This document shows positions 1 through 64,000 of a stretch of DNA of 64,000 nucleotides, one piece after another. The stretch spans positions 38,322 through 102,321 of the forward strand of contig CAZHFN010000002.1 in the NCBI GenBank assembly GCA_964531105.1, in the 5' to 3' direction. The position numbers and the translations under genes were made by a program. The notes under the pieces are model-generated. The model was not told the DNA's origin, searched no databases, and was given only the letters and a program-made list of their open reading frames with translations. The DNA comes from an uncultured Treponema sp. (lineage in GTDB: Bacteria; Spirochaetota; Spirochaetia; Treponematales; Rectinemataceae). Each line of letters begins with the position of its first letter. Position 1 is the stretch's first letter.

Positions 1-1273
1 GCCTTTCCTTCAAAGCTTGAGAAATTGTACCTTCGGATGAGGTGCCGGGCACCCATTTCATGCGGGAAACAAGCCAGGCATGGATGAGTGCGGCTTTTTT
101 CTGAAGATTTCTTTCCCTGCCGATTATCTGTGCCGCCAGACTTTTAATTTCCTTGCTGCCCGAAGGCAGGAGACTTTCCTCATTCAGATAGGGCTGCAAA
201 AAGAGGGGTGCAGTGCCTGGAGCCGAGGGATTCGCATAGGGTCCTGCAAACCCTTCCTTGTACGAAGAAAGCTCGGTCTCGACGCTGTGGACGGTTACTT
301 GGAGAGTCCTGGAAATCCTGGTCACACCCTGAATAGGTCCTTCCACCCTGATCAGAGAAACACGACCGTTAGACCCCAGCGACGAAGGGTGGCTTTCTTC
401 CTGAACCTCATCGAAGCTCTGGGAAAACGAGCTGGCCGGGTTGGGCGCATGAATTACCAGAGCACCGTCCGAATCAGAATCCTTTCGACTGATCTCCACT
501 TCAAAGCCAAGCGTGTAGGTGACAGGATTGAAACGGTATTTGCTGCCGGAATTCTGGCTCAAGCTCAGGCTGAAGGGTTCAGAAAGGCCATGGGGAGTGC
601 TCACCACCAGAGGACCCGAGCCAGCCTCTTCAGGAACCCGAACCGCAATCACCTTGTCATCCCAGCTTTCATACATAAGACTATTCTCGGGCTGCACAAA
701 ATTTTCCGACTCTTCTAAGGCGCTTTTTCTGTCCATGGGGGAATCCAGTGCCATGAGCCCGGGATTTCGTGAAAACAGGACCTGGCTGGCCTGGAATTCG
801 GAGCCAAAGTTAATGCCCCCGATTTCCACCAGGGCTCCCACTCCGGCTTCCTGGGGAACAACCGAAAGTATCGAAGGCCCAGTAGGTGCGTGGGGAAGAC
901 CTGCTGGTTTGATGGGTAGTCTGCGCTGGGCTATCAGGACTTCGGGTTTGCTTTTCCCCAGAGAGGTTTGCACCTGGAGCAGTCCCGAATCTATGCTCGA
1001 GGGGAGCAAAAATACTATTTCATGCTCCTCCCACGACAGGTAGGAAGAATTCGTTAGCGCCGCTCCATCCAACAGCAACATGGCTTTGCCAAGGTCATCC
1101 CCGCTATCCTTGCCGAAATTTCTGCCCGATACGCGTATTTCCTCGCCAGGAACAAAGACCAGGGGCTGGATGGAATCTATGACAGGAAGTTGGGTGCTCA
1201 GGTAGATAAGAATTATACCCGCCAGGCCTAGGACAATAAGAATCGCGACAGCGATGTTCCAGGTACGCTTCAT
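1..1273 (-). CDS. IPT/TIG-repeat protein with transglutaminase-like region (N-terminal part; continues past window start)
   Basis: Own minus-strand translation from ATG 1273-1271: MKRTWNIAVAILIVLGLAGIILIY (TM anchor). Two IPT/TIG-like units follow (PVIDSIQPLVFVPGEEIRVSGRNFG; PSILSVVPQEAGVGALVEIGGINFG). Near position 1 comes LAAQIIGRERNLQKKAALIHAWLVSRMKW, a pattern typical just before transglutaminase-like cores. Open to the window edge, so absent from the ORF track. Confidence 0.6.
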   Translation of the reverse strand, partial: MKRTWNIAVAILIVLGLAGIILIYLSTQLPVIDSIQPLVFVPGEEIRVSGRNFGKDSGDDLGKAMLLLDGAALTNSSYLSWEEHEIVFLLPSSIDSGLLQVQTSLGKSKPEVLIAQRRLPIKPAGLPHAPTGPSILSVVPQEAGVGALVEIGGINFGSEFQASQVLFSRNPGLMALDSPMDRKSALEESENFVQPENSLMYESWDDKVIAVRVPEEAGSGPLVVSTPHGLSEPFSLSLSQNSGSKYRFNPVTYTLGFEVEISRKDSDSDGALVIHAPNPASSFSQSFDEVQEESHPSSLGSNGRVSLIRVEGPIQGVTRISRTLQVTVHSVETELSSYKEGFAGPYANPSAPGTAPLFLQPYLNEESLLPSGSKEIKSLAAQIIGRERNLQKKAALIHAWLVSRMKWVPGTSSEGTISQALKER

Positions 1274-1300
1274 GCCACTTCCGATGCAGCCACGGTTCTG

Positions 1301-1885
1301 CTATCGCTCCGCAGGCCTGTCTACCTTGATTTCCACCGCCACAGGAGCTCCTGACTTGTAATCGGCACCCAGGGGGTAGAAATAAATCCTAGCACCCAGG
1401 GGTATGCTCATGGACTGCATAGTCGTCTTGTAGCTGAGTGAATTATCCTCGGTTTTTACCCAAATTTGCCCTTGAATGAAGAGGTCTACGATTGGGTCGC
1501 GGAAGCCCATGGGCAATACCTGCACTAAAATTACAAGGTTTTTCCCCATGAGCCTGAGGTCCAGGGGAGCGGCTAAGGGCAGGCTTCTTACCAGGGATTC
1601 GCTCCAATCGATAGCAGACACAGGAGACTGCAAGCGAGTCGACTCACCTGCGGCCTTTTCCCCTGACGTTTCTCCTTTATCGCCTGTCTTGGGCTGGAGA
1701 AGTTTTACATCGGCCGCGCTTAATGAAAATGCAGATCGAACAGTAAAGCTGAGTATGGGGATAGGGGCGGCCTCCGGCACAGCGCCAGTCTGGGCAACAG
1801 CCCTCGCTGCAGCCGCGAAGGCCAGAAGTAAGAAAAGGGAGATCCTGAATACTTCGCCTTTTCTTTCCGAAATCTGACGATTCAC
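1301..1885 (-). CDS. Secreted protein of unknown function, distal gene of the ECF sigma/anti-sigma cassette
   Basis: 194-aa ORF. Signal-peptide-like N-terminus (FRISLFLLLAFAAAARAVAQ). GTG start overlaps the anti-sigma stop as GTGA (1885-1882). No recognisable catalytic motif. Confidence 0.6.
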   Translation of the reverse strand: MNRQISERKGEVFRISLFLLLAFAAAARAVAQTGAVPEAAPIPILSFTVRSAFSLSAADVKLLQPKTGDKGETSGEKAAGESTRLQSPVSAIDWSESLVRSLPLAAPLDLRLMGKNLVILVQVLPMGFRDPIVDLFIQGQIWVKTEDNSLSYKTTMQSMSIPLGARIYFYPLGADYKSGAPVAVEIKVDRPAER

Positions 1886-2472
1886 CTCGTTGCGCTCCCA
1901 TAGGAAGTAGTTGTCGGTTCCAGCACGAAGCCTTCGGAATCCGAAACGATAAGGGGATTCCCCGGCTGGTAAAAAACGGATTCGCTGGGTATTTCGATCA
2001 TGACAGGCTGAACGGATTGCTGCCTCAAGTATTGGGCCATCATTTCAAGGCTGGCTGCCTGGACAGTGATAGAACCGGAAGCCGCAGCCATGGCTGGCGA
2101 TCTATCCCTAAAAAGACCCATGGTAGCTCCAAAGAGAAGCACAAAGGCCGCTGCTGAAATAGCCAGAAAGGGCATTGGCAGGGCTACCCTGCGTGACCAA
2201 AGCTCGCTTACCCATGCCGCGCGGGAGGCAGTGGCTTTCCTGTTCCGGGTACTGAAGTCGATGGAAGCGCCTATCCTGGATTTCGCCAGGCTCAAGGCAC
2301 GGCTTTCTTCTGAAGTAAATCCCCGAGCCATGGTTTGGGAGAGGGCGCGATATTCCGCAACATGGGCAGTGCATCTGGAACAACCTGAAATATGGCTATC
2401 CAATCTCTCCTTCCAGGGTGAAGGCACTTCGCCGTCCGCATGGGCAGATAAAAGCGCATCATCAGGACACAT
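1882..2472 (-). CDS. Anti-sigma factor (zf-HC2 type, single-pass membrane)
   Basis: N-terminal H-x3-C-x2-C motif (HISGCSRCTAH). One TM segment (LPMPFLAISAAAFVLLFGATMGLF). Overlaps the upstream ECF sigma gene by 11 nt. Confidence 0.75.
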   Translation of the reverse strand: MCPDDALLSAHADGEVPSPWKERLDSHISGCSRCTAHVAEYRALSQTMARGFTSEESRALSLAKSRIGASIDFSTRNRKATASRAAWVSELWSRRVALPMPFLAISAAAFVLLFGATMGLFRDRSPAMAAASGSITVQAASLEMMAQYLRQQSVQPVMIEIPSESVFYQPGNPLIVSDSEGFVLEPTTTSYGSATR

Positions 2473-3106
2473 GGGGATCCTCCCTGTTCATACGCTTGAG
2501 AAGGGCTTCGCGAGCACGGAATGCCCGTACCTTCACGTTGCCCTCGCTAATCCCAAGTACTTTTCCTATTTCCTTGTAGTTCATACCGCCATACTCTTTT
2601 AACACCAGCACCGTCTTGAGCTTTTCTGGAAGCAGGTCCAGACAGGCGCGCAGCTCATCGGCAGCCTCGTTGCGCAATACCTCATCTTCCACCGAAGCCT
2701 GGACGCCGGCTTCAGTGCCTGTCTCCTTGATGGACAGGGCTCCGGCTTCCGTATTTTCCACCGGCGAAGCTTCGCTTCTCCACCACTTCTCGTAGGCTTT
2801 TGTCTCCCTACCCTTCCGTTTGGCATAATTGATGGCTGCGTTCTTCACTACCCTGATAAGCCAGTACTTGGCATCGTTCTTGGTAGGAAAAACCATATTT
2901 TTTTCCACAAGCTTGCCAAAGGCATCGTGAACTATGTCCTCCGAGGCTTCGGTGGAGTTGCTGATGCGCAGCGCAACCCTGAGCAGCATATCGACATTAT
3001 CTTCGTATATCTGTCTAAAACTGAGATCGTCATGCCGCTCACCAGAAGATAACAATGTCGCGTCCCCTATGTTACGTGGCCTTCTCAGGCCTTGGTTAGC
3101 TTCCAC
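2462..3106 (-). CDS. ECF-type RNA polymerase sigma factor (sigma-70 family, group 4)
   Basis: 214 aa. Region 2 (FRQIYEDNVDMLLRVALRI ... DIVHDAFGKL) and region 4 HTH (MNYKEIGKVLGISEGNVKVRAFRAREAL). Followed by a zf-HC2 anti-sigma gene. Confidence 0.85.
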   Translation of the reverse strand: MEANQGLRRPRNIGDATLLSSGERHDDLSFRQIYEDNVDMLLRVALRISNSTEASEDIVHDAFGKLVEKNMVFPTKNDAKYWLIRVVKNAAINYAKRKGRETKAYEKWWRSEASPVENTEAGALSIKETGTEAGVQASVEDEVLRNEAADELRACLDLLPEKLKTVLVLKEYGGMNYKEIGKVLGISEGNVKVRAFRAREALLKRMNREDPHVS

Positions 3107-4521
3107 ACAGTCCCGCCGGGACCATCTTCGAGGGTGACTCCCAAATCCTTGAGTTCCTGCCGCAGCGCATCAGCCGCAGCCCAGTCCTTGGACTTCTTGG
3201 CCTCACTTCGCTTGTCCACCAAGGCCTGAATTCTCTCTCGCTCCCCTGTGGATATTTGCACTTCCTCCCTCTTGGCCGCTGCCAGCCCGATGCCGAGGAC
3301 AGAATCCATATCCAGGGCTGCCGCCACAGCCTGGGCGGGGGCCAGGGAGGAATCCCTTAAAACGCCCCATAGCTCGGCAAGAGCCCTGGGCACCGCCAGG
3401 TCTTCTGCCAGAAGCCTGTCAAAGCTGTCCAGTCTTTCCCTTACTCCAGGCTGGAAGGATGCCGGGTTGGAAGCTGGCGCCTTCGCCGCCAATTCCTTCA
3501 AGTCCAGGAACCTGTCTATCATAGCCTTCCTCGAAGCCCTGGCCTGCTCCATGGCCTCGCTGGAAAAACTGAGCTGGCTTCTATAATGTCCGCCCAGGCA
3601 AAAAAACCTGTAGTCTAGAGGATTGAAGCCCGAATCCACCAGGTTTTGCAGAGTAATAAAACCACCCTTGGATTTGGACATCTTGCCCTTATCCAGAACC
3701 AGGAATTCTGCATGAAGCCAGTATCTCACCCAGGGTTTGCCGGTGGCAGCTTCGGATTGGGCTATTTCGTTCGTATGGTGGACCGGTATATGGTCCACGC
3801 CACCTGCGTGGATATCGAAGGACTCGCCCAGGTACTTCATGCTCATAGCTGAGCATTCTACATGCCAGCCAGGATATCCCCTGCCCCAGGGGCTGTCCCA
3901 AAGCAGAGCCTGATTCTCAAATTTGGACTTGGTGAACCAGAGGACAAAATCCTGGGGATTCTTCTTGTTTTCATCCACCTCTATCCTAGCCCCTGCCTTG
4001 AGATCATCCAGCCTCAGGTTGGCCAAGGCCCCGTAATGGGAAAACTTGCTTACATCGAAATAGAGATTGCCGCCTGCCGAATAGGTATAGCCTGAGGTTT
4101 CAATGCGGCGAATCAGCGCTATCATGTCGCCTATATGCTCGGTGGCCCGGCATACGACGGTAGGTCTGGCTATGCCCAGCCTATCGGTGTCTGAAAAAAA
4201 GGCATCGGTATAGTACTCGGCGATCTGGAGAACGCTTTGCCCCCTTTCCCTGGCGCTCCGAACCATTTTGTCCTCGCCCGAGTCGTCGTCGCCTGAAAGG
4301 TGGCCGACATCGGTCACGTTCATCACATGGGTTACGTCCAAACCGAAACGGCGAAGACTCCGCACCAGGATATCCTCAAATATGTAGGTTCTCAGGTTTC
4401 CGATGTGGGCAAAGTTGTAAACAGTGGGACCACAGCCATAAAAACCCACCTTGCCGGGCACGAGGGGGAAAAATTCTTGAAGAGTACGGCCCATTGTATT
4501 GAAAAGCTTAATGACGGGCAC
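3085..4521 (-). CDS. cysS: Cysteinyl-tRNA synthetase
   Basis: 478 aa. HIGH-type motif AHIGNLRTY, KMSKSKG motif, and class I CysRS layout with a C-terminal DALR-like helix region. Confidence 0.95.
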   Translation of the reverse strand: MPVIKLFNTMGRTLQEFFPLVPGKVGFYGCGPTVYNFAHIGNLRTYIFEDILVRSLRRFGLDVTHVMNVTDVGHLSGDDDSGEDKMVRSARERGQSVLQIAEYYTDAFFSDTDRLGIARPTVVCRATEHIGDMIALIRRIETSGYTYSAGGNLYFDVSKFSHYGALANLRLDDLKAGARIEVDENKKNPQDFVLWFTKSKFENQALLWDSPWGRGYPGWHVECSAMSMKYLGESFDIHAGGVDHIPVHHTNEIAQSEAATGKPWVRYWLHAEFLVLDKGKMSKSKGGFITLQNLVDSGFNPLDYRFFCLGGHYRSQLSFSSEAMEQARASRKAMIDRFLDLKELAAKAPASNPASFQPGVRERLDSFDRLLAEDLAVPRALAELWGVLRDSSLAPAQAVAAALDMDSVLGIGLAAAKREEVQISTGERERIQALVDKRSEAKKSKDWAAADALRQELKDLGVTLEDGPGGTVWKLTKA

Positions 4522-4584
4522 AGGGGCATCCTCCAGCGGTGGACTTGAAATTGAACTTCGCAGCGATCAGAATAGGGCGCGAAT

Positions 4585-5532
4585 ATGGAAAAGCTATGGC
4601 AAATCGCCCGAAAAATCAATATGGACCCGGCTAGGATACTCCAATCCGAGCCTATGGCCAAGCATACGAGCTTCGGAATCGGCGGACCGGCTGATTATTT
4701 CCTGAGGATTAGCTCGGTTTCCGAGCTGGCCAGAATCCTGAAAGCCCTGAACGATGCAGACGAAAGCTTTTTCCTCCTTGGCGGAGGCGCTAATATCCTT
4801 GTAGGCGATAGAGGCATCAGGGATTGGGTTCTGGATATCAGAGAAGTATCGGGAAGCGGGCTTCGGCCTCAAAAGAACAGCGCTGACCGCCCCCTCCTGT
4901 TCTCCGGAGCAGGCATCACGATTGACGGACTTTGTGAGGAAGCTTTGGCATTGGAATTGGAGGGTTTGGAAAACTTCTATGGCATGCCCGGAAGCCTCGG
5001 CGGAGCGATCTATATGAACGCCCGCTGTTATGAGAAGGATATATCCGAATCCCTTTACAGCCTTGAAGCGATATCCCCCCAAGGCGAATTGAAAATTCTC
5101 GATCCTTCCTCCCAGACCTGGGCTTATAAACGCTCGCCCTTCCAGCCTGGGGGGGCGTGGGAAGGCTTCATTATCACAGGCGCAAGCTTTCACCTTTGTA
5201 GAGGCGATGCCCTGGCCATTGCCTCGGTCATGCGTAGCAGAAAGGCCGATAGGGTTTCCAAAGGCCATTACCGCTACCCTTCCGCAGGATCCATGTTCAA
5301 GAACGATAGGGCCTTTGGAAAGCCTACCGGGGCAATCCTGGACAGCTTGGGCTTCAAGGGCAGAAGACGGGGAGATGCGGCAGTCTCGCCCTGGCATGCC
5401 AACATTTTTGTAAATCTCGGCAAGGCATCGGCCAGTGACATGAGGCTTCTAATCGAAGATGCGCAAGAAGCCGCCTTTAAGGCCTTTGGGTTGAGACTAG
5501 AGCCGGAAGTCCTTTTCGTGGGAGAGTTTTAA
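4585..5532 (+). CDS. murB: UDP-N-acetylenolpyruvoylglucosamine reductase
   Basis: 315 aa. N-terminal MAKHTSFGIGGPADYF FAD-binding signature and C-terminal MurB-type domain (SAGSMFKN ... GDAAVSPWHANIFVN). Confidence 0.92.
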   Translation: MEKLWQIARKINMDPARILQSEPMAKHTSFGIGGPADYFLRISSVSELARILKALNDADESFFLLGGGANILVGDRGIRDWVLDIREVSGSGLRPQKNSADRPLLFSGAGITIDGLCEEALALELEGLENFYGMPGSLGGAIYMNARCYEKDISESLYSLEAISPQGELKILDPSSQTWAYKRSPFQPGGAWEGFIITGASFHLCRGDALAIASVMRSRKADRVSKGHYRYPSAGSMFKNDRAFGKPTGAILDSLGFKGRRRGDAAVSPWHANIFVNLGKASASDMRLLIEDAQEAAFKAFGLRLEPEVLFVGEF

Positions 5533-5605
5533 GCTAGGAAGGTTCTGCAATAGCAGGTTATTTCGACTTGCGCTGGATGCCTACAGACCCTACACTAGGA
5601 TAAGG

Positions 5606-8248
5606 ATGAACGTTTTTCTGGAGCCTGCAGGTATATTTGCCGTCGTGATGGCCGTCGGCCTGGTAGCCCCTTATTTATCCGACAGGATAGGAATACCGGT
5701 AGTAGCCTCAATGACCTTGGCGGGAATCCTGCTTGGGCCGGAACTGCTGGGACTCCTGGAACCCGGCGCCCTGCTTCAGCTCTTCGGTTCTCTCGGCCTC
5801 GTATTTGTATTCTTCAGCGCCGGAGCCGAAACCAATCTGGGAATCATCAAGCGGCGCCCCCTTCCCAGCATTCTCTTCGGGTTTCTTACATTCGTCCTCC
5901 CCTTCGCCGCCGGATTCATCTTCGGCTATTTTTTCTTCGGACGAACAATAGTCTCCGCCCTCATCCTGGGAGCCTTTTTCGCCTCCTCGGGATCCAGGAT
6001 GTTCGCCGGACTTCTTCGCCAGGACCTCTTGGTAAGGGAATCCTCGGAAATAGGCGTGGCAGGTGCCGGCTTGTCGCGAATCGCCGTAGCCATCCTGCTC
6101 TTTGTCTCCAGTTTCACAGCAGCTGATCCGCTCATACTTCCTTCTCTTTCCACCATTGCGCTCTGGCTTCTCTATTTTCTTGTCCTTGGCTTCTCCCTGC
6201 CTCGCTTCGCGCCCTTCGTTCTGCGCAGCATGCGCACCCAAGGCGGGATCGATGCAATGTTCCTGCTTTTTCTTATTTATGCCAGCGCAAGCCTCGCTAG
6301 CCTCCTGGGACTCCCTAGCTACCTGGGAGCCCTGTATTCGGGCATGCTGCTTTCCACATCCCTTTCCTCATCCAAGACCATTCCCTCCCGGATAGGGCTG
6401 CTGGGTGAATCCTTCTTTCTTCCCTTTCTCTTTGTTTTCATTGGAGCCTCAGCCAATTTCTCCCAGATCCAATCCCTGCCCAGGGTCCTGCCTTTCATCG
6501 TGGCTTCGGTATTCCTGGGTCTGGGCTCCAAGGTTCTTGCCGCTTACATCACAGGCAAGGTCTTAAGGCTTTCGCCTGAAGACCGTGGACTCCTCTTCGG
6601 CTTTTCTTCCTGTTTTTCAGGCTTTTCCCTGGCCACCGCCTCTGTGGCTGGCAGTTCGGGCTATTTCGATCAGCCCCTCCTCGGGGGCGCGGTGATACTT
6701 ATAATACTTTCCAGCAGTCTCACTTCGCTTGCAGCCCGGCATTCAGGCTCGGCATTGCTCCGAAGGAATCTTGGCGAACCTGCGAAGTCACAGAGAAAGG
6801 CTACAAGCAGCGAGGGCTCTGATCCAGATCAGGGGACAGCTAAGCCATGGAGCCTAAAACCAGAGCTTGGCCGGGCAAAAGAACACCAAGCCCGAAGCGG
6901 TTTTAACCACGGGGTACGCCGAATTCTCATTGCCCTCTCCAAGCCCGCATCCGCCCATTTTCTTATGGAACTGGGGGAAACCCTCCAGAACAAAGGTTCC
7001 TCCTCTCCCCTCTATCCCCTTGTCGTGATTTCTGAACAGGAAAACGAGCAAAGAGGAAGGGCTGAGACGATGCTTGCTGCGGCGATAATGAGGGGCTTGG
7101 ATCCCCAAACCCCTGTAAGCCCTCTCTATAAAGTTGAAATGAACGCTGCCAGCGGAATCCTCCAAAGCGCCCAGGAGCAGGGGGCTGACACTATCCTCGT
7201 GGGCTGGCATAAGCCACCCCGTCTCGCCAATGCCTTTTTCGGTTCGGTGATAGACCAAATTCTCAACTCAAGCGATCTGAGGATACTCGTGGCAAGACTG
7301 GTATCTCCTCTCCATTCCTCCCACATTATCGCCGTCCTTCCACCTCTTTGCTCCAGCCATGAAGGCTTCCATGGAGCCGTCTCTATTCTGGAATCCTTGG
7401 GTAAGAAGCATCAAGCCAAGGTGCATCTTCTGACCCTCAAGGGGCATGGATCCAGTCTATTCAAGTCCCTGAGGGAGTCGGGCTGCAGCCTTAGTATCAT
7501 CCCCATCGAGATGGATACCTGGAAGGATATAAAAAAGGCTCTGGCTACCATACCCGGGCAATCGAGATTTTTCCTTCTTTTCAGCGCTCGCCCTTCCGAA
7601 CCATCCTGGCACCCTGCCGTGGAGCGTCTTCCCCATAGAATTGGCGAGGAATTCCCCCAATCCAACCTAATGATAATCTACATGGCCAGAAAGCAAGAGC
7701 CTTTCTTGGCGGGAACTATTTCGTCATCGGGAGAATCCCTCGAGGCCGAAAATCTCAGCACTCAAGCGCGGGATAACTACGCTGAGCGGAGTGCGAGTCC
7801 TGCCCTCATGGGTATCCTGGAAACAGCCCTAGCCCAGGGAACCGTGCGGGTGAACATGAGGCATGGTGCCATAGCCGATGGTATTTTCGAGCTGGTTTCC
7901 TCAGCCTTTCCCTTCGACAGGAGAGTATCCAGCAGACTGAGCAATCTTCTCACCGAAAACGTCCAGCGCCAGCCCATTGAGATTTCCCCCGGCATCCTCC
8001 TCCTGCACGAGCGCTTGGAAGGCATAAGGAGCCCTATCGTCTGCCTGGGGTCCCAGCGTCAGGGTTTCAGGATATCCCTGTTGGAGAAGCCAGCTAAAAT
8101 CCTCATCATCATTCTCGTACCCGAAGACGAAAAACCCGAAGGACATCTCGCCCTCCTGGGGGACATCGCAAGCCTCTTTAGGAAAAAAGACCTGGGGCGC
8201 CGCCTCCTGGAGGCTGAGAAACCCGAAGATCTACTGCCCCCGGCTTAA
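5606..8248 (+). CDS. CPA2-type cation/proton antiporter fused to USP-like and PTS EIIA(Ntr)-like domains
   Basis: 880 aa. About 385 aa of polytopic Na+/H+-exchanger-like TM region and a charged linker. USP-like region (ILVGWHKP ... FFGSVIDQILNSSDLRILV). C-terminal about 140 aa align by eye to PtsN: GILLLHERLEG vs GIAIPHGKLEE, and ILVPEDEKPEGHLALLGDIA vs LLVPADQTKTHLHTLSLVA. Confidence 0.8.
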   Translation: MNVFLEPAGIFAVVMAVGLVAPYLSDRIGIPVVASMTLAGILLGPELLGLLEPGALLQLFGSLGLVFVFFSAGAETNLGIIKRRPLPSILFGFLTFVLPFAAGFIFGYFFFGRTIVSALILGAFFASSGSRMFAGLLRQDLLVRESSEIGVAGAGLSRIAVAILLFVSSFTAADPLILPSLSTIALWLLYFLVLGFSLPRFAPFVLRSMRTQGGIDAMFLLFLIYASASLASLLGLPSYLGALYSGMLLSTSLSSSKTIPSRIGLLGESFFLPFLFVFIGASANFSQIQSLPRVLPFIVASVFLGLGSKVLAAYITGKVLRLSPEDRGLLFGFSSCFSGFSLATASVAGSSGYFDQPLLGGAVILIILSSSLTSLAARHSGSALLRRNLGEPAKSQRKATSSEGSDPDQGTAKPWSLKPELGRAKEHQARSGFNHGVRRILIALSKPASAHFLMELGETLQNKGSSSPLYPLVVISEQENEQRGRAETMLAAAIMRGLDPQTPVSPLYKVEMNAASGILQSAQEQGADTILVGWHKPPRLANAFFGSVIDQILNSSDLRILVARLVSPLHSSHIIAVLPPLCSSHEGFHGAVSILESLGKKHQAKVHLLTLKGHGSSLFKSLRESGCSLSIIPIEMDTWKDIKKALATIPGQSRFFLLFSARPSEPSWHPAVERLPHRIGEEFPQSNLMIIYMARKQEPFLAGTISSSGESLEAENLSTQARDNYAERSASPALMGILETALAQGTVRVNMRHGAIADGIFELVSSAFPFDRRVSSRLSNLLTENVQRQPIEISPGILLLHERLEGIRSPIVCLGSQRQGFRISLLEKPAKILIIILVPEDEKPEGHLALLGDIASLFRKKDLGRRLLEAEKPEDLLPPA

Positions 8249-8281
8249 GTTAGGCGCATTTCTACGAATAAATAAGACAGC

Positions 8282-8325
8282 AAAAAGGGGAGGCCGTCCT
8301 TTCGGACGGCCTCCCCAACTTTATT
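8282..8325. terminator. Bidirectional intrinsic terminator between convergent genes
   Basis: Perfect 13-bp GC-rich stem GGGGAGGCCGTCC (8287-8299) / GGACGGCCTCCCC (8304-8316) with loop TTTC. AAAAA lies upstream and a T-rich stretch downstream. Confidence 0.75.
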
Positions 8326-8340
8326 ACGCCACACTTAGTC

Positions 8341-11300
8341 TTACTGATTCTTTATGAGCACAAACTCCACGCGCCTGTTCTTCCAGCGGTTCTCCACGTC
8401 GAAGAAGCTCACTACAGGCTCGCTAGAACCTAAGCCCTCTACGCTCAACCTTCTTGGATCCACCCCGTTGCCCACCAGCATTGTGCGCACCAGCTCGGCC
8501 CTACCCGTGGAAAGGGGTATGAGCTCCTTGGTTTCCTCGGTCTGGATCCTGGCCTGGGAGTAACCCAGCATCTTGGCTACGTTGTTGGCATGACCCTCGA
8601 TCCTCACGCGGTAGTCCGGGAACTTGTTGAGAATCTGGGCAATACGGGCTACCACTTGTTCGTTGCGTGCCACTATCTCCGCCGACAAGCCTACAAAGTC
8701 GGCATAATTAGCCCTGAATACTATGGATGGCACCTTTATCTTGAGCCTGTCGCCGTCCCGTATAACTAAAACATCCACGGCGATAATCCCGCTCACCTCG
8801 GTGCTGTTGCCCAGCTGATCCCTGGCTACAAAGCTGAAGCGGTAATCGGTAGCCGACTCCACAAGCTCTCCCTTGGGCGACTTGCCGTCCCAGGTGATCG
8901 CTGCAGGGGGCTTGCCCTTGCCGTCCCAGGACGCGAAGAGCCTTTCGGAACTCACCGCATTGGGGTTGCTCGATTCCACCACCGCGGTCTCGAACACTTC
9001 CAGCTTCCAGTCTACCACGCCCGCAGAAGAATCCACCTCTATGCCGAAGGTGAGCCTGTCGTCCATCCCGTCATCATCGGGACTGAAGTACTCGGGCCTC
9101 ACGGTTATGCTCACGCTGGGAGGATCTACGTCCACTAAAACCGGCAGGCTCGTCGCCTGGGCCACATCGCCCTTCTCATAGGTTACCACCAGCTTGCCCA
9201 CATACTCGCCCTGCACCACTTGGCCCTGGAGATCCCTGCCGTCCCACACCAGGCGGGCCGGTACATCGGAACCCGAGCCTCCGAAGAAGCTTCTCTCCAC
9301 CCCTTCGGGATCCAGGAGGGAGAAGCGCCAGGATTCTATTCCCTCGCGCTTTTCAACGATTATCGTAAAGGATACTTCGTCACGGATTCCATCGCCGTTG
9401 GGCGACATACCCGTGTCGGAAGCCGTGACGTAGACTCTAGCCGTGGAGGCGTCCACCCTGATGCCACCAACCCTTGCTGATGCTGCGTTGCCCGCCAGGT
9501 CACTGGTACCGACTTCATAGGAGTAGACTCCATCGCCTACCACCCTGCCTGCCGTATCTTTGCCGTCCCAGACAAAGCTGCGGGCTTCATTCTTCCAGGT
9601 CCAGCTGCGCACTACAGTTCCTGCAGCATTGCGCATTCTGCCCGTCCAGTCATCGCCCAAACTGGAGTTTTGGGTAATGGTGATCGTGTCCTTGTTGCCA
9701 TCCCCGTTGGGCGAGAAGAGCATGGGTGCCGCGGATACGGAGATGCGCGGCCCCACCGTGTCGATAAGAACCTTGGGGCTGGCCAGGTTAAAGAGATCGT
9801 CGTTGCTGTAAAGAATCCTGGCCGCCACCTGGTATTCGCCATCGGGGGCCATGATGCCCGAATCTGTCCTGCCATCCCAGACATATTGATCCCTAATATC
9901 CGCCCTTCCCCTCCAAGCCTTTACGGGACTGGATTGCCTGCTGCCCGTCGCATTGAGGGAGAATACTGCGATTTCAAACTCGGCGATCGACTGGGGCTTG
10001 GGAGCCGCAATATTGATGTAGAGAGAATCCTTCACTCCATCGCCATTGGGACTGAAAGCCCGCTGATCCACCTCGAGCCTCACGGCCTTGCTGGCAGCAT
10101 CCACTTCTATGGGAAGTCTGGCCGACACAAAGCTGTTTTCCGCCTGGTCTATGGAGCGCAGTTCATAGAAATACTTGCCATCAGGTGCTTGGCCTCCGGC
10201 CTGATTTCTGCCGTCCCAGCTCACCAAGGGCAGGGAGCCTTCCCAAGTCCAGTATCTCACTATCCTCTCGCTGGAATCGATTATCTGACCCTGCCAGAGA
10301 TCTCCAGGAACTGCTTCCTGAATTATGTCCACCGTATCCGATCTGCCATCGCCGTTGGGGGAGAAAATGGAGGTGGAAAGACGCAGAGTGGCCTGGGGAG
10401 CGATCCTGTCCAGCACCAGGGGACCGATTTCCTGTGTATGTAAGTCGTCATTGGAGTAGAGCACTCTGAGCCGAGCATAATAGGATCCGTCTGGAGCAGG
10501 AATTCCCGAATCCGTAAACCCGTCCCAGTAATATTGGGTCCGGATATCTGAAGAGCCCTTCCAGCTCTTGACCGGCAGGGAAGAATCTCCACTGCCCGAC
10601 TGTACAATGAGAAGCTCGAAATTCTTGATTCTCTCGGGATACTGGGCTCTCACACCCATTAAAAGCCTGTCCCTCTTGCCGTCCCCATTTGGGCTGAAGG
10701 CCTGGGCATCGGCATCGAGGCGGACCGTCTTTTTCTCGGTTTCCACGGCTATTAGCATTTCTCTGCTCAGGGTTCTATTGCCCGCCTGGTCTACCGCTTC
10801 CGCCTGGTAGCGGTATTTGCCGTCCCGCACTATGGCGCCAGTCTCATCCCTTCCGTCCCAGGTAAAGCCCTTGGCCTCATTCTTCCAACTATAGGTTTTG
10901 ACAACCCTTCCATCCTGAGCCTTTATGCTGGCCTGCCAATCATCGCCAGGGAGTGAATTCTGTCGGATTTCCACAGAATCGGATCGGCCATCTCCATTGG
11001 GGGAAATGATGTCCAGCGTGGCCGCAACTTCTATTTTAGGCGCTATCCTGTCCAGAAGGAAACTGGGCGTGGGCGCATCGATCTGGTCGCCGTTGAGGTA
11101 ATTCACCCTGATGGTGGCGGCATAGCGGCCGTCAGGAGCCTGTACGCCCGAATCGGTCTCGCCCCTCCACTGGATGCGCTGGGGTGCCGAACCTGTACCA
11201 CGCCAGGTCCTCACCGCCGACAAGGCAGCCTGCCCATCCTGAGCCATGATCGCGAGTTCGTAATCCTTCACGCGCTCAGGGGCCTGTATAATGATGCCAA

Positions 11301-14300
11301 TACCCAATTCATCCCGCTGGCCGTCGCCATTGGGGCTGAAAGCCCTCTGGTCTATATCCAGCCGGACTGCCTTCTTTTCGGTTTCCACAGAGACCGGCAG
11401 CCTGCTTGAACTGTAACTATTGCCACCTGCATCGGTGGACTTCAATTCGTAATAGTAGGTTCCATCGGCTACGATAGCCTGGGAAGAATCCCTGCCGTCC
11501 CAGACAAGGGCTTCCAGCGCTTTATCCCAGGACCAGGTTCTGAGTACCTCGCCGCCTGCGCTGCTGATAGTCGCCTCCCAGGCATCCACAGGAGTAAGAG
11601 CTTCCTGGGCAAAGGTGATTGCATCCAAAATGCCGTCGTCATTGGGCGAGAACAATTTGGCCGAGAGAGAAACGGTTGCCCTGGGAGCTATTCTATCTAC
11701 CGTAAAGGGGCCTACTGTTGTTTCAGCCCTGTCTCCATTGGGATACGCGAGACTCATGATTGCCGAATACTCTCCGTCAGGAACGGCAATACCCACATCG
11801 GACTGTCCATTCCACTCGAAGTTTCTGGGCAATACTGTAGCGCCTTGCCAGGATCTCACTGCCTTGGATTCTCCGGTTGCCACAGCCGATGTGCCGGCAA
11901 TTATCCACATCTTCCAGGACTGTAGCCTGGAAGAAGAGGTAGCGTCGGCGCTCAAGATCAGGTTGTCCCTGACCCCATCCCCATTGGGACTGAATGCCAG
12001 ATTGTCAGCCGCGAGCCGTAGTTCCTTCTTGAGCGTATCCACTTCAAATCCCAGCTCCTTGGAGCTGAAGGCGTTGCCGGCCTTGTCAGTGGAAGAAACT
12101 ACGTATCTGTAGGTGCCATCGGGTACCAAGAAGCCATTGTCCCCTTTACCGTCCCAGTCGAGGGCAGCCGGGCTACCCTGGAACTCCCAAGTTTTCACTT
12201 TAATTCCTGCAGAGTTGAGAATCGCCGCCGACCAGAGTTCTTCACTGGAACCCTTCTGCTCGATTCTCAACACAGCCTGCTCGGGAGTTCCCGAAGGATT
12301 GAAGGCCACCTGGGCCGATTTAGCCTCCGCCGATGGATAAGCCCTGTCGAGCACCATGACCGAGCTTTCGACAATGCTGGAGAAGCCATTGATATAAGCC
12401 AGTTCAAGCCGAGCCTTATACGTTCCGTCTGGCAGCGCTGATCCGCTCCCAGCCTTGCCGTCGAATACATAGCGATCGGCCAGGATCTCGCCAGTGGCCT
12501 TGGGATGAGCCAGCACTTCCTTGCCTGGTCCCTCATTACCAACAATAGAGAATCTCCAGTCGCTCAATCCCTCGAGGGTTTCTACCTGGGGAGAGATCGT
12601 CAGCGTCTCGGCAATTCCGTCGCCATTGGGGCTAAAAGCCTCCCTGTCCAGACGCAAGCCCGAAGCGGGCCGTCTGGTATCCACCCGCACAGGGGCTGAA
12701 CTGACGGCGAAGCTATTGCCCGCCCTATCCACGGCGAACACATACATTTCATATTCGCCATCGGGGACTACCCTGCCCTGGTCATCCTTGCCGTTCCACT
12801 CCAGGGATTCGGGCAGATTCTGTGAATAGCGCCGTACAACCTTCTCGTTTTTCCGGGAATCCCTGATTATCAAATTCCAGGTATCCTCCTCCGATGAATC
12901 GAAGGCAAACACGAAACCGTCCCTGGCTCCATCGCCATCGGGGCTGAAAATTGTATTCTCATCAGCCAGCTTCACGGTAGCCGAAGGGGGTGTCCTATCC
13001 ATATAGAAGGGAGAGCTGAACTTAGTCTCCCCATAGCCGTTCCTGTACTCATAACTCACCAGCGCCTCATACTGGCCGTCGGCGAATGCCTGACCGGCTT
13101 CGGAAAAACCCGAGAACGTATAGGACTTCTCAGGAGGACTGTCGGCTCCGCCCCATACACGCCACACCTTGGTCTTCTCAGGGTTGTGCACCGCCACTTC
13201 CCAGCTGCTGAGGTTTTCAAATGATTCAAAGGCGGGAATAATAAGAAGCGAATCGCTGATGCCATCGCCGTTAGGACTCATCACCACCCCGTCGGTGGCA
13301 ATGGATACCTGAGGTCTTCTGGTATCGACAATAATATTGCGTACTTCGCTCTGGGCAGGGTTGCCAGCGTCATCCTTGGCGGAAAGCTTCAAGCTGTAAC
13401 TGCCGTCCGGAGCCCTACTGCCATCATTGGCCGTGCCATCCCATTCGAAGTCTGCTGGAGCACTCCTGTCCGCATACTCCCGAGAGCGCACGAGATTGCC
13501 GTTTATATCGAAAATTTCTATCTTCCAGCCGCTTTCCACCGATCCAGTATTCCTGAATGCAATACTGTCTTTCTTCCTGTCCCCGTCGGGACTCAGAATC
13601 ATGGTCGGTTCCAGGGATCTGGCGCTCGCCTGCGGTGTCGTACTGTCTACAACCACCGTAAGGCAGCTCAGATAGTCCAGGTTTTCATTGCCGTTATCGT
13701 CCCAAGCCCTTAGGCTTAGGGTATATGAGCCGTCGCGAACCCTGGCGCCTAAGTCGTCCAAACCGTCCCAGCTCACCGAAGTAGGCACGCTCACGCTTTT
13801 TCTCTGGTAGGCCAAGGCCGAACCGAGGGATCCTAAGCTTTGTATCGATTCCACCCTGTCGTTGGATTCGCCGATGGTTCTAACTATCCTGCCCGCCGAC
13901 TTGTCCTCTACGGTAAGTTTCCATCCGGCTATATAGCGCTCGTCGCTGATGGAAACCGGAATTTCCAGCTTGTCCTGCTCGCCATCGCCGTTGGGCGAAA
14001 TGTGGACCGTGCCTCTGTACGGAGCAGGAAGCTCGGCCTTGATGACCGGCGCTGTCCTGTCCCTGAGGCCGAAACTTAAATTTGCGCCGGCACCCAGGGC
14101 GTAGAGCGAATCGTACATGGGGGCTATAGCCATTCCTATACCCAGGCTCGCATCCCTATTTTTCTTGCCGCCCAACTGGATGCCCTTCTCTAGGGGGATA
14201 GTGCCCGATATTCCCAGGCTGGGCAGGAAACTCCGCCCCGACCCGTTGAGAATATCCCGCAAGCCAGCCGACCAGCCCAACCTGAGGGCTACGATATTCC

Positions 14301-15072
14301 TGAATTCGAAGCCAAAAGAGAGATCGAGACCCAGATCCTGGAATGAAGGACTCCAAAGATCCAGCCCCATATCGAGGTTCCAATAATAATTCTGGACAAG
14401 GTAGCTCCTCATGCCCAAACCCAGTGTGAATGCGGAGGGATAGGAGCCCGCAGCACCGCCTAAAATTCCCGTAGTCCCTGGAGTCGAATATCCCTTGCCC
14501 ATATCCAGCAGGGAAAAGCCAAAGCGCGTGTCTTTGAAGGCTCCCAAATCGCCGGCTAGCCAGGTAGCGCCCAAATCCAGGGAAAGCCCCCAGCCGAAAC
14601 CACCCTTACCTCCCATGGTGAGGTCGATGGCGCTGCCAATGTAGAGGCTGGGAAGAATATCCTTGGAAAATATCGCGGTGAGTCCGCCAAAGGTGCCCAA
14701 GGGCATGCTGGACATCGCGCCGGGTACCGAGAAGAACCGCGCTGCGCCTCCCCACACGCCATAGCTGCGGGGAAGAGAAAAGGCCAGAGACGCGGCAGAA
14801 CCCCAGCCCTGGGCTGCGGCTCCGAAGTCGGTGATACCGGTATACGCCGCTTCCAACTGCACAAGCTGGTTGCCGGCTGTCACCGATGGATTCAATAAGG
14901 CTGCCCATGGAGCTGAAGGTCCTGTCACCGTCGGTGTGTGGGCCAGTCCCCAAGGCGAATAGAGGGAGGGAAGAAAGACTCCACCCTTGGGCGGGTTGTA
15001 CCCGAACAGGGGAACTGCGCCGAGCATGACGATAATCAGAATCGCAATCCGAATCTTCTTGAAAAAGGACAT
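8341..15072 (-). CDS. Giant envelope protein: predicted N-terminal beta-barrel + 16 FlgD-Ig-like repeats + C-terminal OmpA-like peptidoglycan-binding domain
   Basis: 2243 aa. Signal-like start MSFFKKIRIAILIIVMLGAVPLFG. About 340 aa Gly/aromatic-rich with alternating hydrophobicity. 16 units of about 100 aa each carry (F/I/M)SP(N/D)GDGxxD ... W(D/N)G ... PDG.Y ... D.AGN. C-terminus RIEGHANNV ... LSTGRAELV ... NRRVEFVLI is an OmpA_C signature. Confidence 0.85.
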   Translation of the reverse strand: MSFFKKIRIAILIIVMLGAVPLFGYNPPKGGVFLPSLYSPWGLAHTPTVTGPSAPWAALLNPSVTAGNQLVQLEAAYTGITDFGAAAQGWGSAASLAFSLPRSYGVWGGAARFFSVPGAMSSMPLGTFGGLTAIFSKDILPSLYIGSAIDLTMGGKGGFGWGLSLDLGATWLAGDLGAFKDTRFGFSLLDMGKGYSTPGTTGILGGAAGSYPSAFTLGLGMRSYLVQNYYWNLDMGLDLWSPSFQDLGLDLSFGFEFRNIVALRLGWSAGLRDILNGSGRSFLPSLGISGTIPLEKGIQLGGKKNRDASLGIGMAIAPMYDSLYALGAGANLSFGLRDRTAPVIKAELPAPYRGTVHISPNGDGEQDKLEIPVSISDERYIAGWKLTVEDKSAGRIVRTIGESNDRVESIQSLGSLGSALAYQRKSVSVPTSVSWDGLDDLGARVRDGSYTLSLRAWDDNGNENLDYLSCLTVVVDSTTPQASARSLEPTMILSPDGDRKKDSIAFRNTGSVESGWKIEIFDINGNLVRSREYADRSAPADFEWDGTANDGSRAPDGSYSLKLSAKDDAGNPAQSEVRNIIVDTRRPQVSIATDGVVMSPNGDGISDSLLIIPAFESFENLSSWEVAVHNPEKTKVWRVWGGADSPPEKSYTFSGFSEAGQAFADGQYEALVSYEYRNGYGETKFSSPFYMDRTPPSATVKLADENTIFSPDGDGARDGFVFAFDSSEEDTWNLIIRDSRKNEKVVRRYSQNLPESLEWNGKDDQGRVVPDGEYEMYVFAVDRAGNSFAVSSAPVRVDTRRPASGLRLDREAFSPNGDGIAETLTISPQVETLEGLSDWRFSIVGNEGPGKEVLAHPKATGEILADRYVFDGKAGSGSALPDGTYKARLELAYINGFSSIVESSVMVLDRAYPSAEAKSAQVAFNPSGTPEQAVLRIEQKGSSEELWSAAILNSAGIKVKTWEFQGSPAALDWDGKGDNGFLVPDGTYRYVVSSTDKAGNAFSSKELGFEVDTLKKELRLAADNLAFSPNGDGVRDNLILSADATSSSRLQSWKMWIIAGTSAVATGESKAVRSWQGATVLPRNFEWNGQSDVGIAVPDGEYSAIMSLAYPNGDRAETTVGPFTVDRIAPRATVSLSAKLFSPNDDGILDAITFAQEALTPVDAWEATISSAGGEVLRTWSWDKALEALVWDGRDSSQAIVADGTYYYELKSTDAGGNSYSSSRLPVSVETEKKAVRLDIDQRAFSPNGDGQRDELGIGIIIQAPERVKDYELAIMAQDGQAALSAVRTWRGTGSAPQRIQWRGETDSGVQAPDGRYAATIRVNYLNGDQIDAPTPSFLLDRIAPKIEVAATLDIISPNGDGRSDSVEIRQNSLPGDDWQASIKAQDGRVVKTYSWKNEAKGFTWDGRDETGAIVRDGKYRYQAEAVDQAGNRTLSREMLIAVETEKKTVRLDADAQAFSPNGDGKRDRLLMGVRAQYPERIKNFELLIVQSGSGDSSLPVKSWKGSSDIRTQYYWDGFTDSGIPAPDGSYYARLRVLYSNDDLHTQEIGPLVLDRIAPQATLRLSTSIFSPNGDGRSDTVDIIQEAVPGDLWQGQIIDSSERIVRYWTWEGSLPLVSWDGRNQAGGQAPDGKYFYELRSIDQAENSFVSARLPIEVDAASKAVRLEVDQRAFSPNGDGVKDSLYINIAAPKPQSIAEFEIAVFSLNATGSRQSSPVKAWRGRADIRDQYVWDGRTDSGIMAPDGEYQVAARILYSNDDLFNLASPKVLIDTVGPRISVSAAPMLFSPNGDGNKDTITITQNSSLGDDWTGRMRNAAGTVVRSWTWKNEARSFVWDGKDTAGRVVGDGVYSYEVGTSDLAGNAASARVGGIRVDASTARVYVTASDTGMSPNGDGIRDEVSFTIIVEKREGIESWRFSLLDPEGVERSFFGGSGSDVPARLVWDGRDLQGQVVQGEYVGKLVVTYEKGDVAQATSLPVLVDVDPPSVSITVRPEYFSPDDDGMDDRLTFGIEVDSSAGVVDWKLEVFETAVVESSNPNAVSSERLFASWDGKGKPPAAITWDGKSPKGELVESATDYRFSFVARDQLGNSTEVSGIIAVDVLVIRDGDRLKIKVPSIVFRANYADFVGLSAEIVARNEQVVARIAQILNKFPDYRVRIEGHANNVAKMLGYSQARIQTEETKELIPLSTGRAELVRTMLVGNGVDPRRLSVEGLGSSEPVVSFFDVENRWKNRRVEFVLIKNQ
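9450..12030 (-). repeat. Four tandem about 645-nt (about 215-aa) di-domain super-repeats inside the giant gene
   Basis: Two Ig-unit types alternate. The A unit follows V(E/D)T(E/L)KK.VRL and ends LDRIAP; the B unit ends VETEKK or VDA. A-type SPNGDG codons sit near 11985, 11335, 10690 and 10045; B-type near 11640, 10990, 10350 and 9700. DNA copies are diverged (about 70% identity by eye). Confidence 0.7.
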
Positions 15073-15240
15073 GGGTCTTCTCCCTATGGCGACTTCAGGC
15101 TACATACATAGGTATCACGCAATTCGGCAAATGACAGGCCCGTGATAGAGCCCGGCTATGCCGAAAAGTAGCGGTATCCCTGTCTAGTGTATCGACAGAA
15201 ATCTAGAGGAAATTTATACGTTCCGGGCTATTTGCAGGCC

Positions 15241-16200
15241 TTATTGATACATTATCAGGCTTGGCCGCGGCTCAAGGGCCATCACCTCCTGAGGGCTCAG
15301 GAGGGGATTGTCCCAACCGGCCAGTGGAAAATCCGATTTAAAGAATAGCTTGAATCCCTTGATGGGAATATTTTCTGCCCTCGAATTAAGGGCATAGGAA
15401 TTCCGCTTGACCGCTGGGCTGCCAAAACCATCGGCGGTATGCACGAGAAGCACCCTATCCAGATCAGCCCTCACCCTTTCCCTGTTGCTGATCATCTTGT
15501 CCTGGAACTGGTGCACCACCAGCATCCTGACACCGGGAATATTATTAGCCACTATGTAATCCTGCATTATTCTCTGGGCCTGATTGAGTTCATCGGCGGT
15601 GATGGAACCAATCTCTTTCATGGGCTTGAGGGTTCGCCATTCGGGATCGATAGCCAGATGGACATTCGGATAGCGCAGGAAAGGCAGTATGCGCTTCATG
15701 GATTCTTCCACGGAGTATTTGCCAATCTGATGATCCACAAAGACGAGCATGCCCATTTCCTGGGCATAGAGTATGTAGTCCTCCAGGACAGATTCTTTCA
15801 GGTACCCAATCTCCCCGCCCGGCCAGCAAGTGCCATAGATAATGTAGTATGCGGGAACAGCGCCATCTTTACCGTTGACCTCATCATAATACCTCGCGTA
15901 GGACTTAACTCTCCGGGCAATTTCTTCCTTGGAATGTAGGCCGAGAATGCCCATCCGCTCGGAGAGCGGGTGTCCATAAAAGGCCACCACAGTATTGTTG
16001 GCCAGAAGAGGAATCCGATCGTGGGCCGATCCCCCAGTCTTGGTGACCGGGGTTTTGGAAACGGTTTGGGGTATTGAATCCTGGGAGGATTTCCTGTAGA
16101 GCGATGGGAAAAGCCTGTAGGGCGTAGTGTCCGAAAACACATTCGCGGATACGAAGGATAAAACAACAAAGAAAAACAGTACAGATCGCCGTGCGGGCAT
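15241..16200 (-). CDS. Secreted protein of unknown function, immediately upstream of and co-directional with the giant envelope gene
   Basis: ORF 15241..16248. Preferred start is ATG 16200 (MPARRSVLFFFVVLSFVSANVFS signal peptide, GGAG 5 nt upstream). No motif I can name confidently. Confidence 0.6.
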   Translation of the reverse strand: MPARRSVLFFFVVLSFVSANVFSDTTPYRLFPSLYRKSSQDSIPQTVSKTPVTKTGGSAHDRIPLLANNTVVAFYGHPLSERMGILGLHSKEEIARRVKSYARYYDEVNGKDGAVPAYYIIYGTCWPGGEIGYLKESVLEDYILYAQEMGMLVFVDHQIGKYSVEESMKRILPFLRYPNVHLAIDPEWRTLKPMKEIGSITADELNQAQRIMQDYIVANNIPGVRMLVVHQFQDKMISNRERVRADLDRVLLVHTADGFGSPAVKRNSYALNSRAENIPIKGFKLFFKSDFPLAGWDNPLLSPQEVMALEPRPSLIMYQ

Positions 16201-16433
16201 AGAAGCTCCATTGCTGCTACATTGAAGATACTTCATCAGTATCGTCATATGAGCCTGGAAGCTTGACTGTTCGCATCTGATGGCAACTTTTTCTCCTCAG
16301 GGGAAGAAAATTCCCATCGACTCGATTTTCTCAACCGTTCTCTTTCGAACCAGGGCTCGGCAAAGTATTGGTATAGTTTTTTAATTCTTTATATATAATA
16401 GTAATATAAATTATTACGTAAATATTTTTAATT

Positions 16434-16449
16434 TGGCACATTTCCTGCT
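16434..16449 (+). promoter_or_regulatory. Candidate sigma-54 (-24/-12) promoter
   Basis: TGGCAC-ATTTC-CTGCT matches TGGCAC-N5-TTGCW with correct GG/GC spacing and one mismatch in the -12 block. Preceded by about 60 nt of nearly pure A/T. About 105 nt upstream of ATG 16554. Confidence 0.55.
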
Positions 16450-16553
16450 TTACTATTCGTGTCCACATAAAAGGACAAGGATCGTTTTGGGAGCCTCCCT
16501 TGAGGATGGCCACCCGAAAGCAGATCGAAAAGAATTACCATAGGAGTATTGCT

Positions 16554-17066
16554 ATGAAAAAAGCACTCATTGCCATCGCGATCGCTTTTCTTGTGGTCGG
16601 CATTGCCGCCGCCCAGCCCTTTGGCCAGTGGAATCAGCCCAGAGGAACCAGTCCCGGCAGAGGCCAGGTACAGACTCCCTGGGGCGGCCGCACCATGGGT
16701 CCCGGAATGGGCCAGACTATGGGTCGTGGAACAGCTTTTCCCTATGCCAGCCTGAGTGTAGAAAAAATCAGCCTAGAAGGGACTCTTGAACTGGTGGATG
16801 CCAGAGTGGCCATCAAGAAGGATAACAAGACCTACTATGTCATGCTCCCTTCGAGGCTCTACGGTTTTGTGGATGGACTCAAGGAAGGCGCATCGGTAAA
16901 GCTCGAGGGTTACTCCCATGCCATTCCTGAAACAGAGAACAGCTTCGCGGTCCGCGTGGATACCCTGGAGTTGGGAGGCAAGAAAATCGACCTCGGCCTC
17001 GATGAAGCAGTCATGGGCCAGAGGCTGGGCTCCATGGGCGGCCGCTCGGGCAAGTGGGGTCGTTAA
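16554..17066 (+). CDS. Small secreted protein with Gly/Met/Pro-rich flanks, unknown function
   Basis: Start chosen at MKKALIAIAIAFLVVGIAAAQ (AGGAG 8 nt upstream). Low-complexity GPGMGQTMGRG and MGQRLGSMGGRSGKWGR flank a beta-rich core (ISLEGTLELVDARVAIKKDNKTYYVMLP). Confidence 0.7.
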   Translation: MKKALIAIAIAFLVVGIAAAQPFGQWNQPRGTSPGRGQVQTPWGGRTMGPGMGQTMGRGTAFPYASLSVEKISLEGTLELVDARVAIKKDNKTYYVMLPSRLYGFVDGLKEGASVKLEGYSHAIPETENSFAVRVDTLELGGKKIDLGLDEAVMGQRLGSMGGRSGKWGR

Positions 17067-17120
17067 GCTTAGTCTGCTGCGTACATAAAGCGCCTACGTA
17101 ATGGCGAAAGAAAGTCCAAA

Positions 17121-17159
17121 GGGCTGCCGAGGAAGAAATTCCAGGCAGCCCTTTTTTTT
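17121..17159 (+). terminator. Intrinsic terminator of the 16554 gene
   Basis: Stem GGGCTGCC (17121-17128) / GGCAGCCC (17144-17151) followed by T8 (17152-17159). Confidence 0.75.
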
Positions 17160-17211
17160 ACCATATTCGTATAGCGTTGCGAACAGTACTCTATTGCTTA
17201 GTATAAAAATT

Positions 17212-17243
17212 AAGCCGTCGGCGGTAGTCACCGCCGACGGCTT
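17212..17243 (-). terminator. Intrinsic terminator of rpmB
   Basis: 13-bp perfect stem AAGCCGTCGGCGG / CCGCCGACGGCTT with a 6-nt loop. On the minus strand it is followed by AATTTTTATA. Confidence 0.7.
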
Positions 17244-17273
17244 CAGTTCACAGATTATTCGTGAAAGGCTGGA

Positions 17274-17465
17274 CTACACGTGCTTTACAATCTTCCCGGA
17301 CTTGAGACATTTGGCGCAAATTTTCACGGTCATCACCGTACCTTCAATCTTGGTCTTCACCGGAATAAGATTGGGAAACCAGGTTCTTCTGGTATGGTTT
17401 TTAGCGTGGGAAACATTATTGCCGTACATTGTGCCTTTGCCGCAGACATCACATACTCTCGACAT
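17274..17465 (-). CDS. rpmB: 50S ribosomal protein L28
   Basis: 63 aa, [33 protein letters not shown], a textbook L28 N-terminus. Confidence 0.95.
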
Positions 17466-17545
17466 AGTTAGACTCCAAACGAAATAAGTGGGCGTACTTT
17501 AGCCGAAACAATAAAAAATGTAAAGCCCCGCACAGCGGAGGATCA

Positions 17546-17573
17546 TTGACCTTTTTCTTCTTTCCGGCATAAT
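17546..17573 (+). promoter_or_regulatory. Possible sigma-70 promoter for the EamA gene
   Basis: TTGACC (17546-17551), 16-nt spacer, CATAAT (17568-17573). Lies 20 nt upstream of ATG 17594. Confidence 0.35.
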
Positions 17574-17593
17574 CGGAATCCTAGGGAGCCCAG

Positions 17594-18505
17594 ATGAAAA
17601 AGAACACAGTCCTCATACTCATATCATATCTCACCCTTTATATAGTATGGGGCTCTACATATTTGGCCATTCGCGTCGCCGTGTCCACCATGCCTGCGTT
17701 TTACCTGGTGGGATTCAGGTATGCCATTGCCGGTATCGGCTTTCTGATCTTGAGCGCCGCCACGGGGCGGTTGAAGCGTCATCCTACTCGGAAAGAAATC
17801 CTTGCCGCATCCTTCCTCGGATTCTTTCTCCTTATTCTCGGCAACGGATTAGTTTCACTGGGTGAAAAAACGGTGGATTCCTACATCGCCGCGATCATCA
17901 TCTCCTCCACCCCATTCTGCGTGGCTTTTTTCAACCTGCTTTTCTTCCGTGAGCGGCTTCATGTTACAAGACTGGCAGGAATAATCCTCGGCATGGTAGG
18001 AGTGGGTCTTGTACTCTGGAAGGGCGAGAATTCGGGAATCCAACTCAGTGGCGGCATTTTATTCATCATGGCAGGATTCCTGGCCTGGAGTTTTGCAACC
18101 TCCTATGCCAAAAAAATACCGGTACACCCGGACAGCATGGTCAATACAGGCATCGAGATGAGCCTTGCGGGTTTCTTCGCCCTCCTGGGTTCGATCTTAT
18201 TCTACGGGACTCCCAAGACTGCTCTTGCCGCGACAAGCATAGAAAGCTGGTTGGCTATGGCATATCTCGCCATTGTGGGAGGAGGGGCTTTCCTGGCGTA
18301 TAATTACTTGCTGGCCAACGAGCCTTCGATCCGTATTGTAAGCTATGCGATCGTCAATCCCTTGATAGCCGTATTCCTGGGAATGCTGATTCTGGGAGAA
18401 GAACCCGTGCCTCTTCTCTGGTTCGGAGTTCCGGTCATTCTCCTGGGTCTGGTGCTCATGCTCTATGGCGAAAAGATCTTCAAGCCTAAAAAAGCTTCAA
18501 CATGA
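17594..18505 (+). CDS. EamA/DMT-family transporter
   Basis: 303 aa, about 10 TM segments in two EamA-like halves. Start is typical of the family (YLTLYIVWGSTYLAIRV). Confidence 0.85.
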   Translation: MKKNTVLILISYLTLYIVWGSTYLAIRVAVSTMPAFYLVGFRYAIAGIGFLILSAATGRLKRHPTRKEILAASFLGFFLLILGNGLVSLGEKTVDSYIAAIIISSTPFCVAFFNLLFFRERLHVTRLAGIILGMVGVGLVLWKGENSGIQLSGGILFIMAGFLAWSFATSYAKKIPVHPDSMVNTGIEMSLAGFFALLGSILFYGTPKTALAATSIESWLAMAYLAIVGGGAFLAYNYLLANEPSIRIVSYAIVNPLIAVFLGMLILGEEPVPLLWFGVPVILLGLVLMLYGEKIFKPKKAST

Positions 18506-18507
18506 AG

Positions 18508-19842
18508 CTAAGGCTTGCCTCCCTGCCCCGCCATGTATTTGGCCATGGCGCCCTTGTTTTTCACCATTTTTTTCATCATCGTTCGTGATTTTTCGAACTT
18601 TTTCAAAAGCCTATTCACCTGGGCCACGGAAGTGCCCGAACCCTTGGCTATTCTCGTGCGGCGTGAAGGACCTATGATCAGATGGTTGAGTCTTTCCTTC
18701 CTGCTCATCGACCTGAGGATGGCTTCCTCGTACTTCATTTCCTCCAGGTCTATCCTGTCCTCGTCCACCTGTCCCGCCAAGCCTGGGATCATGTCCAGCA
18801 TGGACTTCACCGAACCCATTTTCTTCATCTTCTGAAGCTGATCCAGGTAATCCTCAAGGGTGAAGTTTTCCTTGGCCAGCTTTTCTTCCAGTTCCTCGGC
18901 TTCTTTTTGGTCGTAGACTGTCTGGGCCTTTTCTACCAGCGAGACAATGTCCCCCATGCCCAGGATCCGGCTGGCTATCCTATCGGGATGGAAGGGTTCC
19001 AGGCCATCGGGTTTTTCTGATGTTCCAACAAATTTTATGGCCTTGCCCGTCACCGACTTGAGTGAAAGCGCCGCTCCACCCCTTGTATCCGAGTCGAACT
19101 TGGAGAGGATTACACCGGTAATGCCTATTTTTTCATCAAAGCTCTTGGCTATGTCCACGGCGGCCTGGCCGGTCATAGAATCGGCTACCAGGAGGGATTC
19201 CAGCGGATTGGCGGCATCCTTAACCCTGGCAAGTTCAGCCATGAGCGCTTCATCGATCTGAAGACGTCCCGCTGTATCTACAATGAGGGTGTCGAAGGAC
19301 TCACGCTTGGCCCTGGCTAGGGCTGCATTCACCACCTGCACTGGGTCCTTGGTAGCTTCGGTATGAACCGCTACTCCCACCTGGGTACCCAGCACCGAAA
19401 GCTGCTCCACTGCCGCGGGCCTCACAAGGTCGCAGGCGGCCAAAAGAACCTTTCTGCCCTTCCCTTTCAGCCTATAGGCCAGTTTGGCGGCTGTCGTCGT
19501 CTTGCCCGAGCCCTGAAGGCCTAAAAGCAAAATAACCGAAAGCGTGTCCGGCCCTTTTAATGCCAGGTCCTGATTTTCGTCACCTAAAAGCGCGACCATC
19601 TTGTCGTGGACAATTTTTACAAACTGCTGGCCTGGGCTTACCGAGCGCAGAACCTTCTCGCCCTTGGCTTCTTCCAAGGTCGAGTTGACAAAGCGCCGCA
19701 CAACCCTAAGGTTGACGTCGGCCTCCAGGAGGGCCATCTTGATCTGCTCGACGGCATCGTCGACATTTTTTTCAGAAATCGAAGCCTTGCCGCTTATGCC
19801 GCGGAAGACATCGACGAATTTTTCGGTGATTTTTTCCAGCAT
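18508..19842 (-). CDS. ffh: Signal recognition particle protein Ffh
   Basis: 444 aa. N domain, G domain (GLQGSGKTTTAAKLA, DTAGR, SKFD) and Met-rich M domain. Confidence 0.97.
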   Translation of the reverse strand: MLEKITEKFVDVFRGISGKASISEKNVDDAVEQIKMALLEADVNLRVVRRFVNSTLEEAKGEKVLRSVSPGQQFVKIVHDKMVALLGDENQDLALKGPDTLSVILLLGLQGSGKTTTAAKLAYRLKGKGRKVLLAACDLVRPAAVEQLSVLGTQVGVAVHTEATKDPVQVVNAALARAKRESFDTLIVDTAGRLQIDEALMAELARVKDAANPLESLLVADSMTGQAAVDIAKSFDEKIGITGVILSKFDSDTRGGAALSLKSVTGKAIKFVGTSEKPDGLEPFHPDRIASRILGMGDIVSLVEKAQTVYDQKEAEELEEKLAKENFTLEDYLDQLQKMKKMGSVKSMLDMIPGLAGQVDEDRIDLEEMKYEEAILRSMSRKERLNHLIIGPSRRTRIAKGSGTSVAQVNRLLKKFEKSRTMMKKMVKNKGAMAKYMAGQGGKP

Positions 19843-19914
19843 TGCCTATACCATCCTTGCCTAAAGGGCACAATGTATAGTCAAACCGCTGCATGGTCAA
19901 TTGAGAGGATTTCT

Positions 19915-20490
19915 CTAGAGCGTACCTTTCAACCCCACGTCGCTCGCGACGGCCCTCAGGGCAAGGATCGTTTCGGCAATCAGGTTCTCCAGGGGCATGT
20001 CCAGCATGGCAGCGCCCTTTTCTATCACGCCGCGGTTTACGCCGGCAGCGAAGTTGACTGAACCCCACTTTTTCTTTACCGACCTGGTTTCCATATCCAG
20101 TACGCTCCGAGAAGGCCTTACATAGGCGCAGGCAGCGATAAAGCCCGTGAGCTCATCCACGGCAAAGAGGACCTTCTCCATTGTGTGCACTGGTTCCACA
20201 TCGCTGCAGAGCCCCCATCCATGGCTCAGGACAGCCCTTATAATGCCCTCTTCAACGGACTCCTTCTCCAGAATTTCTCTGGCATGGGTCAGATGCTCCT
20301 CCGGGTATTGCTGGTAATCCACATCGTGGAGTATTCCCACTATGCCCCAGTAATCCTCATCTTCGCCATATTTTCTGGCGAAATGCCGCATAGCCCCTTC
20401 TACCGAAAGAGCATGCCTGAAAAGGGAATCCTCATCGTTGTAGCGTCGCCAAAGTGAAATAGCCTCGTTTCTGTCCATTACAAGCCTCAC
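19915..20490 (-). CDS. HD/HDIG-domain phosphohydrolase
   Basis: 191 aa. H...HD motif (HALSVEGAM ... GILHDVDY). Confidence 0.8.
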   Translation of the reverse strand: MRLVMDRNEAISLWRRYNDEDSLFRHALSVEGAMRHFARKYGEDEDYWGIVGILHDVDYQQYPEEHLTHAREILEKESVEEGIIRAVLSHGWGLCSDVEPVHTMEKVLFAVDELTGFIAACAYVRPSRSVLDMETRSVKKKWGSVNFAAGVNRGVIEKGAAMLDMPLENLIAETILALRAVASDVGLKGTL

Positions 20491-22388
20491 TTGAGATTAA
20501 GGGTGATTCTGCTGCCTTCGTTTATCTTGCTGCCTGGCGCGGGCTGCTGGGATGCAACATAGCCATCGCCGTGGATAGATACCCTGATGTCCTTTCTTTC
20601 CAGAAGAGGTATGAGCGAACGTTTGGAATAGCCTTTGAGATCGGGCATCGTATCCCCTATGCTCGCATCCTTTTCTTCGGGCATGTGCAAGGTTCCGCTG
20701 TGCACCAGTATGGGCGATTTGCCTCTGTCTATATCCATGCTGGAAAGCACGGCCTCCGCTGCCTGCCTCAGCACCGGCGCTGCGATCTGCCCTCCCAGAT
20801 AGGAAACTCCCCTGGGTTTTATAATGGCGATATACAGGGCAATGCGCGGCTTATCCGCAGGAAAGATGCCCAGAGTACTGGCTATATAGTCCTTGTCCGA
20901 ATAAGCCCTGGTCTTGGAATCGATCATCTGCGCAGTGCCTGTTTTCACCGCCATGCGTATGTCGGGAACCTTGGCTCTCCAGCCCGTGCCCTGGAGGGAA
21001 GCGGTGTGTTCCATGGCATCCAGGATCGCCCTGGAGGTGGATTCGGACACTACCCTTCGCTGGACCTGGGCTTCGTGTTCAAATATCAGTTCCCCATCGG
21101 CGCTCTCTATCCTGCTCACCGTTGTTGGCTTCAATAAAAGCCCCCCATTGGCAATGGCTCCAGCCGCGGTGATCATCTGAAGAGCCGTAACCATAACCTC
21201 TTGTCCGATGGCGATTGTAGGCTTGCTTCTGCCCGACCATTTTTCCGGATCTCTCAGGGATCCAGGGCTTTCTCCAGAAAGACCTATACCCGTACGCGCA
21301 CCGAAACCAAAGGATAGGAGCCGGTCGTAGAAATCCCGCTCAGAAACCCTATCCGAGGCGTACCCCACCCCCGCGTTGCTGGAGAGTGCCAGGATTCCCG
21401 CGAGGTTCTGCTTGCCATAGACACCTAAATCCTTGATGATAATTTTCTCGCCGCTGGCCAGAGTCCTGCGATAGGCCCCGTCACAATCGAATACCGTAGA
21501 GGGAGAAATGGCTCCCATGTCCAGAATGGAAGCCATGCTGTAGAGCTTGAAAACCGATCCGGGCTCGTAAGAGTAAAGGGAGAGCAAGTCCCGCCTGGTT
21601 TCGGCATCATAGGAGGAGTAATTGTTGGGGTCGAAGCCCGGTTCGGCCGCGTAACACAGCAGTTCTCCGCTCTGCACGTCCATGGCCAGGGCCAGCGCCG
21701 CCTCGGCTCCATTGGCCTTTACCGTATCCCTAAGAAGCTCCTCGATCAGATGCTGAAGATTAGCGTCTATGCTCAAATATACCTTGTGGCCTTCCGGAAG
21801 CTTGGCATCGGGGTCGGCCAGCCTGCCAGTGCCGTCTTCGGCCTTTCTGGGTTTTGGCTTAAGCTCTTCATCGTATTTGATTTCAATACCGTCCAAGCCC
21901 ACATTACCCTCACCGGTAAAACCGATGAGGTGGGAAGCGAGCTTGCCCTCGGGATAGAGGCGTCCGGCTATCTCGTCCACCTGTACGCCCTTGAACTTGC
22001 CATCTTTCTTAGCCTGGATCAGGACTGAGGCCTTGTCGGCCGGCAGTCTTCGGGCTAGATAGAAGAAATTTTGCTGTCCGTCCTTATAGCGCGAGCTAAT
22101 AGATTCTCTGGAAATATCCAGGAGCTTGGCCAGGTCGGGTATTTCTATTTCGAATTTGGATTTGTCCGTGGAAGGTTTCCATACCGATATGTCGTATTTC
22201 GGCACATCCATAGCCAGGCTGAGGCCGTTTCTGTCTACGATGCGACCCCGCTCACCCTCGTCGGCCGCGGTGAGGGCAGAATTTTGGGAGGACGCGAAGG
22301 CCAGCTGGGCGTAGCGGGCGAAAATTAAAGCCGCCAGTATTCCGAGCATCCCAAGGGCGGAGCCCAGACGAAGTCTTGTCATCCTCAT
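20487..22388 (-). CDS. Class B penicillin-binding protein (transpeptidase) with C-terminal PASTA domain
   Basis: 633 aa. SVFK (SxxK), SSN (SxN) and KTGTA (KTG) motifs. C-terminal MPDLKGYSKRSLIPLLERKDIRVSIHGDGYVASQQPAPGSKINEGSRITLNL fits PASTA. Confidence 0.9.
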   Translation of the reverse strand: MRMTRLRLGSALGMLGILAALIFARYAQLAFASSQNSALTAADEGERGRIVDRNGLSLAMDVPKYDISVWKPSTDKSKFEIEIPDLAKLLDISRESISSRYKDGQQNFFYLARRLPADKASVLIQAKKDGKFKGVQVDEIAGRLYPEGKLASHLIGFTGEGNVGLDGIEIKYDEELKPKPRKAEDGTGRLADPDAKLPEGHKVYLSIDANLQHLIEELLRDTVKANGAEAALALAMDVQSGELLCYAAEPGFDPNNYSSYDAETRRDLLSLYSYEPGSVFKLYSMASILDMGAISPSTVFDCDGAYRRTLASGEKIIIKDLGVYGKQNLAGILALSSNAGVGYASDRVSERDFYDRLLSFGFGARTGIGLSGESPGSLRDPEKWSGRSKPTIAIGQEVMVTALQMITAAGAIANGGLLLKPTTVSRIESADGELIFEHEAQVQRRVVSESTSRAILDAMEHTASLQGTGWRAKVPDIRMAVKTGTAQMIDSKTRAYSDKDYIASTLGIFPADKPRIALYIAIIKPRGVSYLGGQIAAPVLRQAAEAVLSSMDIDRGKSPILVHSGTLHMPEEKDASIGDTMPDLKGYSKRSLIPLLERKDIRVSIHGDGYVASQQPAPGSKINEGSRITLNLK

Positions 22389-22414
22389 ACACTGTCCATG
22401 TGGTCGGGAAGGGG

Positions 22415-22894
22415 CTAGAGACCGGGCAAGGGCAGAGCCCTTCCCACTATATTGTTCATCGGCACCGGCCCATAGTCCCTTGAGTCCAGTGACTCGTATT
22501 TATTGTCGCCCATGAGAAAATATAAATCCCCTTTCGTCCCGGAGAGTTCCCTATCCTGAGAGGGAACTATCCTGCCAACCCGCTTTATGACCAGCGTAGT
22601 GATATCGGGCCTTAGGGCTGCCACCAATTCCCCTTCCCTGGGTGAGCCCCAGCGAAAAAAATATCCACCCCGGGGATTTCTGATACCATAGGCAGCCTTG
22701 AAAACCAGCACCAGATCCGAAGATTCCAAACCAGGGAGCATGGATCTTCCCTGCACAATGGCAAAATCGAGCACAAAGGCTCTGGTGATGAACAATGCCG
22801 CAACAATGACAAGAATTATACGCACAACCGCAGTGCCGGTAGAGACTTCCTCGATGTGTCCATCCTTGCCTTTCACAGCTTCCTCCACGAGCAT
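22415..22894 (-). CDS. lepB: Signal peptidase I
   Basis: Boxes GRSMLPGL (Ser), IKRVGRI (Lys) and GDNKYESLDSRDYGPVP. Start is uncertain: the ORF extends to a TTG at 22981, and ATG 22894 is given here. Confidence 0.8.
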   Translation of the reverse strand: MLVEEAVKGKDGHIEEVSTGTAVVRIILVIVAALFITRAFVLDFAIVQGRSMLPGLESSDLVLVFKAAYGIRNPRGGYFFRWGSPREGELVAALRPDITTLVIKRVGRIVPSQDRELSGTKGDLYFLMGDNKYESLDSRDYGPVPMNNIVGRALPLPGL

Positions 22895-22964
22895 CCGGCT
22901 GGTCTGGTTCTTTCCATACTTTGGATAATATATCGGATAAAAGTCGCCGATACTCGAAAGACCT

Positions 22965-24326
22965 ATGGATATCGATAACAAATCCGCCGGGGCGTATTCG
23001 AGTGAAGCATCAGCGCTTCACAGGCCCAAGCCCTTCGTCACCATACTGGATGGGGCAGCCCTCGCCTCCAAGCCAATCCGCCGCAAGGCTAGCATCAGAC
23101 AGACAAGCGTAGTCAGGCATTCGGTACGAAAGAGCGGCACCAAGCTGCGATCCTATGCCGGAGAAACCCTGCAGGCAAGCTCAAAGAACATCGCTCTTTG
23201 GATGCGTCGCAGTTTGGCAGGCCTGCTATCCCTGCCCACATCCCTCATCAAGAACCTAAAGGCTAAAAAAAATCCCCGCCCCGATGCACCGGATCCCCAG
23301 CCCCAAACGGCCGAGAGTAAACAAGCCATAAATCCAGCCATCGCCGTGAAGAAGTTTGCCGCTTTTATTGCTGGCATTCCCCTGGACAAAGCCCGGCGTA
23401 TACTGCCCGTTGTCCTGGTATCCTGTATTGTCATCTCGGCTGGCGCAGCCGCTCTTATTGGCGCCGCCCAATTTCCTCTTTCTCCATCCAGCCTCATTCT
23501 GCCCGATGAGGAATCAGCCCAGGCCTTGCTCATGGCCTACATCGCCCCGGAGAGCGCGGAAAAGGAAAACCTACCATCCGGAAGCCTTCCTCCGGTGCCT
23601 GTCACAATTAAGCTGGGCAGCTACACGGTGAGAAGCGGAGACAGCCTGGATAAAATAGCTAAACGCTTTGGCCTACGCCAGGATACCTTGATTTCGGTCA
23701 ACAATCTCCAGAGCGCATCTTCCATACGGGCAGGTATCAACCTGCGCATTCCCAACATGGATGGGGTAAGCCACAAGGTAAGGCGTGGAGAGAGCCTTTC
23801 GTCCCTCTCCAAAACCTTCGGAATAGACATGACAAAAATAGTGGATGCCAACGACCTGGCATCCAGCACAATTGCCGTTGGCCAGAGCCTCTTCATCCCC
23901 AATGCACGCCTGTCCTCAGCCACTCTCAGGCAGTTCTATGGCGAACAATTTACCTGGCCAGTTCGGGGCAGAATATCCTCTCCCTATGGTTACAGGGCTA
24001 ATCCCTTTACCGGGCTTCGTACATTCCATTCGGCCGTCGACATAGTCGTGTCCGTGGGCACCCCCATCAAGGCTACCAGTGACGGCAAGGTAGCCGACAC
24101 TGGCTACAATTCGGTATTCGGCAACTACATAATTCTCAAGCATGACAGCGGATACCAATCCCTTTATGCGCACTTGAGCAGGATCAATGTCAAGGAAGGT
24201 GGCTATATATCCAGGGGTACGGCCATAGGCCTCTCGGGTAATACGGGACAGAGCACTGGTCCCCATCTCCATTTCAGCCTGTTCAAAAACGGCCAGGCCT
24301 TGGATCCGACCAAATACCTTAAGTAG
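22965..24326 (+). CDS. LysM-repeat M23-family peptidoglycan endopeptidase
   Basis: 453 aa. Two or three LysM units (YTVRSGDSLDKIAKRFG; HKVRRGESLSSLSKTFG). M23 motifs HSAVDI and HLHFS. The N-terminal about 200 aa are low-complexity plus one TM; exact start is uncertain. Confidence 0.85.
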   Translation: MDIDNKSAGAYSSEASALHRPKPFVTILDGAALASKPIRRKASIRQTSVVRHSVRKSGTKLRSYAGETLQASSKNIALWMRRSLAGLLSLPTSLIKNLKAKKNPRPDAPDPQPQTAESKQAINPAIAVKKFAAFIAGIPLDKARRILPVVLVSCIVISAGAAALIGAAQFPLSPSSLILPDEESAQALLMAYIAPESAEKENLPSGSLPPVPVTIKLGSYTVRSGDSLDKIAKRFGLRQDTLISVNNLQSASSIRAGINLRIPNMDGVSHKVRRGESLSSLSKTFGIDMTKIVDANDLASSTIAVGQSLFIPNARLSSATLRQFYGEQFTWPVRGRISSPYGYRANPFTGLRTFHSAVDIVVSVGTPIKATSDGKVADTGYNSVFGNYIILKHDSGYQSLYAHLSRINVKEGGYISRGTAIGLSGNTGQSTGPHLHFSLFKNGQALDPTKYLK

Positions 24327-24349
24327 TCCATCGGAATCAACATAGGTGG

Positions 24350-24391
24350 AAAAAAAGATACAGAGCTGAGCCCAGCACTGTATCTTTTTTT
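24350..24391 (+). terminator. Intrinsic terminator after the M23 gene
   Basis: GATACAG-A-GCTG / CAGC-A-CTGTATC hairpin (24357-24384) followed by T7. Confidence 0.75.
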
Positions 24392-24502
24392 ATATCTTTC
24401 TTCATTTTAGACTGAGGCCACATAGACTACAAAATATTTTTATCTAAAATAATTATATATAATAATTGTATTTAAAAAACACAACTCAATACCCGGTTAC
24501 TT

Positions 24503-24518
24503 TGGCACACCCATTGCT
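24503..24518 (+). promoter_or_regulatory. Sigma-54 (-24/-12) promoter upstream of the sigma factor gene
   Basis: TGGCAC-ACCCA-TTGCT matches TGGCAC-N5-TTGCW in both blocks and in spacing. An A/T-rich tract lies at 24385-24480. ATG is at 24542 with GAGGAG at 24531-24536. Confidence 0.65.
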
Positions 24519-24541
24519 AAACACTTAGCGAGGAGTATGCT

Positions 24542-25375
24542 ATGCAACATTTAGCCGCCAACGACGAATCGCTCGCCAGCTATTTCCGCTCTATCAAATC
24601 CATCAGTCTGCTCAACAGGGAAGAAGAAGAAATCCTCTCCAGGAAAATAGCCCAGGGTGATGATACTGCCCGCACTCGACTTATCGAGGCTAATCTGCGC
24701 CTGGTAGTGCGCATTGCCCGGTCGATGTGGAACCCCTCCCTCTCCCTCACCGATCTGATACAGGAGGGGAATATCGGCCTTATGAAGGCCGCAGAAAAGT
24801 TCGACGGCACTAGGAATGTCAAGTTCTCCACCTATGCTGCCTGGTGGATACGACAGTCCATCGGGAGATCCCTGGTCAACACAGGCAGGGCCATACGCCT
24901 GCCCCATCGCAAGGAAGAACTCATTCGCAAAGTGCAGGCCGAACGAAGCATCATGAGCCAAACCCTCCAGAGGCAGCCCACTTCCGGCGAAATATCGGAA
25001 AAGCTGGGCATTCCCGAGAAAAAGCTCAACGATGTACTCATGTTCGCCGAGCACATAGCTGGTTTCGAAGCCCAGGTGGATCAGGACAGCTATACGATCC
25101 TCGATCTCTACGAGGACTACACCTACTCGCCCGAAACCCTCTTCTCCGAAACCATCGTTGCGGAGCAAACCGATCGCCTGCTCTCGGTACTCAAGGAGAG
25201 GGAACGCTATGTGATAAGCCAGCGATTCGAACTAGGCGGTCGCAAGCGCCAATCCCTCAAACGCATGGGAAGCAGGATGGGACTTTCGCCTGAAACCGTA
25301 CGACACATAGAAAAGCGAGCCCTCCAGCGACTCAATACCGAGGCCTCCAAGGGTTACCTCTGCATGACAGCCTGA
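24542..25375 (+). CDS. Group-2 (RpoS-like) sigma-70-family sigma factor
   Basis: 277 aa without region 1.1. Region 2 DLIQEGNIGLMKAAEKFDGTRNVKFSTYAAWWIRQSI is near-identical to the RpoD/RpoS consensus. Regions 3 and 4 are present (LSPETVRHIEKRALQRL). Confidence 0.85.
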   Translation: MQHLAANDESLASYFRSIKSISLLNREEEEILSRKIAQGDDTARTRLIEANLRLVVRIARSMWNPSLSLTDLIQEGNIGLMKAAEKFDGTRNVKFSTYAAWWIRQSIGRSLVNTGRAIRLPHRKEELIRKVQAERSIMSQTLQRQPTSGEISEKLGIPEKKLNDVLMFAEHIAGFEAQVDQDSYTILDLYEDYTYSPETLFSETIVAEQTDRLLSVLKERERYVISQRFELGGRKRQSLKRMGSRMGLSPETVRHIEKRALQRLNTEASKGYLCMTA

Positions 25376-25416
25376 TGCCCCGTATTGTCGCGATGGTGTT
25401 CTGCCGATAATATTGG

Positions 25417-26496
25417 GTGGTGGCATCACGAAAATCAGGAAATAAAAGAAAGACCACTCTATTCTCCGGCCAGCGAAATCGACTGATCCTGGCCGTTTTA
25501 TTTATTGCTGCATCCATTATCGCAATTGTCCTGGTAACAACTGTGCAACCAAGCCAGGAGACTGAAGCCCCCAGCCCCTCCACCCTCTGGCCCTACGGAC
25601 TTCCTGAGTACCATGTCGAAGTGCCGGAGGGTTACGAAGGCCTGCTTCCCGCCGAAGAAAGCACAAATACCGAAACGGTTAAGCCGGGAGCATCCGATTC
25701 TGCGGTCATTACTGCCCCCCTTGCAGCCAAGCCCAGCCCCCTAAAGGCTCTGCCCTTTCCAATCGCCCACGCTAAAAGTCCGGACTCTCCCCATTCCGAG
25801 CCTGCCCTCATCATTGTCATCGACGATGCGGGGCACAACCTGGAACAGCTGGAACCCTTTCTCAAGCTCCCTTTTCCACTTACGATCGCCGTGCTGCCAG
25901 GGCTAGCCTATAGCGTCCAGTCAGCCGACCATATACGCGCATCGGGAAAGGAGCTTATTCTGCACCAGCCCATGCAAGCTTTGGGAGGGACAGATCCGGG
26001 TCCTGGCGCCATAAGCCTCGATATGACTCCGACAGCAGCCGCCGAAGTGCTTGCGAGCAACCTAGACAGCCTTGGCAGCGTAGCGGGGATCAACAACCAT
26101 ATGGGCTCGGCCCTCACCAGGGATCCCGAACGAATGCGCGCAGTGCTTGATATTGTCAAAATGCGTGGTATTTATTATCTTGACTCACTTACCTCATCCG
26201 GCACGGCCACTGCGGCCCTCTGCCGTGAGATGGAATTACCTTATTGGGAGCGCGATGTGTTCTTGGACAACTCTGGCGATAAGCAATCCATTCTCCACGC
26301 GCTCGAAGAAGGCAAAAAAACCGCATCTGCCCAGGGCGCCGCTGTAATGATAGGCCATGTTTGGTCGTCTGAGCTCGCCCAAACCCTCATGGATATCTAT
26401 CCCCAACTTGTCGAAGAGGGCTACTCTCTGTCCACCATTTCGCACTACATGATTAAAAGCGCGATGGGAGAAGTCGATGCTCGTCCTGGGGATTGA
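25417..26496 (+). CDS. Divergent polysaccharide deacetylase family protein (YibQ-like)
   Basis: 359 aa. N-terminal TM, LIIVIDDAGHN, LILHQPM and NNHMGS motifs. Confidence 0.8.
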   Translation: MVASRKSGNKRKTTLFSGQRNRLILAVLFIAASIIAIVLVTTVQPSQETEAPSPSTLWPYGLPEYHVEVPEGYEGLLPAEESTNTETVKPGASDSAVITAPLAAKPSPLKALPFPIAHAKSPDSPHSEPALIIVIDDAGHNLEQLEPFLKLPFPLTIAVLPGLAYSVQSADHIRASGKELILHQPMQALGGTDPGPGAISLDMTPTAAAEVLASNLDSLGSVAGINNHMGSALTRDPERMRAVLDIVKMRGIYYLDSLTSSGTATAALCREMELPYWERDVFLDNSGDKQSILHALEEGKKTASAQGAAVMIGHVWSSELAQTLMDIYPQLVEEGYSLSTISHYMIKSAMGEVDARPGD

Positions 26497-27502
26497 GTCA
26501 TCCTGCGACGAGTGTTCTGCTGCAGTTGTTGAGAACGGAAGCAAAATCCTTTCCAACGTCGTGGCCACCCAAATTCCTCTCCATGCACAGTACCAGGGTG
26601 TAGTGCCTGAAATCGCCAGCAGAGCCCATGTGCGCTGGATAGAGGGCATTGTGCGTCAGGCTCTCAAAGATGCTCAGCTAAGCCCTGGATCCCTGGATGG
26701 CCTGGCCGCCACAGCGATGCCCGGTCTCATAGGATCGCTGTCGGTCGGCCTGTCCTTCGCAAAGTCCATGGCCTTTGCCCTGGACAAACCTTTCAAGGGT
26801 GTTAATCACATGCTCGCCCACCTCTATGCCCCCCAACTGGTGGCTCCCGTGGACTATCCCTTTTTAGGGCTTCTTGTGTCCGGTGGGCATTCGATTATCT
26901 GCATAGCAGAGGACTTTGACACAATCCGCATTCTGGGGACTACCATCGACGACGCTGTGGGCGAGGCTTTCGACAAAGTGGCCAGCTATTACGGCTTTGG
27001 CTACCCCGGAGGCAAGGCTATAGATGAGTTGGCGGAAAAAGGCGATCCAACGGCCTTCGCTTTTTCGCCCCCTTCCCTCCACAAGGGTGAGCATCGCTAC
27101 GACCTATCCTATTCAGGCTTGAAAACAGCCGTCATCCATCATCTGGACAGTTTCAGGCGTCCCGGGGCTGCGGCGAGTCCAGAAAATATTGCCGCATCTT
27201 TCAGAAAAGCGGCGATAGATTTTCTACTCTCCAAGCTACTCAAGGCCTCTAAAGATACAGGCGTGAAAAGGATTGTCGCCGGCGGTGGTGTGGCGGCCAA
27301 CGCGTATTTGCGAAGAAGCCTTGCCGCAAGAAGCGATCTCGATGTGCGATTTCCACCCCTTGATTTATGCGGTGACAATGGAGCAATGGTGGCGGGCATC
27401 GCGTATCACTATCTGAAGCGAGGAGAAATCGACGGATTAGGCTTGGCTCCCCAATCCAGAGTGCCCATGTATAAGCGCGCGGTGGATGCAAAGAAATTAT
27501 AA
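26477..27502 (+). CDS. tsaD: tRNA N6-adenosine threonylcarbamoyltransferase
   Basis: 341 aa. LGIESSCDE start, HMLAHL metal motif, VSGGHS, GDNGAM. Confidence 0.95.
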   Translation: MLVLGIESSCDECSAAVVENGSKILSNVVATQIPLHAQYQGVVPEIASRAHVRWIEGIVRQALKDAQLSPGSLDGLAATAMPGLIGSLSVGLSFAKSMAFALDKPFKGVNHMLAHLYAPQLVAPVDYPFLGLLVSGGHSIICIAEDFDTIRILGTTIDDAVGEAFDKVASYYGFGYPGGKAIDELAEKGDPTAFAFSPPSLHKGEHRYDLSYSGLKTAVIHHLDSFRRPGAAASPENIAASFRKAAIDFLLSKLLKASKDTGVKRIVAGGGVAANAYLRRSLAARSDLDVRFPPLDLCGDNGAMVAGIAYHYLKRGEIDGLGLAPQSRVPMYKRAVDAKKL

Positions 27503-28620
27503 TGAATACAGAAATTAGTGAAAAAATAAAATCGGCGTCGGCCATCGTCATCGACAACTGTCTCGCGCTTAAGCCCGGCGAGAAGTTATTGATAATTTCC
27601 AATCCTGATACCGAACAGGAAATAATTTCTCGTGCGATAATGGATGCCGCCATAGAAAGGGGAAATACGGTACAGCTCCTGCTTCAACCCGTAAAATCCC
27701 AAAGCGATTTTGCCGAAGACTATGTGATCGATGCTATAGAAAAATCCCCGCAAGCGATACTCTCTCTTTCCTCAGACAAGTTGGGCAAGGATGAACGCAG
27801 GCTTTCCCACCCCCTGCTCGCCCAAGACGGAAAAAAGTACGACCACATTTTCAATTACCTGCTCTCGGGAATGAGGCAAATCCGCGCCATTTGGTCTCCC
27901 GGCATCAGTCTCGAATGTTTTACACGCACCATCGGAGTCGATTACGGGTTGATGAGAAAGAGGGCCGCCGCACTCGCCGCAATCCTTAACCAAGCCGCGA
28001 CAATAAAAGTCAGATCCCCCGGCGGCACCGACATTCAATTTAGCGTGGAGGGCAGAAAAGCCCACCTCGACGACGGCGATTTTTCCCTTCCCGGAAAGGG
28101 AGGTAATTTGCCCGCCGGAGAAGTCTTTGTGTCGCCTGCATTGCGCAGCGCCGAAGGCAGGATAGCCTTTGAAGGCTCCATGGCCGATATAGCCGACTGC
28201 ATGGTACTAGGGCAGCCTATTCTATGCAGCATTTCCCAAGGCTATGTGCTGGACTGCGAGGGCGGAGCCGAAGCTGCAAAATTGGAATCGGCCCTGCGCA
28301 AGGGCATGGATATGGCTTCTTCATTGGTAACCAAGGGCGGAATAAAGCCCGAGGAAGCCCTTCGCTACGCCACCAACGCCCGCCAGCTGGGGGAATTTGG
28401 GATCGGGCTCAACGAGGCGGCCAGGATACAAGGGAAAATGCTGGAAGACGAAAAAGTCCTGGGTACCTGCCATTTCGCCATCGGCTTTAACTACGAGGAA
28501 GATGCTCCCGCGATGATCCATCTGGATGGGCTTGTCCAATCGCCCACGGTCATAGCCGCCTATCCTTCCGGCCAGGAAATCCTCCTCATGGACACTGGAA
28601 AGCTGGCCTTAGGCTTCTGA
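27502..28620 (+). CDS. M29-family (AmpS/PepS-like) aminopeptidase
   Basis: 372 aa. LPAGEVFVSP and GTCHFAIGFNY motifs typical of thermophilic-type aminopeptidases. Confidence 0.75.
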   Translation: MNTEISEKIKSASAIVIDNCLALKPGEKLLIISNPDTEQEIISRAIMDAAIERGNTVQLLLQPVKSQSDFAEDYVIDAIEKSPQAILSLSSDKLGKDERRLSHPLLAQDGKKYDHIFNYLLSGMRQIRAIWSPGISLECFTRTIGVDYGLMRKRAAALAAILNQAATIKVRSPGGTDIQFSVEGRKAHLDDGDFSLPGKGGNLPAGEVFVSPALRSAEGRIAFEGSMADIADCMVLGQPILCSISQGYVLDCEGGAEAAKLESALRKGMDMASSLVTKGGIKPEEALRYATNARQLGEFGIGLNEAARIQGKMLEDEKVLGTCHFAIGFNYEEDAPAMIHLDGLVQSPTVIAAYPSGQEILLMDTGKLALGF

Positions 28621-28700
28621 CGCTCTTATTCTCAGTTCAGGCTGTCTCCGCAAGCCACCCCTATTATCATAGTGGGAATGAATAAGCTATACTTCACGGC

Positions 28701-30284
28701 ATGGAAAAGAGCAAAGCCTTTCATTGGGCGGATCAGACCGCCGACACAATAATCAAGACCTGGGGCGACAAGGAACTTTACACCTGTGCCTCGGGTATTA
28801 CCCCTTCGGGCACTGTCCATGTGGGCAATTTTCGCGAAATGATATCAGTGGAGCTCGTTGTGCGCGCCCTGAGAGACAAGGGTAAGAAAGTCCGCTTTAT
28901 CTATAGCTGGGATGATTACGATGTATTCCGTAAAGTCCCCCTCAATATGCCTAAGCCCGAAATGCTCGAGTCCTACCTCCGCCAGCCCATAACCCTGGTG
29001 CCCGACCCTTGGGGGAGAGACTCCTCCTATGCCAGGCATCATGAAGTGGATGTGGAATCGGTATTGCCGCACGTGGGAATAGCTCCCGAGTTTCTCTACC
29101 AGGCCGAGCGCTACAGAAAGGGCATGTACGCCCAGGGCATGCGCCGGGCCTTGGAAATGAGGGAACACCTCAAGACGATTCTGGATAAATACAGGGACGA
29201 GGACCATAAAATTCAAGGTGAATGGTGGCCCGTCTCGGTATTCTGCTCGGCCTGCGGCAAAGACACTACGGAAGTTGATGGCTGGGATGGGGATTGGGGC
29301 TTGAGCTACCATTGCGAATGCGGCCATAGCGAGACAGGGGATCTGCGAAGCCTCAAGGGCGCAAAACTCGTCTGGAGAGTGGATTGGCCCATGCGCTGGA
29401 ACTTCGAACAGGTGGATTTCGAGCCCGCTGGCAAGGATCACCATTCTCAGGGCGGCAGTTTCGATACATCCAAACATGTGGTAGAGGAAGTATACGGCCG
29501 CAAGCCTCCAGTAACCTTCCGCTATGATTTTATAGGCATCAAGGGGTCTCCTGGAAAAATGTCCTCCTCCAAGGGCAAGGTTGTGGATCTCCCCGACCTC
29601 CTCAAGGTCTACCAGCCCGAACTGGTGCGCTATCTCTTCGCCGGCACTAGGCCCAACACCGAGTTTGTGATCAGCTTTGACCTGGATGTCATCAAGATTT
29701 ACGAAGATTACGATAAAACCGAACGAATCTATTGGGGAATTGAAAAAGCCAAGGATACCGACGCTGAGGCCAAGGAAAGGAGAATATACGAACTCTCCCA
29801 GGTAGACGGCGTGCCCACCGAAGCACCCTACCAGGTCCCCTTCCGCCACCTATGCTCTCTCCTTCTTATCCACCAGGGCGATGTGGAGGCGGTGCTTTCG
29901 GCCCTGCCCGGCTTGAAACCGGTTCAAGAAGCTAGAATTCGCTCCAGGGCAGAGCGGGCTTGGTACTGGATCAATGAATGCTCTCCCGACGATTTCCGCT
30001 TCAGTGTGAGAAAGCCAGGTGAAAAAGCCGAACTCTCGGAACTCGAGCTAGCGGCCCTCATTCACCTGCGCGACGATGTCGTGGCCCGGCTCGAGGATTT
30101 TGCCGATGAAAAAGCGGTAGCTGCTGCTATCTACGACGCTGCGGCCGCAGCGGGAATCGACGGCAAGACACTGTTCAGAGCAGCCTACCAAGCCCTGGTG
30201 GGCAAAGATCAGGGGCCGCGGTTGGCGGGGTTCCTGGGTACCCTGGGCAAGGAAAAGGTCCTGGCCATACTAGCCCCTTATTGA
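28701..30284 (+). CDS. lysK: Class I lysyl-tRNA synthetase
   Basis: 527 aa. PSGTVHVGNFREM (HIGH-like), KMSSSKG (KMSKS), and the Zn-knuckle-like CSACG ... CECGH insertion seen in class I LysRS. Confidence 0.92.
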   Translation: MEKSKAFHWADQTADTIIKTWGDKELYTCASGITPSGTVHVGNFREMISVELVVRALRDKGKKVRFIYSWDDYDVFRKVPLNMPKPEMLESYLRQPITLVPDPWGRDSSYARHHEVDVESVLPHVGIAPEFLYQAERYRKGMYAQGMRRALEMREHLKTILDKYRDEDHKIQGEWWPVSVFCSACGKDTTEVDGWDGDWGLSYHCECGHSETGDLRSLKGAKLVWRVDWPMRWNFEQVDFEPAGKDHHSQGGSFDTSKHVVEEVYGRKPPVTFRYDFIGIKGSPGKMSSSKGKVVDLPDLLKVYQPELVRYLFAGTRPNTEFVISFDLDVIKIYEDYDKTERIYWGIEKAKDTDAEAKERRIYELSQVDGVPTEAPYQVPFRHLCSLLLIHQGDVEAVLSALPGLKPVQEARIRSRAERAWYWINECSPDDFRFSVRKPGEKAELSELELAALIHLRDDVVARLEDFADEKAVAAAIYDAAAAAGIDGKTLFRAAYQALVGKDQGPRLAGFLGTLGKEKVLAILAPY

Positions 30285-30688
30285 AAAACGGGAGCAAGGC
30301 GATGAAAAAGATCGTGCCTGATTACTTAGCCGAAAATAAGGGCCACTACTCGCCCGGCGTAGTTTCGAATGGCATGCTCTATATCTCGGGTCAGCTCTCG
30401 ATAGATCCCGATACTAGGAGCATTCCCTCCGGTGGGCTGGAAACCCAAGTGCAGCAAGCTTTGGTAAATCTAGACAGAGTCTTGCGCGAGGCAGGCCTCA
30501 GCCGGGATTCTGTCGTCCTCTGCAGGGTCTATATCGCCGACATCGAAGGCTGGGACATAGTCAACAAAGTCTATGCGGAATTTTTCGGAACCCATAAACC
30601 CGCGAGAGTTGTCGTGCCTGTGGGCAGGCTTCATTTTGGATGCCTTGTGGAGATCGAGGCCATAGCTGAGCTGGCGGCTAAGGACTAG
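30281..30688 (+). CDS. ridA: RidA/YjgF family protein
   Basis: 135 aa. YSPGVVSNGMLYISGQ ... PARVVVPVGRLHFGCLVEIEAIA. Confidence 0.9.
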   Translation: MKNGSKAMKKIVPDYLAENKGHYSPGVVSNGMLYISGQLSIDPDTRSIPSGGLETQVQQALVNLDRVLREAGLSRDSVVLCRVYIADIEGWDIVNKVYAEFFGTHKPARVVVPVGRLHFGCLVEIEAIAELAAKD

Positions 30689-31086
30689 ACCCGGCCGTCT
30701 GCCAGGCGATTGCATGGATGCCAGAAAGACTTGGCGCTGATATCTTGCGGCGGCGGTCCGAATTTTGTACACTAAGAATTACACGTAGAGGCGATCCGCT
30801 CTTTTCGAACGGCAGCCCTACTGCAAGGCCCGCGCCTGGCGCAGGCAATATTCCGACCAAGGAGGCGTTGAATGAACAAGGCCATACTCGACAACAGCCG
30901 TAAGGGCAAACCCGAGGTCGGGATCGCGACAAGCTCAACCATTCTGTAAAGCCCAAGTCACGTTCGATCTTGCTTCCCTTCGGCATATCAAAGCAACCTA
31001 ACAACTCCCGCGCATCTTTATAGTAAACGTTGCGCGGTGGCACTAAAAGGGGCTGGCGTGTCCTCACGACCTGATTCCCGCGGTAT

Positions 31087-32307
31087 TTGAATATGACAAG
31101 GAATAGTAAGGTGTACGAACCTAATTTAAAAGAAATTTTACCCAGCTCGAATTTTTCCTCGCGCGCACTTGTAAAATGGGGATGGAATGCATCATGGGAG
31201 GAGGCTGCCAGAAATCTAGGCGGCGCAGCATACGAAAAATCCGAGATTTTTCCAGCCAGGGTAGTTGAAATACAAAGATCAGGAGCTCTGGCGGTCGGCA
31301 GTGCCGATGGGAAATTGTCGCTTCGGGAAGGCAGGATTTTATTGGCCGGGGCCTTTGCCGAAGGCATTGCCCTGCCTGAGGACCTCCCCGCCGTAGGGGA
31401 CTGGATACTTGTGCGAGAACTCGATCGAGGCGGGCTCGAAGGCTCCGAGGCGACATGGCTTCCCCTAGCGATTCTGCCAAGAAAATCCTTCCTGGCAAGA
31501 AGAGCACCTGGCTCGCGCCACGGCGATGCGCGATTTATCCAGGCTCTGGCGGCCAACGTCGATATCGCCCTGGCGATGACAGCCTGCGATGGCGACTTCT
31601 CGCCCGGGCGTGTTGAAAGGCTCTTAGCCTTGTGCCACGCTTCGGGAGTAAAACCTCTAGTCCTCCTCACCAAGATCGACCTGGCTCAAAATTCTAGGCT
31701 ACTGCTTGCAGAATTGGCAGCCGTATCGGGCACAGCGCCGGTGCTGGGAGTAAGCGCTTCCAGCGGAGAAGGCTTGGAGGAGCTCCAGCACCGGCTCAAT
31801 GTCGGCAGCACGATAGCACTCTTGGGTTCTTCTGGAGTGGGAAAATCGACCTTGCTCAATGCGCTCGCAGACGCCACCCTAGCAGAGACCTCGCCCGTGA
31901 GGGAAGGCGACAGCAAGGGTGTCCATACGACAACTCACAGAGAGCTCTATCTTTTAAAATCAGGGCTTATCATGCTGGATAATCCCGGCTTGCGGGAGGT
32001 TCAGCTCTGGGCCGACGAAGCCGATGTGGACGCTGTCTTTCCCGAAATAGCGGCCCTAGCCCTTTCCTGCAGATTCAAAGACTGCACCCATAGCCAGGAA
32101 CCTGGCTGCGCCGTCCTCGCAGCCCTGAATTCCGGCTGCCTTGACCCTGGGCGCTACGCCCGCTGGAGAAAAATGCTCCAGGAGACGGCCTTCCTGGACC
32201 GGAGGGAGGACAGGGTCGCGGCGGCAGCCGAGCGGGCTAAATGGAAGCAGATCAACAAGGCGGGAAAAGCGCTTCGTCGCGATCGCGAAAGCAGAGGAAT
32301 GACTTGA
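31087..32307 (+). CDS. rsgA: Ribosome small-subunit-dependent GTPase A
   Basis: Circularly permuted GTPase: LTKIDL (G4) precedes GSSGVGKSTLLNAL (G1). C-terminal Zn knuckle CRFKDCTHSQEPGCAV. Confidence 0.9.
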   Translation: MNMTRNSKVYEPNLKEILPSSNFSSRALVKWGWNASWEEAARNLGGAAYEKSEIFPARVVEIQRSGALAVGSADGKLSLREGRILLAGAFAEGIALPEDLPAVGDWILVRELDRGGLEGSEATWLPLAILPRKSFLARRAPGSRHGDARFIQALAANVDIALAMTACDGDFSPGRVERLLALCHASGVKPLVLLTKIDLAQNSRLLLAELAAVSGTAPVLGVSASSGEGLEELQHRLNVGSTIALLGSSGVGKSTLLNALADATLAETSPVREGDSKGVHTTTHRELYLLKSGLIMLDNPGLREVQLWADEADVDAVFPEIAALALSCRFKDCTHSQEPGCAVLAALNSGCLDPGRYARWRKMLQETAFLDRREDRVAAAAERAKWKQINKAGKALRRDRESRGMT

Positions 32308-32358
32308 ACCCAGGCTCGGGCAGAAGCCGCATGAGCCTGAGTTTCCATCAGCTTGATC

Positions 32359-34164
32359 TCAGGACTCGCCCACCAGATCCTTGAAGACCTTGGTTTGTCG
32401 GGCGAAGACTTGGAGCGAGGAGAGCCAGAATTCCGGCGACTCAATATCGAAACCCGCTTTTTTAGTCAGGTCCACCGCCGACATGGAGCCCGTTTCGGAT
32501 AGCAACTTCCTGTAGGCTTTTACAAAGCCAGGGCCTTCCTGCCTATAACGCTCGTAGAGCCCGAGGCCAAAGAGCTGGCCGAAGGCATAGGGGAAGTTGT
32601 AGTAGGAAAGCGAGGGGATGTAATAATGCCCTTTTACAGCCCACATATAGGGGTGCCGCTTTTCGGGATCCAAGCCATCCCCGTAGGTTTTGTCCTGGGC
32701 ATCCAGCATGGCAGCGCAGTACTGTTCGGGGCTCAGCTCATTGTCCGCCCTCCGAGAGAATATTTCCTTTTCGAAATAGAACCGGGACAGGATGTCCACG
32801 ATCACCTGGCAGCCATCCTGGAGATGCATTTCCACCAAGGGCAGCTTGGCGGAATCCTCGGCCTGGACCAAGGCCGCTTCGGACACGATAGTCTCAGCAA
32901 AGATCGATGCCGTCTCGGCCAAGGTCATGGGGTAATGGCTTAGCCCATAGGGCTGGTCCAGAATGCACTCATGGTGCCAGGCGTGGCCGAGTTCGTGGGC
33001 CACGGTGCTCACCGACGAAAAACTGCCGTCGTAGTTGCACAGGACTCTCGCCTCCTTGGACAGGGGGAAATCGGTGCAGTAGGCGCCACCCACCTTGCCC
33101 TCCCTGGGTTTGGCGTCGATCCAGCGAGATGCGAAGGCCTTGTCGGCATAGGCGCCCATACCGGGATCGAAGGAGGAGAATTTTTCGACGATAAAGGACC
33201 GCGCCTGGTCCCAGCTGAATGTCGGAAGAGGGGAATCCTTTTGTTCCACCGGAGCGAAGAGATCGAAAAAGGCCAGTTTCTTAAGTCCGAGCGCCTTCGC
33301 CTTGGCCTTGAGATAGTCTCTCCAGACTGGAAGAGAAGCCTCCATAGCCGTTAAGAGCGCATCCAGAGTTGCGGCGGAAATCCTGGCCTGGGCAGTGGAT
33401 TTTTCCAGCGCGTCTTTCCAGCCCCTGCGTGCGTTGAGGCTGTTGGTCGTACCCTTTACCCCATTCAAGGCCGCCGCCATGGGTAGTTCCACGGATTTCC
33501 ATACCGAGAGTTCCAGATTGTAGGCCTTTTCTCGAATGTTTCTATCGGGATCGAAGGCGAGATTGCGCAGCTCTATAACCGTCTTTCGCGCCCCCGTTGG
33601 CTCGTCCCAAATCGTGGACGCGTTGGAGCTGACCGCCTCCTGCAGCCTGGACCAGGCATCAGCCCCGCTCCTGCCTAAGTCCTCGGCCAGGTCTTCCAGC
33701 TCCGGGGCCATCTGCCTGGACTGAAAAAGTAGTTCTTCTTTCAGCACGAAGGCGTAAGGCTTAAAAAAAGCATCGCTGGTGACAAGCTTTTCGACTGCAT
33801 CCTTGCGGGCTGCCAGCGCATTCTTGAATAGGACATCTACCCGCTTGGCAGGCAACATCAGCGCCTCGACTGCGTTGAGTTCGGCCATAGCCTTGGCGTC
33901 CCTGGTAGCTGTGCTGAACCGGGCGTAGGTATAGGCCGAGAGGGTTTCCATCAGAGAGCCCAGCTCGTCATTGAGCGCCAAGGCTTTTTTCAGCCAGGCG
34001 GCAGCATCCTCGCCGACAGAGGGTTTTTGGCTTTTCTGGTAGTACTCCAGGGCCTCGGCGCTCAGCGAAGCGGCCCTGGTTTTCGCTGCGCTATAATTGT
34101 CCGACTCGAAATCGGGGAACACAGAGTCTAAGTTCCAGAGGGGTAAATTTTCAGATCCATCCAT
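32359..34164 (-). CDS. pepF: M3B oligoendopeptidase F family
   Basis: HELGHAWH zinc motif. Start chosen at MDGSENLPLW (ATG 34164, GGGAGGA upstream), overlapping the ndk stop by 14 nt. The ORF-track N-terminal extension runs inside ndk. Confidence 0.88.
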   Translation of the reverse strand: MDGSENLPLWNLDSVFPDFESDNYSAAKTRAASLSAEALEYYQKSQKPSVGEDAAAWLKKALALNDELGSLMETLSAYTYARFSTATRDAKAMAELNAVEALMLPAKRVDVLFKNALAARKDAVEKLVTSDAFFKPYAFVLKEELLFQSRQMAPELEDLAEDLGRSGADAWSRLQEAVSSNASTIWDEPTGARKTVIELRNLAFDPDRNIREKAYNLELSVWKSVELPMAAALNGVKGTTNSLNARRGWKDALEKSTAQARISAATLDALLTAMEASLPVWRDYLKAKAKALGLKKLAFFDLFAPVEQKDSPLPTFSWDQARSFIVEKFSSFDPGMGAYADKAFASRWIDAKPREGKVGGAYCTDFPLSKEARVLCNYDGSFSSVSTVAHELGHAWHHECILDQPYGLSHYPMTLAETASIFAETIVSEAALVQAEDSAKLPLVEMHLQDGCQVIVDILSRFYFEKEIFSRRADNELSPEQYCAAMLDAQDKTYGDGLDPEKRHPYMWAVKGHYYIPSLSYYNFPYAFGQLFGLGLYERYRQEGPGFVKAYRKLLSETGSMSAVDLTKKAGFDIESPEFWLSSLQVFARQTKVFKDLVGES

Positions 34165-34600
34165 GGTTGCAATCCTCCCAGTCGTTAATCTCCTCGGGCT
34201 TGAAAAACAGCCCGATCTCGCGCTCCGCCGATTCCGACGAATCTGAGGCATGTATGATATTAATATTGGTGTGCAGGGCAAAATCGCCCCGGATTGTGCC
34301 AGGGGCGGCGTCGATAGCCTTGGTGGCTCCGCAAATATGCCTCAGCATCGTTACGGCTTGCTCAGCCTCCAGAACCATCGCGATAAGGGGTGCCGAGCAG
34401 ATATACTCCACAAGCTCGCCGAAGAATGCCTTGTCCCTATGCTCTTTATAATGTTCCTGGGCCAGCTCTCTGGAAATTTTAAGTAACTTGAGCCCCACAA
34501 TTCTGAATCCTTTGCGCTCGATCCTGGAGAGAATCTCACCCACTACGCGTCGTTGGAGGACCCCAGGCTTCAACATGGAAAAGCTGCGTTCCACGGCCAT
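34151..34600 (-). CDS. ndk: Nucleoside diphosphate kinase
   Basis: 149 aa. MAVERSFSMLKPG ... NIIHASDS active-site His motif. Confidence 0.95.
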   Translation of the reverse strand: MAVERSFSMLKPGVLQRRVVGEILSRIERKGFRIVGLKLLKISRELAQEHYKEHRDKAFFGELVEYICSAPLIAMVLEAEQAVTMLRHICGATKAIDAAPGTIRGDFALHTNINIIHASDSSESAEREIGLFFKPEEINDWEDCNHGWI

Positions 34601-34744
34601 AGTAACTCCTTGGCTTCATACTAGCAGATAAGGCTGAAGCCCGCCATGCGGGATAAATAAATTTTCAATTTGCAACCCTGCGGTGCTTCTCGAGACCTGG
34701 CGGGCTTGTCGTTATTCCTTTGCTGCGGCATATTTCACACACTG

Positions 34745-35746
34745 ATGAATATTGAGTTCCACTACTATGCCCTGTACTACCTCTGCCGAGCCTCCGGTTT
34801 TCCCGAGGACGAGGCCTTAAAAATTGCCATTTCCAGCCAGATGGTGGACGAAAACCTCGCTGCCTGGGAAATCCAGGAGGAGAACAAAGCGGAGCTGACG
34901 ACTATCACCCAGAATTATCAATTCTGGGATGAGCATAGCGCCAAGGCTATTTACAGGCCCTTTCATTTTATCCCCGGCGACAGGCAAAAAGCTGGACTGA
35001 GGAGGAGGGATGGGATAGCGGGAAAAAATCCGGTAACTGAGGATTCTGGTACTGCACGGCAAATACTCATCGAAGCGCTAAAAATCCAAAACCCCTACAG
35101 GATTGGGATTGCCCTTCATGCCTACGCTGACACTTGGGCGCACCAGAATTTTTCAGCCGATATGGAATCCCAGAATACAATAGACAGCCGATCGCCCCTT
35201 CCCCCAGTGGGCCACCTCCAGGCTCTGAAGAATCCCGATATTCCCAGGGGAAGGTGGAGCGACCCGCGACTGGTGGATGAATTATGTACGATATACAACG
35301 CCCAGCGCTTTTCTCAAGCCGCAAAAATGATCTATCGTTTCCTTGCGACATCCAGAAAAAAGGGCTTTGAGGACGAGATTTTCGTAATCGGCAGGCTGGA
35401 TGAACTCTGGGAATCCTCCCCGGAGAAAGCCGATGACCAAGCCAGGGCTTCTGATTATATTATCGAGTTCGATGTGCCTCCCTACGAGCCTGAAGTCTGG
35501 GCACTCGGCTCGGGTGGCCATATCAGGGATGGGCTTGGCCGTTTAGGCGGTGTTTCGAGTCTTGGGTACGACAGAATCTCCTGGCTCAAGAATGCCGCCA
35601 GAAAGGCTTCATCAGCCTTTGGATCTTACAGGGGTAGCATCCCCACGTCCTCATATAGAGGCTCACGCTTCCAAGCCTGGAACGAGGCAGCGAAGGACCA
35701 TCTCGAATACTGCACACAGGTATTCACACAACGAGGTATTGCATGA
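34745..35746 (+). CDS. Uncharacterised His/Asp-motif protein (Zn-dependent phospholipase C-like pattern)
   Basis: Start at MNIEFHYYALYYL. Motifs FHYY, PFHFIPG, LHAYADTWAHQNF (H-x3-D-x3-H) and VGHL. No signal peptide. Confidence 0.55.
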   Translation: MNIEFHYYALYYLCRASGFPEDEALKIAISSQMVDENLAAWEIQEENKAELTTITQNYQFWDEHSAKAIYRPFHFIPGDRQKAGLRRRDGIAGKNPVTEDSGTARQILIEALKIQNPYRIGIALHAYADTWAHQNFSADMESQNTIDSRSPLPPVGHLQALKNPDIPRGRWSDPRLVDELCTIYNAQRFSQAAKMIYRFLATSRKKGFEDEIFVIGRLDELWESSPEKADDQARASDYIIEFDVPPYEPEVWALGSGGHIRDGLGRLGGVSSLGYDRISWLKNAARKASSAFGSYRGSIPTSSYRGSRFQAWNEAAKDHLEYCTQVFTQRGIA

Positions 35747-36777
35747 AACGCGGAATCGGCAGGCCGGAGAGCCTGCGTACCATCTTGATCTCTTTGCTTG
35801 CGGCGTTACTAGCCGCCGGCTGTGCCCTCATACCCGAAGAAGTTACCCGAAGCGAACCTTCGGCCTATCTGGAATACGCTCCCCAAATCTATGCCAGATT
35901 TTCAGGTCGAGCCTTGAGAGACCTCACGGGAAACCTGGATGACCAGGAGTTGAGTGCCCTATTTTCCAAGGCCATGCCTACAAGCACCGATAGTCAGGCA
36001 TCGTCCCAGGCTCAGGGTTCGGCAGGAAAGGCCGCAGCCTCTGAACCTACGGCCAATGCAGCCTTTGTAAGAGAATTCTTGAGCAAGACAACTACTTTCG
36101 GAACAGGGATCAGAGGCCTGAGTACCCAGAAACTCATGGCTGAGGCTATATTTCTCGGCCAGTTTTCTCCCATCTCGCTGCGCATTGCCCTTACCATGGA
36201 GGGCAATTGGGAACGATTGCAGGATGGAGGGTATAAATCAGCCCAGTATCCCCTTTATCTTCGTTCTCCCCAGGCTGGCTGGGTACACCTCTCCACCGAG
36301 TCCGCTCCAGGGACCAGACAGGAGGCGATTCTGGCCTATCCTCGTCCAATGGAGTCAATTGCGTCATCAGATATCTTTATCAGCATAAACGAGCCCAGGA
36401 TCCTTTTCGCCGGAACCCTGCCACTGGAAGCTTCCGCGATTCCCCTGGAAACCGTGCTCATGGCCGGGAGTCTGGTGGAGCCCAATGCCTTGGCGATTCA
36501 GGCTTCAGCGCCTTCTTCGCCCCTGCAGGCAGATCAGCTATTCCGGAACTATCGAGTGGATCTTTACATCGTGGTAAAGGACGAGGCAACAGCACGAGCA
36601 TATAGGCCCGTTGTGCGCTTTCTATGGGCTGCGGCAGCTTCCCGCTTATTTCCCGGTAGGAGCGATATAGCTTCTTTGCCTTTAAGTCTCGAGGGTGCAG
36701 TCTACGTGGTGCGGGGTATTAGCTTGAGCAAGTCCGATATCCAGGGGATGATCCTTTCCAGTATGGCCAACCCCTAA
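35743..36777 (+). CDS. Lipoprotein of unknown function
   Basis: Lipobox LLAAGC at aa 21-26. ATGA start/stop overlap with the upstream gene. Confidence 0.6.
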   Translation: MKRGIGRPESLRTILISLLAALLAAGCALIPEEVTRSEPSAYLEYAPQIYARFSGRALRDLTGNLDDQELSALFSKAMPTSTDSQASSQAQGSAGKAAASEPTANAAFVREFLSKTTTFGTGIRGLSTQKLMAEAIFLGQFSPISLRIALTMEGNWERLQDGGYKSAQYPLYLRSPQAGWVHLSTESAPGTRQEAILAYPRPMESIASSDIFISINEPRILFAGTLPLEASAIPLETVLMAGSLVEPNALAIQASAPSSPLQADQLFRNYRVDLYIVVKDEATARAYRPVVRFLWAAAASRLFPGRSDIASLPLSLEGAVYVVRGISLSKSDIQGMILSSMANP

Positions 36778-36788
36778 TCTCCCTTATT

Positions 36789-38228
36789 TCATCCTCCCGA
36801 ACCCATGCTCCTGGTGTATGCCTGGCTTCCGGGTGGCAGAGGACGAACCTTCGCGAATGCTGCGAGCAACTCGCTCAAAGCATCAGGCACGGGGTAATCG
36901 GGGTTGGTAAAGGAATCGAAATTTTCATCTTCCGTACTTACCTGCTTGAGGGCATAATTCATGGAGGGAATGATTCTCGCCGATGCTCTGGGCAAGGCGT
37001 CTAGAAGCTTTTCGAAAGAAGCGGGGGAAACCTGCATATCCTTTTCGCCATAGAGGAAGAGGACAGGAACCTGCAACCTGGAGAATTCTTCCTCCGGATT
37101 GTAGGAAAGCCAGGATTTTAGCCAGGGAATGCGGGGTGTCGAAAAGAAATCCGCCAGAACGGGCGAAGGCTTGGGAAAATCTTCCCCGGCGAGAATAGCC
37201 TTTATCAGCAATTCTCCCTCTTCCCGAATCCCAGGATCGAGGTCCTCCAGAGACATTCGCAGGACATCTAGTGGTTTTTCTCCCGAGACTGTCATGCCCA
37301 CCAACCCGTCGACAAAGATACCTTTTTCCTCAAGGGTATTGACTGCCGCAGCACCAATCCAAGCCCCTTCGTTCATGCCGGCCACGATATAGCGGGAAAA
37401 GCCCCCTCTTCGCAGAAAGCCTTCGATTATCAGTGTGGCATCATCTATCTGTTCCTGCAGGCTGGCGGCTACACCTGAAGAAACCAGGGAGTAGGCTTCT
37501 CCCGATCCCCGTTTATCGTATCTGAAGCTGGCTACTCCCCTCACCGCAAGCGCCTGCGCCAGTAGAGCAAGGCTGTCCGAGCGGCCGGGAACGCTAAAAT
37601 TATTGCCGTTTCTGTCGCTGTTGCCGGAACCTGAAAGGAGTATTACCAGGGGAGGTTCTCCCGTGCGGACCATCGGCAGAAGAAGGGTTCCCGGGAGTCT
37701 TTGTCCTGCTGCATCGACGCCCATCCTCAGTTCACTGGACTGGAGCTTTTCTTCTTCCAAAGCCAGCCTGAAACTACCTTTCCAAGACTTGGATTTAGCC
37801 GTACCCAGAATTGCTTTTACTGAAGCCGCATAGACACCCTCGAAGAGGAGTTCTTCATCGGGGCCTAGGGCACCGAAGGAAAAACGCAGCGTAGAGGAAT
37901 TCCAGGATACTTGGTCCAGGGGATAGCCGTACATGGACTGCTCAGGTATATCCATGAGAGCACCTCGCCCCTGTTCCAGAATCTTGAGGCTGATAGGTGC
38001 CTGGAGCGATGAAACATCATCCGTACTGCCTTTACCGGCGTTGCCATCCTTGCGTATTGCCAGGCTTCCCATCCATAGACCAGCACTGATGCCTGTCATC
38101 GCTGGCACCGACGGAGAGGCTGATGCCTGGGCATAGGGAGATGGAAGGGGGAATGCCAGAGAAAGAACCAAGCCAAGCAGGAGGGGGATGTGTTTCACTT
38201 TACCTTTAGCTCCTGACAGCCTCCGCAA
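36789..38228 (-). CDS. Secreted alpha/beta-hydrolase-fold protein, apparently lacking catalytic Ser and His
   Basis: 479 aa with a signal peptide. Hydrolase-fold core (PLVILLSGSGNSDRNGNN ... RYIVAGMNEGAWIGAAA ... VLFLYGEKDMQV ... IIPSMNYAL). The nucleophile-elbow position reads G-M-N-E-G. Confidence 0.7.
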   Translation of the reverse strand: MRRLSGAKGKVKHIPLLLGLVLSLAFPLPSPYAQASASPSVPAMTGISAGLWMGSLAIRKDGNAGKGSTDDVSSLQAPISLKILEQGRGALMDIPEQSMYGYPLDQVSWNSSTLRFSFGALGPDEELLFEGVYAASVKAILGTAKSKSWKGSFRLALEEEKLQSSELRMGVDAAGQRLPGTLLLPMVRTGEPPLVILLSGSGNSDRNGNNFSVPGRSDSLALLAQALAVRGVASFRYDKRGSGEAYSLVSSGVAASLQEQIDDATLIIEGFLRRGGFSRYIVAGMNEGAWIGAAAVNTLEEKGIFVDGLVGMTVSGEKPLDVLRMSLEDLDPGIREEGELLIKAILAGEDFPKPSPVLADFFSTPRIPWLKSWLSYNPEEEFSRLQVPVLFLYGEKDMQVSPASFEKLLDALPRASARIIPSMNYALKQVSTEDENFDSFTNPDYPVPDALSELLAAFAKVRPLPPGSQAYTRSMGSGG

Positions 38229-38835
38229 ATCGCGTGTACACGACTTCGGGATCGCCAGTGCCGTCTATGGTAACCAATGTGCCTTTATTACCATACCAAT
38301 TAATGAGAGGCGCGGTCTGATCTCTGTAAGCCCCGAGTCTGGTTCGGATGGATTCTTCCCTGTCGTCGGCTCTGGTGTACAGATCGGCTCCACAGGCATC
38401 GCAGCGCCCCTCCACCGAGGGAGGCATGCTGACGATGTGGTAGATTTTTCCGCAGCCTGTGCATATCCGCCGACCGGTAAGGCGCTTTAGTATTACCGCA
38501 TCTTCCACATCGAAATTTACGACCCAGTCTAGGCTTCCAATGCCCTCCAGCGCCTGGGCCTGGCCGATGGTACGGGGAAAGCCATCCAGGATCCAGCCTT
38601 TCAGTGCATCGGGCGAAGCAAGCCTCTCCCTCACCAAGGCGATGGTGAGTTCATCGGGCACAAGCTTGCCCTCGTCCAGAATGCCCTTAACCTTTTTTCC
38701 CAGGTCGGTGCCATTTTTAATGGCCGCCCTGAAAAGATCGCCGGTAGAAATGTGGGGCAGCCCCATTCTAGAGGATGCCAGGCCGGCCAGAGTTCCCTTG
38801 CCAGCCCCTGGGGGGCCGAGAAATACCATTTTCAT
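38206..38835 (-). CDS. adk: Adenylate kinase (Zn-lid type)
   Basis: MKMVFLGPPGAGKGT P-loop. Lid CTGCGKIYH ... CDACG. GGAGAA RBS 8 nt upstream of ATG 38835. Confidence 0.93.
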   Translation of the reverse strand: MKMVFLGPPGAGKGTLAGLASSRMGLPHISTGDLFRAAIKNGTDLGKKVKGILDEGKLVPDELTIALVRERLASPDALKGWILDGFPRTIGQAQALEGIGSLDWVVNFDVEDAVILKRLTGRRICTGCGKIYHIVSMPPSVEGRCDACGADLYTRADDREESIRTRLGAYRDQTAPLINWYGNKGTLVTIDGTGDPEVVYTRFAEAVRS

Positions 38836-38910
38836 TGTCGTTGTTCTCCAATCTTCGATAGTATGAGGTAGCATGAATTTATTGATTATCCCAAGGCAGG
38901 GAAAATAATG

Positions 38911-39807
38911 CTAGACCCCGGACCAGGGCTGGTTCATATTGTAGCGGAAGAGTATTTCCAGCTTATCCCGTATTCCCTCCGTGGGAAGCACGAGGGTAAT
39001 AGCCCTGTTCTCTCTGAAATCGGTACTAGAAGGCGTACCTACTACGCTTTTTTCCATAAAAACAGGGACTTCCAGGCTCCGAATTCTTTGGAGATAGGGG
39101 GAAAAGCTGCCTCTCACCTGTCTTCGGGCAACGTGGATAGAATGGCTGAATTCCACGCCCGAAAGCGAGGCCTGCCGCCTCCATACCCTCAAGTCTTCCT
39201 CCAGAAAATCCGTGGCAATGGGCAGGACGTCGGAACCGATGAGATGGGTAAGTTCTAGTTTCATGCCTGTATGCATGGCAATAAAACGACGCACAATTTC
39301 TATCGTGTCAGCATTGGCCCCTATATCCAAAGGCAAGATGAATGGCTCGAAGAGCCCCGTTAGCTGCATCTTCATTATCTGGTAGCGAAAGGAATAATCG
39401 GTTTTGCGGGGTTTTCCTTCGTTCTGCGAGCCTTCAGGCACTACAATGAGAATGTCCGATCTACTCATCGAGGAAGCCAGAAGCCTGAGGGCTATGGTGA
39501 GGTGGGTTAGCTGGAATGGGTCGAAGGATCCGATGTAGAGGGCTACTCGGGCGACTCCTCCGGGATACCTGACAATCCGCGGATAGTCCCTTGTATCCAG
39601 TGGGTGGATGTCGCCTTTTGCGGCTTTAACGTCTATGTCAAAAAGCGCTTTAACAATGCGTTGTTCATAGTAGCTGTAGTCGTGCAACTCGCCTGGGCCC
39701 AAGTAGCCAACATGAGGAAGGGATTCAAAAATCTTCTTGAGACGCCTGGCCAGTAACTCTACTTTGGGATTGGAGAATTTGGAGGGCCAGAGACAGGGGA
39801 AATACAT
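38911..39807 (-). CDS. NadD-like cytidylyltransferase-fold protein with degenerate HxGH motif
   Basis: YIGSFDPFQLTHL occupies the place of GGxFDPxHxGH, and SSTDFRE fits the ISSTxIR motif. Start set at MYFPCLW (GAGGAG 7 nt upstream). The ORF extends to 39924 through A/T-rich sequence. Confidence 0.5.
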   Translation of the reverse strand: MYFPCLWPSKFSNPKVELLARRLKKIFESLPHVGYLGPGELHDYSYYEQRIVKALFDIDVKAAKGDIHPLDTRDYPRIVRYPGGVARVALYIGSFDPFQLTHLTIALRLLASSMSRSDILIVVPEGSQNEGKPRKTDYSFRYQIMKMQLTGLFEPFILPLDIGANADTIEIVRRFIAMHTGMKLELTHLIGSDVLPIATDFLEEDLRVWRRQASLSGVEFSHSIHVARRQVRGSFSPYLQRIRSLEVPVFMEKSVVGTPSSTDFRENRAITLVLPTEGIRDKLEILFRYNMNQPWSGV

Positions 39808-39991
39808 ATTTGTTCTCCTCGAAGCCCTCGATTCCTCGGATCCATCCATTACATCAGTATTCCTTGAAAATTGGAAAAAGGCAAATAAAAAATAAAAGCA
39901 TCTTTTAAGTATATTTTTATCCAATTATGTCTTAGGTAATGCGATCAATAAATATATTTTTAATTTATCTGATTTTATCGATATTTTTTTC

Positions 39992-40020
39992 TTGACAAAC
40001 CAAAACAAGCCTCGTATTCT
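39992..40020 (+). promoter_or_regulatory. Sigma-70-type promoter of the hydrogenase operon
   Basis: TTGACA (39992-39997), 17-nt spacer, TATTCT (40015-40020), preceded by an A/T-rich tract. Interleaved inverted repeats ATTCT/AGAAT and GTTCC/GGAAC (40016-40039) overlap the -10/+1 region. Confidence 0.5.
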
Positions 40021-40092
40021 GTTCCCTAGAATCCGGAACCACCGTTGTACCTGCAGTCCTGCGCATCGGTTCAATTAGGACAAGGAGGCCGT

Positions 40093-40608
40093 ATGCAAAC
40101 GACCGCTTCCAGGCAATCGAGTCCCGGCATCGAAAAAATAATCCATACGTACCAAGGGACGCCAGGAGCGCTGCTTAAGGTTCTTGAGCACGTTCAGGAA
40201 GAGGATCCGAAACACTTTCTTTCGGAAACCTCGCTAAGAGAAATCTCGGGATTGATGAAAATCCCACTGTCCCAAGTATATTCCATGGCCACTTTTTACT
40301 CCTTCTTCAATCTTAAACCCCAGGGCAAGCACTCCATAGTAGTTTGCCGCGGGACGGCCTGCCACACCAGAGGTTCATTATCCCTATTAAACGAAGCCCT
40401 GGCACGAATGGGTATACAGGAATTCAAGGAAGAAGAGGAAAATTCAGCTACAAGCCTGGACGGATTCGCATCCATACGCACCGTGGCTTGCTTTGGCCAG
40501 TGCGCCTTGGCACCGGTAGTGCAGATCGACGGGGTGGTAAAGTCCAGGATGACCATAGGTAAATTGGTCACCATCCTGGAAAAGATGAAGAAAGGAGGGG
40601 ACCGATGA
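40093..40608 (+). CDS. hydC: NuoE/HydC-like [2Fe-2S] subunit of [FeFe]-hydrogenase
   Basis: Start at MQTTASRQ (AAGGAGG 5 nt upstream). Thioredoxin-like 2Fe-2S motifs CRGTACH ... CFGQCALAP. Confidence 0.88.
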   Translation: MQTTASRQSSPGIEKIIHTYQGTPGALLKVLEHVQEEDPKHFLSETSLREISGLMKIPLSQVYSMATFYSFFNLKPQGKHSIVVCRGTACHTRGSLSLLNEALARMGIQEFKEEEENSATSLDGFASIRTVACFGQCALAPVVQIDGVVKSRMTIGKLVTILEKMKKGGDR

Positions 40609-43600
40609 AAGCCGTAACCGATCTTGGAAGCCTGAGAAAGGAAGGCCTCTCCCATGTCTTCAACGGAAAGCCCTGGGTTTCTGTTGGTCTGGGCACCTGT
40701 GGTATAGGTAACGGAGCCGATGAAGTTTTTGCGGTTCTCCAGGAAGGCGTAAAGACCGATAAACTGGATGCCAGGGTGCGCAGAGTGGGATGCTTCGGCT
40801 TCTGCGCCGCCGAACCTATTGTGATGATCTACAGGCCAGGCAAGCCGGTGCTTATGTTCTCCGAAGTAAAACCACTCAAAGCCCTATCGCTCCTCAAAGC
40901 CTTAGCCGATGACGCTGCATTCGATAAGGCCGCCAAACTGGCTGAGGCTAAAATAGAATCCTGGGATTTCAGGACTCATTCTCTTTCCTTTGGTGAAGCG
41001 TACCCTTTCCTCCCCTCCTGGAAAGAACTGGCTTTCTTCAAGGGCCAGGAAAAGCTCGTGCTACGAGACTGTGGACTGATCGATCCTGAACAAATCGAGG
41101 AGTATGTCGGAGTAGGCGGCTATACTGGCTTGCTCAAAGCCCTCTCCACCATGACCCCCGACTCGATAATCGAGGAACTCAAAAAATCAGGACTACGGGG
41201 AAGAGGAGGCGCTGGCTTTCCTACGTGGAAAAAGTGGCGGATCATGCGGGACAATGTCCTGGCGAATCCCGGAGAGGCCTATGTCATATGCAACGCCGAC
41301 GAAGGCGATCCGGGCGCCTACATGAACCGCAACGAAATCGAATCGGATCCCCATATGCTCCTGGAAGGCATCATCATTGGCGCCTATGCCATGGGCGCTA
41401 CCAAGGGCATTGTCTATGTGAGAGCTGAATATCCCCTGGCAGTTGAACGCTTCACTAAAGCCCTTGCGCAGGCAAGGGCTGCAGGTCTCCTGGGAAAGAA
41501 TATTCTGGGCAGCAAATTCAGCTTTGACCTGGAAATAGTGACCGGCGCAGGCGCCTTTGTCTGCGGCGAGGAAACCGCCCTCATAGCCTCTATCGAAGGC
41601 AAGGCCGGCAGACCTTCGCCCAGGCCTCCCTTCCCCGCCCAGCAGGGCTTGTACGGAAGACCCACCACAATCAACAACGTCGAAACCTGGTGTAATATCC
41701 CCCTCATACTTGCCCGGGGCGGTGAATACTTCTCCTCCTTCGGGACAGCCAACAGCAGGGGTACCAAGGTGTTCTCCTTCGTAGGCAAGGTGCGCAACAC
41801 GGGCCTCGTGGAGCTACCCATGGGCTCTACACTGGAGAGTGCCGTATACGGAATCTGCGAAGGCATGGGTCCTAAAAAGAAAATCAAGGGTCTCCAGTCC
41901 GGCGGACCATCAGGAGGATGCATACCAGCCTCCCTCTTCAAAACACCCATCGATTATGAACATCTCACCGAATTAGGCGCCATTATGGGGTCAGGCGGCA
42001 TGGTGGTCATGGATCAAGATAACTGCATGGTGGACGTTGCCCGCTACTTCATCAGCTTTACCGCCAACGAATCCTGCGGCAAGTGCACTCCCTGCCGGGA
42101 AGGCACTTCCCAGATGCTGAATATTCTCCAAGGCGTGTCCAACGGGGAAGCCAGCGAACAGGATTTGAAAACCCTGGAATCCCTGGCCTTGGCGGTCAAG
42201 GACTCGGCCCTCTGTGGTCTAGGCCAGACGGCAGCCAACCCAGTGCTTACCACGCTCAAGTATTTCAGGGACGAATACATCCAGCATATCAAGGCCAAGC
42301 GCTGTCCTGCCGGTATTTGTGAAAACCTCTACGTGGCGCTCTGTGAATCCTCCTGCCCCATGCATATGAACATTCCCGGTTATCTCCAACTTCTCAAGGA
42401 GAACAGAATAGAAGACGCATTCGAACTCACCTTGCGGGAAAATCCCTTGCCCGGAGCCTTGGGCAGGATATGCCACTTCCACTGCCGAATGCGCTGTAGA
42501 AGGGACATGCTGGACGAATCTGTGTCCCAGGGCGAGATCCACCGCTATCTGGCCGACTCCATGTACAAGATGGGCAGGGAAAAGACCATCTACAACAAGC
42601 TCATCAAGGAGAAATTGCCTCCCACAGGCAAGAAAATTTCCATTGTAGGCGCCGGTCCTGCGGGACTTTCGGCAGCCTTTTGGCTGAGTCGCTTAGGCCA
42701 CGAGGTTACTGTTTACGAGGCTGAACAGGAAGCCGGAGGCATACTCCGCTGGGGAATCCCCTCCTACAGGCTCCCCAAGGACATTCTCAAGAAGGAAATA
42801 GCCTTCATACAAAAACTAGGTCCTCGATTTATCTTCAATACGAAGATGGAAACTCCCGATCAATGGCAGAGGCTGCTGGACGCATCGGATGCCGTTGTAG
42901 TGGCAGTAGGCGCAGGGCACGAGATAGCCTTGGGCATACCGGGTGAAGATCTGAAAGGGGTTTTTGGAGCAGGGGATTTCCTTAAAAAAATAAGCGAAAA
43001 CCAGAAACCGAAAGTAGGAAGCGAGGTGGTCATTGTCGGCGGAGGCAATTCCGCCATCGACGCAGCCCGCTCTGCCCTAAGACTGGGGGCTTCGGTCACT
43101 ATCGTGTATCGCAGAGCCAGGTCCGATATGCCGGCCAATGCCGAGGAACTCAATGGAGCACTAGAGGAAGGAATCACCGTCCTCTGCATGACCCAGCCTG
43201 TGGAGGTTGTAAGCCAGGGCACAGGGACTGCCCAGCGGGTTAAGGCGCTGAAGGTCCAGCGTATGAAGGCGGGTCCGGTGGACAGTTCTGGCCGTCCTAC
43301 CCCAGTGCCCACCAGTGAATTCTATGAAATACCCTGCGATTCAATAATCGTTGCCTTTGGAGAGAAAGTGAGGATCCCCGGCCTGGAAAACCTCGAGGTA
43401 ACCATGGAGAGGGACGGAAGGCTCAAGGTCGACCCCTACTCGCTAAAATCGGCCAATGACAAGCTCTTTGCCTGCGGCGACGCGGTGATGGGACCTGCCA
43501 CGGCCGCAGAAGCCATGGGGCAGGCCAGGGTGGTATCGGAAGTACTGGATGAAAGCCTTACAGGCCAAAAACGTTTCTTCAAGCTCTTCCGGCATTTCGA

Positions 43601-43805
43601 CTACAAAATGGAAGTGCCTAATAAACTCACCAAAGCCAAGATGATCAGAGCAACCTTCATACCGGTGGATGCACGCAAGAACAATTTTATGGAAATCTCC
43701 CTGGGATATACGGGGGAACAGGCCAGAATAGAGGCCGACCGCTGTCTCCGCTGCGATGTCAGGGATCGAAAGCGCGAAACCTACAGCGCACCGGTAGAGG
43801 AATAA
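40605..43805 (+). CDS. hydB: NuoF/HydB-like flavoprotein fused to a GltD/NfnB-like FAD/NADPH oxidoreductase module
   Basis: 1066 aa. aa 1-130: Trx-like 2Fe-2S (GTCGIGNG ... CFGFCAAEP). aa 135-560: NuoF (GRGGAGFPTWKKW, ESCGKCTPCREG). aa 565-985: GltD-like (CESSCPMHMNIP, GRICHFHCRMRC, IVGAGPAGLSAA, IVGGGNSAIDAA ... VYRR, FACGD). Confidence 0.88.
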   Translation: MKAVTDLGSLRKEGLSHVFNGKPWVSVGLGTCGIGNGADEVFAVLQEGVKTDKLDARVRRVGCFGFCAAEPIVMIYRPGKPVLMFSEVKPLKALSLLKALADDAAFDKAAKLAEAKIESWDFRTHSLSFGEAYPFLPSWKELAFFKGQEKLVLRDCGLIDPEQIEEYVGVGGYTGLLKALSTMTPDSIIEELKKSGLRGRGGAGFPTWKKWRIMRDNVLANPGEAYVICNADEGDPGAYMNRNEIESDPHMLLEGIIIGAYAMGATKGIVYVRAEYPLAVERFTKALAQARAAGLLGKNILGSKFSFDLEIVTGAGAFVCGEETALIASIEGKAGRPSPRPPFPAQQGLYGRPTTINNVETWCNIPLILARGGEYFSSFGTANSRGTKVFSFVGKVRNTGLVELPMGSTLESAVYGICEGMGPKKKIKGLQSGGPSGGCIPASLFKTPIDYEHLTELGAIMGSGGMVVMDQDNCMVDVARYFISFTANESCGKCTPCREGTSQMLNILQGVSNGEASEQDLKTLESLALAVKDSALCGLGQTAANPVLTTLKYFRDEYIQHIKAKRCPAGICENLYVALCESSCPMHMNIPGYLQLLKENRIEDAFELTLRENPLPGALGRICHFHCRMRCRRDMLDESVSQGEIHRYLADSMYKMGREKTIYNKLIKEKLPPTGKKISIVGAGPAGLSAAFWLSRLGHEVTVYEAEQEAGGILRWGIPSYRLPKDILKKEIAFIQKLGPRFIFNTKMETPDQWQRLLDASDAVVVAVGAGHEIALGIPGEDLKGVFGAGDFLKKISENQKPKVGSEVVIVGGGNSAIDAARSALRLGASVTIVYRRARSDMPANAEELNGALEEGITVLCMTQPVEVVSQGTGTAQRVKALKVQRMKAGPVDSSGRPTPVPTSEFYEIPCDSIIVAFGEKVRIPGLENLEVTMERDGRLKVDPYSLKSANDKLFACGDAVMGPATAAEAMGQARVVSEVLDESLTGQKRFFKLFRHFDYKMEVPNKLTKAKMIRATFIPVDARKNNFMEISLGYTGEQARIEADRCLRCDVRDRKRETYSAPVEE

Positions 43806-43815
43806 GGGGGAGACC

Positions 43816-45597
43816 ATGGAAAAGAAAATGACTTCCATAACTGTGGATGGCGTAAAGGTTGAGGTGGACCCCGATCTGAATTTGGTAGAAGCCTGTGCCA
43901 AGGCAGGCGCCAATATACCTACACTCTGCTTTATGAAGGATATTTCATCCAATGCATCCTGCGGTGTCTGTGTAGTGGAAGTGGAGGGAGCCAAGGCACT
44001 AGTGCGATCCTGTGTGCAAAAACCCATGGAGGGCATGAAAATACGAACCGCCAGCCCCAAGGTGATGAGCGCCAGGAGAACAGCGGTGGAGCTTCTTCTG
44101 GCCAATCACCCCGCCGACTGCCTTTCCTGTATTCGTTCGGGCACCTGTGAATTGCGGGTTATGGCCGAAACGTTAGGCGTAAGGGCATCCCACTATCCCA
44201 AGCTCAAGAAATTCCCCCTTCCAGACACATCCTCCGACGGACTCGTGCGAGACGATTCCAAGTGCATCCTCTGCGGCCGCTGCGTAGCCGTATGTGCCGA
44301 AACACAATCCGTACACGCCATCGCGTTTTCGGGCAGGGGTTCCAGAACCAGGGTGGCTACCTTCATGGATAGAGGCCTCGCCAACAGCCCTTGCATACAG
44401 TGCGGGCAGTGCTCGGTGGTCTGCCCCACCGCGGCTATATCTGAAAAAGATCAATCCTCAGAGGTCATGGCTGCCCTGGGCGATCCAAGGCTGCATATGG
44501 TTATCCAGACCGCTCCCGCCATAAGGGCGTCCTTGGGCGAAGCCCTGGGAATGCCCGCAGGAACCCTGGTAACTGGCAAAATGGTGGCCGCTCTGAGAAG
44601 ACTGGGTTTCTCCAAGGTTTTCGATACCCAGTTCACTGCTGATCTTACTATTATGGAGGAGGGAACAGAATTCATTAGCAGGGTCCAGAATAATGGGAAA
44701 ATGCCTATGATCACCTCTTGTTCCCCCGGCTGGATAAATTTTATAGAAACATTCTATCCCGAACTCCTGGACCACCTTTCCAGCTGTAAAAGCCCACAGC
44801 AGATGTTCGGCGCTGTCGCGAAAACTTTCTATGCCGAAAAAGTGGGTATCGATCCGGCATCCATGAGGGTAGTATCCATAATGCCCTGCACGGCCAAGAA
44901 GGGAGAAGCCAAGCGTAAGGAGATGGATTCTGCCTACCATTGGTGGGAAGAAAAAGCCCAGAAGGCTGGAAAAACTTACAGCGCAGCTCATTACCAGGAT
45001 GTGGATTGGGCGCTCACCACCAGGGAACTGGCCAGGATGATCCGCCAAGCAGCCATAGATATGGCAAGCCTACCCGAAGAAGCCTTCGACAATCCCCTGG
45101 GAGAATCCACCGGCGCGGCCACCATATTCGGCACCACAGGCGGCGTCATGGAAGCCGCACTGCGCACGGTCTATGAAATTCTCGAGGGCAAGCCTCTCCC
45201 ACACACCGATTTCATGCCCGTACGAGGCTTGCAGGGCATCAAGACGGCCGAAGTACCGGTGGCGGGCATGAAGGTAAAGGTAGCCGTAGCTCATGGACTT
45301 AAAAATGCCAGAGCCCTTCTGGATGATATAGCCGCTGGCAATAGCAGTTATCATTTTATCGAAGTAATGGCCTGTCCGGGCGGCTGCATAGGAGGAGGAG
45401 GCCAACCTGTGCTGCCCGACATGAGCAAGAAACTAGCCCGCAACAAGTCGCTCTATAATGAAGATCTACGCTTGCCCGAGCGGAAGTCACATCAAAACGC
45501 CGAGGTTAACGCCCTGTATAAGGAATTTCTGGGCAAACCTGCGGGACACCTTTCGCATGAACTTCTGCACACCCACTATGGGGCAAGAGTTGTGTAG
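43816..45597 (+). CDS. hydA: [FeFe]-hydrogenase catalytic subunit
   Basis: 593 aa. N-terminal 2Fe-2S plus His-ligated and 2x[4Fe-4S] domains. H-cluster motifs TSCSPGW (variant L1), MPCTAKKGE (L2) and EVMACPGGCIGGGGQP (L3). Confidence 0.92.
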   Translation: MEKKMTSITVDGVKVEVDPDLNLVEACAKAGANIPTLCFMKDISSNASCGVCVVEVEGAKALVRSCVQKPMEGMKIRTASPKVMSARRTAVELLLANHPADCLSCIRSGTCELRVMAETLGVRASHYPKLKKFPLPDTSSDGLVRDDSKCILCGRCVAVCAETQSVHAIAFSGRGSRTRVATFMDRGLANSPCIQCGQCSVVCPTAAISEKDQSSEVMAALGDPRLHMVIQTAPAIRASLGEALGMPAGTLVTGKMVAALRRLGFSKVFDTQFTADLTIMEEGTEFISRVQNNGKMPMITSCSPGWINFIETFYPELLDHLSSCKSPQQMFGAVAKTFYAEKVGIDPASMRVVSIMPCTAKKGEAKRKEMDSAYHWWEEKAQKAGKTYSAAHYQDVDWALTTRELARMIRQAAIDMASLPEEAFDNPLGESTGAATIFGTTGGVMEAALRTVYEILEGKPLPHTDFMPVRGLQGIKTAEVPVAGMKVKVAVAHGLKNARALLDDIAAGNSSYHFIEVMACPGGCIGGGGQPVLPDMSKKLARNKSLYNEDLRLPERKSHQNAEVNALYKEFLGKPAGHLSHELLHTHYGARVV

Positions 45598-45625
45598 AGG
45601 ATTTCCCGTTTAGATGAGGCAGGCT

Positions 45626-45662
45626 TGGCCGGCCGCCTTTGCTGGACAAAGGCGGCCGGCCA
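45626..45662 (+). terminator. GC-rich hairpin after hydA (terminator-like, no U tract)
   Basis: 16-bp perfect stem TGGCCGGCCGCCTTTG / CAAAGGCGGCCGGCCA with loop CTGGA. Confidence 0.45.
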
Positions 45663-45676
45663 GGCTATATACAAGC

Positions 45677-46375
45677 ATGGCACTACGCGCCCTGGGCTTT
45701 GATTTGGATGGCACACTCTACCCAGCCTGGAGAATGTACTCGGCCTCCGCCTATCTCGCCCTGCACCATGGAGCCTTTCTACGAGCCTTCGGTCAGGCCA
45801 GAAAAGCCCTTCGGAAAAGCAATCCTGCCCAACAAAACCCAGGGAGCATCAGTCAAGAAAGCCTGAAGGAATTCAGGCAGCGCCAGGCTTTCCTTGTCGC
45901 CTCTATACTGAATTTAGATTTTGCAACTACGACCTCCCTCATCGATGAAGTAATCTATGGAAAGGTAGAGCAAAGCTTTTCAAGGATACAGCCTTTCAAG
46001 GGACTTGTTCCCTTTCTGGAAAATCTTGGAGCCTCGGGGTTCCGCCTGGGATTGCTCTCCGACCTACCGCCTAAAAAAAAGCTGACTCTCATGGGACTGG
46101 ATTCTTACTTCCACTGCGCACTCTGCTCCGAGGATTCCGGAACCCTGAAGCCCGACGGGCGGCCATTTCTGGCTCTGGCCGATGCCCTGGGCGAGCAGCC
46201 TGAGTCCATTCTCTATGTGGGGAATAAGGAAGCCTACGATGTCAAAGGAGCCAAGTCGGTGGGTATGAAAACGGCCCTGCTGGGACGCAGTTCCAACTCT
46301 GTAGCCGACTTTAGCTTTCGTCGCTGGGAGGAATTAAGTGCCTGGCTTTTCGAGGGTCCGGGTCACACTCTATAA
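45677..46375 (+). CDS. HAD-superfamily hydrolase
   Basis: Start at MALRALGFDLDGTLY (DxDxT motif I). Motif IV is GNKEAYDVKGA. Confidence 0.8.
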   Translation: MALRALGFDLDGTLYPAWRMYSASAYLALHHGAFLRAFGQARKALRKSNPAQQNPGSISQESLKEFRQRQAFLVASILNLDFATTTSLIDEVIYGKVEQSFSRIQPFKGLVPFLENLGASGFRLGLLSDLPPKKKLTLMGLDSYFHCALCSEDSGTLKPDGRPFLALADALGEQPESILYVGNKEAYDVKGAKSVGMKTALLGRSSNSVADFSFRRWEELSAWLFEGPGHTL

Positions 46376-47106
46376 ACCTCACCTGCCCTGGCATATTCCA
46401 GACGGCCCTCGGAAACCCTGTTGCCAGCGTAATGGGTGGCTAAAAGCCTTGTGCTCTCCGGCAACCTAGGCAGAATGTGCTTTTGAATCTCTACTGGACT
46501 CATATGGACTCCGCCCGGCTTTTCTCCGCCGCTGTCGCAGAGCATCAGCTTGGCTCCCCTCTTAAGCAAGGTTTCAAGACCCATATTCCAGCTCGTATCC
46601 GAGGTGGCGATAAAATCCGGTTTCTCTTCCCCTTCCCTGCCCGCCTGAATGGAATAAGTTTCGGGAGAATGATAGGTTCGCAGAAACTCGAGCCAGAGCC
46701 CTCCAGGAATTGCAAAACGCCTGGATTCGCCTATTTCTACGATTTCGAGGCAGGATAAAGCCCAGTTTACATAAGGATGATCGGGAGAAATCGCCAATCC
46801 CAGAATGCGTTTCATCCACTCCCTTGCTCCCGGCGGAGCCAGTAGGCGTAGGGGTGGACGCCCATCAGACTGTGTGGAATCCCGGATAAAGAGGTTGAAA
46901 AGGAAAAAAGGCAGGCCAAAGCAATGATCGCCGTGGAAGTGGCTTATAATCAATGTGTCGATATCGGAAAGATCTATGGACGCCCGGGCGAGGGATTGCA
47001 GAATGTCAGGCGGCGTCTCTACGAGCACATGTCCGTCTATCATGAAGGCATTGTAGGGGCTGCCATCGTTAGAAAACCCCCCAGTCCCTAGAATTCGAAG
47101 CTCCAT
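46363..47106 (-). CDS. MBL-fold metallo-hydrolase
   Basis: 247 aa with the HFHGDHCFG (HxHxDH) motif. Confidence 0.8.
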   Translation of the reverse strand: MELRILGTGGFSNDGSPYNAFMIDGHVLVETPPDILQSLARASIDLSDIDTLIISHFHGDHCFGLPFFLFNLFIRDSTQSDGRPPLRLLAPPGAREWMKRILGLAISPDHPYVNWALSCLEIVEIGESRRFAIPGGLWLEFLRTYHSPETYSIQAGREGEEKPDFIATSDTSWNMGLETLLKRGAKLMLCDSGGEKPGGVHMSPVEIQKHILPRLPESTRLLATHYAGNRVSEGRLEYARAGEVYRV

Positions 47107-47121
47107 TTGCCCTTTCCTCCT

Positions 47122-50100
47122 TCAATCCCGCCAGACTTCGCGTACCAGCGCATGCTCCTTCAGCAGTTCCAGATCCCTGTCCATGGCAGAGCAGGAAATA
47201 TGAGCCCCGGCCTGGAGCAGGGCTTCCTGTTTTCCGTCGAGAACCGGTATGTGGAAAAAGAGCGTGCACTGGCCATGTAGTGTATAGATCATGTCACGCA
47301 GGGATGTGAGATCCTTTTCATCGTATCCACCTGTTCCAAGTGGCGCTTCCATGCGTATATGAAGTTCTCTATAGGTTTTATCCCTGAGTCCCGCAGGATC
47401 CAACAGTTCCTTGACCTGTACACAGGGCTTGCCTCTAGACACATCAAAACTGCCCTTGAGGCAATATACCCTGTCCACAGCCAACTGAGGCCGCAGCTGC
47501 TCCAGAGTTTCGGGGAAGAGCACTATCTCGATGCTTCCGCCATAGTCTTCCAAGACACCAAAGGCCATTTTCTTGCCTGTCTTAGTCAGGACTTCCCTGA
47601 ATTCAGTGAGCATTGCCACTAGCACATAGTCCCTGTCCTGGCTGGCCCGCTCGGGATGGGCCAGATCGATGGTGGAGGATCGTTCCCAAAGAGTCTTGTA
47701 ATCATCCATCGGGTGTCCGGTAAAGTAGAATCCCAGAAGACTCTTTTCAAAATCCAGCATTTCCTGCCTGCTGTATTCTTCGCAGGATTCCATGATAAAG
47801 GGCGGAAATACCGTTTCGTCATCGGCATCGAAAAGACTCTGCTGCCTGGAGGATTCGTGCTCTCTTTTGGCCAGCACCCAGTCAAGGGATCGCTCCAGAT
47901 TAAGCATCAGTTCCTTCCGCCTGCAGCTCAGGGAGTCGAAACAGCCGGCATGGATGAGGGATTCCAGGATTTTCTTGTTGAGACCGGCCCCGGACATCCT
48001 GGACAGAAAATCTACAAATCCAGAAAAAGCGCCTGCATTTTTCCTTTCTTCTACGATCGATTCCGCAATGCCCTCGCCTACGCCCTTAATGCCCAGAAGT
48101 CCATAGACAATGTCGGATTTCTCGACGCTGAAATAAGCTTCAGAATAATTGATATCAGGCGGACGAATCTTCAAGCCCATGGCCCGGGCTTCGCCAATGT
48201 ACTGGGTCAGCTTGTCGGTATTGGCGATTTCGTTGGTGAGGTTGGCAGCCATGAACTCCGCAGGGTAATTGGCCTTGAGATAGGCGGTCCGATAGGCCAC
48301 CACTGAATAGGCGGCGGCGTGGGACTTGTTGAATCCATATCCTGCGAAGGGAGTGAGAATATCGAAAATTTCCTCAGCCTGGGTGGCGCTGTAACCCCGG
48401 GACACAGCGCCCTCTATGAAAGGAGCCCTCTCCTTGGCCAGGATTTCATGCTTTTTCTTGCCCATGGCGCGCCGCAGAAGATCGGCCCTTCCAAGGGAGT
48501 AGCCAGCCACCTCCCTGGCTACCTGCATGACCTGTTCCTGGTACACAATCACCCCGTAGGTGCCCTTGAGATACTTCTCCAGAGAAGGATGGGGGTAACT
48601 GATAGGTATCTTGCCATTCTTGGAGTCTACAAATTTATCGATAAAGTCCATCGGCCCCGGCCTGTACAGGGCATTCAAGGCTATGAGGTCCTCGATGGAC
48701 TCAGGTCTGGCTCTTTTTAGGATGTTCTGCATGCCCGAAGACTCGAACTGGAATATGGAGGTGCTCTTGCCCTCTCCCAGCATGCGGAAGGTTTTAGGAT
48801 CATTGTCGGGGATTTCTTCTTCCCTTATTGTCACATTCCGCTTTTTCAAGAGATCCAGAGTGTTCTTGATGAGGGTAAGGGTTTTCAAGCCCAGGAAATC
48901 CATCTTCACCAGCCCGCAATTTTCCAGGTAATCCATTGTGTACTGGGTAGATATCCCTCCGGTTTTGGGATCCTTGTAGAGGGGGACAAAATCCGTAAGC
49001 TGGGACTTGCCTATGACGATGCCGGCAGCATGGAGGGAGCTGTGGCGATGCAGGTTTTCCAGCCTCAAGGCAATCCTGAATAAATCCTTGTATTTTTCTT
49101 CTTCCGCTAAAGCCTTAAGACGGCTCTCCATCTCGAAGGCTGTTTCCAAGGTCATCTTGGGGTCTTCGGGGATGAGCTTGGCAATACCATTGGCTTCTTC
49201 GAATGGAATATCCAGGGATCTGGCCACATCCTTGACCACAGCCTTGGCCTTGAGGGTTCCAAAGGTTATGATCTGCCCTACCCTGTCTTCGCCATACTTT
49301 CTGGTTACGTAATCTATGACCTCTCCCCGTCTTTCGAAGCAGAAATCCACATCGAAGTCGGGCATGGAAATGCGCTCGGGATTGAGAAAGCGCTCGAAGA
49401 GGAGGTCGTATTTCAAAGGATCTATATCGGTGATGCGGAGGCTGTAGGCCACTATCGAGCCTGCCCCAGAACCTCGACCAGGGCCAACGGGAATATCATG
49501 CCGCTTGGCCCAGTCTATAAAATCCCAGACTATAAGGAAGTACCCCGTAAAACCCATGGAGATTATCACCGAAAGCTCGAATTCAGCCCTTTTTTTTATT
49601 TCTTCGTCGGCATTGGGATACCGCTTGGCCAGGCCTTCCATAGTGATGTGGTGAAGATACTCTTCGGGAGATGAAAAATCCGGTGGTATCTCGTAATCAG
49701 GCAGCAAGGGACCCGGAAACTCGATACTCAAATTGACCATCTCATTGATCTTGAGGGTATTGGCTAGAGCCTCCGGCTGTTCCGAAAAGAGGGAAGCCAT
49801 TTCATCGGGAGTCTTGAGGTAAAAATGATCGTTGGGAAAACGCATCCTTCCGGGATCATTCCTTTTTCGGTTTGTCCCAACGCAGAGAAGGATATCCTGG
49901 GCGACTGCATCTTCCTTGTAGATGTAGTGCAGATCATTGGTGGCAATAAGAGGTATTCCATGGCGGCGAGACATGGCCACCAGTTCACGGTTAACCAATC
50001 GTTGCTCTTCCAGACCGTGGTCTTGGAGTTCCAGGTAGAAGTGATCAGCCCCGAAAAGCTCTTTATATTCCAGAGCCTTGGCATCGGCGGCCTCTCTTTT

Positions 50101-50553
50101 TCCCGCCAGGATAAGGGAAGGGATTTCGCCGGCTATGCAGGCAGTGGAAGCTATCAATCCTTTCGAGTACTGCCTTAATAACTCCCCGTCTATCCTTGGC
50201 TTATAATAAAAGCCCTCGGTATACGAACTGCTGGAAAGCTTTATGAGGTTCCGGTAGCCCTCCTGGTTTTCAGCCAGCAATATAAAATGCCAATATTTAT
50301 TTCCACTCTCCGTGCCGGTCTTATCCCTACGCGAGCCTCCGGCCATATAGAATTCGCAGCCTATGATAGGTTTTATTCCCTCATCCCTGCATGCCTTATA
50401 AAAACTCAAGGCTCCGAAGAGGTTGCCGTGATCGGTGATCGCTAAGCCCGGCATGCCGTAGCGCTTGGCGGTAGCGGCCAGTTCCTTTATGGGAGCGGCA
50501 CCGTCTAAAAGGGAGTAATCGCTGTGGTTGTGAAGGTGTACGAATTCCGCCAT
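47122..50553 (-). CDS. dnaE: DNA polymerase III alpha subunit
   Basis: Start at MAEFVHLHNHSDYSLLDG (PHP domain). Pol III alpha core, OB fold. The ORF-track N-terminal extension is not needed. Confidence 0.96.
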   Translation of the reverse strand: MAEFVHLHNHSDYSLLDGAAPIKELAATAKRYGMPGLAITDHGNLFGALSFYKACRDEGIKPIIGCEFYMAGGSRRDKTGTESGNKYWHFILLAENQEGYRNLIKLSSSSYTEGFYYKPRIDGELLRQYSKGLIASTACIAGEIPSLILAGKREAADAKALEYKELFGADHFYLELQDHGLEEQRLVNRELVAMSRRHGIPLIATNDLHYIYKEDAVAQDILLCVGTNRKRNDPGRMRFPNDHFYLKTPDEMASLFSEQPEALANTLKINEMVNLSIEFPGPLLPDYEIPPDFSSPEEYLHHITMEGLAKRYPNADEEIKKRAEFELSVIISMGFTGYFLIVWDFIDWAKRHDIPVGPGRGSGAGSIVAYSLRITDIDPLKYDLLFERFLNPERISMPDFDVDFCFERRGEVIDYVTRKYGEDRVGQIITFGTLKAKAVVKDVARSLDIPFEEANGIAKLIPEDPKMTLETAFEMESRLKALAEEEKYKDLFRIALRLENLHRHSSLHAAGIVIGKSQLTDFVPLYKDPKTGGISTQYTMDYLENCGLVKMDFLGLKTLTLIKNTLDLLKKRNVTIREEEIPDNDPKTFRMLGEGKSTSIFQFESSGMQNILKRARPESIEDLIALNALYRPGPMDFIDKFVDSKNGKIPISYPHPSLEKYLKGTYGVIVYQEQVMQVAREVAGYSLGRADLLRRAMGKKKHEILAKERAPFIEGAVSRGYSATQAEEIFDILTPFAGYGFNKSHAAAYSVVAYRTAYLKANYPAEFMAANLTNEIANTDKLTQYIGEARAMGLKIRPPDINYSEAYFSVEKSDIVYGLLGIKGVGEGIAESIVEERKNAGAFSGFVDFLSRMSGAGLNKKILESLIHAGCFDSLSCRRKELMLNLERSLDWVLAKREHESSRQQSLFDADDETVFPPFIMESCEEYSRQEMLDFEKSLLGFYFTGHPMDDYKTLWERSSTIDLAHPERASQDRDYVLVAMLTEFREVLTKTGKKMAFGVLEDYGGSIEIVLFPETLEQLRPQLAVDRVYCLKGSFDVSRGKPCVQVKELLDPAGLRDKTYRELHIRMEAPLGTGGYDEKDLTSLRDMIYTLHGQCTLFFHIPVLDGKQEALLQAGAHISCSAMDRDLELLKEHALVREVWRD

Positions 50554-50626
50554 TGGTAAAGTATACCAGATGTTGACCCCGCTTTCATCCTCCCCCATAC
50601 TCTTGAATAAAGGATCTAAGACATAC

Positions 50627-51979
50627 ATGAAGCCCGCAGCCGCCCTTGGATTTCCGGAATTGTCATCTAAACTCGCCGCCATGGTCAGATTTCAGACTGT
50701 CTCTTCCTACCTGCCGGAGGAGGAAAACAATGAGGCCTTTTCAGGTCTCGTGGAAGAACTGCATCGCCTTTTCCCTGGGCTGCATGCCAGTCTCAGGCTT
50801 GAAAAGCCCTCGGAAAGAGCCCTTCTCTATACATGGCAGGGCAGCGACCCCAGCCTCAAACCGGCTATTTTCTGTGCACACTACGATGTAGTGCCTCCAG
50901 GAAACTCCGAAGCCTGGACCCATGGGGCCTTTTCTGGCCAAATCGTGGATGGAGAACTTTGGGGAAGGGGTACTCAGGATATCAAGGTATTGATGGCTTC
51001 CATCATGGAAGCTGTGGAAAAGCTCCTTGCCCAGGGTTTCCAGCCCCGCAGGACTGTGCTCCTAGCCTTTGGCGGAGACGAGGAAGTGGGAGGCTTCAGG
51101 GGGGCTTCAGCCATCGCTGCCCATTTGGCTTCCAAGAGCGTTGAAGCCTCTTTCCTCCTGGACGAGGGCGGGCCTATATCCCTGGGCATGCTTTCCTTTG
51201 CCCAGCAACCTCTGGCCCTCGTGGGCCTAGCCGAAAAGGGCTATGCCGACCTTCTCCTGACTACCCGGGGCAAGGGCGGCCATGCTTCCATGCCTCCTAG
51301 GGATAACGCGACAGTCCAGCTGGCCAGAGCAATAGTGGCCATAGAAAAGAATCCTTCCCCAGCCAGGCTCACCTCAACCTTGCGATCATTTCTTAAAAGA
51401 CTGTCCACGGTATCCGATCAACCCTATCGTCTTTTTTTCAAACTGGCAGGGATAACTGGACCTGCGATCAAGCTGGCATTCTCGTCCAAACCCACCACCA
51501 ATGCCCTGATCCGCAGCACAATAGCCTGTACCATGCTGCAAGGCAGCCCCAAGGAAAATGTGCTGGCAGATTTGGCAGAGGCCACTCTCAATGTGAGAAT
51601 TTTGCCAGGGGAAAGCTCTTCGGAACTTATGTCACGGCTTAATACCCTTGTCGCTCCCTATGGTGCCCAGGTAAAAGCCAAGCACGAGGGGCAGGTGGTC
51701 GAACCGTCCAGAGAATCCTCCACCGAGCATGAGGGCTGGGCTCTCATAGAGCAGGCCCTCGGAAAATCCCATCCTGAAGCCATCTGCCTGCCCTTTCTCT
51801 TCAGCGCCGCAACGGACACCAAGCATTACAGAAACCTGGTGGAAGCTATCTATCGCTTTTCCGCCCTGCCCCAGACCCAGGCGGACCTCGCCCGGATCCA
51901 CGCGGCCAACGAAAGGGTAAAGGTAAAGGATCTGGAACGCTGCGCCGAATTCTATCACAAGCTCATAACCTCGCTTTAG
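50627..51979 (+). CDS. M20-family metallopeptidase
   Basis: Start at MKPAAALGFPEL. Motifs CAHYDVVP, WGRGTQDIK, GGDEEVGG, LDEGG. Confidence 0.85.
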   Translation: MKPAAALGFPELSSKLAAMVRFQTVSSYLPEEENNEAFSGLVEELHRLFPGLHASLRLEKPSERALLYTWQGSDPSLKPAIFCAHYDVVPPGNSEAWTHGAFSGQIVDGELWGRGTQDIKVLMASIMEAVEKLLAQGFQPRRTVLLAFGGDEEVGGFRGASAIAAHLASKSVEASFLLDEGGPISLGMLSFAQQPLALVGLAEKGYADLLLTTRGKGGHASMPPRDNATVQLARAIVAIEKNPSPARLTSTLRSFLKRLSTVSDQPYRLFFKLAGITGPAIKLAFSSKPTTNALIRSTIACTMLQGSPKENVLADLAEATLNVRILPGESSSELMSRLNTLVAPYGAQVKAKHEGQVVEPSRESSTEHEGWALIEQALGKSHPEAICLPFLFSAATDTKHYRNLVEAIYRFSALPQTQADLARIHAANERVKVKDLERCAEFYHKLITSL

Positions 51980-52115
51980 GTAAGGGCGGGAGCTTTGGTC
52001 TTGCGGGAGCCCTGGTTTTGAATGTCATGCGATTGGTAGAGACTTTACGAGAATAAAAACAGGCATGTGCAATTCGTATCTTGCCCCCGGCCGCATCATA
52101 TATTAAATTTTCCCA

Positions 52116-52673
52116 ATGAAAAGAACACTACTCATCGGTATTCTCATGGTTTTTGTTGTGATCTCGGCCGCCTTCGGCGTCGATGTGGACGGCAAGATTG
52201 CCCAGGGAGAATATGCAAGGGAGGAAAGCTTCGATAAGGGAAGCTTCAGGCTTCTCTGGAGAATTGTGGGCGATACGGCCTACATGGCCATCGAAGCCAC
52301 AGCCAAAGGCTGGGTGTCAGTGGGTTTCGAACCCACCCGAGTCATGGCCAATTCCGACATGATCTTCGGTTTTGTAGAGGCTTCAGGCGCCGTCAGGGCA
52401 GTGGATGCCTGGTCCACAGGCCTCTTCGGACCCCATCCCCCCGATGCCGACCAGGGAGGGAGCGATTCTATTCTGGCCTTTGCCGGTTCCCGCTCGGGTG
52501 ATAAGGTAGTCTTCGAGTTCTCCCGTCTTTTGGACACAAAGGATAAATTCGATAAAGTTATACCCTCATCGGGATCTTTCAAAATCATATGGGCTCATTC
52601 CCAGAGCATGGGATTCACCGCCAAACACAATAAGGCCGGCAGCGCGACCCTGAGTATGGGGGGCTCGGAGTGA
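52116..52673 (+). CDS. Secreted DOMON-domain protein
   Basis: Signal peptide MKRTLLIGILMVFVVISAAFG. DOMON-like pattern GWVSVGFEP ... NSDMIFGF ... VVFEFSRLLDTKD ... IIWAHS. Confidence 0.7.
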   Translation: MKRTLLIGILMVFVVISAAFGVDVDGKIAQGEYAREESFDKGSFRLLWRIVGDTAYMAIEATAKGWVSVGFEPTRVMANSDMIFGFVEASGAVRAVDAWSTGLFGPHPPDADQGGSDSILAFAGSRSGDKVVFEFSRLLDTKDKFDKVIPSSGSFKIIWAHSQSMGFTAKHNKAGSATLSMGGSE

Positions 52674-53074
52674 GCCTCATTTACCTTCATCTGGGTCTCA
52701 TGAGCGCCGCGGCGCTGACAATGATTACCGCAGCAGCCATAGCCCGGTTTTTCAAGAAAAAAAAGTGGTGGCTAAAAGCCCACAGGGCGCTCAACATCAT
52801 AGCTGTAATTCTCGCCCTCGGCGGGCTGATTGCCGCGGCGGTTTCGGTCCAGACATCGGGAGGTCCCCATTTTAGGGTCAGGCATGCATTCTACGGGCTG
52901 GCCGCAATTCTCTTCCTGTTGGCATCCCCAGCCCTGGGTTTTGCCATATTCAAGACCAAGGATAAGACAAAAATTGCCGGCCTAAAAAAGATACACCGCT
53001 GGATGGGGAGGATAACCATACTGCTCATGCTGGGAGCTGCATTGGCTGGATTTGCGCTTATAGGTCTCTTTTAA
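52670..53074 (+). CDS. 4-TM His-rich membrane protein, possible b-type cytochrome (cyt b561/ferric-reductase-like)
   Basis: GTG start overlaps the DOMON stop (GTGA). Four predicted TM helices. H-R motifs sit at helix starts (AHRALN, VRHAFYG, IHRWMG) and one His lies in TM1. Confidence 0.45.
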   Translation: MSLIYLHLGLMSAAALTMITAAAIARFFKKKKWWLKAHRALNIIAVILALGGLIAAAVSVQTSGGPHFRVRHAFYGLAAILFLLASPALGFAIFKTKDKTKIAGLKKIHRWMGRITILLMLGAALAGFALIGLF

Positions 53075-53076
53075 TT

Positions 53077-53799
53077 TCAGTTGCAGGCTTTTGCAGACCG
53101 GGAGCCCAGGTATGCCGACCGTATCGCTGGATCACCGGCGATCTGGGCTACTGGTCCGGAAGTGACAATGCGTCCTTGCTCGAGCACATAGGCCCTGTCC
53201 GCCACGGCCAGGGCTTTGAATGCGTTCTGCTCCACCAGTAGTATCGTTTTTCCCATGGATCTAATTCTCTCAATTATTTCGAATACGGTTTTTACCAAAA
53301 GGGGGGCCAATCCGAGTGAAGGCTCGTCCATCAGGATGAGGTCTCCTTCGGTCATAAGAGCCCTTCCCATGGCGAGCATCTGCTGCTCCCCACCGGAGAG
53401 GGTGCCGGCCATTTGCTGTTCCCTCTCTTTCAGCCGGGGAAAGAGAACGAACACCTTCTCCATGTCGTCCTTGATAGCCTTTTTGTCCGACCTCAGATAA
53501 GCGCCTAAATTTAGATTATCCGTTACGCTCAGATTGGCGAATATAAGCCTGCCCTCGGGAACGTGGCAGATACCTGATTGCACGACAAGATCAGGCCGCC
53601 GGGCCAGCTTTTTGCCCTTGTACAGAATTTCACCCGCTCCGGGTTTGAGAAAACCTGAAATAGTATTGAGAAGCGTGGATTTTCCTGCCCCGTTTGCACC
53701 AATTATGGTGACAATCTCTCCTGCGCTCACTTCCAGGCTTACGCCCTTCAGCGCACGAATGCCGCCGTAGGATACATGGAGGTCCTTGATCGAAAGCAT
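53077..53799 (-). CDS. livF: Branched-chain amino acid ABC transporter ATP-binding protein
   Basis: Walker A GANGAGKST, signature LSGGEQQ, LivF-type length of 240 aa. Confidence 0.92.
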   Translation of the reverse strand: MLSIKDLHVSYGGIRALKGVSLEVSAGEIVTIIGANGAGKSTLLNTISGFLKPGAGEILYKGKKLARRPDLVVQSGICHVPEGRLIFANLSVTDNLNLGAYLRSDKKAIKDDMEKVFVLFPRLKEREQQMAGTLSGGEQQMLAMGRALMTEGDLILMDEPSLGLAPLLVKTVFEIIERIRSMGKTILLVEQNAFKALAVADRAYVLEQGRIVTSGPVAQIAGDPAIRSAYLGSRSAKACN

Positions 53800-53802
53800 G
53801 CC

Positions 53803-54576
53803 TCAGACCTCCTCTGTGGCGCCCAGATAGGCTTCTATTACCTTGGGATCATTGGCTATGTCGGCCGGGCAACCCTCGGCCAGCTTAATCCCGAAGTTGA
53901 GCACCACGATATGCTCGCAGATGCCCATTATAAGATCCATGTGATGCTCGATCACTAATACTGAAAGCTTAAACTCATCCCGAATACGCCCTATCAGCCG
54001 CATGAGTTGTTCCGTCTCATCTGGATTCATCCCCGCCGCCGGCTCGTCCAGGAGGAGGAGCTGTGGATTCAGCGCGAGGGCGCGGACTATCTCCAACCTG
54101 CGTTGCATCCCATAGGGGAGATTGTTAGCCACAAGATCGCGGCGCTCGGTGAGTCCCATTATGGAAAGCAGCTTTTCGGCCTTTTCCATGAGCGCTTTTT
54201 CTTCCTTTCTAAACCTGGGCAGACGCAGGACAGAATCCACAATATTGTAGGAAGCGCTCAAATGACAGGCGGTAAGGACATTCTCAAAAACCGTGAGATT
54301 CTTGAACAGCCTGATATTCTGGAATGTCCTGGTAATGCCCATATCCGCGATTTTGTAGGGAGCCAGGCCTGTAATGCTCTTGTCCCTGAAGAGCACATCT
54401 CCCTCGGTGAGGGAGTAGACCCCTGTCACCAGGTTGAAGATAGTCGTCTTGCCCGCACCATTGGGTCCTATGAGACCCACGATGCCTCCCTCGGGCACGG
54501 AAAAGCTCACATCATTCACCGCCGCAAGACCGCCAAAGCGCTTGGTCAGCCGGGAGATCCGCAATATATCAGCCAT
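53803..54576 (-). CDS. livG: Branched-chain amino acid ABC transporter ATP-binding protein
   Basis: GPNGAGKTT, LPYGMQRRLEI, LLLDEPAAG. Start at MADILRI (GGGGAGA RBS). The ORF extends to 54600. Confidence 0.92.
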   Translation of the reverse strand: MADILRISRLTKRFGGLAAVNDVSFSVPEGGIVGLIGPNGAGKTTIFNLVTGVYSLTEGDVLFRDKSITGLAPYKIADMGITRTFQNIRLFKNLTVFENVLTACHLSASYNIVDSVLRLPRFRKEEKALMEKAEKLLSIMGLTERRDLVANNLPYGMQRRLEIVRALALNPQLLLLDEPAAGMNPDETEQLMRLIGRIRDEFKLSVLVIEHHMDLIMGICEHIVVLNFGIKLAEGCPADIANDPKVIEAYLGATEEV

Positions 54577-55510
54577 TGCCCGTCTCCCCGTTCTGGTCAT
54601 TTTTGCTATCCCGCAAGGCTTGAATCCTCGCCCTCCTCTCGCTTTGGATCTTCCGAATACCAGCGGGGCTGAGCTCCATGCCTCCCATCAAGCCCTTAGG
54701 CCGGGAAATCATAATCAGGATTACCGCAGCTCCATAGAAGACCAGGCGCCATATTTCAAATGCCCTGAGGATTTCCGGCAAGGCGGTGAGGAGGAGGGCT
54801 CCCAGGACAGAACCCGAGATAGAACCCAGGCCTCCGAAAATGACGATGATAGTGAGTTCGGTGGATTTGGTCATGGAAAACATCTTGGGCTGGATGAAGG
54901 TCATGTAATGCCCGAAGAACACCCCTGCCACGCCCGCGTATACAGCGCTCACCACAAGGGCGAGCATTTTATACTTGAATACGTTTATACCGGCTATCTG
55001 GGCTGCCAACTCCTCTTCCCTCACGGCAATCATGTTACGTCCATGTCTGGATCGTACTAAATTAGCCAGGAACAAGACTGCCAGCACATCCACAAGCACT
55101 ATGACCGGAAGTGTGGATTTATAGGGTACCCCCGGCCAGCCCCGGGAACCTCCGAAGAGTTGCACATTATTGAGAATGAGCCGTATAGCCTCGCCAAAAC
55201 CGAGGGTGGCGATGCAGAAGTAGTCACCCTTAAGGTTGAGGGTAATCTTGCCTATAAAATAGCTCACCAGGCCGGCGCCGGCTCCTCCGGCGATGATGCC
55301 CAAGGCGAAGGGCAGACCCAGACCAGCCGGGGTTGTGCTGGGCGATACCGTCACCAAGGCTCCTATGTAGGCACCTATGGCCATGAAACCCGCATGTCCA
55401 AAGGAAAAAAGCCCCGTAAAGCCCGTAAGCAGACTCAGGCCCAGTACCGCGATCAAGTTGATCCCGGCGAGCATCAGAATGCCTTGGATATAGAACCAGT
55501 CCATCCCCAC
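54569..55510 (-). CDS. livM: Branched-chain amino acid ABC transporter permease
   Basis: 313 aa polytopic protein, LivM-like (GFTGLFSFGHAGFMAIGAY). Confidence 0.9.
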   Translation of the reverse strand: MGMDWFYIQGILMLAGINLIAVLGLSLLTGFTGLFSFGHAGFMAIGAYIGALVTVSPSTTPAGLGLPFALGIIAGGAGAGLVSYFIGKITLNLKGDYFCIATLGFGEAIRLILNNVQLFGGSRGWPGVPYKSTLPVIVLVDVLAVLFLANLVRSRHGRNMIAVREEELAAQIAGINVFKYKMLALVVSAVYAGVAGVFFGHYMTFIQPKMFSMTKSTELTIIVIFGGLGSISGSVLGALLLTALPEILRAFEIWRLVFYGAAVILIMISRPKGLMGGMELSPAGIRKIQSERRARIQALRDSKNDQNGETGNG

Positions 55511-55517
55511 CCCCGTC

Positions 55518-56396
55518 CTAAGCCTTGTCCACAGTGTTTTTCCCCATAATGCCCGAAGGCCTGAAGATGAGAACGCCGATGAGTATTACAAAAGCGATTA
55601 AATCGCGGAACTGGGAGGAAAGGTAACCGGCTACCAGGGTTTCCAAGGTACCCAGGAGCACCGATCCCAGAACAGCTCCCGGCAGGCTTCCCAAGCCTCC
55701 GAACACCGCCGCGATGAAGGATTTCGTCGTTATATTGCCGATCTGAGGATACACTGTGTACTTCATGCCGAAGAAGACACCGGCCACGCCGGCTAGAAAT
55801 CCCCCGAGGCCGAATACTATAAGAATTATCCTGTCGGTATTAACGCCCATAAGGGCGCAGGCCTTGATATTGTAGGCCGCAGCCTGGATTGCCTTGCCCA
55901 TCTTAGTCTTGTCTATAAAGAGGATGAGACCAGCCAGGCAGACTGCCGATATCAGGAACATTATAAGATCCAGCCTTCCAAGAGCGATTGGGCCAAGATG
56001 GATCGGAGTGCGGGGTATGACGGCTGGATAGGTCCTAAACGTGGGGCCGATAGTGGCTATAACCAGATTTTCCAGAAGAATCGAAGCCCCCATGGCCGAG
56101 ATGATAAAATATAAGAAGGGCGCGCTGCGCTCCCTCAAGGGCTTGTATGCTATGCGTTCCACCAATATTGCCAGGATGGTAGTGCCGGCGCAGGCAAGTA
56201 AAAACGCGAGAATAAAAGGCAGTTTCAGCAAGGTGATGGCAAAGAAGCCGAAATAAGCCCCCAGCATGATCACCCCTCCATGGGCGAAATTCGAAAAGCT
56301 CATTATGGAATACACGAGGGAATAGCCCACGGCCATGAGGGCGTATACGGAGCCTATTGAAAGCCCGTTGATCATCTGCTGCAGAAACTGAACCAT
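55518..56396 (-). CDS. livH: Branched-chain amino acid ABC transporter permease
   Basis: 292 aa. MVQFLQQMINGLSIGSVYALMAVGYSLVY is a LivH-type start. Confidence 0.92.
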   Translation of the reverse strand: MVQFLQQMINGLSIGSVYALMAVGYSLVYSIMSFSNFAHGGVIMLGAYFGFFAITLLKLPFILAFLLACAGTTILAILVERIAYKPLRERSAPFLYFIISAMGASILLENLVIATIGPTFRTYPAVIPRTPIHLGPIALGRLDLIMFLISAVCLAGLILFIDKTKMGKAIQAAAYNIKACALMGVNTDRIILIVFGLGGFLAGVAGVFFGMKYTVYPQIGNITTKSFIAAVFGGLGSLPGAVLGSVLLGTLETLVAGYLSSQFRDLIAFVILIGVLIFRPSGIMGKNTVDKA

Positions 56397-56421
56397 GGCC
56401 TATCCTTTTCAAAAGGGATTG

Positions 56422-56579
56422 AGCCACTTTCAAAAGTCTGCAAACGTTTAAAAGTGGCTTTGTAGTTTCGTCAATAATAAAAACAGCGCCCGCGGGCTCG
56501 GAGCAAAGTTCGCAGTCCGCGGGCTTTTATACATTCTCCATGATTTTCAAGGCTGGCGGGCACGTTTTCATTGCCCGCC
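56422..56579 (-). promoter_or_regulatory. Three intercistronic hairpins between livJ and livH
   Basis: Plus-strand coordinates: GGCGGGCA/TGCCCGCC (56555-56579); GCCCGCGG/CCGCGGGC (56488-56524, with a minus-strand U tract GCTGTTTTTATTATT); AGCCACTTT/AAAGTGGCT (56422-56459). Confidence 0.5.
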
Positions 56580-56600
56580 TTAATGCCTCCTTACATGCTC

Positions 56601-57755
56601 TTACTGGGCTGCGTACTTTTCCTGGAACACGTACTTGCCTTCTACGATCTTGAGAATAGCGGCATCCTTGCCTTCGGGGTTATGGGTCTCGGGGCTGATC
56701 TTTATAAAGCCCGTAATGCCCTGCACCTCAATACCTTCCAGAGCTTTGGCAATCGCTTCGCCATTGGCCTTGCCTGCTTTTTGGATTGCCGCGACGAGCA
56801 CGAGCACTGCATCGTGCACAAGGAATCCATTCAGCTCGGTTTCCTTGCCGTACTTAGCCAGATAGCGAGCCTTGTAGTCCTGTACCGCGGGATCGGCATA
56901 GTCCAGGTGGTTGACGAAATAGCAGCCTTCCACTGCGGCGCCGCCCATGGATATCAGCTGCTCGGAGGGCCAGCCGTCACCGCCCATCAGCACTTGGGTA
57001 ATGCCCAGTTCCCTGGCCTGATTGGCCGAGAGGGCTACTTCCTTGAAGAAGTAAGGCATGAAGATGATGTCGGGGTTGGCAGCCTTTATCTTGGACAGCT
57101 GGGGTCTGAAATCCACATCACCCGCGTTGAACGATTCATCAGCGACGATTGTGCCGCCTTTCTTCTCAAAGTTGATAGTGAAGAACTCGCGCAAGCCCTG
57201 GCTGTAGTCATCCGATACGTCATAGAGGATGGCCGCTTTCTTCGCTCCCAGCTTGTCGAAAGCATAGCCTGCTGCGACTGCGCCCTGATATGGATCGATA
57301 AAGCAAACCCTGAAATTGTAGGGCTTTACTTTGCCATCCAGCACCGTAACCTTGGGATTGGTGGCTACTGTGGCGATATCAGGCACCTTGGCCTGCTCCA
57401 GCACCGGTGCAATGGGAATCGCGTTACCCGAGGCATTAGGTCCGAGTATGGCCACAACCTTGTCCTGACCCGTGAGGCGCTTTACGACGTTGACCGCTTC
57501 CTGAGCGTCACCCTTGTTGTCGTAGCCGATGGCTTCCAGCTTGTACTTCTTGCCTCCCACCTCAATACCGCCGGCATTGTTGTACTCTTCGAACAACATT
57601 TTGACCGTATTGAACTCATTCTCGCCCCAGACCGCCTGGTCGCCTGTGAGGGCGCCAAACCAGCCAACCTTGATCGTATCGCCCTTTCCACCACTTGCGC
57701 ATCCGAACAAGGCGATGGAAGCAACGATCATGAGAACCAGCAGTGTCCTTTTCAT
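56601..57755 (-). CDS. livJ: Branched-chain amino acid ABC transporter substrate-binding lipoprotein
   Basis: 384 aa. Lipobox LFGCASG. Type I periplasmic-binding fold (IKVGWFGALTGDQAVWG). Confidence 0.9.
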   Translation of the reverse strand: MKRTLLVLMIVASIALFGCASGGKGDTIKVGWFGALTGDQAVWGENEFNTVKMLFEEYNNAGGIEVGGKKYKLEAIGYDNKGDAQEAVNVVKRLTGQDKVVAILGPNASGNAIPIAPVLEQAKVPDIATVATNPKVTVLDGKVKPYNFRVCFIDPYQGAVAAGYAFDKLGAKKAAILYDVSDDYSQGLREFFTINFEKKGGTIVADESFNAGDVDFRPQLSKIKAANPDIIFMPYFFKEVALSANQARELGITQVLMGGDGWPSEQLISMGGAAVEGCYFVNHLDYADPAVQDYKARYLAKYGKETELNGFLVHDAVLVLVAAIQKAGKANGEAIAKALEGIEVQGITGFIKISPETHNPEGKDAAILKIVEGKYVFQEKYAAQ

Positions 57756-57881
57756 AGATCCTCCTGAACAATTCGATCACAGACCCGGGTTAGTATACCC
57801 CTTGTAGTCCGGTATCAACAAGCACAAATCTTCTTGAGGCGAACGCTCAGCTCGCCCGTCTGGAGAGAGAAAACGAATGCA

Positions 57882-59711
<1,830 letters not shown>

Positions 59712-59863
59712 GGATGGAGCCTCCCGGCGAGGAAAGGATAGGCATTGCGGTCGCCATAATTACCTTCGAAGGTATCCAGGCAACGAAAAACATAATACTC
59801 CAAATGAAGACATGCGCAAGTACCGTAGTATAAAAAGCAAGAAAAAGCGAAAAAGCATCCCTC

Positions 59864-59892
59864 TTGCCTCTATGTTAGCCTTACCATATCAT
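59864..59892 (+). promoter_or_regulatory. Possible sigma-70 promoter giving a leaderless padR transcript
   Basis: TTGCCT (59864-59869), 17-nt spacer, TATCAT (59887-59892). The ATG at 59899 is 7 nt downstream and has no SD sequence. Confidence 0.35.
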
Positions 59893-59898
59893 TGCCCC

Positions 59899-60465
59899 AT
59901 GTCCATTCGCCATGCCATCCTGGGATTTTTAAGCTGGAAATCCTTTACGGGGTACGAACTGAAGCACCGCTTCTCCGATGCCCTCTCCTTTCACTGGTCG
60001 GGGAACAACAATCAAATCTATGGCGCCCTCATAGAGCTGCATGCACAAGGCCTGGTGAGCATAGAGGTCCTGCAGCAGGAAAAAAGGCCAGCCAAAAAGC
60101 TCTATACAATTACCGAACAAGGCAGACTGGAACTGCAAACCTGGCTGGAATCAGAGCCGGAATTACCTGTTCTGCGCAGCGATTTCACCACAAGACTAGC
60201 CTGGGCCGCCGGTCTTGAGTATGCGAGCCGCAAGCACCTCATCGATCGCTATGCCCAATCCCTGGAAGCCCACATCCTGATGTGCGAGGAAAGAGGCCGC
60301 CGAAATCCCGAACAGCCGGCCCGCAGCGATCTGGAAAAAGCCCTCTGGGCGGCTGCCGACAGACATAGCCTGGAGTTCTACAGGGCTGAATTGAAGTGGC
60401 TGGGGGAGATTCATAAAATTCTGGAATCAGATGCTGTCGCCGGTAATACGGATTTGAACCCTTGA
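59899..60465 (+). CDS. PadR-family transcriptional regulator
   Basis: Start at MSIRHAILGFLSWKSFTGYELK. The winged-helix PadR signature continues (NNNQIYGALIELHAQGLV ... KKLYTITEQG). Confidence 0.85.
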   Translation: MSIRHAILGFLSWKSFTGYELKHRFSDALSFHWSGNNNQIYGALIELHAQGLVSIEVLQQEKRPAKKLYTITEQGRLELQTWLESEPELPVLRSDFTTRLAWAAGLEYASRKHLIDRYAQSLEAHILMCEERGRRNPEQPARSDLEKALWAAADRHSLEFYRAELKWLGEIHKILESDAVAGNTDLNP

Positions 60466-61223
60466 GACTCCTGCGATTTCCCGTCCTGGGCTCTACCATG
60501 GATGAAGCGCGAAATGCCTTAGCAGAGGGACAGAACTTCCCCTTTATTATTCTGGCCGACCACCAGCACGCAGGAAGAGGGAGAACAGAAGGCAGGAGCT
60601 GGCTCTCTAGTCCCGGCGCATCCCTCACCATGACCCTCTGCCTGGATCCTGTCTCGGCGCAACTTCCCGCCCTGCCCCTGCGCGTTGGACTAGGCATCGC
60701 CCAATATCTGGAAGCGCTTCCAGGGCTTGCCGGGCGAATTGCGCTCAAATGGCCCAATGATATTCTAGGCTGGAGCGAAAGAGTGCAGGTCTGGAAAAAA
60801 CTGGGGGGCATGATCTGCGAATCCTCGAGTTCAGGCCTGTTCGTAGGCATAGGCATCAATCTAAAAAATGAAGTCATCACTCCAGACATCCAGGCCAAGG
60901 CTATTTCCTTGGAAGAGGTGCTGGATACTCAGGATGGATGTACCACGACGCTCCCTGAACTGGAGATCCTCGCTCGCGAGCTCTCGGTTTCCATCATCGG
61001 CACTATCGCCGATCCCTCCTGGAAAGAGGAGTACCAGAAGCTGCTGTGGGGCTTGGGTATGGAAACGGAGTTTGTTCAGGGAGATCCCCGTTCAAATAAC
61101 ATACGCTCCGGCACCATTCTAGGCGTGGATGAGGAGGGCTTCCTGCTGCTAAGAGAAGCCGGATCCGAAGTTACCCGCTACAGTTCAGGCGAGATCACTC
61201 GTTTTGGCTTTAGGGAGCTTTAA
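60462..61223 (+). CDS. birA: Biotin--protein ligase, group I (no N-terminal HTH)
   Basis: 253 aa. LGSTMDEA, HQHAGRGRTEGRSW (GRGRxGRxW), KWPNDIL. TTG start overlaps the padR stop (TTGA). Confidence 0.85.
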   Translation: MRLLRFPVLGSTMDEARNALAEGQNFPFIILADHQHAGRGRTEGRSWLSSPGASLTMTLCLDPVSAQLPALPLRVGLGIAQYLEALPGLAGRIALKWPNDILGWSERVQVWKKLGGMICESSSSGLFVGIGINLKNEVITPDIQAKAISLEEVLDTQDGCTTTLPELEILARELSVSIIGTIADPSWKEEYQKLLWGLGMETEFVQGDPRSNNIRSGTILGVDEEGFLLLREAGSEVTRYSSGEITRFGFREL

Positions 61224-62484
61224 AGGCTTCGAGCCTGGATACCAATCGCGATGGAATCCTGCATAGGATGGTTGAAGCTTCGTCCTGTGAGCTTTCTTTT
61301 ATGACAACTCCTTCTCTGTGAATGAGAGGAATTAGGGCGTACTGGTCGTGGGGAATAATCAAGTGCATCTCCACCATGCCATCGCTCAAGCGTTCCTCGA
61401 TCAATTTTACCAGAACCTGCAAGCCCTCCCCTGTCTTGGCCGAGACGGCCAGCCCGCCGGGGTGAGCATAGAGCCAATCCTGGACCGCTCCGGGGTCGGC
61501 GATATCGGTCTTGTTGAGCACCAGTATGCGAGGAAGAACCCCCGCCCCTATCTCGGTCAGCACCTTTTCGGTAGTGGCCATCTGCAATTCCACCTCGGGA
61601 TCGGCGGCATCGGCCACGTGTATGAGAAGATCGGCGCTGGAGGCTTCCTCCAGCGTGGCTTTAAAGGCTTCTACCAGGCCATGGGGCAGGTTGCGCACAA
61701 AACCCACCGTATCGGTGAGCAGAAGGCTGGCCCCAGACCCCAGGATAAGCCTGCGGGTTGTTGGATCCAGGGTGGCGAAGAGCTTATCCTCGGCCACTAC
61801 CTCGGCCTTAGCCAGGACATTGAGGAGGCTGGACTTCCCAGCATTCGTATAGCCAACAATAGCAGCTCTGGGAAGCGTAAGCCGCTCTCTGCGCTTTCGC
61901 TGGACATCCCTCGATTTCCGTACCTGCTTTAGTTCTTCTTCAAGTTCATGGATTCTGCGCTCAATGGATCGGCGATCCAATTCAATCTTCTGCTCGCCCG
62001 ATCCCTTGGTTCCGTAGCGGCCTCCCCTCTGCCTGGATAAATCATCATAGGAGTGGGCCAATCGAGGAAGAGCGTATTCCAAACGGGCCAGTTCCACCTG
62101 AATACTGGCTTCCTTGGTGAGGGCTCGGGCGGAAAATATTTTAATGATAAGTTCGGCCCTGTCGTAGACCTTCATGCCCGACAGCTTTTCCAGATTCCTT
62201 TGCTGCATGGGACTTAAAGGGTGGTCGAATACTATGGAATCGGCATCATCAGCCTTGGCGGCGGCTATAATTTCATCCGCCTTGCCAGTACCTAAAAGAA
62301 GACTGGCGGTTTTTGCTCTCAACTTGACCATTATAGAGGAAGTGACTTCCAATCCAAGGCTGGATGCCAAGCTGGAGAGTTCCCGCAGGAGGCTCGCGGC
62401 TTCTTCAGGTTCTCTCCGGTCATACTCTATCCCTACCAGCAGAGCCCTCTCCGCTTTCGGGGAGTTGTCGTACAATTCCCTCAT
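61210..62484 (-). CDS. hflX: GTPase HflX
   Basis: 424 aa. HflX N-domain, GYTNAGKSSLLN, DTVGF, NKTD. Confidence 0.93.
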   Translation of the reverse strand: MRELYDNSPKAERALLVGIEYDRREPEEAASLLRELSSLASSLGLEVTSSIMVKLRAKTASLLLGTGKADEIIAAAKADDADSIVFDHPLSPMQQRNLEKLSGMKVYDRAELIIKIFSARALTKEASIQVELARLEYALPRLAHSYDDLSRQRGGRYGTKGSGEQKIELDRRSIERRIHELEEELKQVRKSRDVQRKRRERLTLPRAAIVGYTNAGKSSLLNVLAKAEVVAEDKLFATLDPTTRRLILGSGASLLLTDTVGFVRNLPHGLVEAFKATLEEASSADLLIHVADAADPEVELQMATTEKVLTEIGAGVLPRILVLNKTDIADPGAVQDWLYAHPGGLAVSAKTGEGLQVLVKLIEERLSDGMVEMHLIIPHDQYALIPLIHREGVVIKESSQDEASTILCRIPSRLVSRLEAFKAP

Positions 62485-62548
62485 GTGATTCCTGCCTGTT
62501 TTTACGCAACAGGCTGCGCTCCAAACTGCCAGTGCCCGTTTAAAAGCT

Positions 62549-63550
62549 TTACAGATCGCCTATAGAGGCCACCATGACCGCCTTGATAGTGTGCAGCCTG
62601 TTTTCGGCCTGGTCGAATACAACCGAATGCCGCGATCTGAATACCTCGTCGGATACTTCCATCTCTTTTATACCGTGCTTAGCCGCAATTTCAGTGCCAA
62701 CCGCTGTCTCGGTATCATGAAAGGCCGGCAGACAGTGGAGGAAGACGACATCGGGATTTTCGGTTTTCTTCACAAAATCCATGGTAACCCTGTAGCGTTG
62801 CAGCTGGGCGATGCGCTGGGCAAACTTGTCCTCTTCCCCCATGGAAACCCACACATCGGTGTAGAGGATATCGGCGCCTTTGAGAGCTTGGTCGGCCTTA
62901 TCGATATCGTAGAATTCGATGGAGCCTCCCGAGCCTGCGGCAACCTTGAGCATCTCTTCGGTGAGCGCCTCGTTAGGCCAGAGTTCCCTGGGAGCCAGGG
63001 CGACAAAATGAAGCCCCATTTTGGCGCTGCCGATCATGAGGGCGTTGCCCATATTGTTCCGCGCATCGCCGCAGTAGACGAGCTTTACCTTATTGAGGGG
63101 CTTGTGAACATGCTCTTCTATTGTAAGCAAGTCGGCCAGTATCTGAGTGGGGTGATCATCGTCGGTGAGCCCGTTCCACACAGGCACTCCCGAATACTTT
63201 GCCAGGTCTTGGACCAGCTTTTGGGAAAAACCCCTATACTGAATGCCATCGTACATTCTTCCGAGCACCTTGGCGGTATCCTCCACCGACTCCTTCTTTC
63301 CCATCTGGGAATTGGTAAGGAATGTGGCATTGCCGCCTTCGTCCCAGCAGGCAGTCTCGAAGGCACAGCGGGTTCTTGTGGAAGCCTTGTCGAAGATAAG
63401 CACGATATTTCTTCGGAAAAGAGCATTGCCCTTTATGCCAGCGCGTTTTTTAGCCTTAAGATCGTGAGAGAGATCGAGCAGGTACCGTATTTCCTCGGCG
63501 CTAAAATCCTTAAGTGTAAGAAAGCTTCTTCCCCTGAGATTGACAGGCAT
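62549..63550 (-). CDS. argF: Ornithine carbamoyltransferase
   Basis: Start at MPVNLRGRSFLTLKDFS (GGAGGA RBS). Motifs STRTRCAFE, HPTQ, HCLPA. Confidence 0.93.
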   Translation of the reverse strand: MPVNLRGRSFLTLKDFSAEEIRYLLDLSHDLKAKKRAGIKGNALFRRNIVLIFDKASTRTRCAFETACWDEGGNATFLTNSQMGKKESVEDTAKVLGRMYDGIQYRGFSQKLVQDLAKYSGVPVWNGLTDDDHPTQILADLLTIEEHVHKPLNKVKLVYCGDARNNMGNALMIGSAKMGLHFVALAPRELWPNEALTEEMLKVAAGSGGSIEFYDIDKADQALKGADILYTDVWVSMGEEDKFAQRIAQLQRYRVTMDFVKKTENPDVVFLHCLPAFHDTETAVGTEIAAKHGIKEMEVSDEVFRSRHSVVFDQAENRLHTIKAVMVASIGDL

Positions 63551-63728
63551 AGGATCCTCCAGGATGGAAATAGCCCCGGGAGCTTTATACCCAGGGGAGC
63601 GCCTTCGGCGCGGCATTCAACGTATACACCAAGTGCCCGGGGGGGTCAAGTATAAAACCCAGAGGCTGCAAGCATAAGTGTATATGGGGAATTCAAATAA
63701 TGCTAAGTAAAAAGATGTCGACCCTCCT

Positions 63729-63757
63729 TTGACGAGCCATAAGCCCTGGAGTATACT
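63729..63757 (+). promoter_or_regulatory. Possible sigma-70 promoter for the aminotransferase gene
   Basis: TTGACG (63729-63734), 17-nt spacer, TATACT (63752-63757). About 55 nt upstream of ATG 63813. Confidence 0.45.
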
Positions 63758-63812
63758 GACGCCGCGGGATGGGGCGGGCGCTTTGGAATCCGTCCCACAG
63801 CAAGGAGAAATC

Positions 63813-64000
63813 ATGAGTCTCTCGCTCGGGGATATAAGCGAAGAGGTCCTAGCCGCCGAATACGCGGTGAGGGGTCCCATAGTTAAAAGAGCCCAGGAAC
63901 TGGAGCGCGAAGGCAGGGAAATCATCTACTGCAATATCGGAAACCCCCAGGCTCTCGGCCAGAAACCCCTGAGCTATGTGCGCCATGTGCTCGCCCTAAT
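63813..64000 (+). CDS. Class I/II aminotransferase, AlaA-like (5' part; runs off the window)
   Basis: Own translation: MSLSLGDISEEVLAAEYAVRGPIVKRAQELEREGREIIYCNIGNPQALGQKPLSYVRHVLAL. AAGGAG lies 5 nt upstream. The YAVRG ... NIGNPQ pattern is typical of alanine aminotransferases. Confidence 0.8.
   Translation, partial: MSLSLGDISEEVLAAEYAVRGPIVKRAQELEREGREIIYCNIGNPQALGQKPLSYVRHVLAL

What the first reader, a model, noticed from the sequence alone, without database searches (positions are those of the whole stretch)
8341..15072. Single 2243-aa polypeptide joining a predicted outer-membrane barrel, 16 Ig-like spacers and an OmpA peptidoglycan anchor
Seen: a signal-like N-terminus, then about 340 aa of Gly/aromatic-rich alternating sequence. 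Sixteen FlgD-Ig-like units with the SPNGDGxxD motif follow, and the C-terminus carries an OmpA_C signature (LSTGRAELV ... NRRVEFVLI). Established: OmpA_C domains bind peptidoglycan non-covalently, and in E. coli the length of the OM-PG tether Lpp sets periplasm width. Inference: this protein could be a very long OM-to-peptidoglycan tether or ruler, tens of nm if extended. In a spirochaete-like cell that would suit a periplasm that must hold flagellar filaments. It is co-directional with an uncharacterised secreted protein (15241-16200) just upstream. I know of no characterised member of this architecture.
Basis: partly seen in the sequence, partly recalled or inferred. Interest (0 to 1): 0.75.

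Follow-up and report, generated by a model that had tools for sequence, protein, structure and literature searches.

The report
Giant spirochaete outer-membrane-to-wall tether protein
A 2243-residue spirochaete protein joins an outer-membrane barrel, sixteen Ig-like domains and a cell-wall-binding-type domain; it is probably a very long link between outer membrane and cell wall, and across its uncharacterised family the domain number comes almost only in multiples of four.

Summary
ORF 8341-15072 (-) encodes 2243 aa: a signal peptide, an N-terminal domain, 16 Fn3/Ig-like units and a C-terminal OmpA-like domain.

- **Barrel.** AlphaFold2 models the N-terminal domain with confidence (pLDDT 83.7) as a 14-stranded barrel. 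It is closest to PorV, TodX and FadL and carries a hatch-like NP[AS] motif.
- **Topology.** An even strand count and short turns on one side put the Ig array and the OmpA-like domain in the periplasm. This is inferred, not measured.
- **OmpA-like domain.** It is divergent. The Arg is invariant in 114/114 relatives, but the canonical Asp and Asn that bind diaminopimelate (DAP) are replaced, as in Treponema pallidum Tp0624. Peptidoglycan binding is therefore plausible for ornithine-type walls but unproven.
- **Family.** It is large, named only from spirochaetes, and carries only automatic annotation. Treponema denticola has an 8-unit member.
- **Unit number.** It is 4, 8, 12, 16, 20 or 48 in 86 of 89 complete proteins. 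It is exactly conserved at 16 in orthologues down to 54% identity. Two lineages reached 20 by different duplication routes.

Length is clearly selected. However, 48-unit and 4-unit members argue against a simple radial ruler. The link to flagella was not tested.

Verdict: a new variant of the OmpA-type tether.

The parts
8341..15072 (-). Whole gene, 2243 aa plus stop. The mature protein is about 240 kDa.
   Evidence: exact protein on record
15001..15072 (-). Signal peptide, residues 1-24. Predicted SPase I cleavage before YNPP; no lipobox.
   Evidence: Sequence. Relatives conserve a ...[FS][AG]|Y[ND]PP junction. The cleavage site is inferred.
14866..15000 (-). Hatch-like N-terminal segment, residues 25-69, with invariant N61-P62 (an NP[AS] motif; mature positions 37-39).
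   Evidence: Invariant columns in A2. Helices 31-38 and 40-44 in the model. FadL has an essential NPA in its hatch (PMC8407342; the FadL N33A/P34A/deltaNPA entries listed). I did not verify that this segment sits inside the barrel lumen.
14068..14865 (-). 14-stranded outer-membrane beta-barrel, residues 70-335.
   Evidence: AF2 with 22-sequence alignment: pLDDT 83.7, pTM 0.78, 14 long strands. Foldseek best TM-scores: PorV 8gl6_F 0.60 and 6h3i_F 0.58, then TodX and FadL. Amphipathic alternation, 2-3-residue turns on one side, and a G-x-x-L-x-F last-strand motif.
14023..14067 (-). Conserved post-barrel segment, residues 336-350 (GLRDRTAPVIKAELP). Barrel-only homologues end here.
   Evidence: D338, P342 and I344 nearly invariant
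8773..14022 (-). Array of 16 Fn3/Ig-like (FlgD_ig-type) units, residues 351-2100: 190 kDa, pI 4.6. Longer A-type units (about 111 aa) alternate with shorter B-type units (about 103 aa). The terminal units u1 and u16 are distinct.
   Evidence: The unit profile matches the Fn-type domains of streptococcal C5a peptidase/SpyCEP, and FlgD.
8344..8772 (-). Divergent OmpA-like domain, residues 2101-2243, pI 9.8. The motif reads EGHAN...(13-aa insertion)...ELIPLSTGRA...NRRVEF.
   Evidence: Pfam OmpA 39.9 bits. PDB sequence hits to OmpA-like domains, E=4.9e-11. Motif analysis.
8287..8316 (.). 13-bp GC-rich hairpin followed by a T-run. It is a terminator-like site 25 nt past the stop codon and is shared with the convergent gene.
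   Evidence: consensus match only
15241..16200 (-). Upstream co-directional gene for a 319-aa secreted conserved hypothetical protein. There is a 168-bp gap and no terminator-like site between it and the big gene, so it is possibly co-transcribed.
   Evidence: No Pfam, NCBIfam or PDB match.

Best explanation
The protein is an OmpA-type link between the outer membrane and the cell wall, built from unusual parts. After Sec export and signal-peptide cleavage, residues 70-335 are inserted into the outer membrane as a 14-stranded FadL/PorV-like barrel, with an N-terminal hatch-like segment. Both barrel ends face the periplasm. The chain therefore continues there as an acidic, 190-kDa string of 16 Fn3/Ig-like domains and ends in a basic OmpA-like domain. 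That domain binds the peptidoglycan, probably the ornithine-type spirochaete wall, or a wall-associated polymer, non-covalently through its invariant Arg pocket. The array acts as a long spacer or leash that limits or organises the separation of outer membrane and wall. Its domain number is under strong selection and changes in steps of four.

Shown: the domain architecture, the barrel prediction, family conservation and the quantised unit number.

Inferred: periplasmic location of the array, peptidoglycan binding, and the spacer function.
For: (1) Pfam OmpA scores above its cut-off and FlgD_ig is present many times.
(2) The barrel model is confident (pLDDT 83.7, pTM 0.78, 14 strands). Every top Foldseek hit is an outer-membrane barrel, and the best TM-scores are to PorV, TodX and FadL. 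Some relatives give sub-threshold PorV/PorQ HMM hits (E=2.7e-6; E=1.2e-7).
(3) The strand count is even. Turns are 2-3 residues on one side and loops are longer on the other. N61-P62 in the hatch-like segment is invariant. This is the standard outer-membrane-protein topology, with a periplasmic C-terminus.
(4) The Arg of LSxxRA is conserved in 114/114 family members, and NRRVE is conserved. Three members keep the fully canonical TD...N..LS..RA motif, which suggests an ancestral wall-binding role.
(5) Loss of the Asp with retention of the Arg is the pattern reported for spirochaetal Tp0624. Most spirochaetes have ornithine rather than DAP in their peptidoglycan (PMC5104382).
(6) 'Beta-barrel plus OmpA domain' is the only outer-membrane tether class found in Spirochaetes in a phylum-wide survey (bioRxiv 10.1101/2021.05.31.446380).
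(7) Length is selected. Exactly 16 units, with almost no indels, persist at 54-80% identity. Family-wide counts are 4/8/12/16/20/48 in 86 of 89 proteins. Two lineages went from 16 to 20 by different duplication routes.
(8) The genomic context is cell-envelope housekeeping. MurB, a PBP, a LysM-M23 peptidase and signal peptidase lie within 10 kb. In two 8-unit lineages the gene sits directly upstream of yceG/mltG-dnaG-rpoD, with a 4-bp overlap in L024.
Against: - The OmpA-like domain lacks two of the three critical DAP-binding residues. The comparable Tp0624 domain did not bind DAP. Binding to ornithine-type peptidoglycan has never been shown.
- Sixteen extended domains (about 60 nm) exceed any radial outer-membrane-to-wall distance I know of, and the 48-unit relative (about 190 nm) certainly does. 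The array must therefore be slack, folded or tangential, and a simple ruler is excluded.
- Wide length variation (4-48 units) is more typical of surface fibrils.
- Location was not measured, and I could not inspect model coordinates to confirm that the hatch sits in the lumen.
- The nearest named relative, Lsa66, is described as a surface adhesin (PMC3130794).
Confidence: 0.55

Rival explanations
1. Periplasmic scaffold that does not bind peptidoglycan. The barrel anchors the protein in the outer membrane and the Ig array lies under it. The divergent OmpA-like domain binds another ligand, such as another envelope protein, a flagellar or periplasmic structure, or lipid. Together these would form a sub-membrane meshwork with a four-domain lattice period.
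For: Asp and Asn of the canonical pocket are replaced in 111/114 members, and an 8-13-residue acidic insertion is present. Tp0624 failed to bind DAP. Quantisation in fours and 48-unit members fit a lattice or lateral arrangement better than a radial tether.
Against: The Arg and the rest of the OmpA fold are invariant. Three members keep the canonical motif. No partner gene is conserved across the family.
Confidence: 0.18
2. Surface fibril or adhesin. The Ig array and the OmpA-like tip are displayed outside the cell and anchored by the N-terminal barrel, as in inverse autotransporters, or as claimed for Leptospira Lsa66.
For: N-terminal barrel followed by tandem Ig-like domains is the order seen in intimin and invasin (my knowledge). 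The best NCBIfam hit is the 'fibronectin-binding adhesin Lsa66' (PMC3130794). Unit number ranges from 4 to 48. The SPNGDGxxD motif and acidic pI recall Ca-stiffened adhesin repeats (inference). The units resemble cell-surface streptococcal protease Fn domains.
Against: There is no IAT_beta/intimin barrel HMM hit, and the barrel has 14 strands rather than 12, with an N-terminal hatch-like segment. Barrel-only homologues have the same hatch and no passenger. Strand parity and turn pattern put the C-terminus in the periplasm. OmpA-like domains are periplasmic modules. The relatives named here are mostly environmental MAGs, apart from the oral pathogen T. denticola, and the gene sits among housekeeping genes. 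The Lsa66 score is below its cut-off and Lsa66 lacks the barrel.
Confidence: 0.12
3. Primarily a FadL-type uptake channel for hydrophobic compounds. The Ig-OmpA tail only immobilises or positions the channel relative to the wall and has no spacing role.
For: 14 strands, a hatch with an invariant NP[AS], and structural similarity to TodX and FadL. Barrel-only paralogues exist. T. pallidum FadL orthologues also carry periplasmic C-terminal extensions (PMC8407342).
Against: There is no Toluene_X/FadL HMM hit even at E<=10. A 190-kDa tail with a strictly conserved, quantised domain number is hard to explain as a mere anchor. The best structural match is PorV, which is not a known small-molecule importer (my knowledge).
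Confidence: 0.1

Closest known systems
OmpA (E. coli) / OprF (P. aeruginosa): barrel plus OmpA_C tethers
   Same: One polypeptide with an N-terminal outer-membrane barrel and a C-terminal OmpA-like (PF00691) domain. It falls in the operational 'OmpA' class that a phylum-wide survey found to be the only tether class in Spirochaetes.
   Different: The barrel has 14 strands and is FadL/PorV-like with a hatch, not the 8-strand OmpA_membrane barrel. The hinge is a 1750-residue, 16-domain array rather than a short linker. The canonical Asp and Asn of the peptidoglycan pocket are replaced.
Leptospira interrogans Lsa66 (NCBIfam NF053608)
   Same: FlgD_ig-type units followed by an OmpA-like domain. It is the best NCBIfam hit; residues 1727-2239 align to profile positions 96-579 of 581.
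   Different: The score is 550 against a cut-off of 700, and it is inflated by 8 repeat stretches. The 581-position model leaves no room for a ~320-residue barrel, and its first 95 positions are unmatched, so no barrel is shared. Lsa66 is described as an extracellular-matrix- and plasminogen-binding surface protein (PMC3130794).
Treponema pallidum Tp0624 OmpA-like domain (PDB 5JIR)
   Same: A spirochaetal OmpA-like domain that keeps the critical Arg and loses the acidic Asp. It is proposed to be adapted to ornithine-type peptidoglycan and appears among the PDB hits.
   Different: Tp0624 has no barrel and no Ig array. Its Asp becomes Ala, whereas here it becomes Asn with a 13-residue insertion.
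FadL / TodX / PorV 14-stranded barrels, including T. pallidum FadL orthologues with periplasmic C-terminal extensions
   Same: 14 strands, an N-terminal hatch-like segment with NP[AS], and the best structural matches. There is precedent for C-terminal periplasmic extensions on treponemal FadL-like barrels.
   Different: The window protein gives no family HMM hit. The extension is Ig plus OmpA-like rather than alpha-helical. Transport was not tested.
Length-setting or spacer tethers: Lpp (E. coli), Omp-alpha (Thermotoga), OmpM (diderm Firmicutes)
   Same: Functional analogy only: proteins that bridge outer membrane and wall and whose length relates to periplasm width (my knowledge; OmpM).
   Different: These are coiled-coil or SLH-based proteins and are unrelated in sequence. 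None is built of tandem Ig domains with a quantised number.
Inverse autotransporters (intimin/invasin)
   Same: The order is N-terminal barrel, then tandem Ig-like domains.
   Different: They have a 12-strand IAT barrel with the passenger threaded through it, an N-terminal LysM periplasmic anchor and a lectin-like tip. None of these features is found here.

Membership tests
OmpA-type tether (beta-barrel + OmpA_C in one chain) | OmpA_C domain (PF00691) above the gathering score | tested here: met
   39.9 bits against 27.2, residues 2130-2222. PDB OmpA-like hits down to E=4.9e-11.
OmpA-type tether (beta-barrel + OmpA_C in one chain) | Outer-membrane beta-barrel in the same polypeptide | tested here: met
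   AF2 model with 14 strands, pLDDT 83.7. Top Foldseek hits are all outer-membrane barrels. This is a prediction only.
OmpA-type tether (beta-barrel + OmpA_C in one chain) | 8-stranded OmpA_membrane-type barrel (OmpA proper) | tested here: not met
   No OmpA_membrane Pfam hit. 14 strands were modelled.
OmpA-type tether (beta-barrel + OmpA_C in one chain) | Peptidoglycan-binding motif TD(x)7NxxLSxxRA, with Asp2, Asn10 and Arg17 critical (PMC5104382) | tested here: not met
   Asp2 becomes Asn and Asn10 becomes Leu/Glu; Arg17 is kept. Family-wide: Arg 114/114, Asp 3/114, Asn 3/114.
OmpA-type tether (beta-barrel + OmpA_C in one chain) | Non-covalent binding to peptidoglycan | not testable with these tools
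   Needs sacculus pull-down or ITC with ornithine-type muropeptides.
FadL / TodX / PorV family | 14-stranded barrel | tested here: met
   (TM 0.60 to PorV 8gl6_F; 0.55 to TodX)
FadL / TodX / PorV family | N-terminal hatch with an NPA motif plugging the lumen | tested here: inconclusive
   N61-P62 is invariant, followed by S in the window and close relatives and by A in most homologues.
FadL / TodX / PorV family | Match to family HMMs (Pfam Toluene_X; NCBIfam PorV_fam / PorQ) | tested here: not met
   The window N-terminus has no hit at E<=10 in Pfam or at E<=0.1 in NCBIfam. Only some relatives give sub-threshold PorV/PorQ hits (27 bits against a cut-off of 90).
Lsa66 (NF053608 equivalog) | Whole-protein score at or above the curated cut-off, with the same architecture | tested here: not met
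   550.5 against 700, summed over 8 stretches. Profile positions 1-95 are unmatched and the 581-position model has no room for a barrel.
Inverse autotransporter (type Ve) | 12-stranded IAT_beta barrel with a C-terminal passenger threaded through it | tested here: not met
   No IAT_beta hit. 14 strands with an N-terminal hatch-like segment.
T9SS type-B CTD cargo (CHU_C / TIGR04131) | A single sorting domain at the extreme C-terminus | tested here: not met
   The CHU_C and TIGR04131 hits fall on internal repeated units such as 492-569. The C-terminus is OmpA-like.
FlgD hook-cap protein | N-terminal FlgD domain plus one Ig-like domain | tested here: not met
   Only the Ig-like part of the FlgD models is matched (for example profile 95-159 of 197), and scores are below cut-offs. 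There is no FlgD N-terminal Pfam hit.

The most novel reading that the evidence does not exclude
The Ig array is a length-quantised periplasmic spacer or scaffold. Its domain number, selected in multiples of four (4-48), would set the geometry between outer membrane and cell wall in spirochaetes. That would make this family the main, and so far overlooked, outer-membrane tether of the phylum, and the first envelope 'ruler' built from countable Ig domains.
Probability: 0.22. Interest if true: 0.85.

Novelty: new variant of a known kind. Interest (0 to 1): 0.62.

Why it matters
How spirochaetes hold their fragile outer membrane to a wall that lies beyond the periplasmic flagella is poorly understood. 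They lack Lpp and Pal. T. pallidum's two OmpA-like proteins have no barrel.

This family supplies a concrete candidate: a barrel-anchored, wall-directed protein with a spacer that can be counted in domains. It has members in cultured spirochaetes:
- Treponema denticola ATCC 35405, AAS12542.1 (8 units), for which gene-deletion mutants are reported.
- Alkalispirochaeta americana, WP_076487874.1 (12 units).

Repeat-number engineering combined with cryo-ET would test directly whether a protein spacer sets envelope geometry. The unexplained rule of four domains hints at a higher-order structure worth solving.

Tried and rejected
- **Lsa66 equivalog.** Rejected: below cut-off, no barrel.
- **FlgD or flagellar hook protein, and T9SS cargo.** Rejected: only the generic Ig-like fold matches, and the hits fall on internal repeats.
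- **Inverse autotransporter.** No supporting feature.
- **Recent or assembly-derived repeat.** Rejected: units share 17-46% aa identity and TRF finds nothing.
- **First structure model.** The 11-sequence alignment was too shallow (pLDDT 51.8). It was replaced by a model from a 22-sequence alignment that includes barrel-only homologues.
- **Sequence search of the barrel profile against PDB.** Nothing found.
- **Word-based homologue search with the barrel alignment.** It added no taxa.
- **Exact-protein look-ups.** Those for the window protein, for its upstream neighbour and for the 1338-aa T. denticola form (P0185) found no contig.
- **Literature on the T. denticola orthologue.** 'TDE2028' (a locus tag I recalled from memory) and Q73L37 gave no papers. 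My guessed tags TDE2055-2060 are other genes. The OmpA family proteins mentioned in T. denticola papers are TDE0664 and TDE1663, and I did not establish whether either is this gene.
- **Upstream 319-aa protein.** No Pfam, NCBIfam or PDB match, and all 2025 homologues are 'hypothetical'. It is not linked to the family outside Rectinemataceae-like genomes and L020.
- **Four-unit sequence super-repeat as the cause of quantisation.** Not visible in the identity matrix.
- **Rfam and tRNA scans.** Nothing in the window.
Full report
**1. The observation**

The minus-strand ORF 8341..15072 is real and encodes 2243 aa.
- It begins with a signal-peptide-like segment, MSFFKKIRIAILIIVMLGAVPLFG|YNPP. There is no lipobox, and the only Cys in the protein is residue 470.
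- Residues 1-345 are rich in Gly (15.9%) and aromatic residues.
- Sixteen repeat units follow: 14 exact SP[ND][GD]DG motifs and 2 degenerate ones.
- The C-terminus scores above the Pfam gathering threshold for OmpA (39.9 against 27.2 bits).
- A GC-rich hairpin with a T-run lies 25 nt past the stop codon (8287-8316).
- The repeats are old. Units share 17-46% identity, and only short motif-level DNA similarity occurs at spacings of 309, 333 and 642 nt. An assembly artefact is therefore excluded.
- The exact protein is on record on a 112.5-kb NCBI contig.

**2. Origin and family**

A scan of one genome per species found 23 loci, all from Spirochaetota MAGs labelled Rectinemataceae, Treponemataceae or Spirochaetales. 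The window's Ffh is 96% identical to that of two of them.

A profile search of 1.84 billion representative proteins gave 815 relatives with E<=1e-3. Those that carry names are 'OmpA family protein', 'FlgD immunoglobulin-like domain containing protein' or similar automatic labels. The organisms named include:
- Treponema denticola ATCC 35405 (AAS12542.1 / Q73L37);
- T. putidum;
- Alkalispirochaeta americana (WP_076487874.1).

I found no paper describing this architecture. T. pallidum is reported to have OmpA-like proteins only without a barrel (PMC8407342).

**3. The N-terminal domain**

Pfam and NCBIfam do not recognise it, and a profile search of PDB sequences found nothing.
- Stand-alone homologues of about 350 aa exist. 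They end exactly where the Ig array starts in the window protein.
- With these in the alignment, AlphaFold2 gave a confident model (pLDDT 83.7, pTM 0.78). It has 14 long strands (residues 70-335), preceded by a short helical segment.
- All top Foldseek hits are outer-membrane barrels. The highest TM-scores are to PorV of the type IX secretion translocon (8gl6_F 0.60, 6h3i_F 0.58), followed by TodX and FadL.
- Some relatives give sub-threshold PorV/PorQ HMM hits.
- N61-P62 is invariant in the N-terminal segment, at mature positions 37-38. It is followed by Ser or Ala, which recalls the essential N33-P34-A35 of the FadL hatch.
- Many strands show hydrophobic alternation. Connections on one side are 2-3 residues and on the other up to 22. 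The last strand carries a G-x-x-L-x-F motif like a BAM beta-signal.

I conclude that this is a FadL/PorV-like outer-membrane barrel. By strand parity and turn pattern, its C-terminus faces the periplasm. That last step is an inference. I could not inspect the model coordinates.

**4. The array**

Each unit is one Fn3/Ig-like sandwich of about 103-114 aa; unit 1 is 135 aa.
- The unit profile aligns end to end with the Fn-type domains of streptococcal C5a peptidase and SpyCEP, including the SPNGDGxxD start, and with the Ig-like domain of FlgD.
- Units alternate between a longer A type and a shorter B type. Unit 1 (next to the barrel) and unit 16 (next to the OmpA-like domain) are distinct.
- The array is 190 kDa with pI 4.6. 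The OmpA-like domain has pI 9.8.

**5. Selection on unit number**

This is the most striking result.
- Orthologues at 54-80% identity over the full length have almost no indels, and many are exactly 2243 aa.
- Among 89 complete family members the unit count is 4 (7), 8 (52), 12 (9), 16 (16), 20 (2) and 48 (1). The only exceptions are 10, 10 and 11.
- On a rough NJ tree of the barrels the root state is 8. Transitions 8→12, 8→4 and 16→20 each occur more than once.
- The visible duplication unit is the A-B pair, so 6, 10, 14 and 18 units would be expected, yet they are nearly absent.
- Two lineages went from 16 to 20 by different routes. One made a single four-unit duplication whose copies are 72-85% identical. 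The other made two separate two-unit duplications whose copies are 68-73% identical.

This points to selection for multiples of four. I have no structural explanation for it, and no four-unit sequence periodicity is visible.

The 5734-aa, 48-unit member is found on two Mb-scale contigs. In another assembly it is split into 4065 + 1669 aa.

**6. The OmpA-like domain**

It aligns with solved OmpA-like domains at E=4.9e-11. The published binding motif is TD(x)7NxxLSxxRA, with Asp2, Asn10 and Arg17 critical (PMC5104382). The window protein reads EGHAN-(longer loop)-ELIPLSTGRA.
- Asp2 is Asn. Asn10 is Leu or Glu, depending on how the gap is placed. Arg17 is kept.
- Across 114 relatives, Arg is invariant, while Asp and Asn are canonical in only three, which also lack the loop insertion.
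- This is the pattern described for T. pallidum Tp0624. That domain kept the Arg, lost the Asp and did not bind DAP. Its authors related this to the ornithine-type peptidoglycan of most spirochaetes.

In this phylum, though, it does not exclude wall binding. It leaves wall binding unproven.

**7. Context**

- The upstream co-directional gene (15241-16200) encodes a secreted conserved hypothetical protein. It has more than 2000 homologues and no recognised domain.
- It is adjacent to the big gene in all Rectinemataceae-type loci and in one distant locus, but not in T. denticola or in other 8-unit loci. It is not a family-wide partner.
- The window neighbourhood is chromosomal housekeeping with several envelope genes: MurB, a PBP with a PASTA domain, signal peptidase I, a LysM-M23 peptidase, a polysaccharide deacetylase and GlmS.
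- In two 8-unit lineages the gene lies immediately upstream of yceG/mltG-dnaG-rpoD, with overlapping stop and start codons in one of them.
- In T. denticola an RlpA-like DPBB+SPOR gene lies nearby.

**8. Mechanism**

The best-supported reading (confidence 0.55) is an OmpA-type link between outer membrane and wall. The barrel sits in the outer membrane. A periplasmic Ig array forms the spacer. A basic, Arg-centred OmpA-like domain holds the wall. A phylum-wide survey found 'barrel plus OmpA domain' to be the only tether class in Spirochaetes, and this family fits that operational class.

Assuming about 4 nm per domain (my knowledge), the extended lengths would be roughly:

| Units | Extended length |
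|---|---|
| 4 | about 15 nm |
| 8 | about 30 nm |
| 16 | about 60 nm |
| 48 | about 190 nm |

The 8-unit form of a flagellated treponeme could plausibly span the space that holds flagella. The 16-48-unit forms cannot be radial rulers. They must be slack, folded or tangential.

Rectinema, the name genus of the window's relatives, is described as rod-shaped. I could not establish whether this organism has flagella.

The rivals are:
- a periplasmic scaffold with a ligand other than peptidoglycan (0.18);
- a surface fibril or adhesin (0.12);
- a FadL-type channel with an accessory anchor (0.10).

**9. Novelty and verdict**

The family is in databases only under automatic names, and I found no characterised member. 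In kind it is a variant of the OmpA-type tether, with a different barrel class, a divergent binding pocket and a very long, quantised Ig spacer. I rate it 'new variant of a known kind', with interest 0.62. A member in T. denticola, where gene-deletion mutants are reported, makes the hypothesis directly testable.

Noticed in passing
family-wide (window 8773-14022; loci L007, L016; proteins P0011-P0170): The Ig-unit number is almost always a multiple of four (4, 8, 12, 16, 20, 48), although the sequence repeat is a two-unit A-B pair. L016 gained four units in one block. L007 gained them as two separate pair duplications. I have no structural explanation.
   Followed up: partly
window 15241-16200 (-): Secreted 319-aa conserved hypothetical protein directly upstream and co-directional. 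It has more than 2000 homologues, all unnamed, and no Pfam, NCBIfam or PDB match. It is adjacent to the big gene in Rectinemataceae-type loci and in L020 only.
   Followed up: partly
proteins P0092, P0108, P0122-P0126, P0130, P0134, P0139, P0142, P0145, P0150-P0152, P0155, P0156, P0158: A subfamily of barrel-only homologues of about 350 aa, with a signal peptide ending ...FA|YNPP. They stop exactly at the barrel/array junction and cluster together on the barrel tree. They are an unrecognised spirochaete outer-membrane protein family with no Pfam model.
   Followed up: partly
L024 4001-9267; L022 3580-8584: In two 8-unit lineages the barrel-Ig-OmpA gene lies between a metallo-beta-lactamase-fold gene and yceG/mltG-dnaG-rpoD. 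In L024 its stop codon overlaps the yceG start by 4 bp.
   Followed up: partly
proteins P0170 (5734 aa), P0014 (4065 aa), P0171 (1669 aa): A 48-unit, 5734-aa family member on Mb-scale contigs. In another assembly the same gene appears split into 4065 + 1669 aa, probably through a frameshift or an assembly error.
   Followed up: no
window 4585-5532, 20487-24326, 25417-26496, 57882-59711: The neighbourhood is rich in envelope genes: MurB, a PBP transpeptidase with a PASTA domain, signal peptidase I, a LysM-M23 peptidase, a divergent polysaccharide deacetylase and GlmS.
   Followed up: no
window 17101-17487 (+): A 128-aa ORF with an odd, low-complexity-looking translation is conserved at 54-80% aa identity by tblastn in about 11 related loci. 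It has no Pfam hit and the region has no Rfam hit. It could be a small membrane protein or a conserved non-coding element.
   Followed up: partly
window 8341-15072 and T9SS components (comparison): The three module types of this one protein parallel separate parts of the Bacteroidota type IX secretion system, which I believe spirochaetes lack. These are a PorV/PorQ-like barrel, CHU_C/FlgD_ig-like sandwiches and an OmpA-like domain (compare PorE). This may hint at shared ancestry, but so far it is only a resemblance.
   Followed up: no

Follow-up and report, generated by a model that had tools for sequence, protein, structure and literature searches.

A candidate sigma-54 promoter with upstream palindromes precedes an RpoS-like sigma factor gene in an uncultured Treponema and its spirochaete relatives

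The closest described system to the one considered here is the Rrp2-RpoN-RpoS cascade of Borrelia burgdorferi, in which rpoS is read from the promoter TGGCAC-AGTTT-TTGCA, with a mapped start and a dependence on both RpoN and Rrp2 (PMC1976401). Borrelia is the only such case mentioned by Francke et al. (2011). Looking for RpoN-RpoS wiring outside Borrelia, in Treponema, Spirochaeta, Sphaerochaeta, Brachyspira and free-living spirochaetes, we found no report of it, which, with the incomplete coverage of this search, is weak evidence. A further point of reference is the nlpD-rpoS locus of the gammaproteobacteria: in E. coli, sigma-70 holoenzyme transcribes rpoS from within nlpD, where the main transcript begins, and control is largely post-transcriptional, through a long leader. 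The activator sites of sigma-54 promoters also have a classic geometry, exemplified by the NtrC sites at glnAp2.

The locus analysed here lies in a 64-kb stretch of DNA (the window) from an uncultured Treponema sp., a free-living-type spirochaete of the Rectinemataceae, and its features are collected in Table 1. It is likely that the promoter of the sigma factor gene is a true sigma-54 (RpoN) element, at 24502-24518, with the layout and activator scheme proposed below. As in Borrelia, a canonical -24/-12 promoter stands directly 5' of a spirochaete RpoS-like sigma gene, the two elements (TGGCAC-AGTTT-TTGCA and TGGCAC-ACCCA-TTGCT) share a T at -27, and one alternative sigma factor would gate another. 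Judged from its sequence, the window locus appears to be a new member of the Borrelia-type sigma-54 to RpoS-like cascade, with a candidate enhancer as a probable component. The two systems differ in the upstream gene, which is flgJ in Borrelia and NlpD-like in the window, in the window's predicted leader of only about 13 nt, and in the manner of activation: Borrelia Rrp2 works enhancer-free (PMC1976401 for both Borrelia features), whereas the fixed palindrome pair of the window and about 60 relatives suggests classic enhancer dependence. With the gammaproteobacterial loci the window shares a LysM/M23 lipoprotein-type gene adjoining an RpoS-type sigma gene, the sigma factors being about 40% identical. 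However, the -24/-12 element is absent from all gammaproteobacterial loci examined, and, unlike E. coli rpoS, the window gene is insulated by a terminator and has a minimal predicted leader.

Table 1. Features of the sigma factor locus (positions are those of the window)
Feature	Position	Strand	Basis or remark
NlpD-like gene, LysM and M23 peptidase	22965..24326	+	Pfam LysM, Peptidase_M23
Distal palindrome-like site GGTGG-AAAAAAAG-ATACA, 7/10, weak	24345..24362	.	34 nt upstream of proximal site
Intrinsic terminator of NlpD-like gene	24350..24391	+	A-run, stem-loop GATACAG...CTGTATC 24357-24384 (28 nt), T-run
Proximal palindrome-like site TGTAT-CTTTTTTT-ATATC, 8/10, candidate enhancer (UAS)	24379..24396	.	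family consensus
AT-rich spacer, candidate enhancer to promoter	24397..24502	.	24% GC vs 54% in the window
Sigma-54 (-24/-12) promoter, T-TGGCAC-ACCCA-TTGCT	24502..24518	+	unique exact match, top PWM score, conservation
Predicted transcription start (inferred)	24528..24530	+	C24517 as -12 places +1 at about 24529; purine enrichment, 74-site profile
Shine-Dalgarno GAGGAG	24530..24535	+	6 nt before ATG; 5' extremity of predicted mRNA; clade-conserved
RpoS-like group-2 sigma-70 factor gene, 277 aa	24542..25375	+	Pfam regions, NCBIfam, relatives, PDB
Divergent polysaccharide deacetylase	25417..26496	+	Pfam
TsaD	26477..27502	+	Pfam

The promoter element is composed of TGGCAC (24503-24508), ACCCA and TTGCT (24514-24518), agrees with the consensus at 11 of 11 positions and spaces its GG and GC doublets by exactly 10 bp, as sigma-54 promoters do. 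The two strands of the window hold no other exact copy of TGGCAC-N5-TTGCW, for which shuffled sequence predicts 0.02 occurrences (2 of 100 shuffled windows held at least one), and a PWM scan gives the element the window's highest score (18.7 bits). In the extended consensus, the T at -27 (24502) fits, while -20 is A and not G. Between the motif and the ATG at 24542 lie 23 nt; this ATG is the earliest start codon past the in-frame stop, and the predicted leader of 12-14 nt opens at the Shine-Dalgarno sequence. An earlier note on this DNA had drawn attention to the -24/-12 match with its obligatory spacing and to an unusually short leader of 12-14 nt holding GAGGAG; the match is present as described, and the leader is borne out by a predicted +1 near 24529 directly before GAGGAG. 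The concern that so short a leader might raise is answered by the relatives, since this spacing is the mode of the family, in which the start codon most often lies 22 nt beyond the motif.

Conservation in relatives provides the main support for the element. Upstream of each orthologous sigma gene we scored a GG-N10-GC element, accepting 9-11 of 11 positions; chance sites arise at a rate of 7.5e-5 per position, which amounts to 2% for each locus with its 300-nt window. Such a site stands just 5' of the gene in all 39 spirochaete genome loci (39/39) and in none of nine non-spirochaete loci (0/9) in the same scan. With loci from metagenomes added, the GG and GC blocks, whose retention in the intergenic DNA of related genomes the earlier note had named as a check, are kept in 68 of the 71 loci at a protein identity of at least 43%, and phylogenetic footprinting thereby strongly supports its proposal of a -24/-12 promoter for this gene on the Borrelia pattern. 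Four more divergent loci, three of them labelled Spirochaetes/Spirochaetota, also carry the element (L033 and L036-L038), and two related loci without it, L107 and L113, are probably paralogues. About 80 RpoS loci of proteobacteria, Verrucomicrobia and Geobacter were scanned and the GG-N10-GC element was absent from them. Positions that played no part in the selection of sites also fit the extended consensus: of 74 sites, 55 have T at -27 and 59 have G at -20. When the intergenic regions of the window's clade are aligned, conservation is confined to the terminator arms, TGGCA..C..TTGC and the Shine-Dalgarno/ATG region, the rest being unalignable.

Between the NlpD-like gene and the promoter lie a terminator and an AT-rich spacer. 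The hairpin at 24357-24384 was folded directly, a simple terminator scan having missed it, and gave an MFE of -25.4 kcal/mol (z = -7.0; 0/200 shuffles equally stable). Its outer arms, GATAC-N18-GTATC, are invariant in 10 clade loci at -141 to -146 from TGGCAC, and its inner stem varies by compensatory changes. No further copy of this hairpin was found in the window, and an Rfam scan of the entire window returned no family at gathering score. The AT-richness of the spacer extends through the family (median 27% GC against 52% across 73 loci), and within the window's clade its length is kept and its sequence is not. The strong terminator that had been described as insulating the sigma gene is real, as is the lack of a convincing -35/-10 pair discussed below; the description of some 100 nt before the motif as almost pure A/T goes too far, since this DNA is AT-rich but still has 24% GC over the 110 nt that precede the element.

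What is new here is a palindrome, TGTAT-N8-ATACA, at a fixed position upstream of the promoter, often with a weaker copy 33-34 bp further upstream. Scored out of 10 against this family consensus, it reaches at least 9/10 in 46 of 73 loci, as against 2.1% of shuffles, and lies at -107 to -115 (mode -111); the window's clade has it at -119 to -124. A distal copy of at least 8/10 occurs in 23 of 60 loci (2.4% of shuffles), in 20 of these 23 at an offset of -33 or -34; distal copies at this offset in relatives, such as 10/10 in L001 of UBA4077 (DFYR01) and 9/10 in L088, are better than that of the window. The window's own copies are degenerate (8/10 and 7/10), a score of 8/10 arising in 20% of shuffles, and no others beyond chance were found in the window. 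There, the proximal site half-overlaps the descending arm and T-run of the terminator and the right half of the distal site is its ascending arm, such that in the window's lineage the inner half-sites double as terminator stem arms. In having two dyad sites about three helical turns apart, 100-160 bp upstream and at a fixed distance, the family resembles glnAp2-type enhancer promoters. It differs from the classic enhancer promoters in that no IHF site lies between enhancer and promoter and in that the sites of the window's clade are fused with a terminator. An IHF site between palindrome and promoter was considered and rejected, the consensus WATCAANNNNTTR occurring in 0 of 73 loci. We found no prior description of TGTAT-N8-ATACA as an enhancer. 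The TyrR/PhhR boxes read TGTAAA-N6-TTTACA, and the outer bases TGTA...TACA of the palindrome recall the TyrR box, a resemblance that we offer as a lead only. We regard the proposal that the palindromes form the tandem enhancer of an activator as evenly balanced on the present sequence comparisons.

Alternative explanations bear on the promoter, on its product and on the palindromes. It is conceivable that the -24/-12 motif arose by chance and that the gene is transcribed by the housekeeping holoenzyme, either initiating at a sigma-70 promoter within the AT-rich spacer or reading through from the NlpD-like gene. The spacer does hold a weak sigma-70-like pair (TAGACT-16-TAAAAT, 24423-24450, 9/12), AT-rich DNA being rich in -10-like hexamers, and the nlpD-rpoS order is common to the proteobacteria. 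However, such pairs occur at chance level (2 found, 1.5 expected) and this one is unconserved, a hairpin of -25 kcal/mol with a T-run separates the two genes, so that read-through from upstream would be blocked, and an element found in 68/71 loci far exceeds its 2% chance rate; we consider this explanation very improbable. Less remote, and still unlikely, is that the product is another sigma factor of group 2, similar to SigA and with a regulon other than that of RpoS, making the circuit one from sigma-54 to an alternative sigma-70. The earlier note had described a 277-aa RpoS-like sigma gene downstream of the motif, and the open reading frame and the best-matching models agree with it: Pfam regions r1_2, r2, r3 and r4 span residues 10-264 of 277, and the two top NCBIfam models are the RpoS equivalogs TIGR02394 and NF004207. 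The scores, though, fall below the curated RpoS cut-offs (224.3 vs 378.7 bits for TIGR02394; 217.7 vs 394 bits for NF004207), a PDB search places SigA of Firmicutes (176 bits) slightly above RpoS (166 bits), and the NCBI pipeline labels the homologues, which come from MAGs of Rectinemataceae, Treponemataceae and Spirochaetaceae, as RpoD/SigA. Against a SigA-like identity stand, besides the two equivalogs, the nearest non-spirochaete genome relatives, which are RpoS of gammaproteobacteria, Geobacter and Verrucomicrobia (37-42% identity), the NlpD-like gene upstream, as at proteobacterial rpoS, and a group-2 architecture lacking both region 1.1 and the long non-conserved spacer of primary sigmas. 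On this sequence comparison an RpoS-like function of the product is the reading that we prefer.

With a sigma-54 promoter and an RpoS-like product as the preferred readings, the role of the palindromes has still to be weighed. GATACAG...CTGTATC and TGTAT-N8-ATA(T/C) might be nothing other than a terminator, with activation at a real sigma-54 promoter proceeding independently of an enhancer, from solution, or through a site elsewhere. The low scores of the window copies, the compensatory inner-stem changes typical of an RNA hairpin and the precedent of Borrelia, where Rrp2 activates rpoS without an enhancer (PMC1976401), all fit such a reading, and a terminator alone could account for the conservation of the hairpin arms in the window's clade. 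Conversely, stems invariant in sequence are unusual for terminators across relatives of 77-87% identity, the distance from hairpin to promoter is constant across unalignable DNA, the clade's palindrome position is offset from -111 by about one helical turn, and outside the clade the half-site consensus recurs at -111 and 33-34 bp further upstream with no terminator there. These observations make a terminator-only role somewhat unlikely. A third reading, that TGTAT-N8-ATACA is the operator of some other regulator (a repressor, a Fur/BosR-like or a nucleoid-type protein) modulating the sigma-54 promoter, seems to us quite doubtful. It is favored by the fact that this analysis identified no activator, by the absence of an IHF consensus, owing to which another bending protein may be needed, and by BosR, a protein that the Borrelia rpoS promoter requires for activity and that binds around it (PMC3037356). 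Two copies about three helical turns apart and some 110-160 bp upstream are, in contrast, the classic geometry of a sigma-54 enhancer. Moreover, the BosR box of Borrelia, which reportedly reads ATTTAANTTAAAT, is unrelated to the palindrome.

Six-frame searches of the 64-kb window for GAFTGA, ESELFG, the RpoN box and Walker A revealed neither rpoN nor an activator of the GAFTGA type, and Pfam found no Sigma54 domains in 27 ORFs; likewise, neither GAFTGA nor ESELFG occurs in the six frames of the first 80 genome loci (L001-L080). RpoN is widespread in the Treponematales, with the matches to RpoN labelled Treponema, Breznakiella, Gracilinema or Spirochaetaceae only. One related locus (L020) carries rpoN on the same contig, 2.2 kb from the module, and Treponema sp. 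TIM-1 has both RpoN (P0294) and the module (L011). We infer that the genome behind the window uses sigma-54, just as the identity of the activator and its binding site in what follows are putative.

In the model that we propose, transcription of the NlpD-like gene would stop at the strong terminator, followed by a spacer of about 105 nt with 24% GC and then by the promoter. Sigma-54 RNA polymerase would sit on the -24/-12 element as a closed complex, and an AAA+ enhancer-binding protein would be needed to remodel it. This activator would probably bind two tandem palindromes of the TGTAT-N8-ATACA type, 33-34 bp apart and about 110-160 bp 5' of the -24 box, and the mRNA would begin near 24529 with a leader of 12-14 nt from the Shine-Dalgarno sequence. 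As a sigma-54 promoter needs AAA+ remodelling, expression of the second sigma factor would be on or off, gated by the signal to which the activator responds, and would follow the logic of Rrp2-RpoN-RpoS in B. burgdorferi.

With the promoter kept at about 70 related spirochaete loci and a palindrome recurring at a fixed position upstream, the cascade from sigma-54 to sigma-S, known from the Lyme disease agent, seems to be an ancient circuit of the whole class. A tentative extension of this, which we put forward as possible and a little short of probable, is that the RpoN-to-RpoS cascade is an ancestral Spirochaetia module and not a Borrelia invention, that the tandem enhancer is the site of an ancestral Rrp2-like activator, that Borrelia later became enhancer-independent, and that the half-sites were recruited as a terminator stem in the window's lineage. 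The proposed ancestral module would combine the -24/-12 promoter with a short leader, of about 12 nt, and with two TGTAT-N8-ATACA palindromes, 33-34 bp from each other, in a fixed phase about 110 and 145 bp 5' of the -24 box. Its range would cover at least the Treponematales and Spirochaetales, among them lineages that are free-living, alkaliphilic or resident in termite guts. Should dozens of non-pathogenic spirochaete lineages have kept this wiring, the circuit would date to a free-living ancestor, and its input signals could be studied in non-pathogenic carriers that can be cultivated, such as Treponema sp. TIM-1. The conserved palindrome offers a concrete candidate for the DNA site of the activator; we know of no such site in Borrelia. 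For annotation, it is suggested that the genes named RpoD/SigA in these spirochaetes are sigma-54-dependent alternative sigma factors.

The gene order around the sigma gene is itself informative. The immediate 5' neighbour of the sigma gene is NlpD-like in the window's clade and in relatives with identities as low as about 48%, as it is at gammaproteobacterial rpoS loci, and the order in the window is the nlpD-rpoS order of the gammaproteobacteria. Downstream, the order sigma-deacetylase-tsaD is preserved in most spirochaete loci. The simple scan, which also missed the hairpin at 24357-24384, found no terminator on the + strand after the sigma gene, and the deacetylase and TsaD genes may be co-transcribed with it. 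In Borrelia, BB0769 is presumably gcp/tsaD, which would agree with the gene order of the window. Elsewhere in the window, a second sigma-54-type site lies at 16433-16449, upstream of the gene for a 170-aa secreted protein, where it is intergenic and correctly oriented.

The sigma-54 (-24/-12) element that the earlier note had reported ahead of the RpoS-like sigma factor gene is confirmed: no other exact match to TGGCAC-N5-TTGCW occurs in the 64-kb window (0.02 expected from shuffles), and with one mismatch tolerated, five sites are found against 1.9 expected. The element had been placed 24 nt before the ATG, and its nearness to the gene holds, although the measured gap from the motif end to the ATG at 24542, the first start codon past an in-frame stop, is 23 nt. 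Taking C24517 as -12, transcription would start at ~24529, leaving a leader of ~13 nt that opens at the ribosome-binding site. The predicted leader is as short as had been remarked, but the motif-to-start-codon distance has a mode of 22 nt across the family, so that a very short leader is typical here rather than anomalous. The absence of a convincing -35/-10 pair was borne out, the single sigma-70-like pair (24423-24450) scoring 9/12, no better than chance. Likewise, the hairpin of the NlpD-like gene folds at -25.4 kcal/mol (z = -7), in agreement with a strong terminator between this gene and the promoter. The 110 nt from hairpin to promoter are AT-rich, but at 24% GC (54% window-wide) the description "almost pure A/T" was too strong.

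Positions of features in the window and in L020, a related locus fetched for comparison
Feature	Position	Strand	Basis or remark
Na+/H+ exchanger, universal stress protein and PTS EIIA-2 domain fusion	5606-8248	+	
2243-aa protein	8341-15072	-	many FlgD_ig/CHU_C/Big_13-type Ig-like repeats, C-terminal OmpA domain
Second sigma-54-type site, TTGGCACATTTCCTGCT	16433-16449	+	PWM 17.7 bits, second best in window
Gene for 170-aa signal-peptide protein	16554-17066		without Pfam match
LysM + M23 peptidase, NlpD-like, upstream of sigma gene	22965-24326		Pfam
Distal palindrome copy, GGTGG-AAAAAAAG-ATACA	24345-24362		7/10
Terminator hairpin of NlpD-like gene (stem)	24357-24384		A-run before, T-run after
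Proximal palindrome copy, TGTAT-CTTTTTTT-ATATC	24379-24396		8/10
Sigma-54 element, TGGCAC-ACCCA-TTGCT	24503-24518	+	sequence match
Ribosome-binding site, GAGGAG	24530-24535	+	sequence
rpoS-like gene, deacetylase, tsaD	24542-27502		widely kept order
NuoF-like/GltD-like fusion protein, then [FeFe] hydrogenase large subunit	40605-45597	+	
hflX	61210-62484		
Third PWM match, TTGGCACTGAAATTGCG	62684-62700	-	inside 3' end of ornithine/aspartate carbamoyltransferase ORF
L020 (Spirochaetia bacterium MS502-30), rpoS-like gene	2746-3573	same as rpoN	
L020, rpoN	5749-7140	same as rpoS-like gene	

The element was compared across 80 loci from species-representative genomes and 80 from metagenomes. A GG-N10-GC site matching 9-11 of 11 positions lies just upstream of the gene in 39/39 spirochaete genome loci and in 0/9 non-spirochaete loci of the same scan. 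Where start codons were assigned, 68 of the 71 loci of at least 43% identity keep the -24/-12 blocks inside 300 nt, against a background in the same loci of 7.5e-5 per position, or 2% per 300-nt window. The site is also present in L033 (43%) and in the more distant L036-L038 (37-40%), titled Spirochaetes or Spirochaetota bacterium. Among the three exceptions, L114 is without any upstream DNA, while L107 and L113 differ in both N-terminus and upstream context; these two termite-gut metagenome contigs (~47-50% identity, N-terminus MAKVKN..., another upstream gene, no sigma-54 promoter) probably represent a paralogous subgroup. Apart from a weak, distant chance match in L049, no sigma-54 element was found in ~80 proteobacterial, Verrucomicrobia and Geobacter RpoS loci. 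The 74-site profile reads T-TGGCA(C/T)G-N4-TTGC(T/A); T at -27 (55/74) and G at -20 (59/74) played no part in site selection, and both agree with the extended sigma-54 consensus in the literature. Among the 10 loci of the window's own clade (66-87% identity), only three intergenic blocks can be aligned: the arms of the terminator, TGGCA[CT]..C..TTGC, and the SD with the ATG. The proposal of Borrelia-like sigma-54 transcription of the sigma gene is thus supported by conservation in spirochaete loci.

Neither rpoN nor a GAFTGA-type activator is encoded in the 64-kb window. Purifying selection on the -24/-12 blocks within the window's own clade provides indirect evidence that its genomes use sigma-54. 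RpoN is common in Treponematales (e.g. Gracilinema, Breznakiella, T. primitia), and Treponema sp. TIM-1 carries both RpoN (P0294) and the sigma gene with a perfect promoter (L011). In L020, alone among the 80 genome loci scanned (L001-L080), rpoN lies within the flank, 2.2 kb downstream on the same contig.

The 277-aa product contains sigma-70 regions 1.2, 2, 3 and 4 (Pfam). Its top NCBIfam models are two RpoS equivalogs (224 and 218 bits), both under their curated cut-offs and closely followed by cyanobacterial group-2 and RpoD models, and in a PDB search it is about equally similar to Firmicute SigA (176 bits) and RpoS (166 bits); it is therefore classed by sequence as a group-2, RpoS-like factor, not a certified RpoS. 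Relatives with as little as ~48% identity have an NlpD-like gene upstream, as does gammaproteobacterial rpoS, and in most spirochaete loci the sigma gene is followed by a divergent polysaccharide deacetylase gene and then tsaD. This gene order supports orthology among the spirochaete sigma genes and their connection with the RpoS family. Downstream of the sigma gene, no terminator was detected; tsaD, an essential gene, may be transcribed in part together with the sigma gene or from a promoter of its own.

Inspection of related upstream regions revealed a recurrent palindrome, TGTAT-N8-ATACA. Scoring the best match out of 10 within -250 to -30 of 73 loci gave at least 9/10 in 46 (2.1% of shuffles of the same regions) and 8/10 in a further 21 (20% of shuffles). 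In ~45 loci its start falls between -107 and -115, counted from the first base of TGGCAC, with a mode of -111; in the window's clade it falls at -119 to -124, approximately one helical turn further. A second, weaker copy scores at least 8/10 in 38% of loci versus 2.4% of shuffles, offset 33-34 bp upstream in 20 of 23 such loci. Because classic sigma-54 enhancers share this geometry, with two dyads ~three turns apart at 110-160 bp upstream, the pair is a candidate activator-binding site, a proposal we hold with about even confidence. In the window, the terminator's two arms are formed by the inner half-sites, ATACA(G) and (C)TGTAT. Such a double role would account for the invariance of GATAC-N18-GTATC in a clade whose inner stem varies through compensating changes, and for a hairpin-to-promoter distance that stays at 141-146 nt across unalignable DNA. 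No IHF consensus was found between palindrome and promoter, nor further palindrome copies within the window.

In B. burgdorferi, rpoS has a mapped start site, a TGGCAC-AGTTT-TTGCA promoter and a dependence on RpoN and Rrp2, which works without an enhancer (PMC1976401); BosR binds near this promoter (PMC3037356). Homologues of the window's sigma factor come from Spirochaetota MAGs labelled Rectinemataceae, Treponemataceae or Spirochaetaceae, and Rectinemataceae is a family of the order Treponematales, so the comparison with Borrelia stays within one class. As judged from sequence, the two systems are alike at the promoter; unlike B. burgdorferi, the window has a candidate enhancer, an NlpD-like neighbor, an insulating terminator and a minimal predicted leader. 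No report of the same wiring outside Borrelia was found in the literature searched, whose coverage was incomplete. Breadth of conservation and the candidate enhancer are what is added to the known Borrelia-type circuit.

Elsewhere in the window, the intergenic, well-oriented site TTGGCACATTTCCTGCT follows an AT-rich tract, as at the rpoS-like gene, and lies ~104 nt upstream of the signal-peptide protein gene. It has no TGTAT-N8-ATACA palindrome, and therefore a different activator would act there. TTGGCACTGAAATTGCG, ~200 nt upstream of hflX, may be a chance match. Rfam returned no family at gathering score across positions 1-64000, and no tRNA, riboswitch or known sRNA. The 2243-aa protein is a giant, probably located at the cell surface or in the periplasm. 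PTS EIIA-2, present in the exchanger fusion, has the fold of EIIA-Ntr, whose gene adjoins rpoN in proteobacteria. The hydrogenase genes fit an electron-bifurcating enzyme and an anaerobic, fermentative lifestyle.

Follow-up and report, generated by a model that had tools for sequence, protein, structure and literature searches.

On the evidence of homology, the locus described here is a heterotrimeric [FeFe]-hydrogenase operon of the HydABC (Bfu) lineage, with a fused HydB subunit. An NfnL-like module occupies the place of the ferredoxin-like 2x[4Fe-4S] domain of canonical HydB, directly after the hinge. We cautiously favour the reading that the enzyme is a HydABC variant that connects H2 with NAD(H) as well as NADP(H), the latter in place of ferredoxin. 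All nucleotide positions refer to the window, a 64,000-nucleotide stretch of DNA from an uncultured Treponema sp. (contig CAZHFN010000002.1).

The three genes, hydC (40093-40608), hydB (40605-43805), and hydA (43816-45597), are all on the forward strand. Inspection of the ORFs found them intact and adjacent, where the initial annotation had placed overlapping or adjacent genes for a NuoE-like subunit, a 1066-aa flavoprotein, and HydA. HydC is a 171-aa NuoE-like subunit of thioredoxin fold, with a [2Fe-2S] site. HydB is a 1066-aa fused flavoprotein that joins a Bfu-type NuoF core to the NfnL-like module, and HydA is the 593-aa [FeFe]-hydrogenase catalytic subunit. Note that the hydC ORF opens at a TTG (40045), and that the ATG at 40093 has a ribosome-binding site, AGGAGG (40084-40089, forward strand), read from the sequence 4 nt ahead of it. 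The stop codon of hydC overlaps the hydB ATG (ATGA). About 73 nt 5' of the hydC ATG, in an AT-rich intergenic region, is a candidate sigma-70-like promoter (39992-40020, forward strand; TTGACA-17 nt-TATTCT). This had been called a good sigma-70 promoter. The site is present, with a 10/12 match, but it is a pattern match only, since the five such sites in the region are no excess over the shuffled expectation of 4.1.

HydC matches the 2Fe-2S_thioredx family in Pfam (PF01257, 2.7e-37). Its ligand motifs, C-x4-C (aa 85-90) and C-x3-C (aa 133-137), mark it as the carrier of the mobile [2Fe-2S] cluster. HydA contains the Pfam domains Fer2_4, NADH-G_4Fe-4S_3, Fer4_7, Fe_hyd_lg_C (4.6e-99), and Fe_hyd_SSU. 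Its sites comprise a [2Fe-2S] cluster, a His-ligated [4Fe-4S] cluster, two further [4Fe-4S] clusters, and the H-domain. The motifs L1 (TSCSPGW, nt 44713-44733), L2 (MPCTAKKGE), and L3 (EVMACPGGCIGGGGQP) were identified, and these features mark HydA as the bearer of the H-cluster and Fe-S wire. The protein scores 832.6 bits against the NCBIfam model NF040763, 'NADH-dependent [FeFe] hydrogenase, group A6', which has a curated cut-off of 765. Among solved structures, it matches A. woodii HydA1 (2.2e-175) and T. kivui HydA1 (1.4e-173) best.

The N-terminal half of HydB (aa 25-575) is a NuoF core of the Bfu/HydB type, in which the FMN loop, B1 cysteines, and an H-x5-C-x4-C hinge are present. Pfam assigns Complex1_51K (aa 193-366, 6.5e-46) and NADH_4Fe-4S (aa 477-561, 6.2e-33), confirming the NuoF FMN/NADH and 4Fe-4S motifs reported earlier, and TIGR01959 also matches (4.6e-140). 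First comes a thioredoxin-like domain, the B5 site (40662-40904, forward strand), with invariant C32, C63, and C67. Its C...G / C-x3-C pattern is common to NfnB subunits of Nfn-Bfu, and the sequence is compatible with either Zn or [2Fe-2S] as the ligand (PMC12018979). The NuoF core (41007-42284, forward strand) holds the predicted FMN/NAD(H) site, GLRGRGGAGFP (aa 196-206), and B1 [4Fe-4S] ligands C491, C494, C497, and C537. Finally, the B2 hinge (42285-42320, forward strand), a Zn or 2Fe-2S site, is H561-x5-C567-x4-C572 with C474. In Bfu B subunits, this site stands directly before the C-terminal domain. The hinge aligns, residue for residue, with 'HIxxxxCPAxxC' of the B subunits from Thermococcus sibiricus, Caldicellulosiruptor saccharolyticus, Acetomicrobium mobile, Acetobacterium woodii, and Sporomusa ovata. 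It shows little or no variation across 121 sequences, and was found in 80 of 80 ORFs with both HydB halves. The nearest matches of the N-terminal half are B subunits of bifurcating enzymes, first NfnB of T. sibiricus (6e-188) and C. saccharolyticus (8.9e-186), with HydB of A. mobile (3.6e-183) and A. woodii (1.9e-180) also matching. In Foldseek comparisons, the NuoF core of the HydB model gave target-normalised TM scores of 0.85-0.95 with Bfu B subunits. By its motifs, HydB has kept the Bfu core complete, from the FMN/NAD(H) site through the B1 cluster to the B2 hinge.

The C-terminal part of HydB (aa 577-1054, about 480 aa) is the NfnL/GltD-like module. Here, Pfam assigns Fer4_20 (aa 563-656, 1.9e-21) and Pyr_redox_2 (aa 677-974, 4.6e-35), while ferredoxin-type Fer4 families have no match in HydB. 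These assignments support the homology to GltD suggested by the initial annotation; HydB does not reach the curated cut-off of any GltD/GltA model in NCBIfam. Seven Cys and His646 are enough to ligate two [4Fe-4S] clusters. The Fe-S domain (42333-42584, forward strand) includes C580, C584, C623, C627, C631, and H646. The last is a putative ligand by homology: the alignment pairs it with StnC Lys170 and with the NfnL Glu ligand. Next are the FAD and NADPH Rossmann domains (42618-43559, forward strand), where the motifs quoted previously do occur: GAGPAG (aa 682-687), GGGNSAIDAA, and YRR (aa 835-837), followed by MPA. Throughout the family the FAD and NADPH motifs are conserved, and they line up with the corresponding domains of NfnL and StnC. 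The module had been drawn from aa 565 to 985. While the module itself stands, its end is at about aa 1054, since a C-terminal tail (aa 1021-1053; 43665-43763, forward strand) ends in RCLRCD and adds two invariant Cys, with C1047 and C1050 kept in 119 of the 121 sequences. This tail is the counterpart of the NfnL N-terminal helix and CxxC. It aligns weakly to residues 16-48 of 5jca_L (domain E-value 0.41), and falls within the main alignments to 9bov_A and 8oh5_C. The module appears to be circularly permuted, like StnC/NfnA. Its closest solved relative is C. saccharolyticus NfnA (9bov_A residues 104-570, 5e-103), then S. ovata StnC (8oh5_C residues 104-569, 1e-92); E-values are 1.5e-83 for NfnL (5jca_L) and 5.3e-47 for GltD (6s6s_G). 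In the alignments to NfnA and StnC, the FAD and NADPH motifs match, as does the arginine of GIPxYRLPK.

The initial annotation proposed a hybrid of bifurcating and glutamate-synthase-linked hydrogenases. The NuoF-NfnL/GltD fusion fits the idea of a hybrid, but the nearest kin of the module are Stn/NfnABC, and neither glutamate synthase nor the hydrogenases linked to it. A better description would be a hybrid of HydABC and Stn/NfnABC, because the module is nearest to NfnA/StnC domains and the NuoF half is nearest to NfnB. Glutamate-synthase-linked [FeFe]-hydrogenases form group A2 of the HydDB/Greening classification, where HydA partners a GltD-like NADPH subunit. Group A2 enzymes share the pairing of [FeFe]-hydrogenase and GltD-type NADPH module, and are not known to have NuoE/NuoF subunits. 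Here, in contrast, a full Bfu core carries the module as a fusion, and HydA is of the HydABC type, above the NF040763 cut-off.

Canonical HydABC enzymes (FeFe-Bfu; Thermotoga maritima, A. woodii, Thermoanaerobacter kivui) likewise have three subunits. The HydA cluster set and HydC [2Fe-2S] are alike, and A. woodii HydA1 even has the same Ser in L1. The differences are in HydB, which here has the FAD/NADPH module instead of the ferredoxin-like domain, and three Cys at the B5 site rather than the canonical four. The three-Cys pattern is common to Stn/NfnABC (S. ovata, C. saccharolyticus, T. sibiricus), the BC core of which is the closest solved kin of the HydB N-terminal half. The NfnL-like module of Stn/NfnABC, the closest solved kin of the C-terminal half, has the same apparent permutation, with helix and CxxC last. 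However, that module is an insertion in A, a subunit lacking the H-cluster, and acts as a mid-potential NADPH input, whilst B retains its ferredoxin domain. In our locus, it is B that bears the module, at the place of the ferredoxin domain, and the A subunit is a genuine hydrogenase. At the non-Cys ligand position, StnC/NfnA have Lys and our protein has His; NfnL has Glu there, and its bifurcating FAD is paired with NfnS. NfnL (of NfnSL/NfnAB), SudA, and GltD also have two [4Fe-4S] clusters and FAD/NADPH Rossmann domains but, unlike the HydB module, are stand-alone subunits of unpermuted order. In archaea, hybrids of group F [FeFe] and group 3 [NiFe] hydrogenases have been described whose HydB contains a 'glutamate synthase (GltA) domain' (Greening et al. 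2024, PMC11216029). Compared by description, this HydB likewise joins a NuoF-like diaphorase to a glutamate-synthase-type domain, speculated to be a low-potential acceptor site. That complex has five subunits, including a HydA-HyhS fusion, HyhL, and HydD, and is known from models only (PMC11216029). Our literature search found no biochemical study of, and no paper on, the bacterial NuoF-NfnL fused HydB type.

Invariant cofactor motifs and homology make NADPH coupling, or an integrated transhydrogenase, plausible. In the favoured model, H2 electrons would pass from HydA to the FMN/B1/C1 site. One branch would reduce NAD+ at the FMN. The other would run from the HydC cluster, via the two NfnL-type clusters, to FAD and NADP+. 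The net reaction would be 2 H2 + NAD+ + NADP+ <-> NADH + NADPH + 2 H+, with NADP(H) in the role held by ferredoxin in canonical HydABC. A fermenter would use the reverse direction, and a more reducing NADPH pool would help to pull NADH oxidation towards H2. Note that T. kivui HydB uses NADP+ at the FMN site, which counts against presuming NAD(H) there. In HydABC and NfnABC, the C-terminal ferredoxin-like domain, with which the Thermotoga-type HydB had rightly been said to end, is the ferredoxin site, and C1 reaches it by a domain swing (PMC10021017, PMC12018979). The homologous module of StnC takes electrons from NADPH and relays them via its two clusters (PMC10482914). Weighing against the NADP(H) model, delivering low-potential electrons to NADP+ would squander most of the driving force of bifurcation. 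And why would a bifurcating core be kept without a low-potential acceptor?

A less probable reading, which we nevertheless take seriously, retains ferredoxin as a substrate. The two [4Fe-4S] clusters of NfnL are its ferredoxin-facing branch; hence, ferredoxin could still dock on those of the module, as in NfnSL, with FAD/NADPH as a fourth partner. The enzyme would then combine a hydrogenase and an Nfn-type transhydrogenase in one complex, linking H2, NAD(H), NADP(H), and ferredoxin, possibly with two bifurcating flavins in series. Consistent with this, the homologous NfnSL clusters are a low-potential path to ferredoxin, fermenters making reduced ferredoxin need an outlet, and the loop 'HMNIPGY' is nearer to 'HINIPGF' of NfnL than to 'QTDCQGY' of StnC. 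A ferredoxin acceptor was also the guess for the archaeal domain (PMC11216029). The conserved Arg beside the FAD (GIPSYRLPK) is present but does not discriminate, since non-bifurcating StnC has it too. Moreover, the closest relative, StnC, has a non-bifurcating FAD and a module that binds no ferredoxin (PMC10482914). No equivalent of the NfnS [2Fe-2S], the second high-potential acceptor, is evident beside the FAD, and the distal cluster may be buried, since it must also link to the HydBC core.

Rather unlikely is an uncoupled, non-bifurcating enzyme, in which NADH (at FMN) or NADPH (at FAD) each exchanges electrons with the H-cluster, as a valve for both pools. Non-bifurcating NADH-dependent HydAB(C) enzymes do exist, without the HydB ferredoxin-like C-terminal domain (PMC7311640; Ignavibacterium IALB_0256), and loss of that domain removes the only known low-potential outlet. 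However, HydB keeps, as invariant, features that have been reported as typical of bifurcating B subunits, namely the His561 hinge with C474, C567, and C572, and the N-terminal B5 domain. In addition, the attachment point of the module is exactly the place to which the swinging C1 cluster brings electrons, rather than the HydA wire.

It is very improbable that the module FAD site acts on a non-nucleotide acceptor, such as the polysulfide or elemental sulfur reported for relatives of the SudA and NsoC type, making the enzyme an H2- or NAD(P)H-dependent reductase. The module family does include SudA (sulfide dehydrogenase) and NsoC (NADPH-dependent sulfur oxidoreductase; PMC7483475). Against this, members of the family conserve the NADPH-binding motif, SudA/NsoC-type activities are themselves NADPH-dependent, and there are no conserved sulfur-metabolism genes nearby.

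The junction in HydB (nt 42285-42359, aa 561-585) is in frame in a continuous ORF. Furthermore, aa 561-660 are the most conserved stretch of the protein, with a mean identity of 85 %, against 77 % for the NuoF core, across 120 homologue clusters. Because the junction is in frame within this stretch, the missed frameshift or stop that had been feared at about 42285-42300 is excluded and the fusion is genuine. Predicted Fe-S, hinge, FAD, and NADPH residues are all invariant or nearly so in the 121 sequences. Full-length homologues (1045-1121 aa) form at least 120 clusters. Surveying the NuoF-GltD fusion beside hydA, as had been suggested, placed the junction in at least 498 species genomes, among Spirochaetota, Bacteroidota, Ignavibacteriota, and others. 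It is scarcely credible, then, that the 1066-aa ORF is an artefact of a missed frameshift or stop, or of misassembly of two genes: the gene is split in 2 of 80 related loci (L002 and L010), seemingly by local sequencing error, but an identical protein is recorded from a 112.6-kb NCBI contig. The AlphaFold2 model of HydB is confident (mean pLDDT 84, pTM 0.73) and has the expected fold in each half; a structure search with it found no solved chain covering both. The order hydC, fused hydB, hydA occurs in every related locus with room, and no other neighbour is conserved at these loci. In at least one of them (L062), and apparently in another (L046), a canonical NfnS/NfnL pair lies directly downstream. 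Given the pair at L062, the fusion is therefore no simple transhydrogenase replacement.

The three same-strand genes named hydC, hydB and hydA in the initial annotation are present in our ORF list. The first encodes a NuoE-type [2Fe-2S] protein and occupies positions 40093-40608 (+). Its start is likely ATG 40093 because inspection reveals AGGAGG just ahead (40084-40089, +); the ORF itself opens at 40045. The hydB gene (40605-43805, +; 1066 aa) overlaps hydC, in the form ATGA. Its stop codon is followed, after 10 nt, by the start of hydA (43816-45597, +; 593 aa), with GGGGGAG ahead of the latter. Pfam supports all three gene assignments, with NCBIfam in the case of hydA. A sigma-70 promoter had also been proposed. 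The pattern TTGACA-17-TATTCT is indeed found at 39992-40020 (+), in an AT-rich intergenic region. Note that scanning the region for promoters returned 5 sites, against 4.1 expected, which is not above chance. Hence, the site is only a candidate promoter. Downstream, a HAD-family hydrolase gene (45614-46375, +) begins 16 nt past the hydA stop. Given this gap, in which our scan detected no plus-strand terminator, co-transcription with hydA may occur.

The fusion within HydB is real, and frameshift or misassembly is rejected as its origin. The exact 1066-aa protein is also on record on a 112.6-kb NCBI contig, and its 90 % cluster is named as from Spirochaetia MAGs. Full-length homologues form at least 120 clusters (1045-1121 aa, 58-91 % identical), all with both Pfam domain sets. 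Similarly, when one genome per bacterial or archaeal species was searched with an alignment of the junction (aa 555-665), relatives were found in at least 498 species-level genomes. The best 80 of these matches define the related loci used here (L001-L080). Among these 80, carriers in the Spirochaetota are Rectinemataceae, Treponemataceae and Brevinematales. Those in the Bacteroidota are Paludibacter, Dysgonomonadaceae, Chitinophagaceae and the isolate Porphyromonadaceae sp. NP-X. The remainder are Ignavibacteriota, Kryptoniota, FCPU426, Verrucomicrobiota/PVC and one Eubacteriales MAG. Two carrier contigs, L011 and L071, are labelled as ‘Leptospira biflexa’ and ‘Synechococcus sp. UW140’ MAGs. 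These are probably binning or labelling errors, since the enzyme is anaerobic and closely similar to Spirochaetia and Ignavibacteriota versions.

The NuoF-GltD fusion beside hydA, noted initially for this one stretch, is therefore widespread, and the order hydC, fused hydB, hydA is found in every locus with enough flanking DNA. Clustering of the flanking ORFs, from all 80 loci, identified no further conserved neighbour. The next family occurs in 18 of the 80, reflecting lineage-specific synteny, and a conserved accessory gene for the fused operon is rejected on this count. Since the trio is constant across phyla, without any other conserved neighbour, we conclude that hydC, fused hydB and hydA are a self-contained, horizontally spread module.

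Of the domains listed in the initial annotation, Complex1_51K, NADH_4Fe-4S, Fer4_20 and Pyr_redox_2 were matched in HydB by Pfam. In the N half, Complex1_51K (PF01512; aa 193-366, 6.5e-46) and NADH_4Fe-4S (PF10589, IPR019575; aa 477-561, 6.2e-33) provide, respectively, the Nuo51 FMN-binding domain (IPR011538) and the NuoF [4Fe-4S] domain of the Schut definition of BfuB, the B subunit of the HydABC-type bifurcating (Bfu) family. The GLRGRGGAGFP loop is invariant among homologues, and so are C491, C494, C497 and C537. The SLBB domain (IPR019554, PF10531) had no match in this HydB at E <= 0.01; it is precomputed for some close homologues, and weak in the more distant fusion P0141. Nevertheless, whole B subunits can be superposed on the AlphaFold2 model across 551 columns, at a target-normalised TM of 0.86-0.95, so the SLBB fold is most likely present. 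The closest solved chains are all B subunits of bifurcating Bfu enzymes: NfnB from T. sibiricus (9n5u_B, 6e-188) and C. saccharolyticus (9bov_B, 8.9e-186), A. mobile NiFe-HydB (7t2r_B, 3.6e-183) and A. woodii HydB (7q4v_B, 1.9e-180).

These alignments extend through the hinge. Here, ‘YIQHIKAKRCPAGIC’ aligns with ‘YLAHIEG-RCPAKVC’, and equivalents, which supply the B2 site (Zn or 2Fe-2S) with its His and two of its Cys. The third B2 Cys is C474, in ‘DNCMVDVA’. In T. sibiricus NfnB, the residues aligned with H561, C567, C572 and C474 are H524, C529, C534 and C437. Among homologues of this HydB, each of the four is invariant or nearly so, and the motif is found in each of the 80 ORFs with both HydB halves. 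Virtually every Bfu B subunit is reported to have the hinge His (PMC12018979). At the N-terminus, the B5 Cys pattern is that of Nfn-type B subunits, where the site holds Zn in T. sibiricus and has been modelled as [2Fe-2S] in S. ovata.

Past the hinge, the chain runs on as Fer4_20 (aa 563-656) and Pyr_redox_2 (aa 677-974), without a ferredoxin-like domain. Pfam gave no match in HydB to any ferredoxin-type Fer4 family, as would be expected for the B3/B4 site (IPR017896). The GltD/NfnB-like module originally described is borne out by these two domains, and by similarity to solved GltD (6s6s_G, 5.3e-47). The closest solved chains are the NfnL-like domains of NfnA and StnC, from the Stn/NfnABC transhydrogenases: C. 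saccharolyticus NfnA (9bov_A, residues 104-570, 5e-103), S. ovata StnC (8oh5_C, residues 104-569, 1e-92) and T. sibiricus NfnA (9n5u_A, 1e-89). NfnL (5jca_L, 1.5e-83) and GltD are well behind. The HydB tail (aa 1021-1053, ‘VDARKNNFMEISLGYTGEQARIEADRCLRCDVR’) aligns with the N-terminal residues 16-48 of NfnL, yet falls within the main alignment to NfnA and StnC. Hence, the module appears to be circularly permuted, as in StnC and NfnA. A genuine glutamate synthase is rejected. Scores for the curated models of the small subunit proper (TIGR01317/TIGR01318) and of NADPH-dependent GltA (TIGR01316) are all below cut-off (166.6 vs 447.7, 269.4 vs 482.95 and 313.5 vs 471.75), and a large-subunit gene was found neither among the Pfam-scanned ORFs of the window nor as a conserved neighbour in related loci.

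Eight residues of the module (C580, C584, C623, C627, C631, C1047, C1050 and H646) occupy the ligand positions for two [4Fe-4S] clusters. They are invariant or nearly so, across 121 sequences and the surveyed loci, and we infer that they ligate both clusters, with H646 as the non-Cys ligand. This His is aligned with Lys170 of StnC and with the Glu ligand of NfnL, a position shown by mutagenesis to be critical (PMC10482914, PMC12018979). Conservation, and alignment with NfnL and StnC, also hold for the FAD/NADPH motifs: GAGPAG (aa 682-687), GGGNSAIDAAR, YRR (aa 835-837) and MPA. Binding of FAD and NADPH is predicted from these motifs. The arginine of GIPxYRLPK is also conserved in the family.

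The most conserved stretch of fused HydB is aa 561-660, comprising the hinge and Fe-S part. Mean identity is 85 % here, 77 % in the NuoF core and 61 % in the Rossmann part. Confidence in the AlphaFold2 model is good overall (pLDDT 84, pTM 0.73) and is low mainly in short loops, among them the Fe-S ligand loops at aa 573-583 and 629-636. In Foldseek, the N half matched Bfu B subunits, at a target-normalised TM of 0.82-0.96; matches to the C half were NfnA, StnC and NfnL. Foldseek returned no solved chain spanning both halves, the best query-normalised TM being 0.49. These results agree with the sequence comparison and add nothing beyond it.

Of the partner subunits, HydC matches PF01257, with both Cys pairs present, and HydA has the full domain set of a HydABC-type [FeFe]-hydrogenase, including Fer2_4, NADH-G_4Fe-4S_3 and Fer4_7. 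The cluster therefore includes a BfuC with the NuoE-type [2Fe-2S] domain and a BfuA with 2Fe-2S and ferredoxin-type domains. HydA scores above the curated cut-off of NF040763, the model for the HydABC-associated ‘group A6’ (832.6 bits vs 765). Among solved structures, it is closest to the catalytic subunits of the bifurcating hydrogenases of A. woodii (2.2e-175) and T. kivui (1.4e-173). The H-cluster motifs were compared with the references TSCCPxW (L1), MPCxxKxxE (L2) and ExMACxxGCxxGGGQP (L3). Both L2 (MPCTAKKGE) and L3 (EVMACPGGCIGGGGQP) are canonical. In L1, TSCSPGW (aa 300-306, nt 44713-44733), Ser replaces the second Cys. It occupies the usual place of one Cys ligand to the [4Fe-4S] part of the H-cluster. 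Note that A. woodii HydA1 carries the same Ser and is fully active (PMC10021017). In the related loci, TSCSP is found in 66 of the 67 HydA ORFs where an L1 motif was located. Hence, a specific HydA clade accompanies fused HydB.

Full-length fusions of NuoF and NfnL form only about a dozen clusters among 1.84 billion representatives clustered at 50 % identity. One, P0140, is a His type. A second hydrogenase-linked fusion, P0141, is 44 % identical, known from Logan assemblies only, and lies in a hydC, fused hydB, hydA operon (L081 5490-10949; also L082-L084). In this version, Lys occupies the place of the non-Cys ligand, and the N-terminal domain contains four Cys. Motifs for FMN and Fe-S are degenerate in the more distant NuoF-like/GltD fusions (33-38 % identity), some of which have extra C-terminal Cys-rich domains. 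One of the distant fusions, P0224 (L086 4199-10393), adjoins a molybdopterin oxidoreductase and a ferredoxin, outside any hydrogenase operon. For another, P0148 (L085 312-3482), no redox partner gene was called on the contig. Given the degenerate motifs, and the non-hydrogenase contexts of P0148 and P0224, we reject these distant fusions as members of the same system.

We conclude that the fused hydCBA operon is a new, widespread and uncharacterised variant of HydABC. BfuB has been defined by four InterPro domains, including a ferredoxin-type 4Fe-4S domain (Schut et al. 2022, PMC9304861). Since the latter is absent, the HydB described here falls outside the published definition, yet it is clearly derived from BfuB. 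The type was probably also outside the 1558-sequence survey of Schut et al. The Stn/NfnABC enzymes differ in architecture. They carry the NfnL-like module in a NuoG/Fdh-like A subunit, which lacks the H-cluster, and their B subunit has the ferredoxin-like domain. In our case, the module is on B, and A is a complete HydA. The StnC-like model NF009454 scores HydB at 405.9, against a cut-off of 916. The initial annotation considered the operon a hybrid of bifurcating and glutamate synthase-linked hydrogenases. The architectural reading is right, as this is a HydABC with an NfnL/GltD-type module; for the second partner in the hybrid, Stn/NfnABC is the better description (NfnA 5e-103 vs GltD 5.3e-47). 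Coupling to NADPH, also proposed, is a plausible function in view of the conserved motifs.

Some precedents exist. According to one remark, proteins with the annotation group A FeFe hydrogenase can contain NfnL-like domains, too (PMC12018979). A modelled archaeal five-subunit hybrid hydrogenase has a HydB with a ‘glutamate synthase (GltA) domain’, guessed to be the site of a low-potential acceptor (Greening et al. 2024, PMC11216029). In the open-access full-text literature, we found no description of a bacterial HydABC in which HydB is a NuoF-GltD/NfnL fusion. The terms GltD, glutamate synthase and fusion are absent from Schut 2022 and the Hydrogenedentota paper. A search for literature on NuoF E183 and NADPH specificity found nothing; regarding nucleotide preference at the FMN site, the HydABC paper names only Phe205 and Arg340 of T. 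kivui, without an alignment.

How might the enzyme work? In characterised HydABC and NfnABC complexes, the FMN/B1/C1 site receives electrons from the A subunit, and the FMN is where NAD(P)+ is reduced. The C subunit swings its [2Fe-2S] domain to the C-terminal ferredoxin-like domain of B, which reduces ferredoxin (PMC10021017, PMC12018979, PMC10482914). In StnC, the closest relative, the Fe-S domain of the module joins the FAD/NADPH site to the cluster chain. In fused HydB, the NfnL-type Fe-S domain takes the chain position of the ferredoxin domain, directly after the conserved hinge. On the simplest reading, the former ferredoxin branch would end in FAD and NADP(H), with 2 H2 + NAD+ + NADP+ <-> NADH + NADPH + 2 H+ as the predicted net reaction. 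The cellular NADP couple lies ~80-100 mV below that of NAD (roughly -370 vs -280 mV). Merging electrons from NADPH and NADH, at a mean of ~-325 mV, could produce H2 up to roughly 10^2 Pa, where NADH alone would reach a few Pa only. For a fermenter, this is a plausible benefit, smaller than that obtained with ferredoxin.

The main weakness of this model, we infer, is that passing low-potential electrons to NADP+ would waste driving force, so the reason for keeping a bifurcating core is not evident. One rival is that ferredoxin still docks on the NfnL-type clusters, as it does in the separate transhydrogenase NfnSL, to give an enzyme with four partners. Another is that the two nucleotide sites act independently, as a non-bifurcating redox valve. 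Use of a sulfur-type acceptor is unlikely. A more novel reading is an unrecognised Bfu class, in which the ferredoxin branch has been rewired into a second flavin. It could be a ferredoxin-independent hydrogenase with obligate splitting or merging of electrons between the NAD and NADP pools, or a single complex with two flavins, FMN and NfnL-type FAD, connecting H2 with ferredoxin and with both NAD(H) and NADP(H). In either case, the His-ligated [4Fe-4S] cluster would be a third natural solution at the key non-Cys position, after Glu (NfnL) and Lys (StnC). As a whole, this proposal is a possibility that we would not yet call probable.

In this variant, precisely the ferredoxin-like domain has given way to an NADPH/FAD module, and the other features of the bifurcating core are retained, the SLBB fold most likely among them. 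It occurs in fermentative and sediment bacteria, including Spirochaetota, Bacteroidota such as Paludibacter, Ignavibacteriota and others (at least 498 species-level genomes). Its characterization would tell whether a Bfu core works without ferredoxin, and in what way H2 and the NADPH pool are linked in carriers. The reading of ‘bifurcating hydrogenase’ calls in metagenomic surveys of H2 cycling would change, since these genes currently carry no other names than ‘NADH-quinone oxidoreductase subunit F’ or ‘FAD-dependent oxidoreductase’. A natural test of ligand tuning in NfnL-type modules is also offered by the invariant His at the non-Cys position.

Elsewhere, the 64-kb window encodes ordinary housekeeping functions of a chromosome: cysS, murB, ffh, a PBP, sigma factors, class I lysS, tsaD, adk, dnaE, glmS, hflX, a carbamoyltransferase (OTCace family) and a branched-chain amino-acid ABC transporter. 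Among the Pfam-scanned ORFs, there are no hydEFG, ferredoxin, PFOR, Rnf or Nfn genes, and tRNA and Rfam scans were empty. The lysyl-tRNA synthetase (28701-30284, +; PF01921) is of the class I type typical of spirochaetes and archaea. This would agree with an origin in the Spirochaetota, to which the best protein hits point. A giant surface protein is presumably encoded by a 2243-aa ORF (8341-15072, -), in which Ig-like domains of the FlgD_ig/CHU_C/Big type are combined with OmpA at the C-terminus. Upstream of the operon are a DUF6765 protein (34670-35746) and two Pfam-less ORFs (35743-36777, +, and 38911-39924, -). In 18 related loci, an ORF of ~330 aa is found at the position matching 38911-39924. 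Because of this recurrence, it looks like lineage-specific synteny and not part of the system. Similarly, a ~253-aa family, in size like the HAD hydrolase, is at the same position as that gene in 17 of the 80 related loci.

Other redox genes lie next to some related operons. In L062 (10380-13870), a canonical Nfn pair lies directly downstream: an NfnS-like gene of 278 aa, with DHODB_Fe-S_bind, and an NfnL-like gene of 468 aa, with Fer4_20 and Pyr_redox_2. Hence, the fused enzyme coexists with normal Nfn in some genomes. The pair is followed by a NuoE-like gene and a small thioredoxin-like gene, together probably the start of a second HydABC/Hnd-type cluster. Locus L046 (10402-13896) has ORFs of the same sizes, at the same positions and with BLAST similarity; the Pfam assignments are from L062 only. 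Finally, in a Paludibacter MAG (L055 11106-14132), the fused operon is followed by a NuoF-only protein (~406 aa, without N- or C-terminal extras) and then another HydA (~602 aa). This second cluster resembles the non-bifurcating NADH-dependent type.
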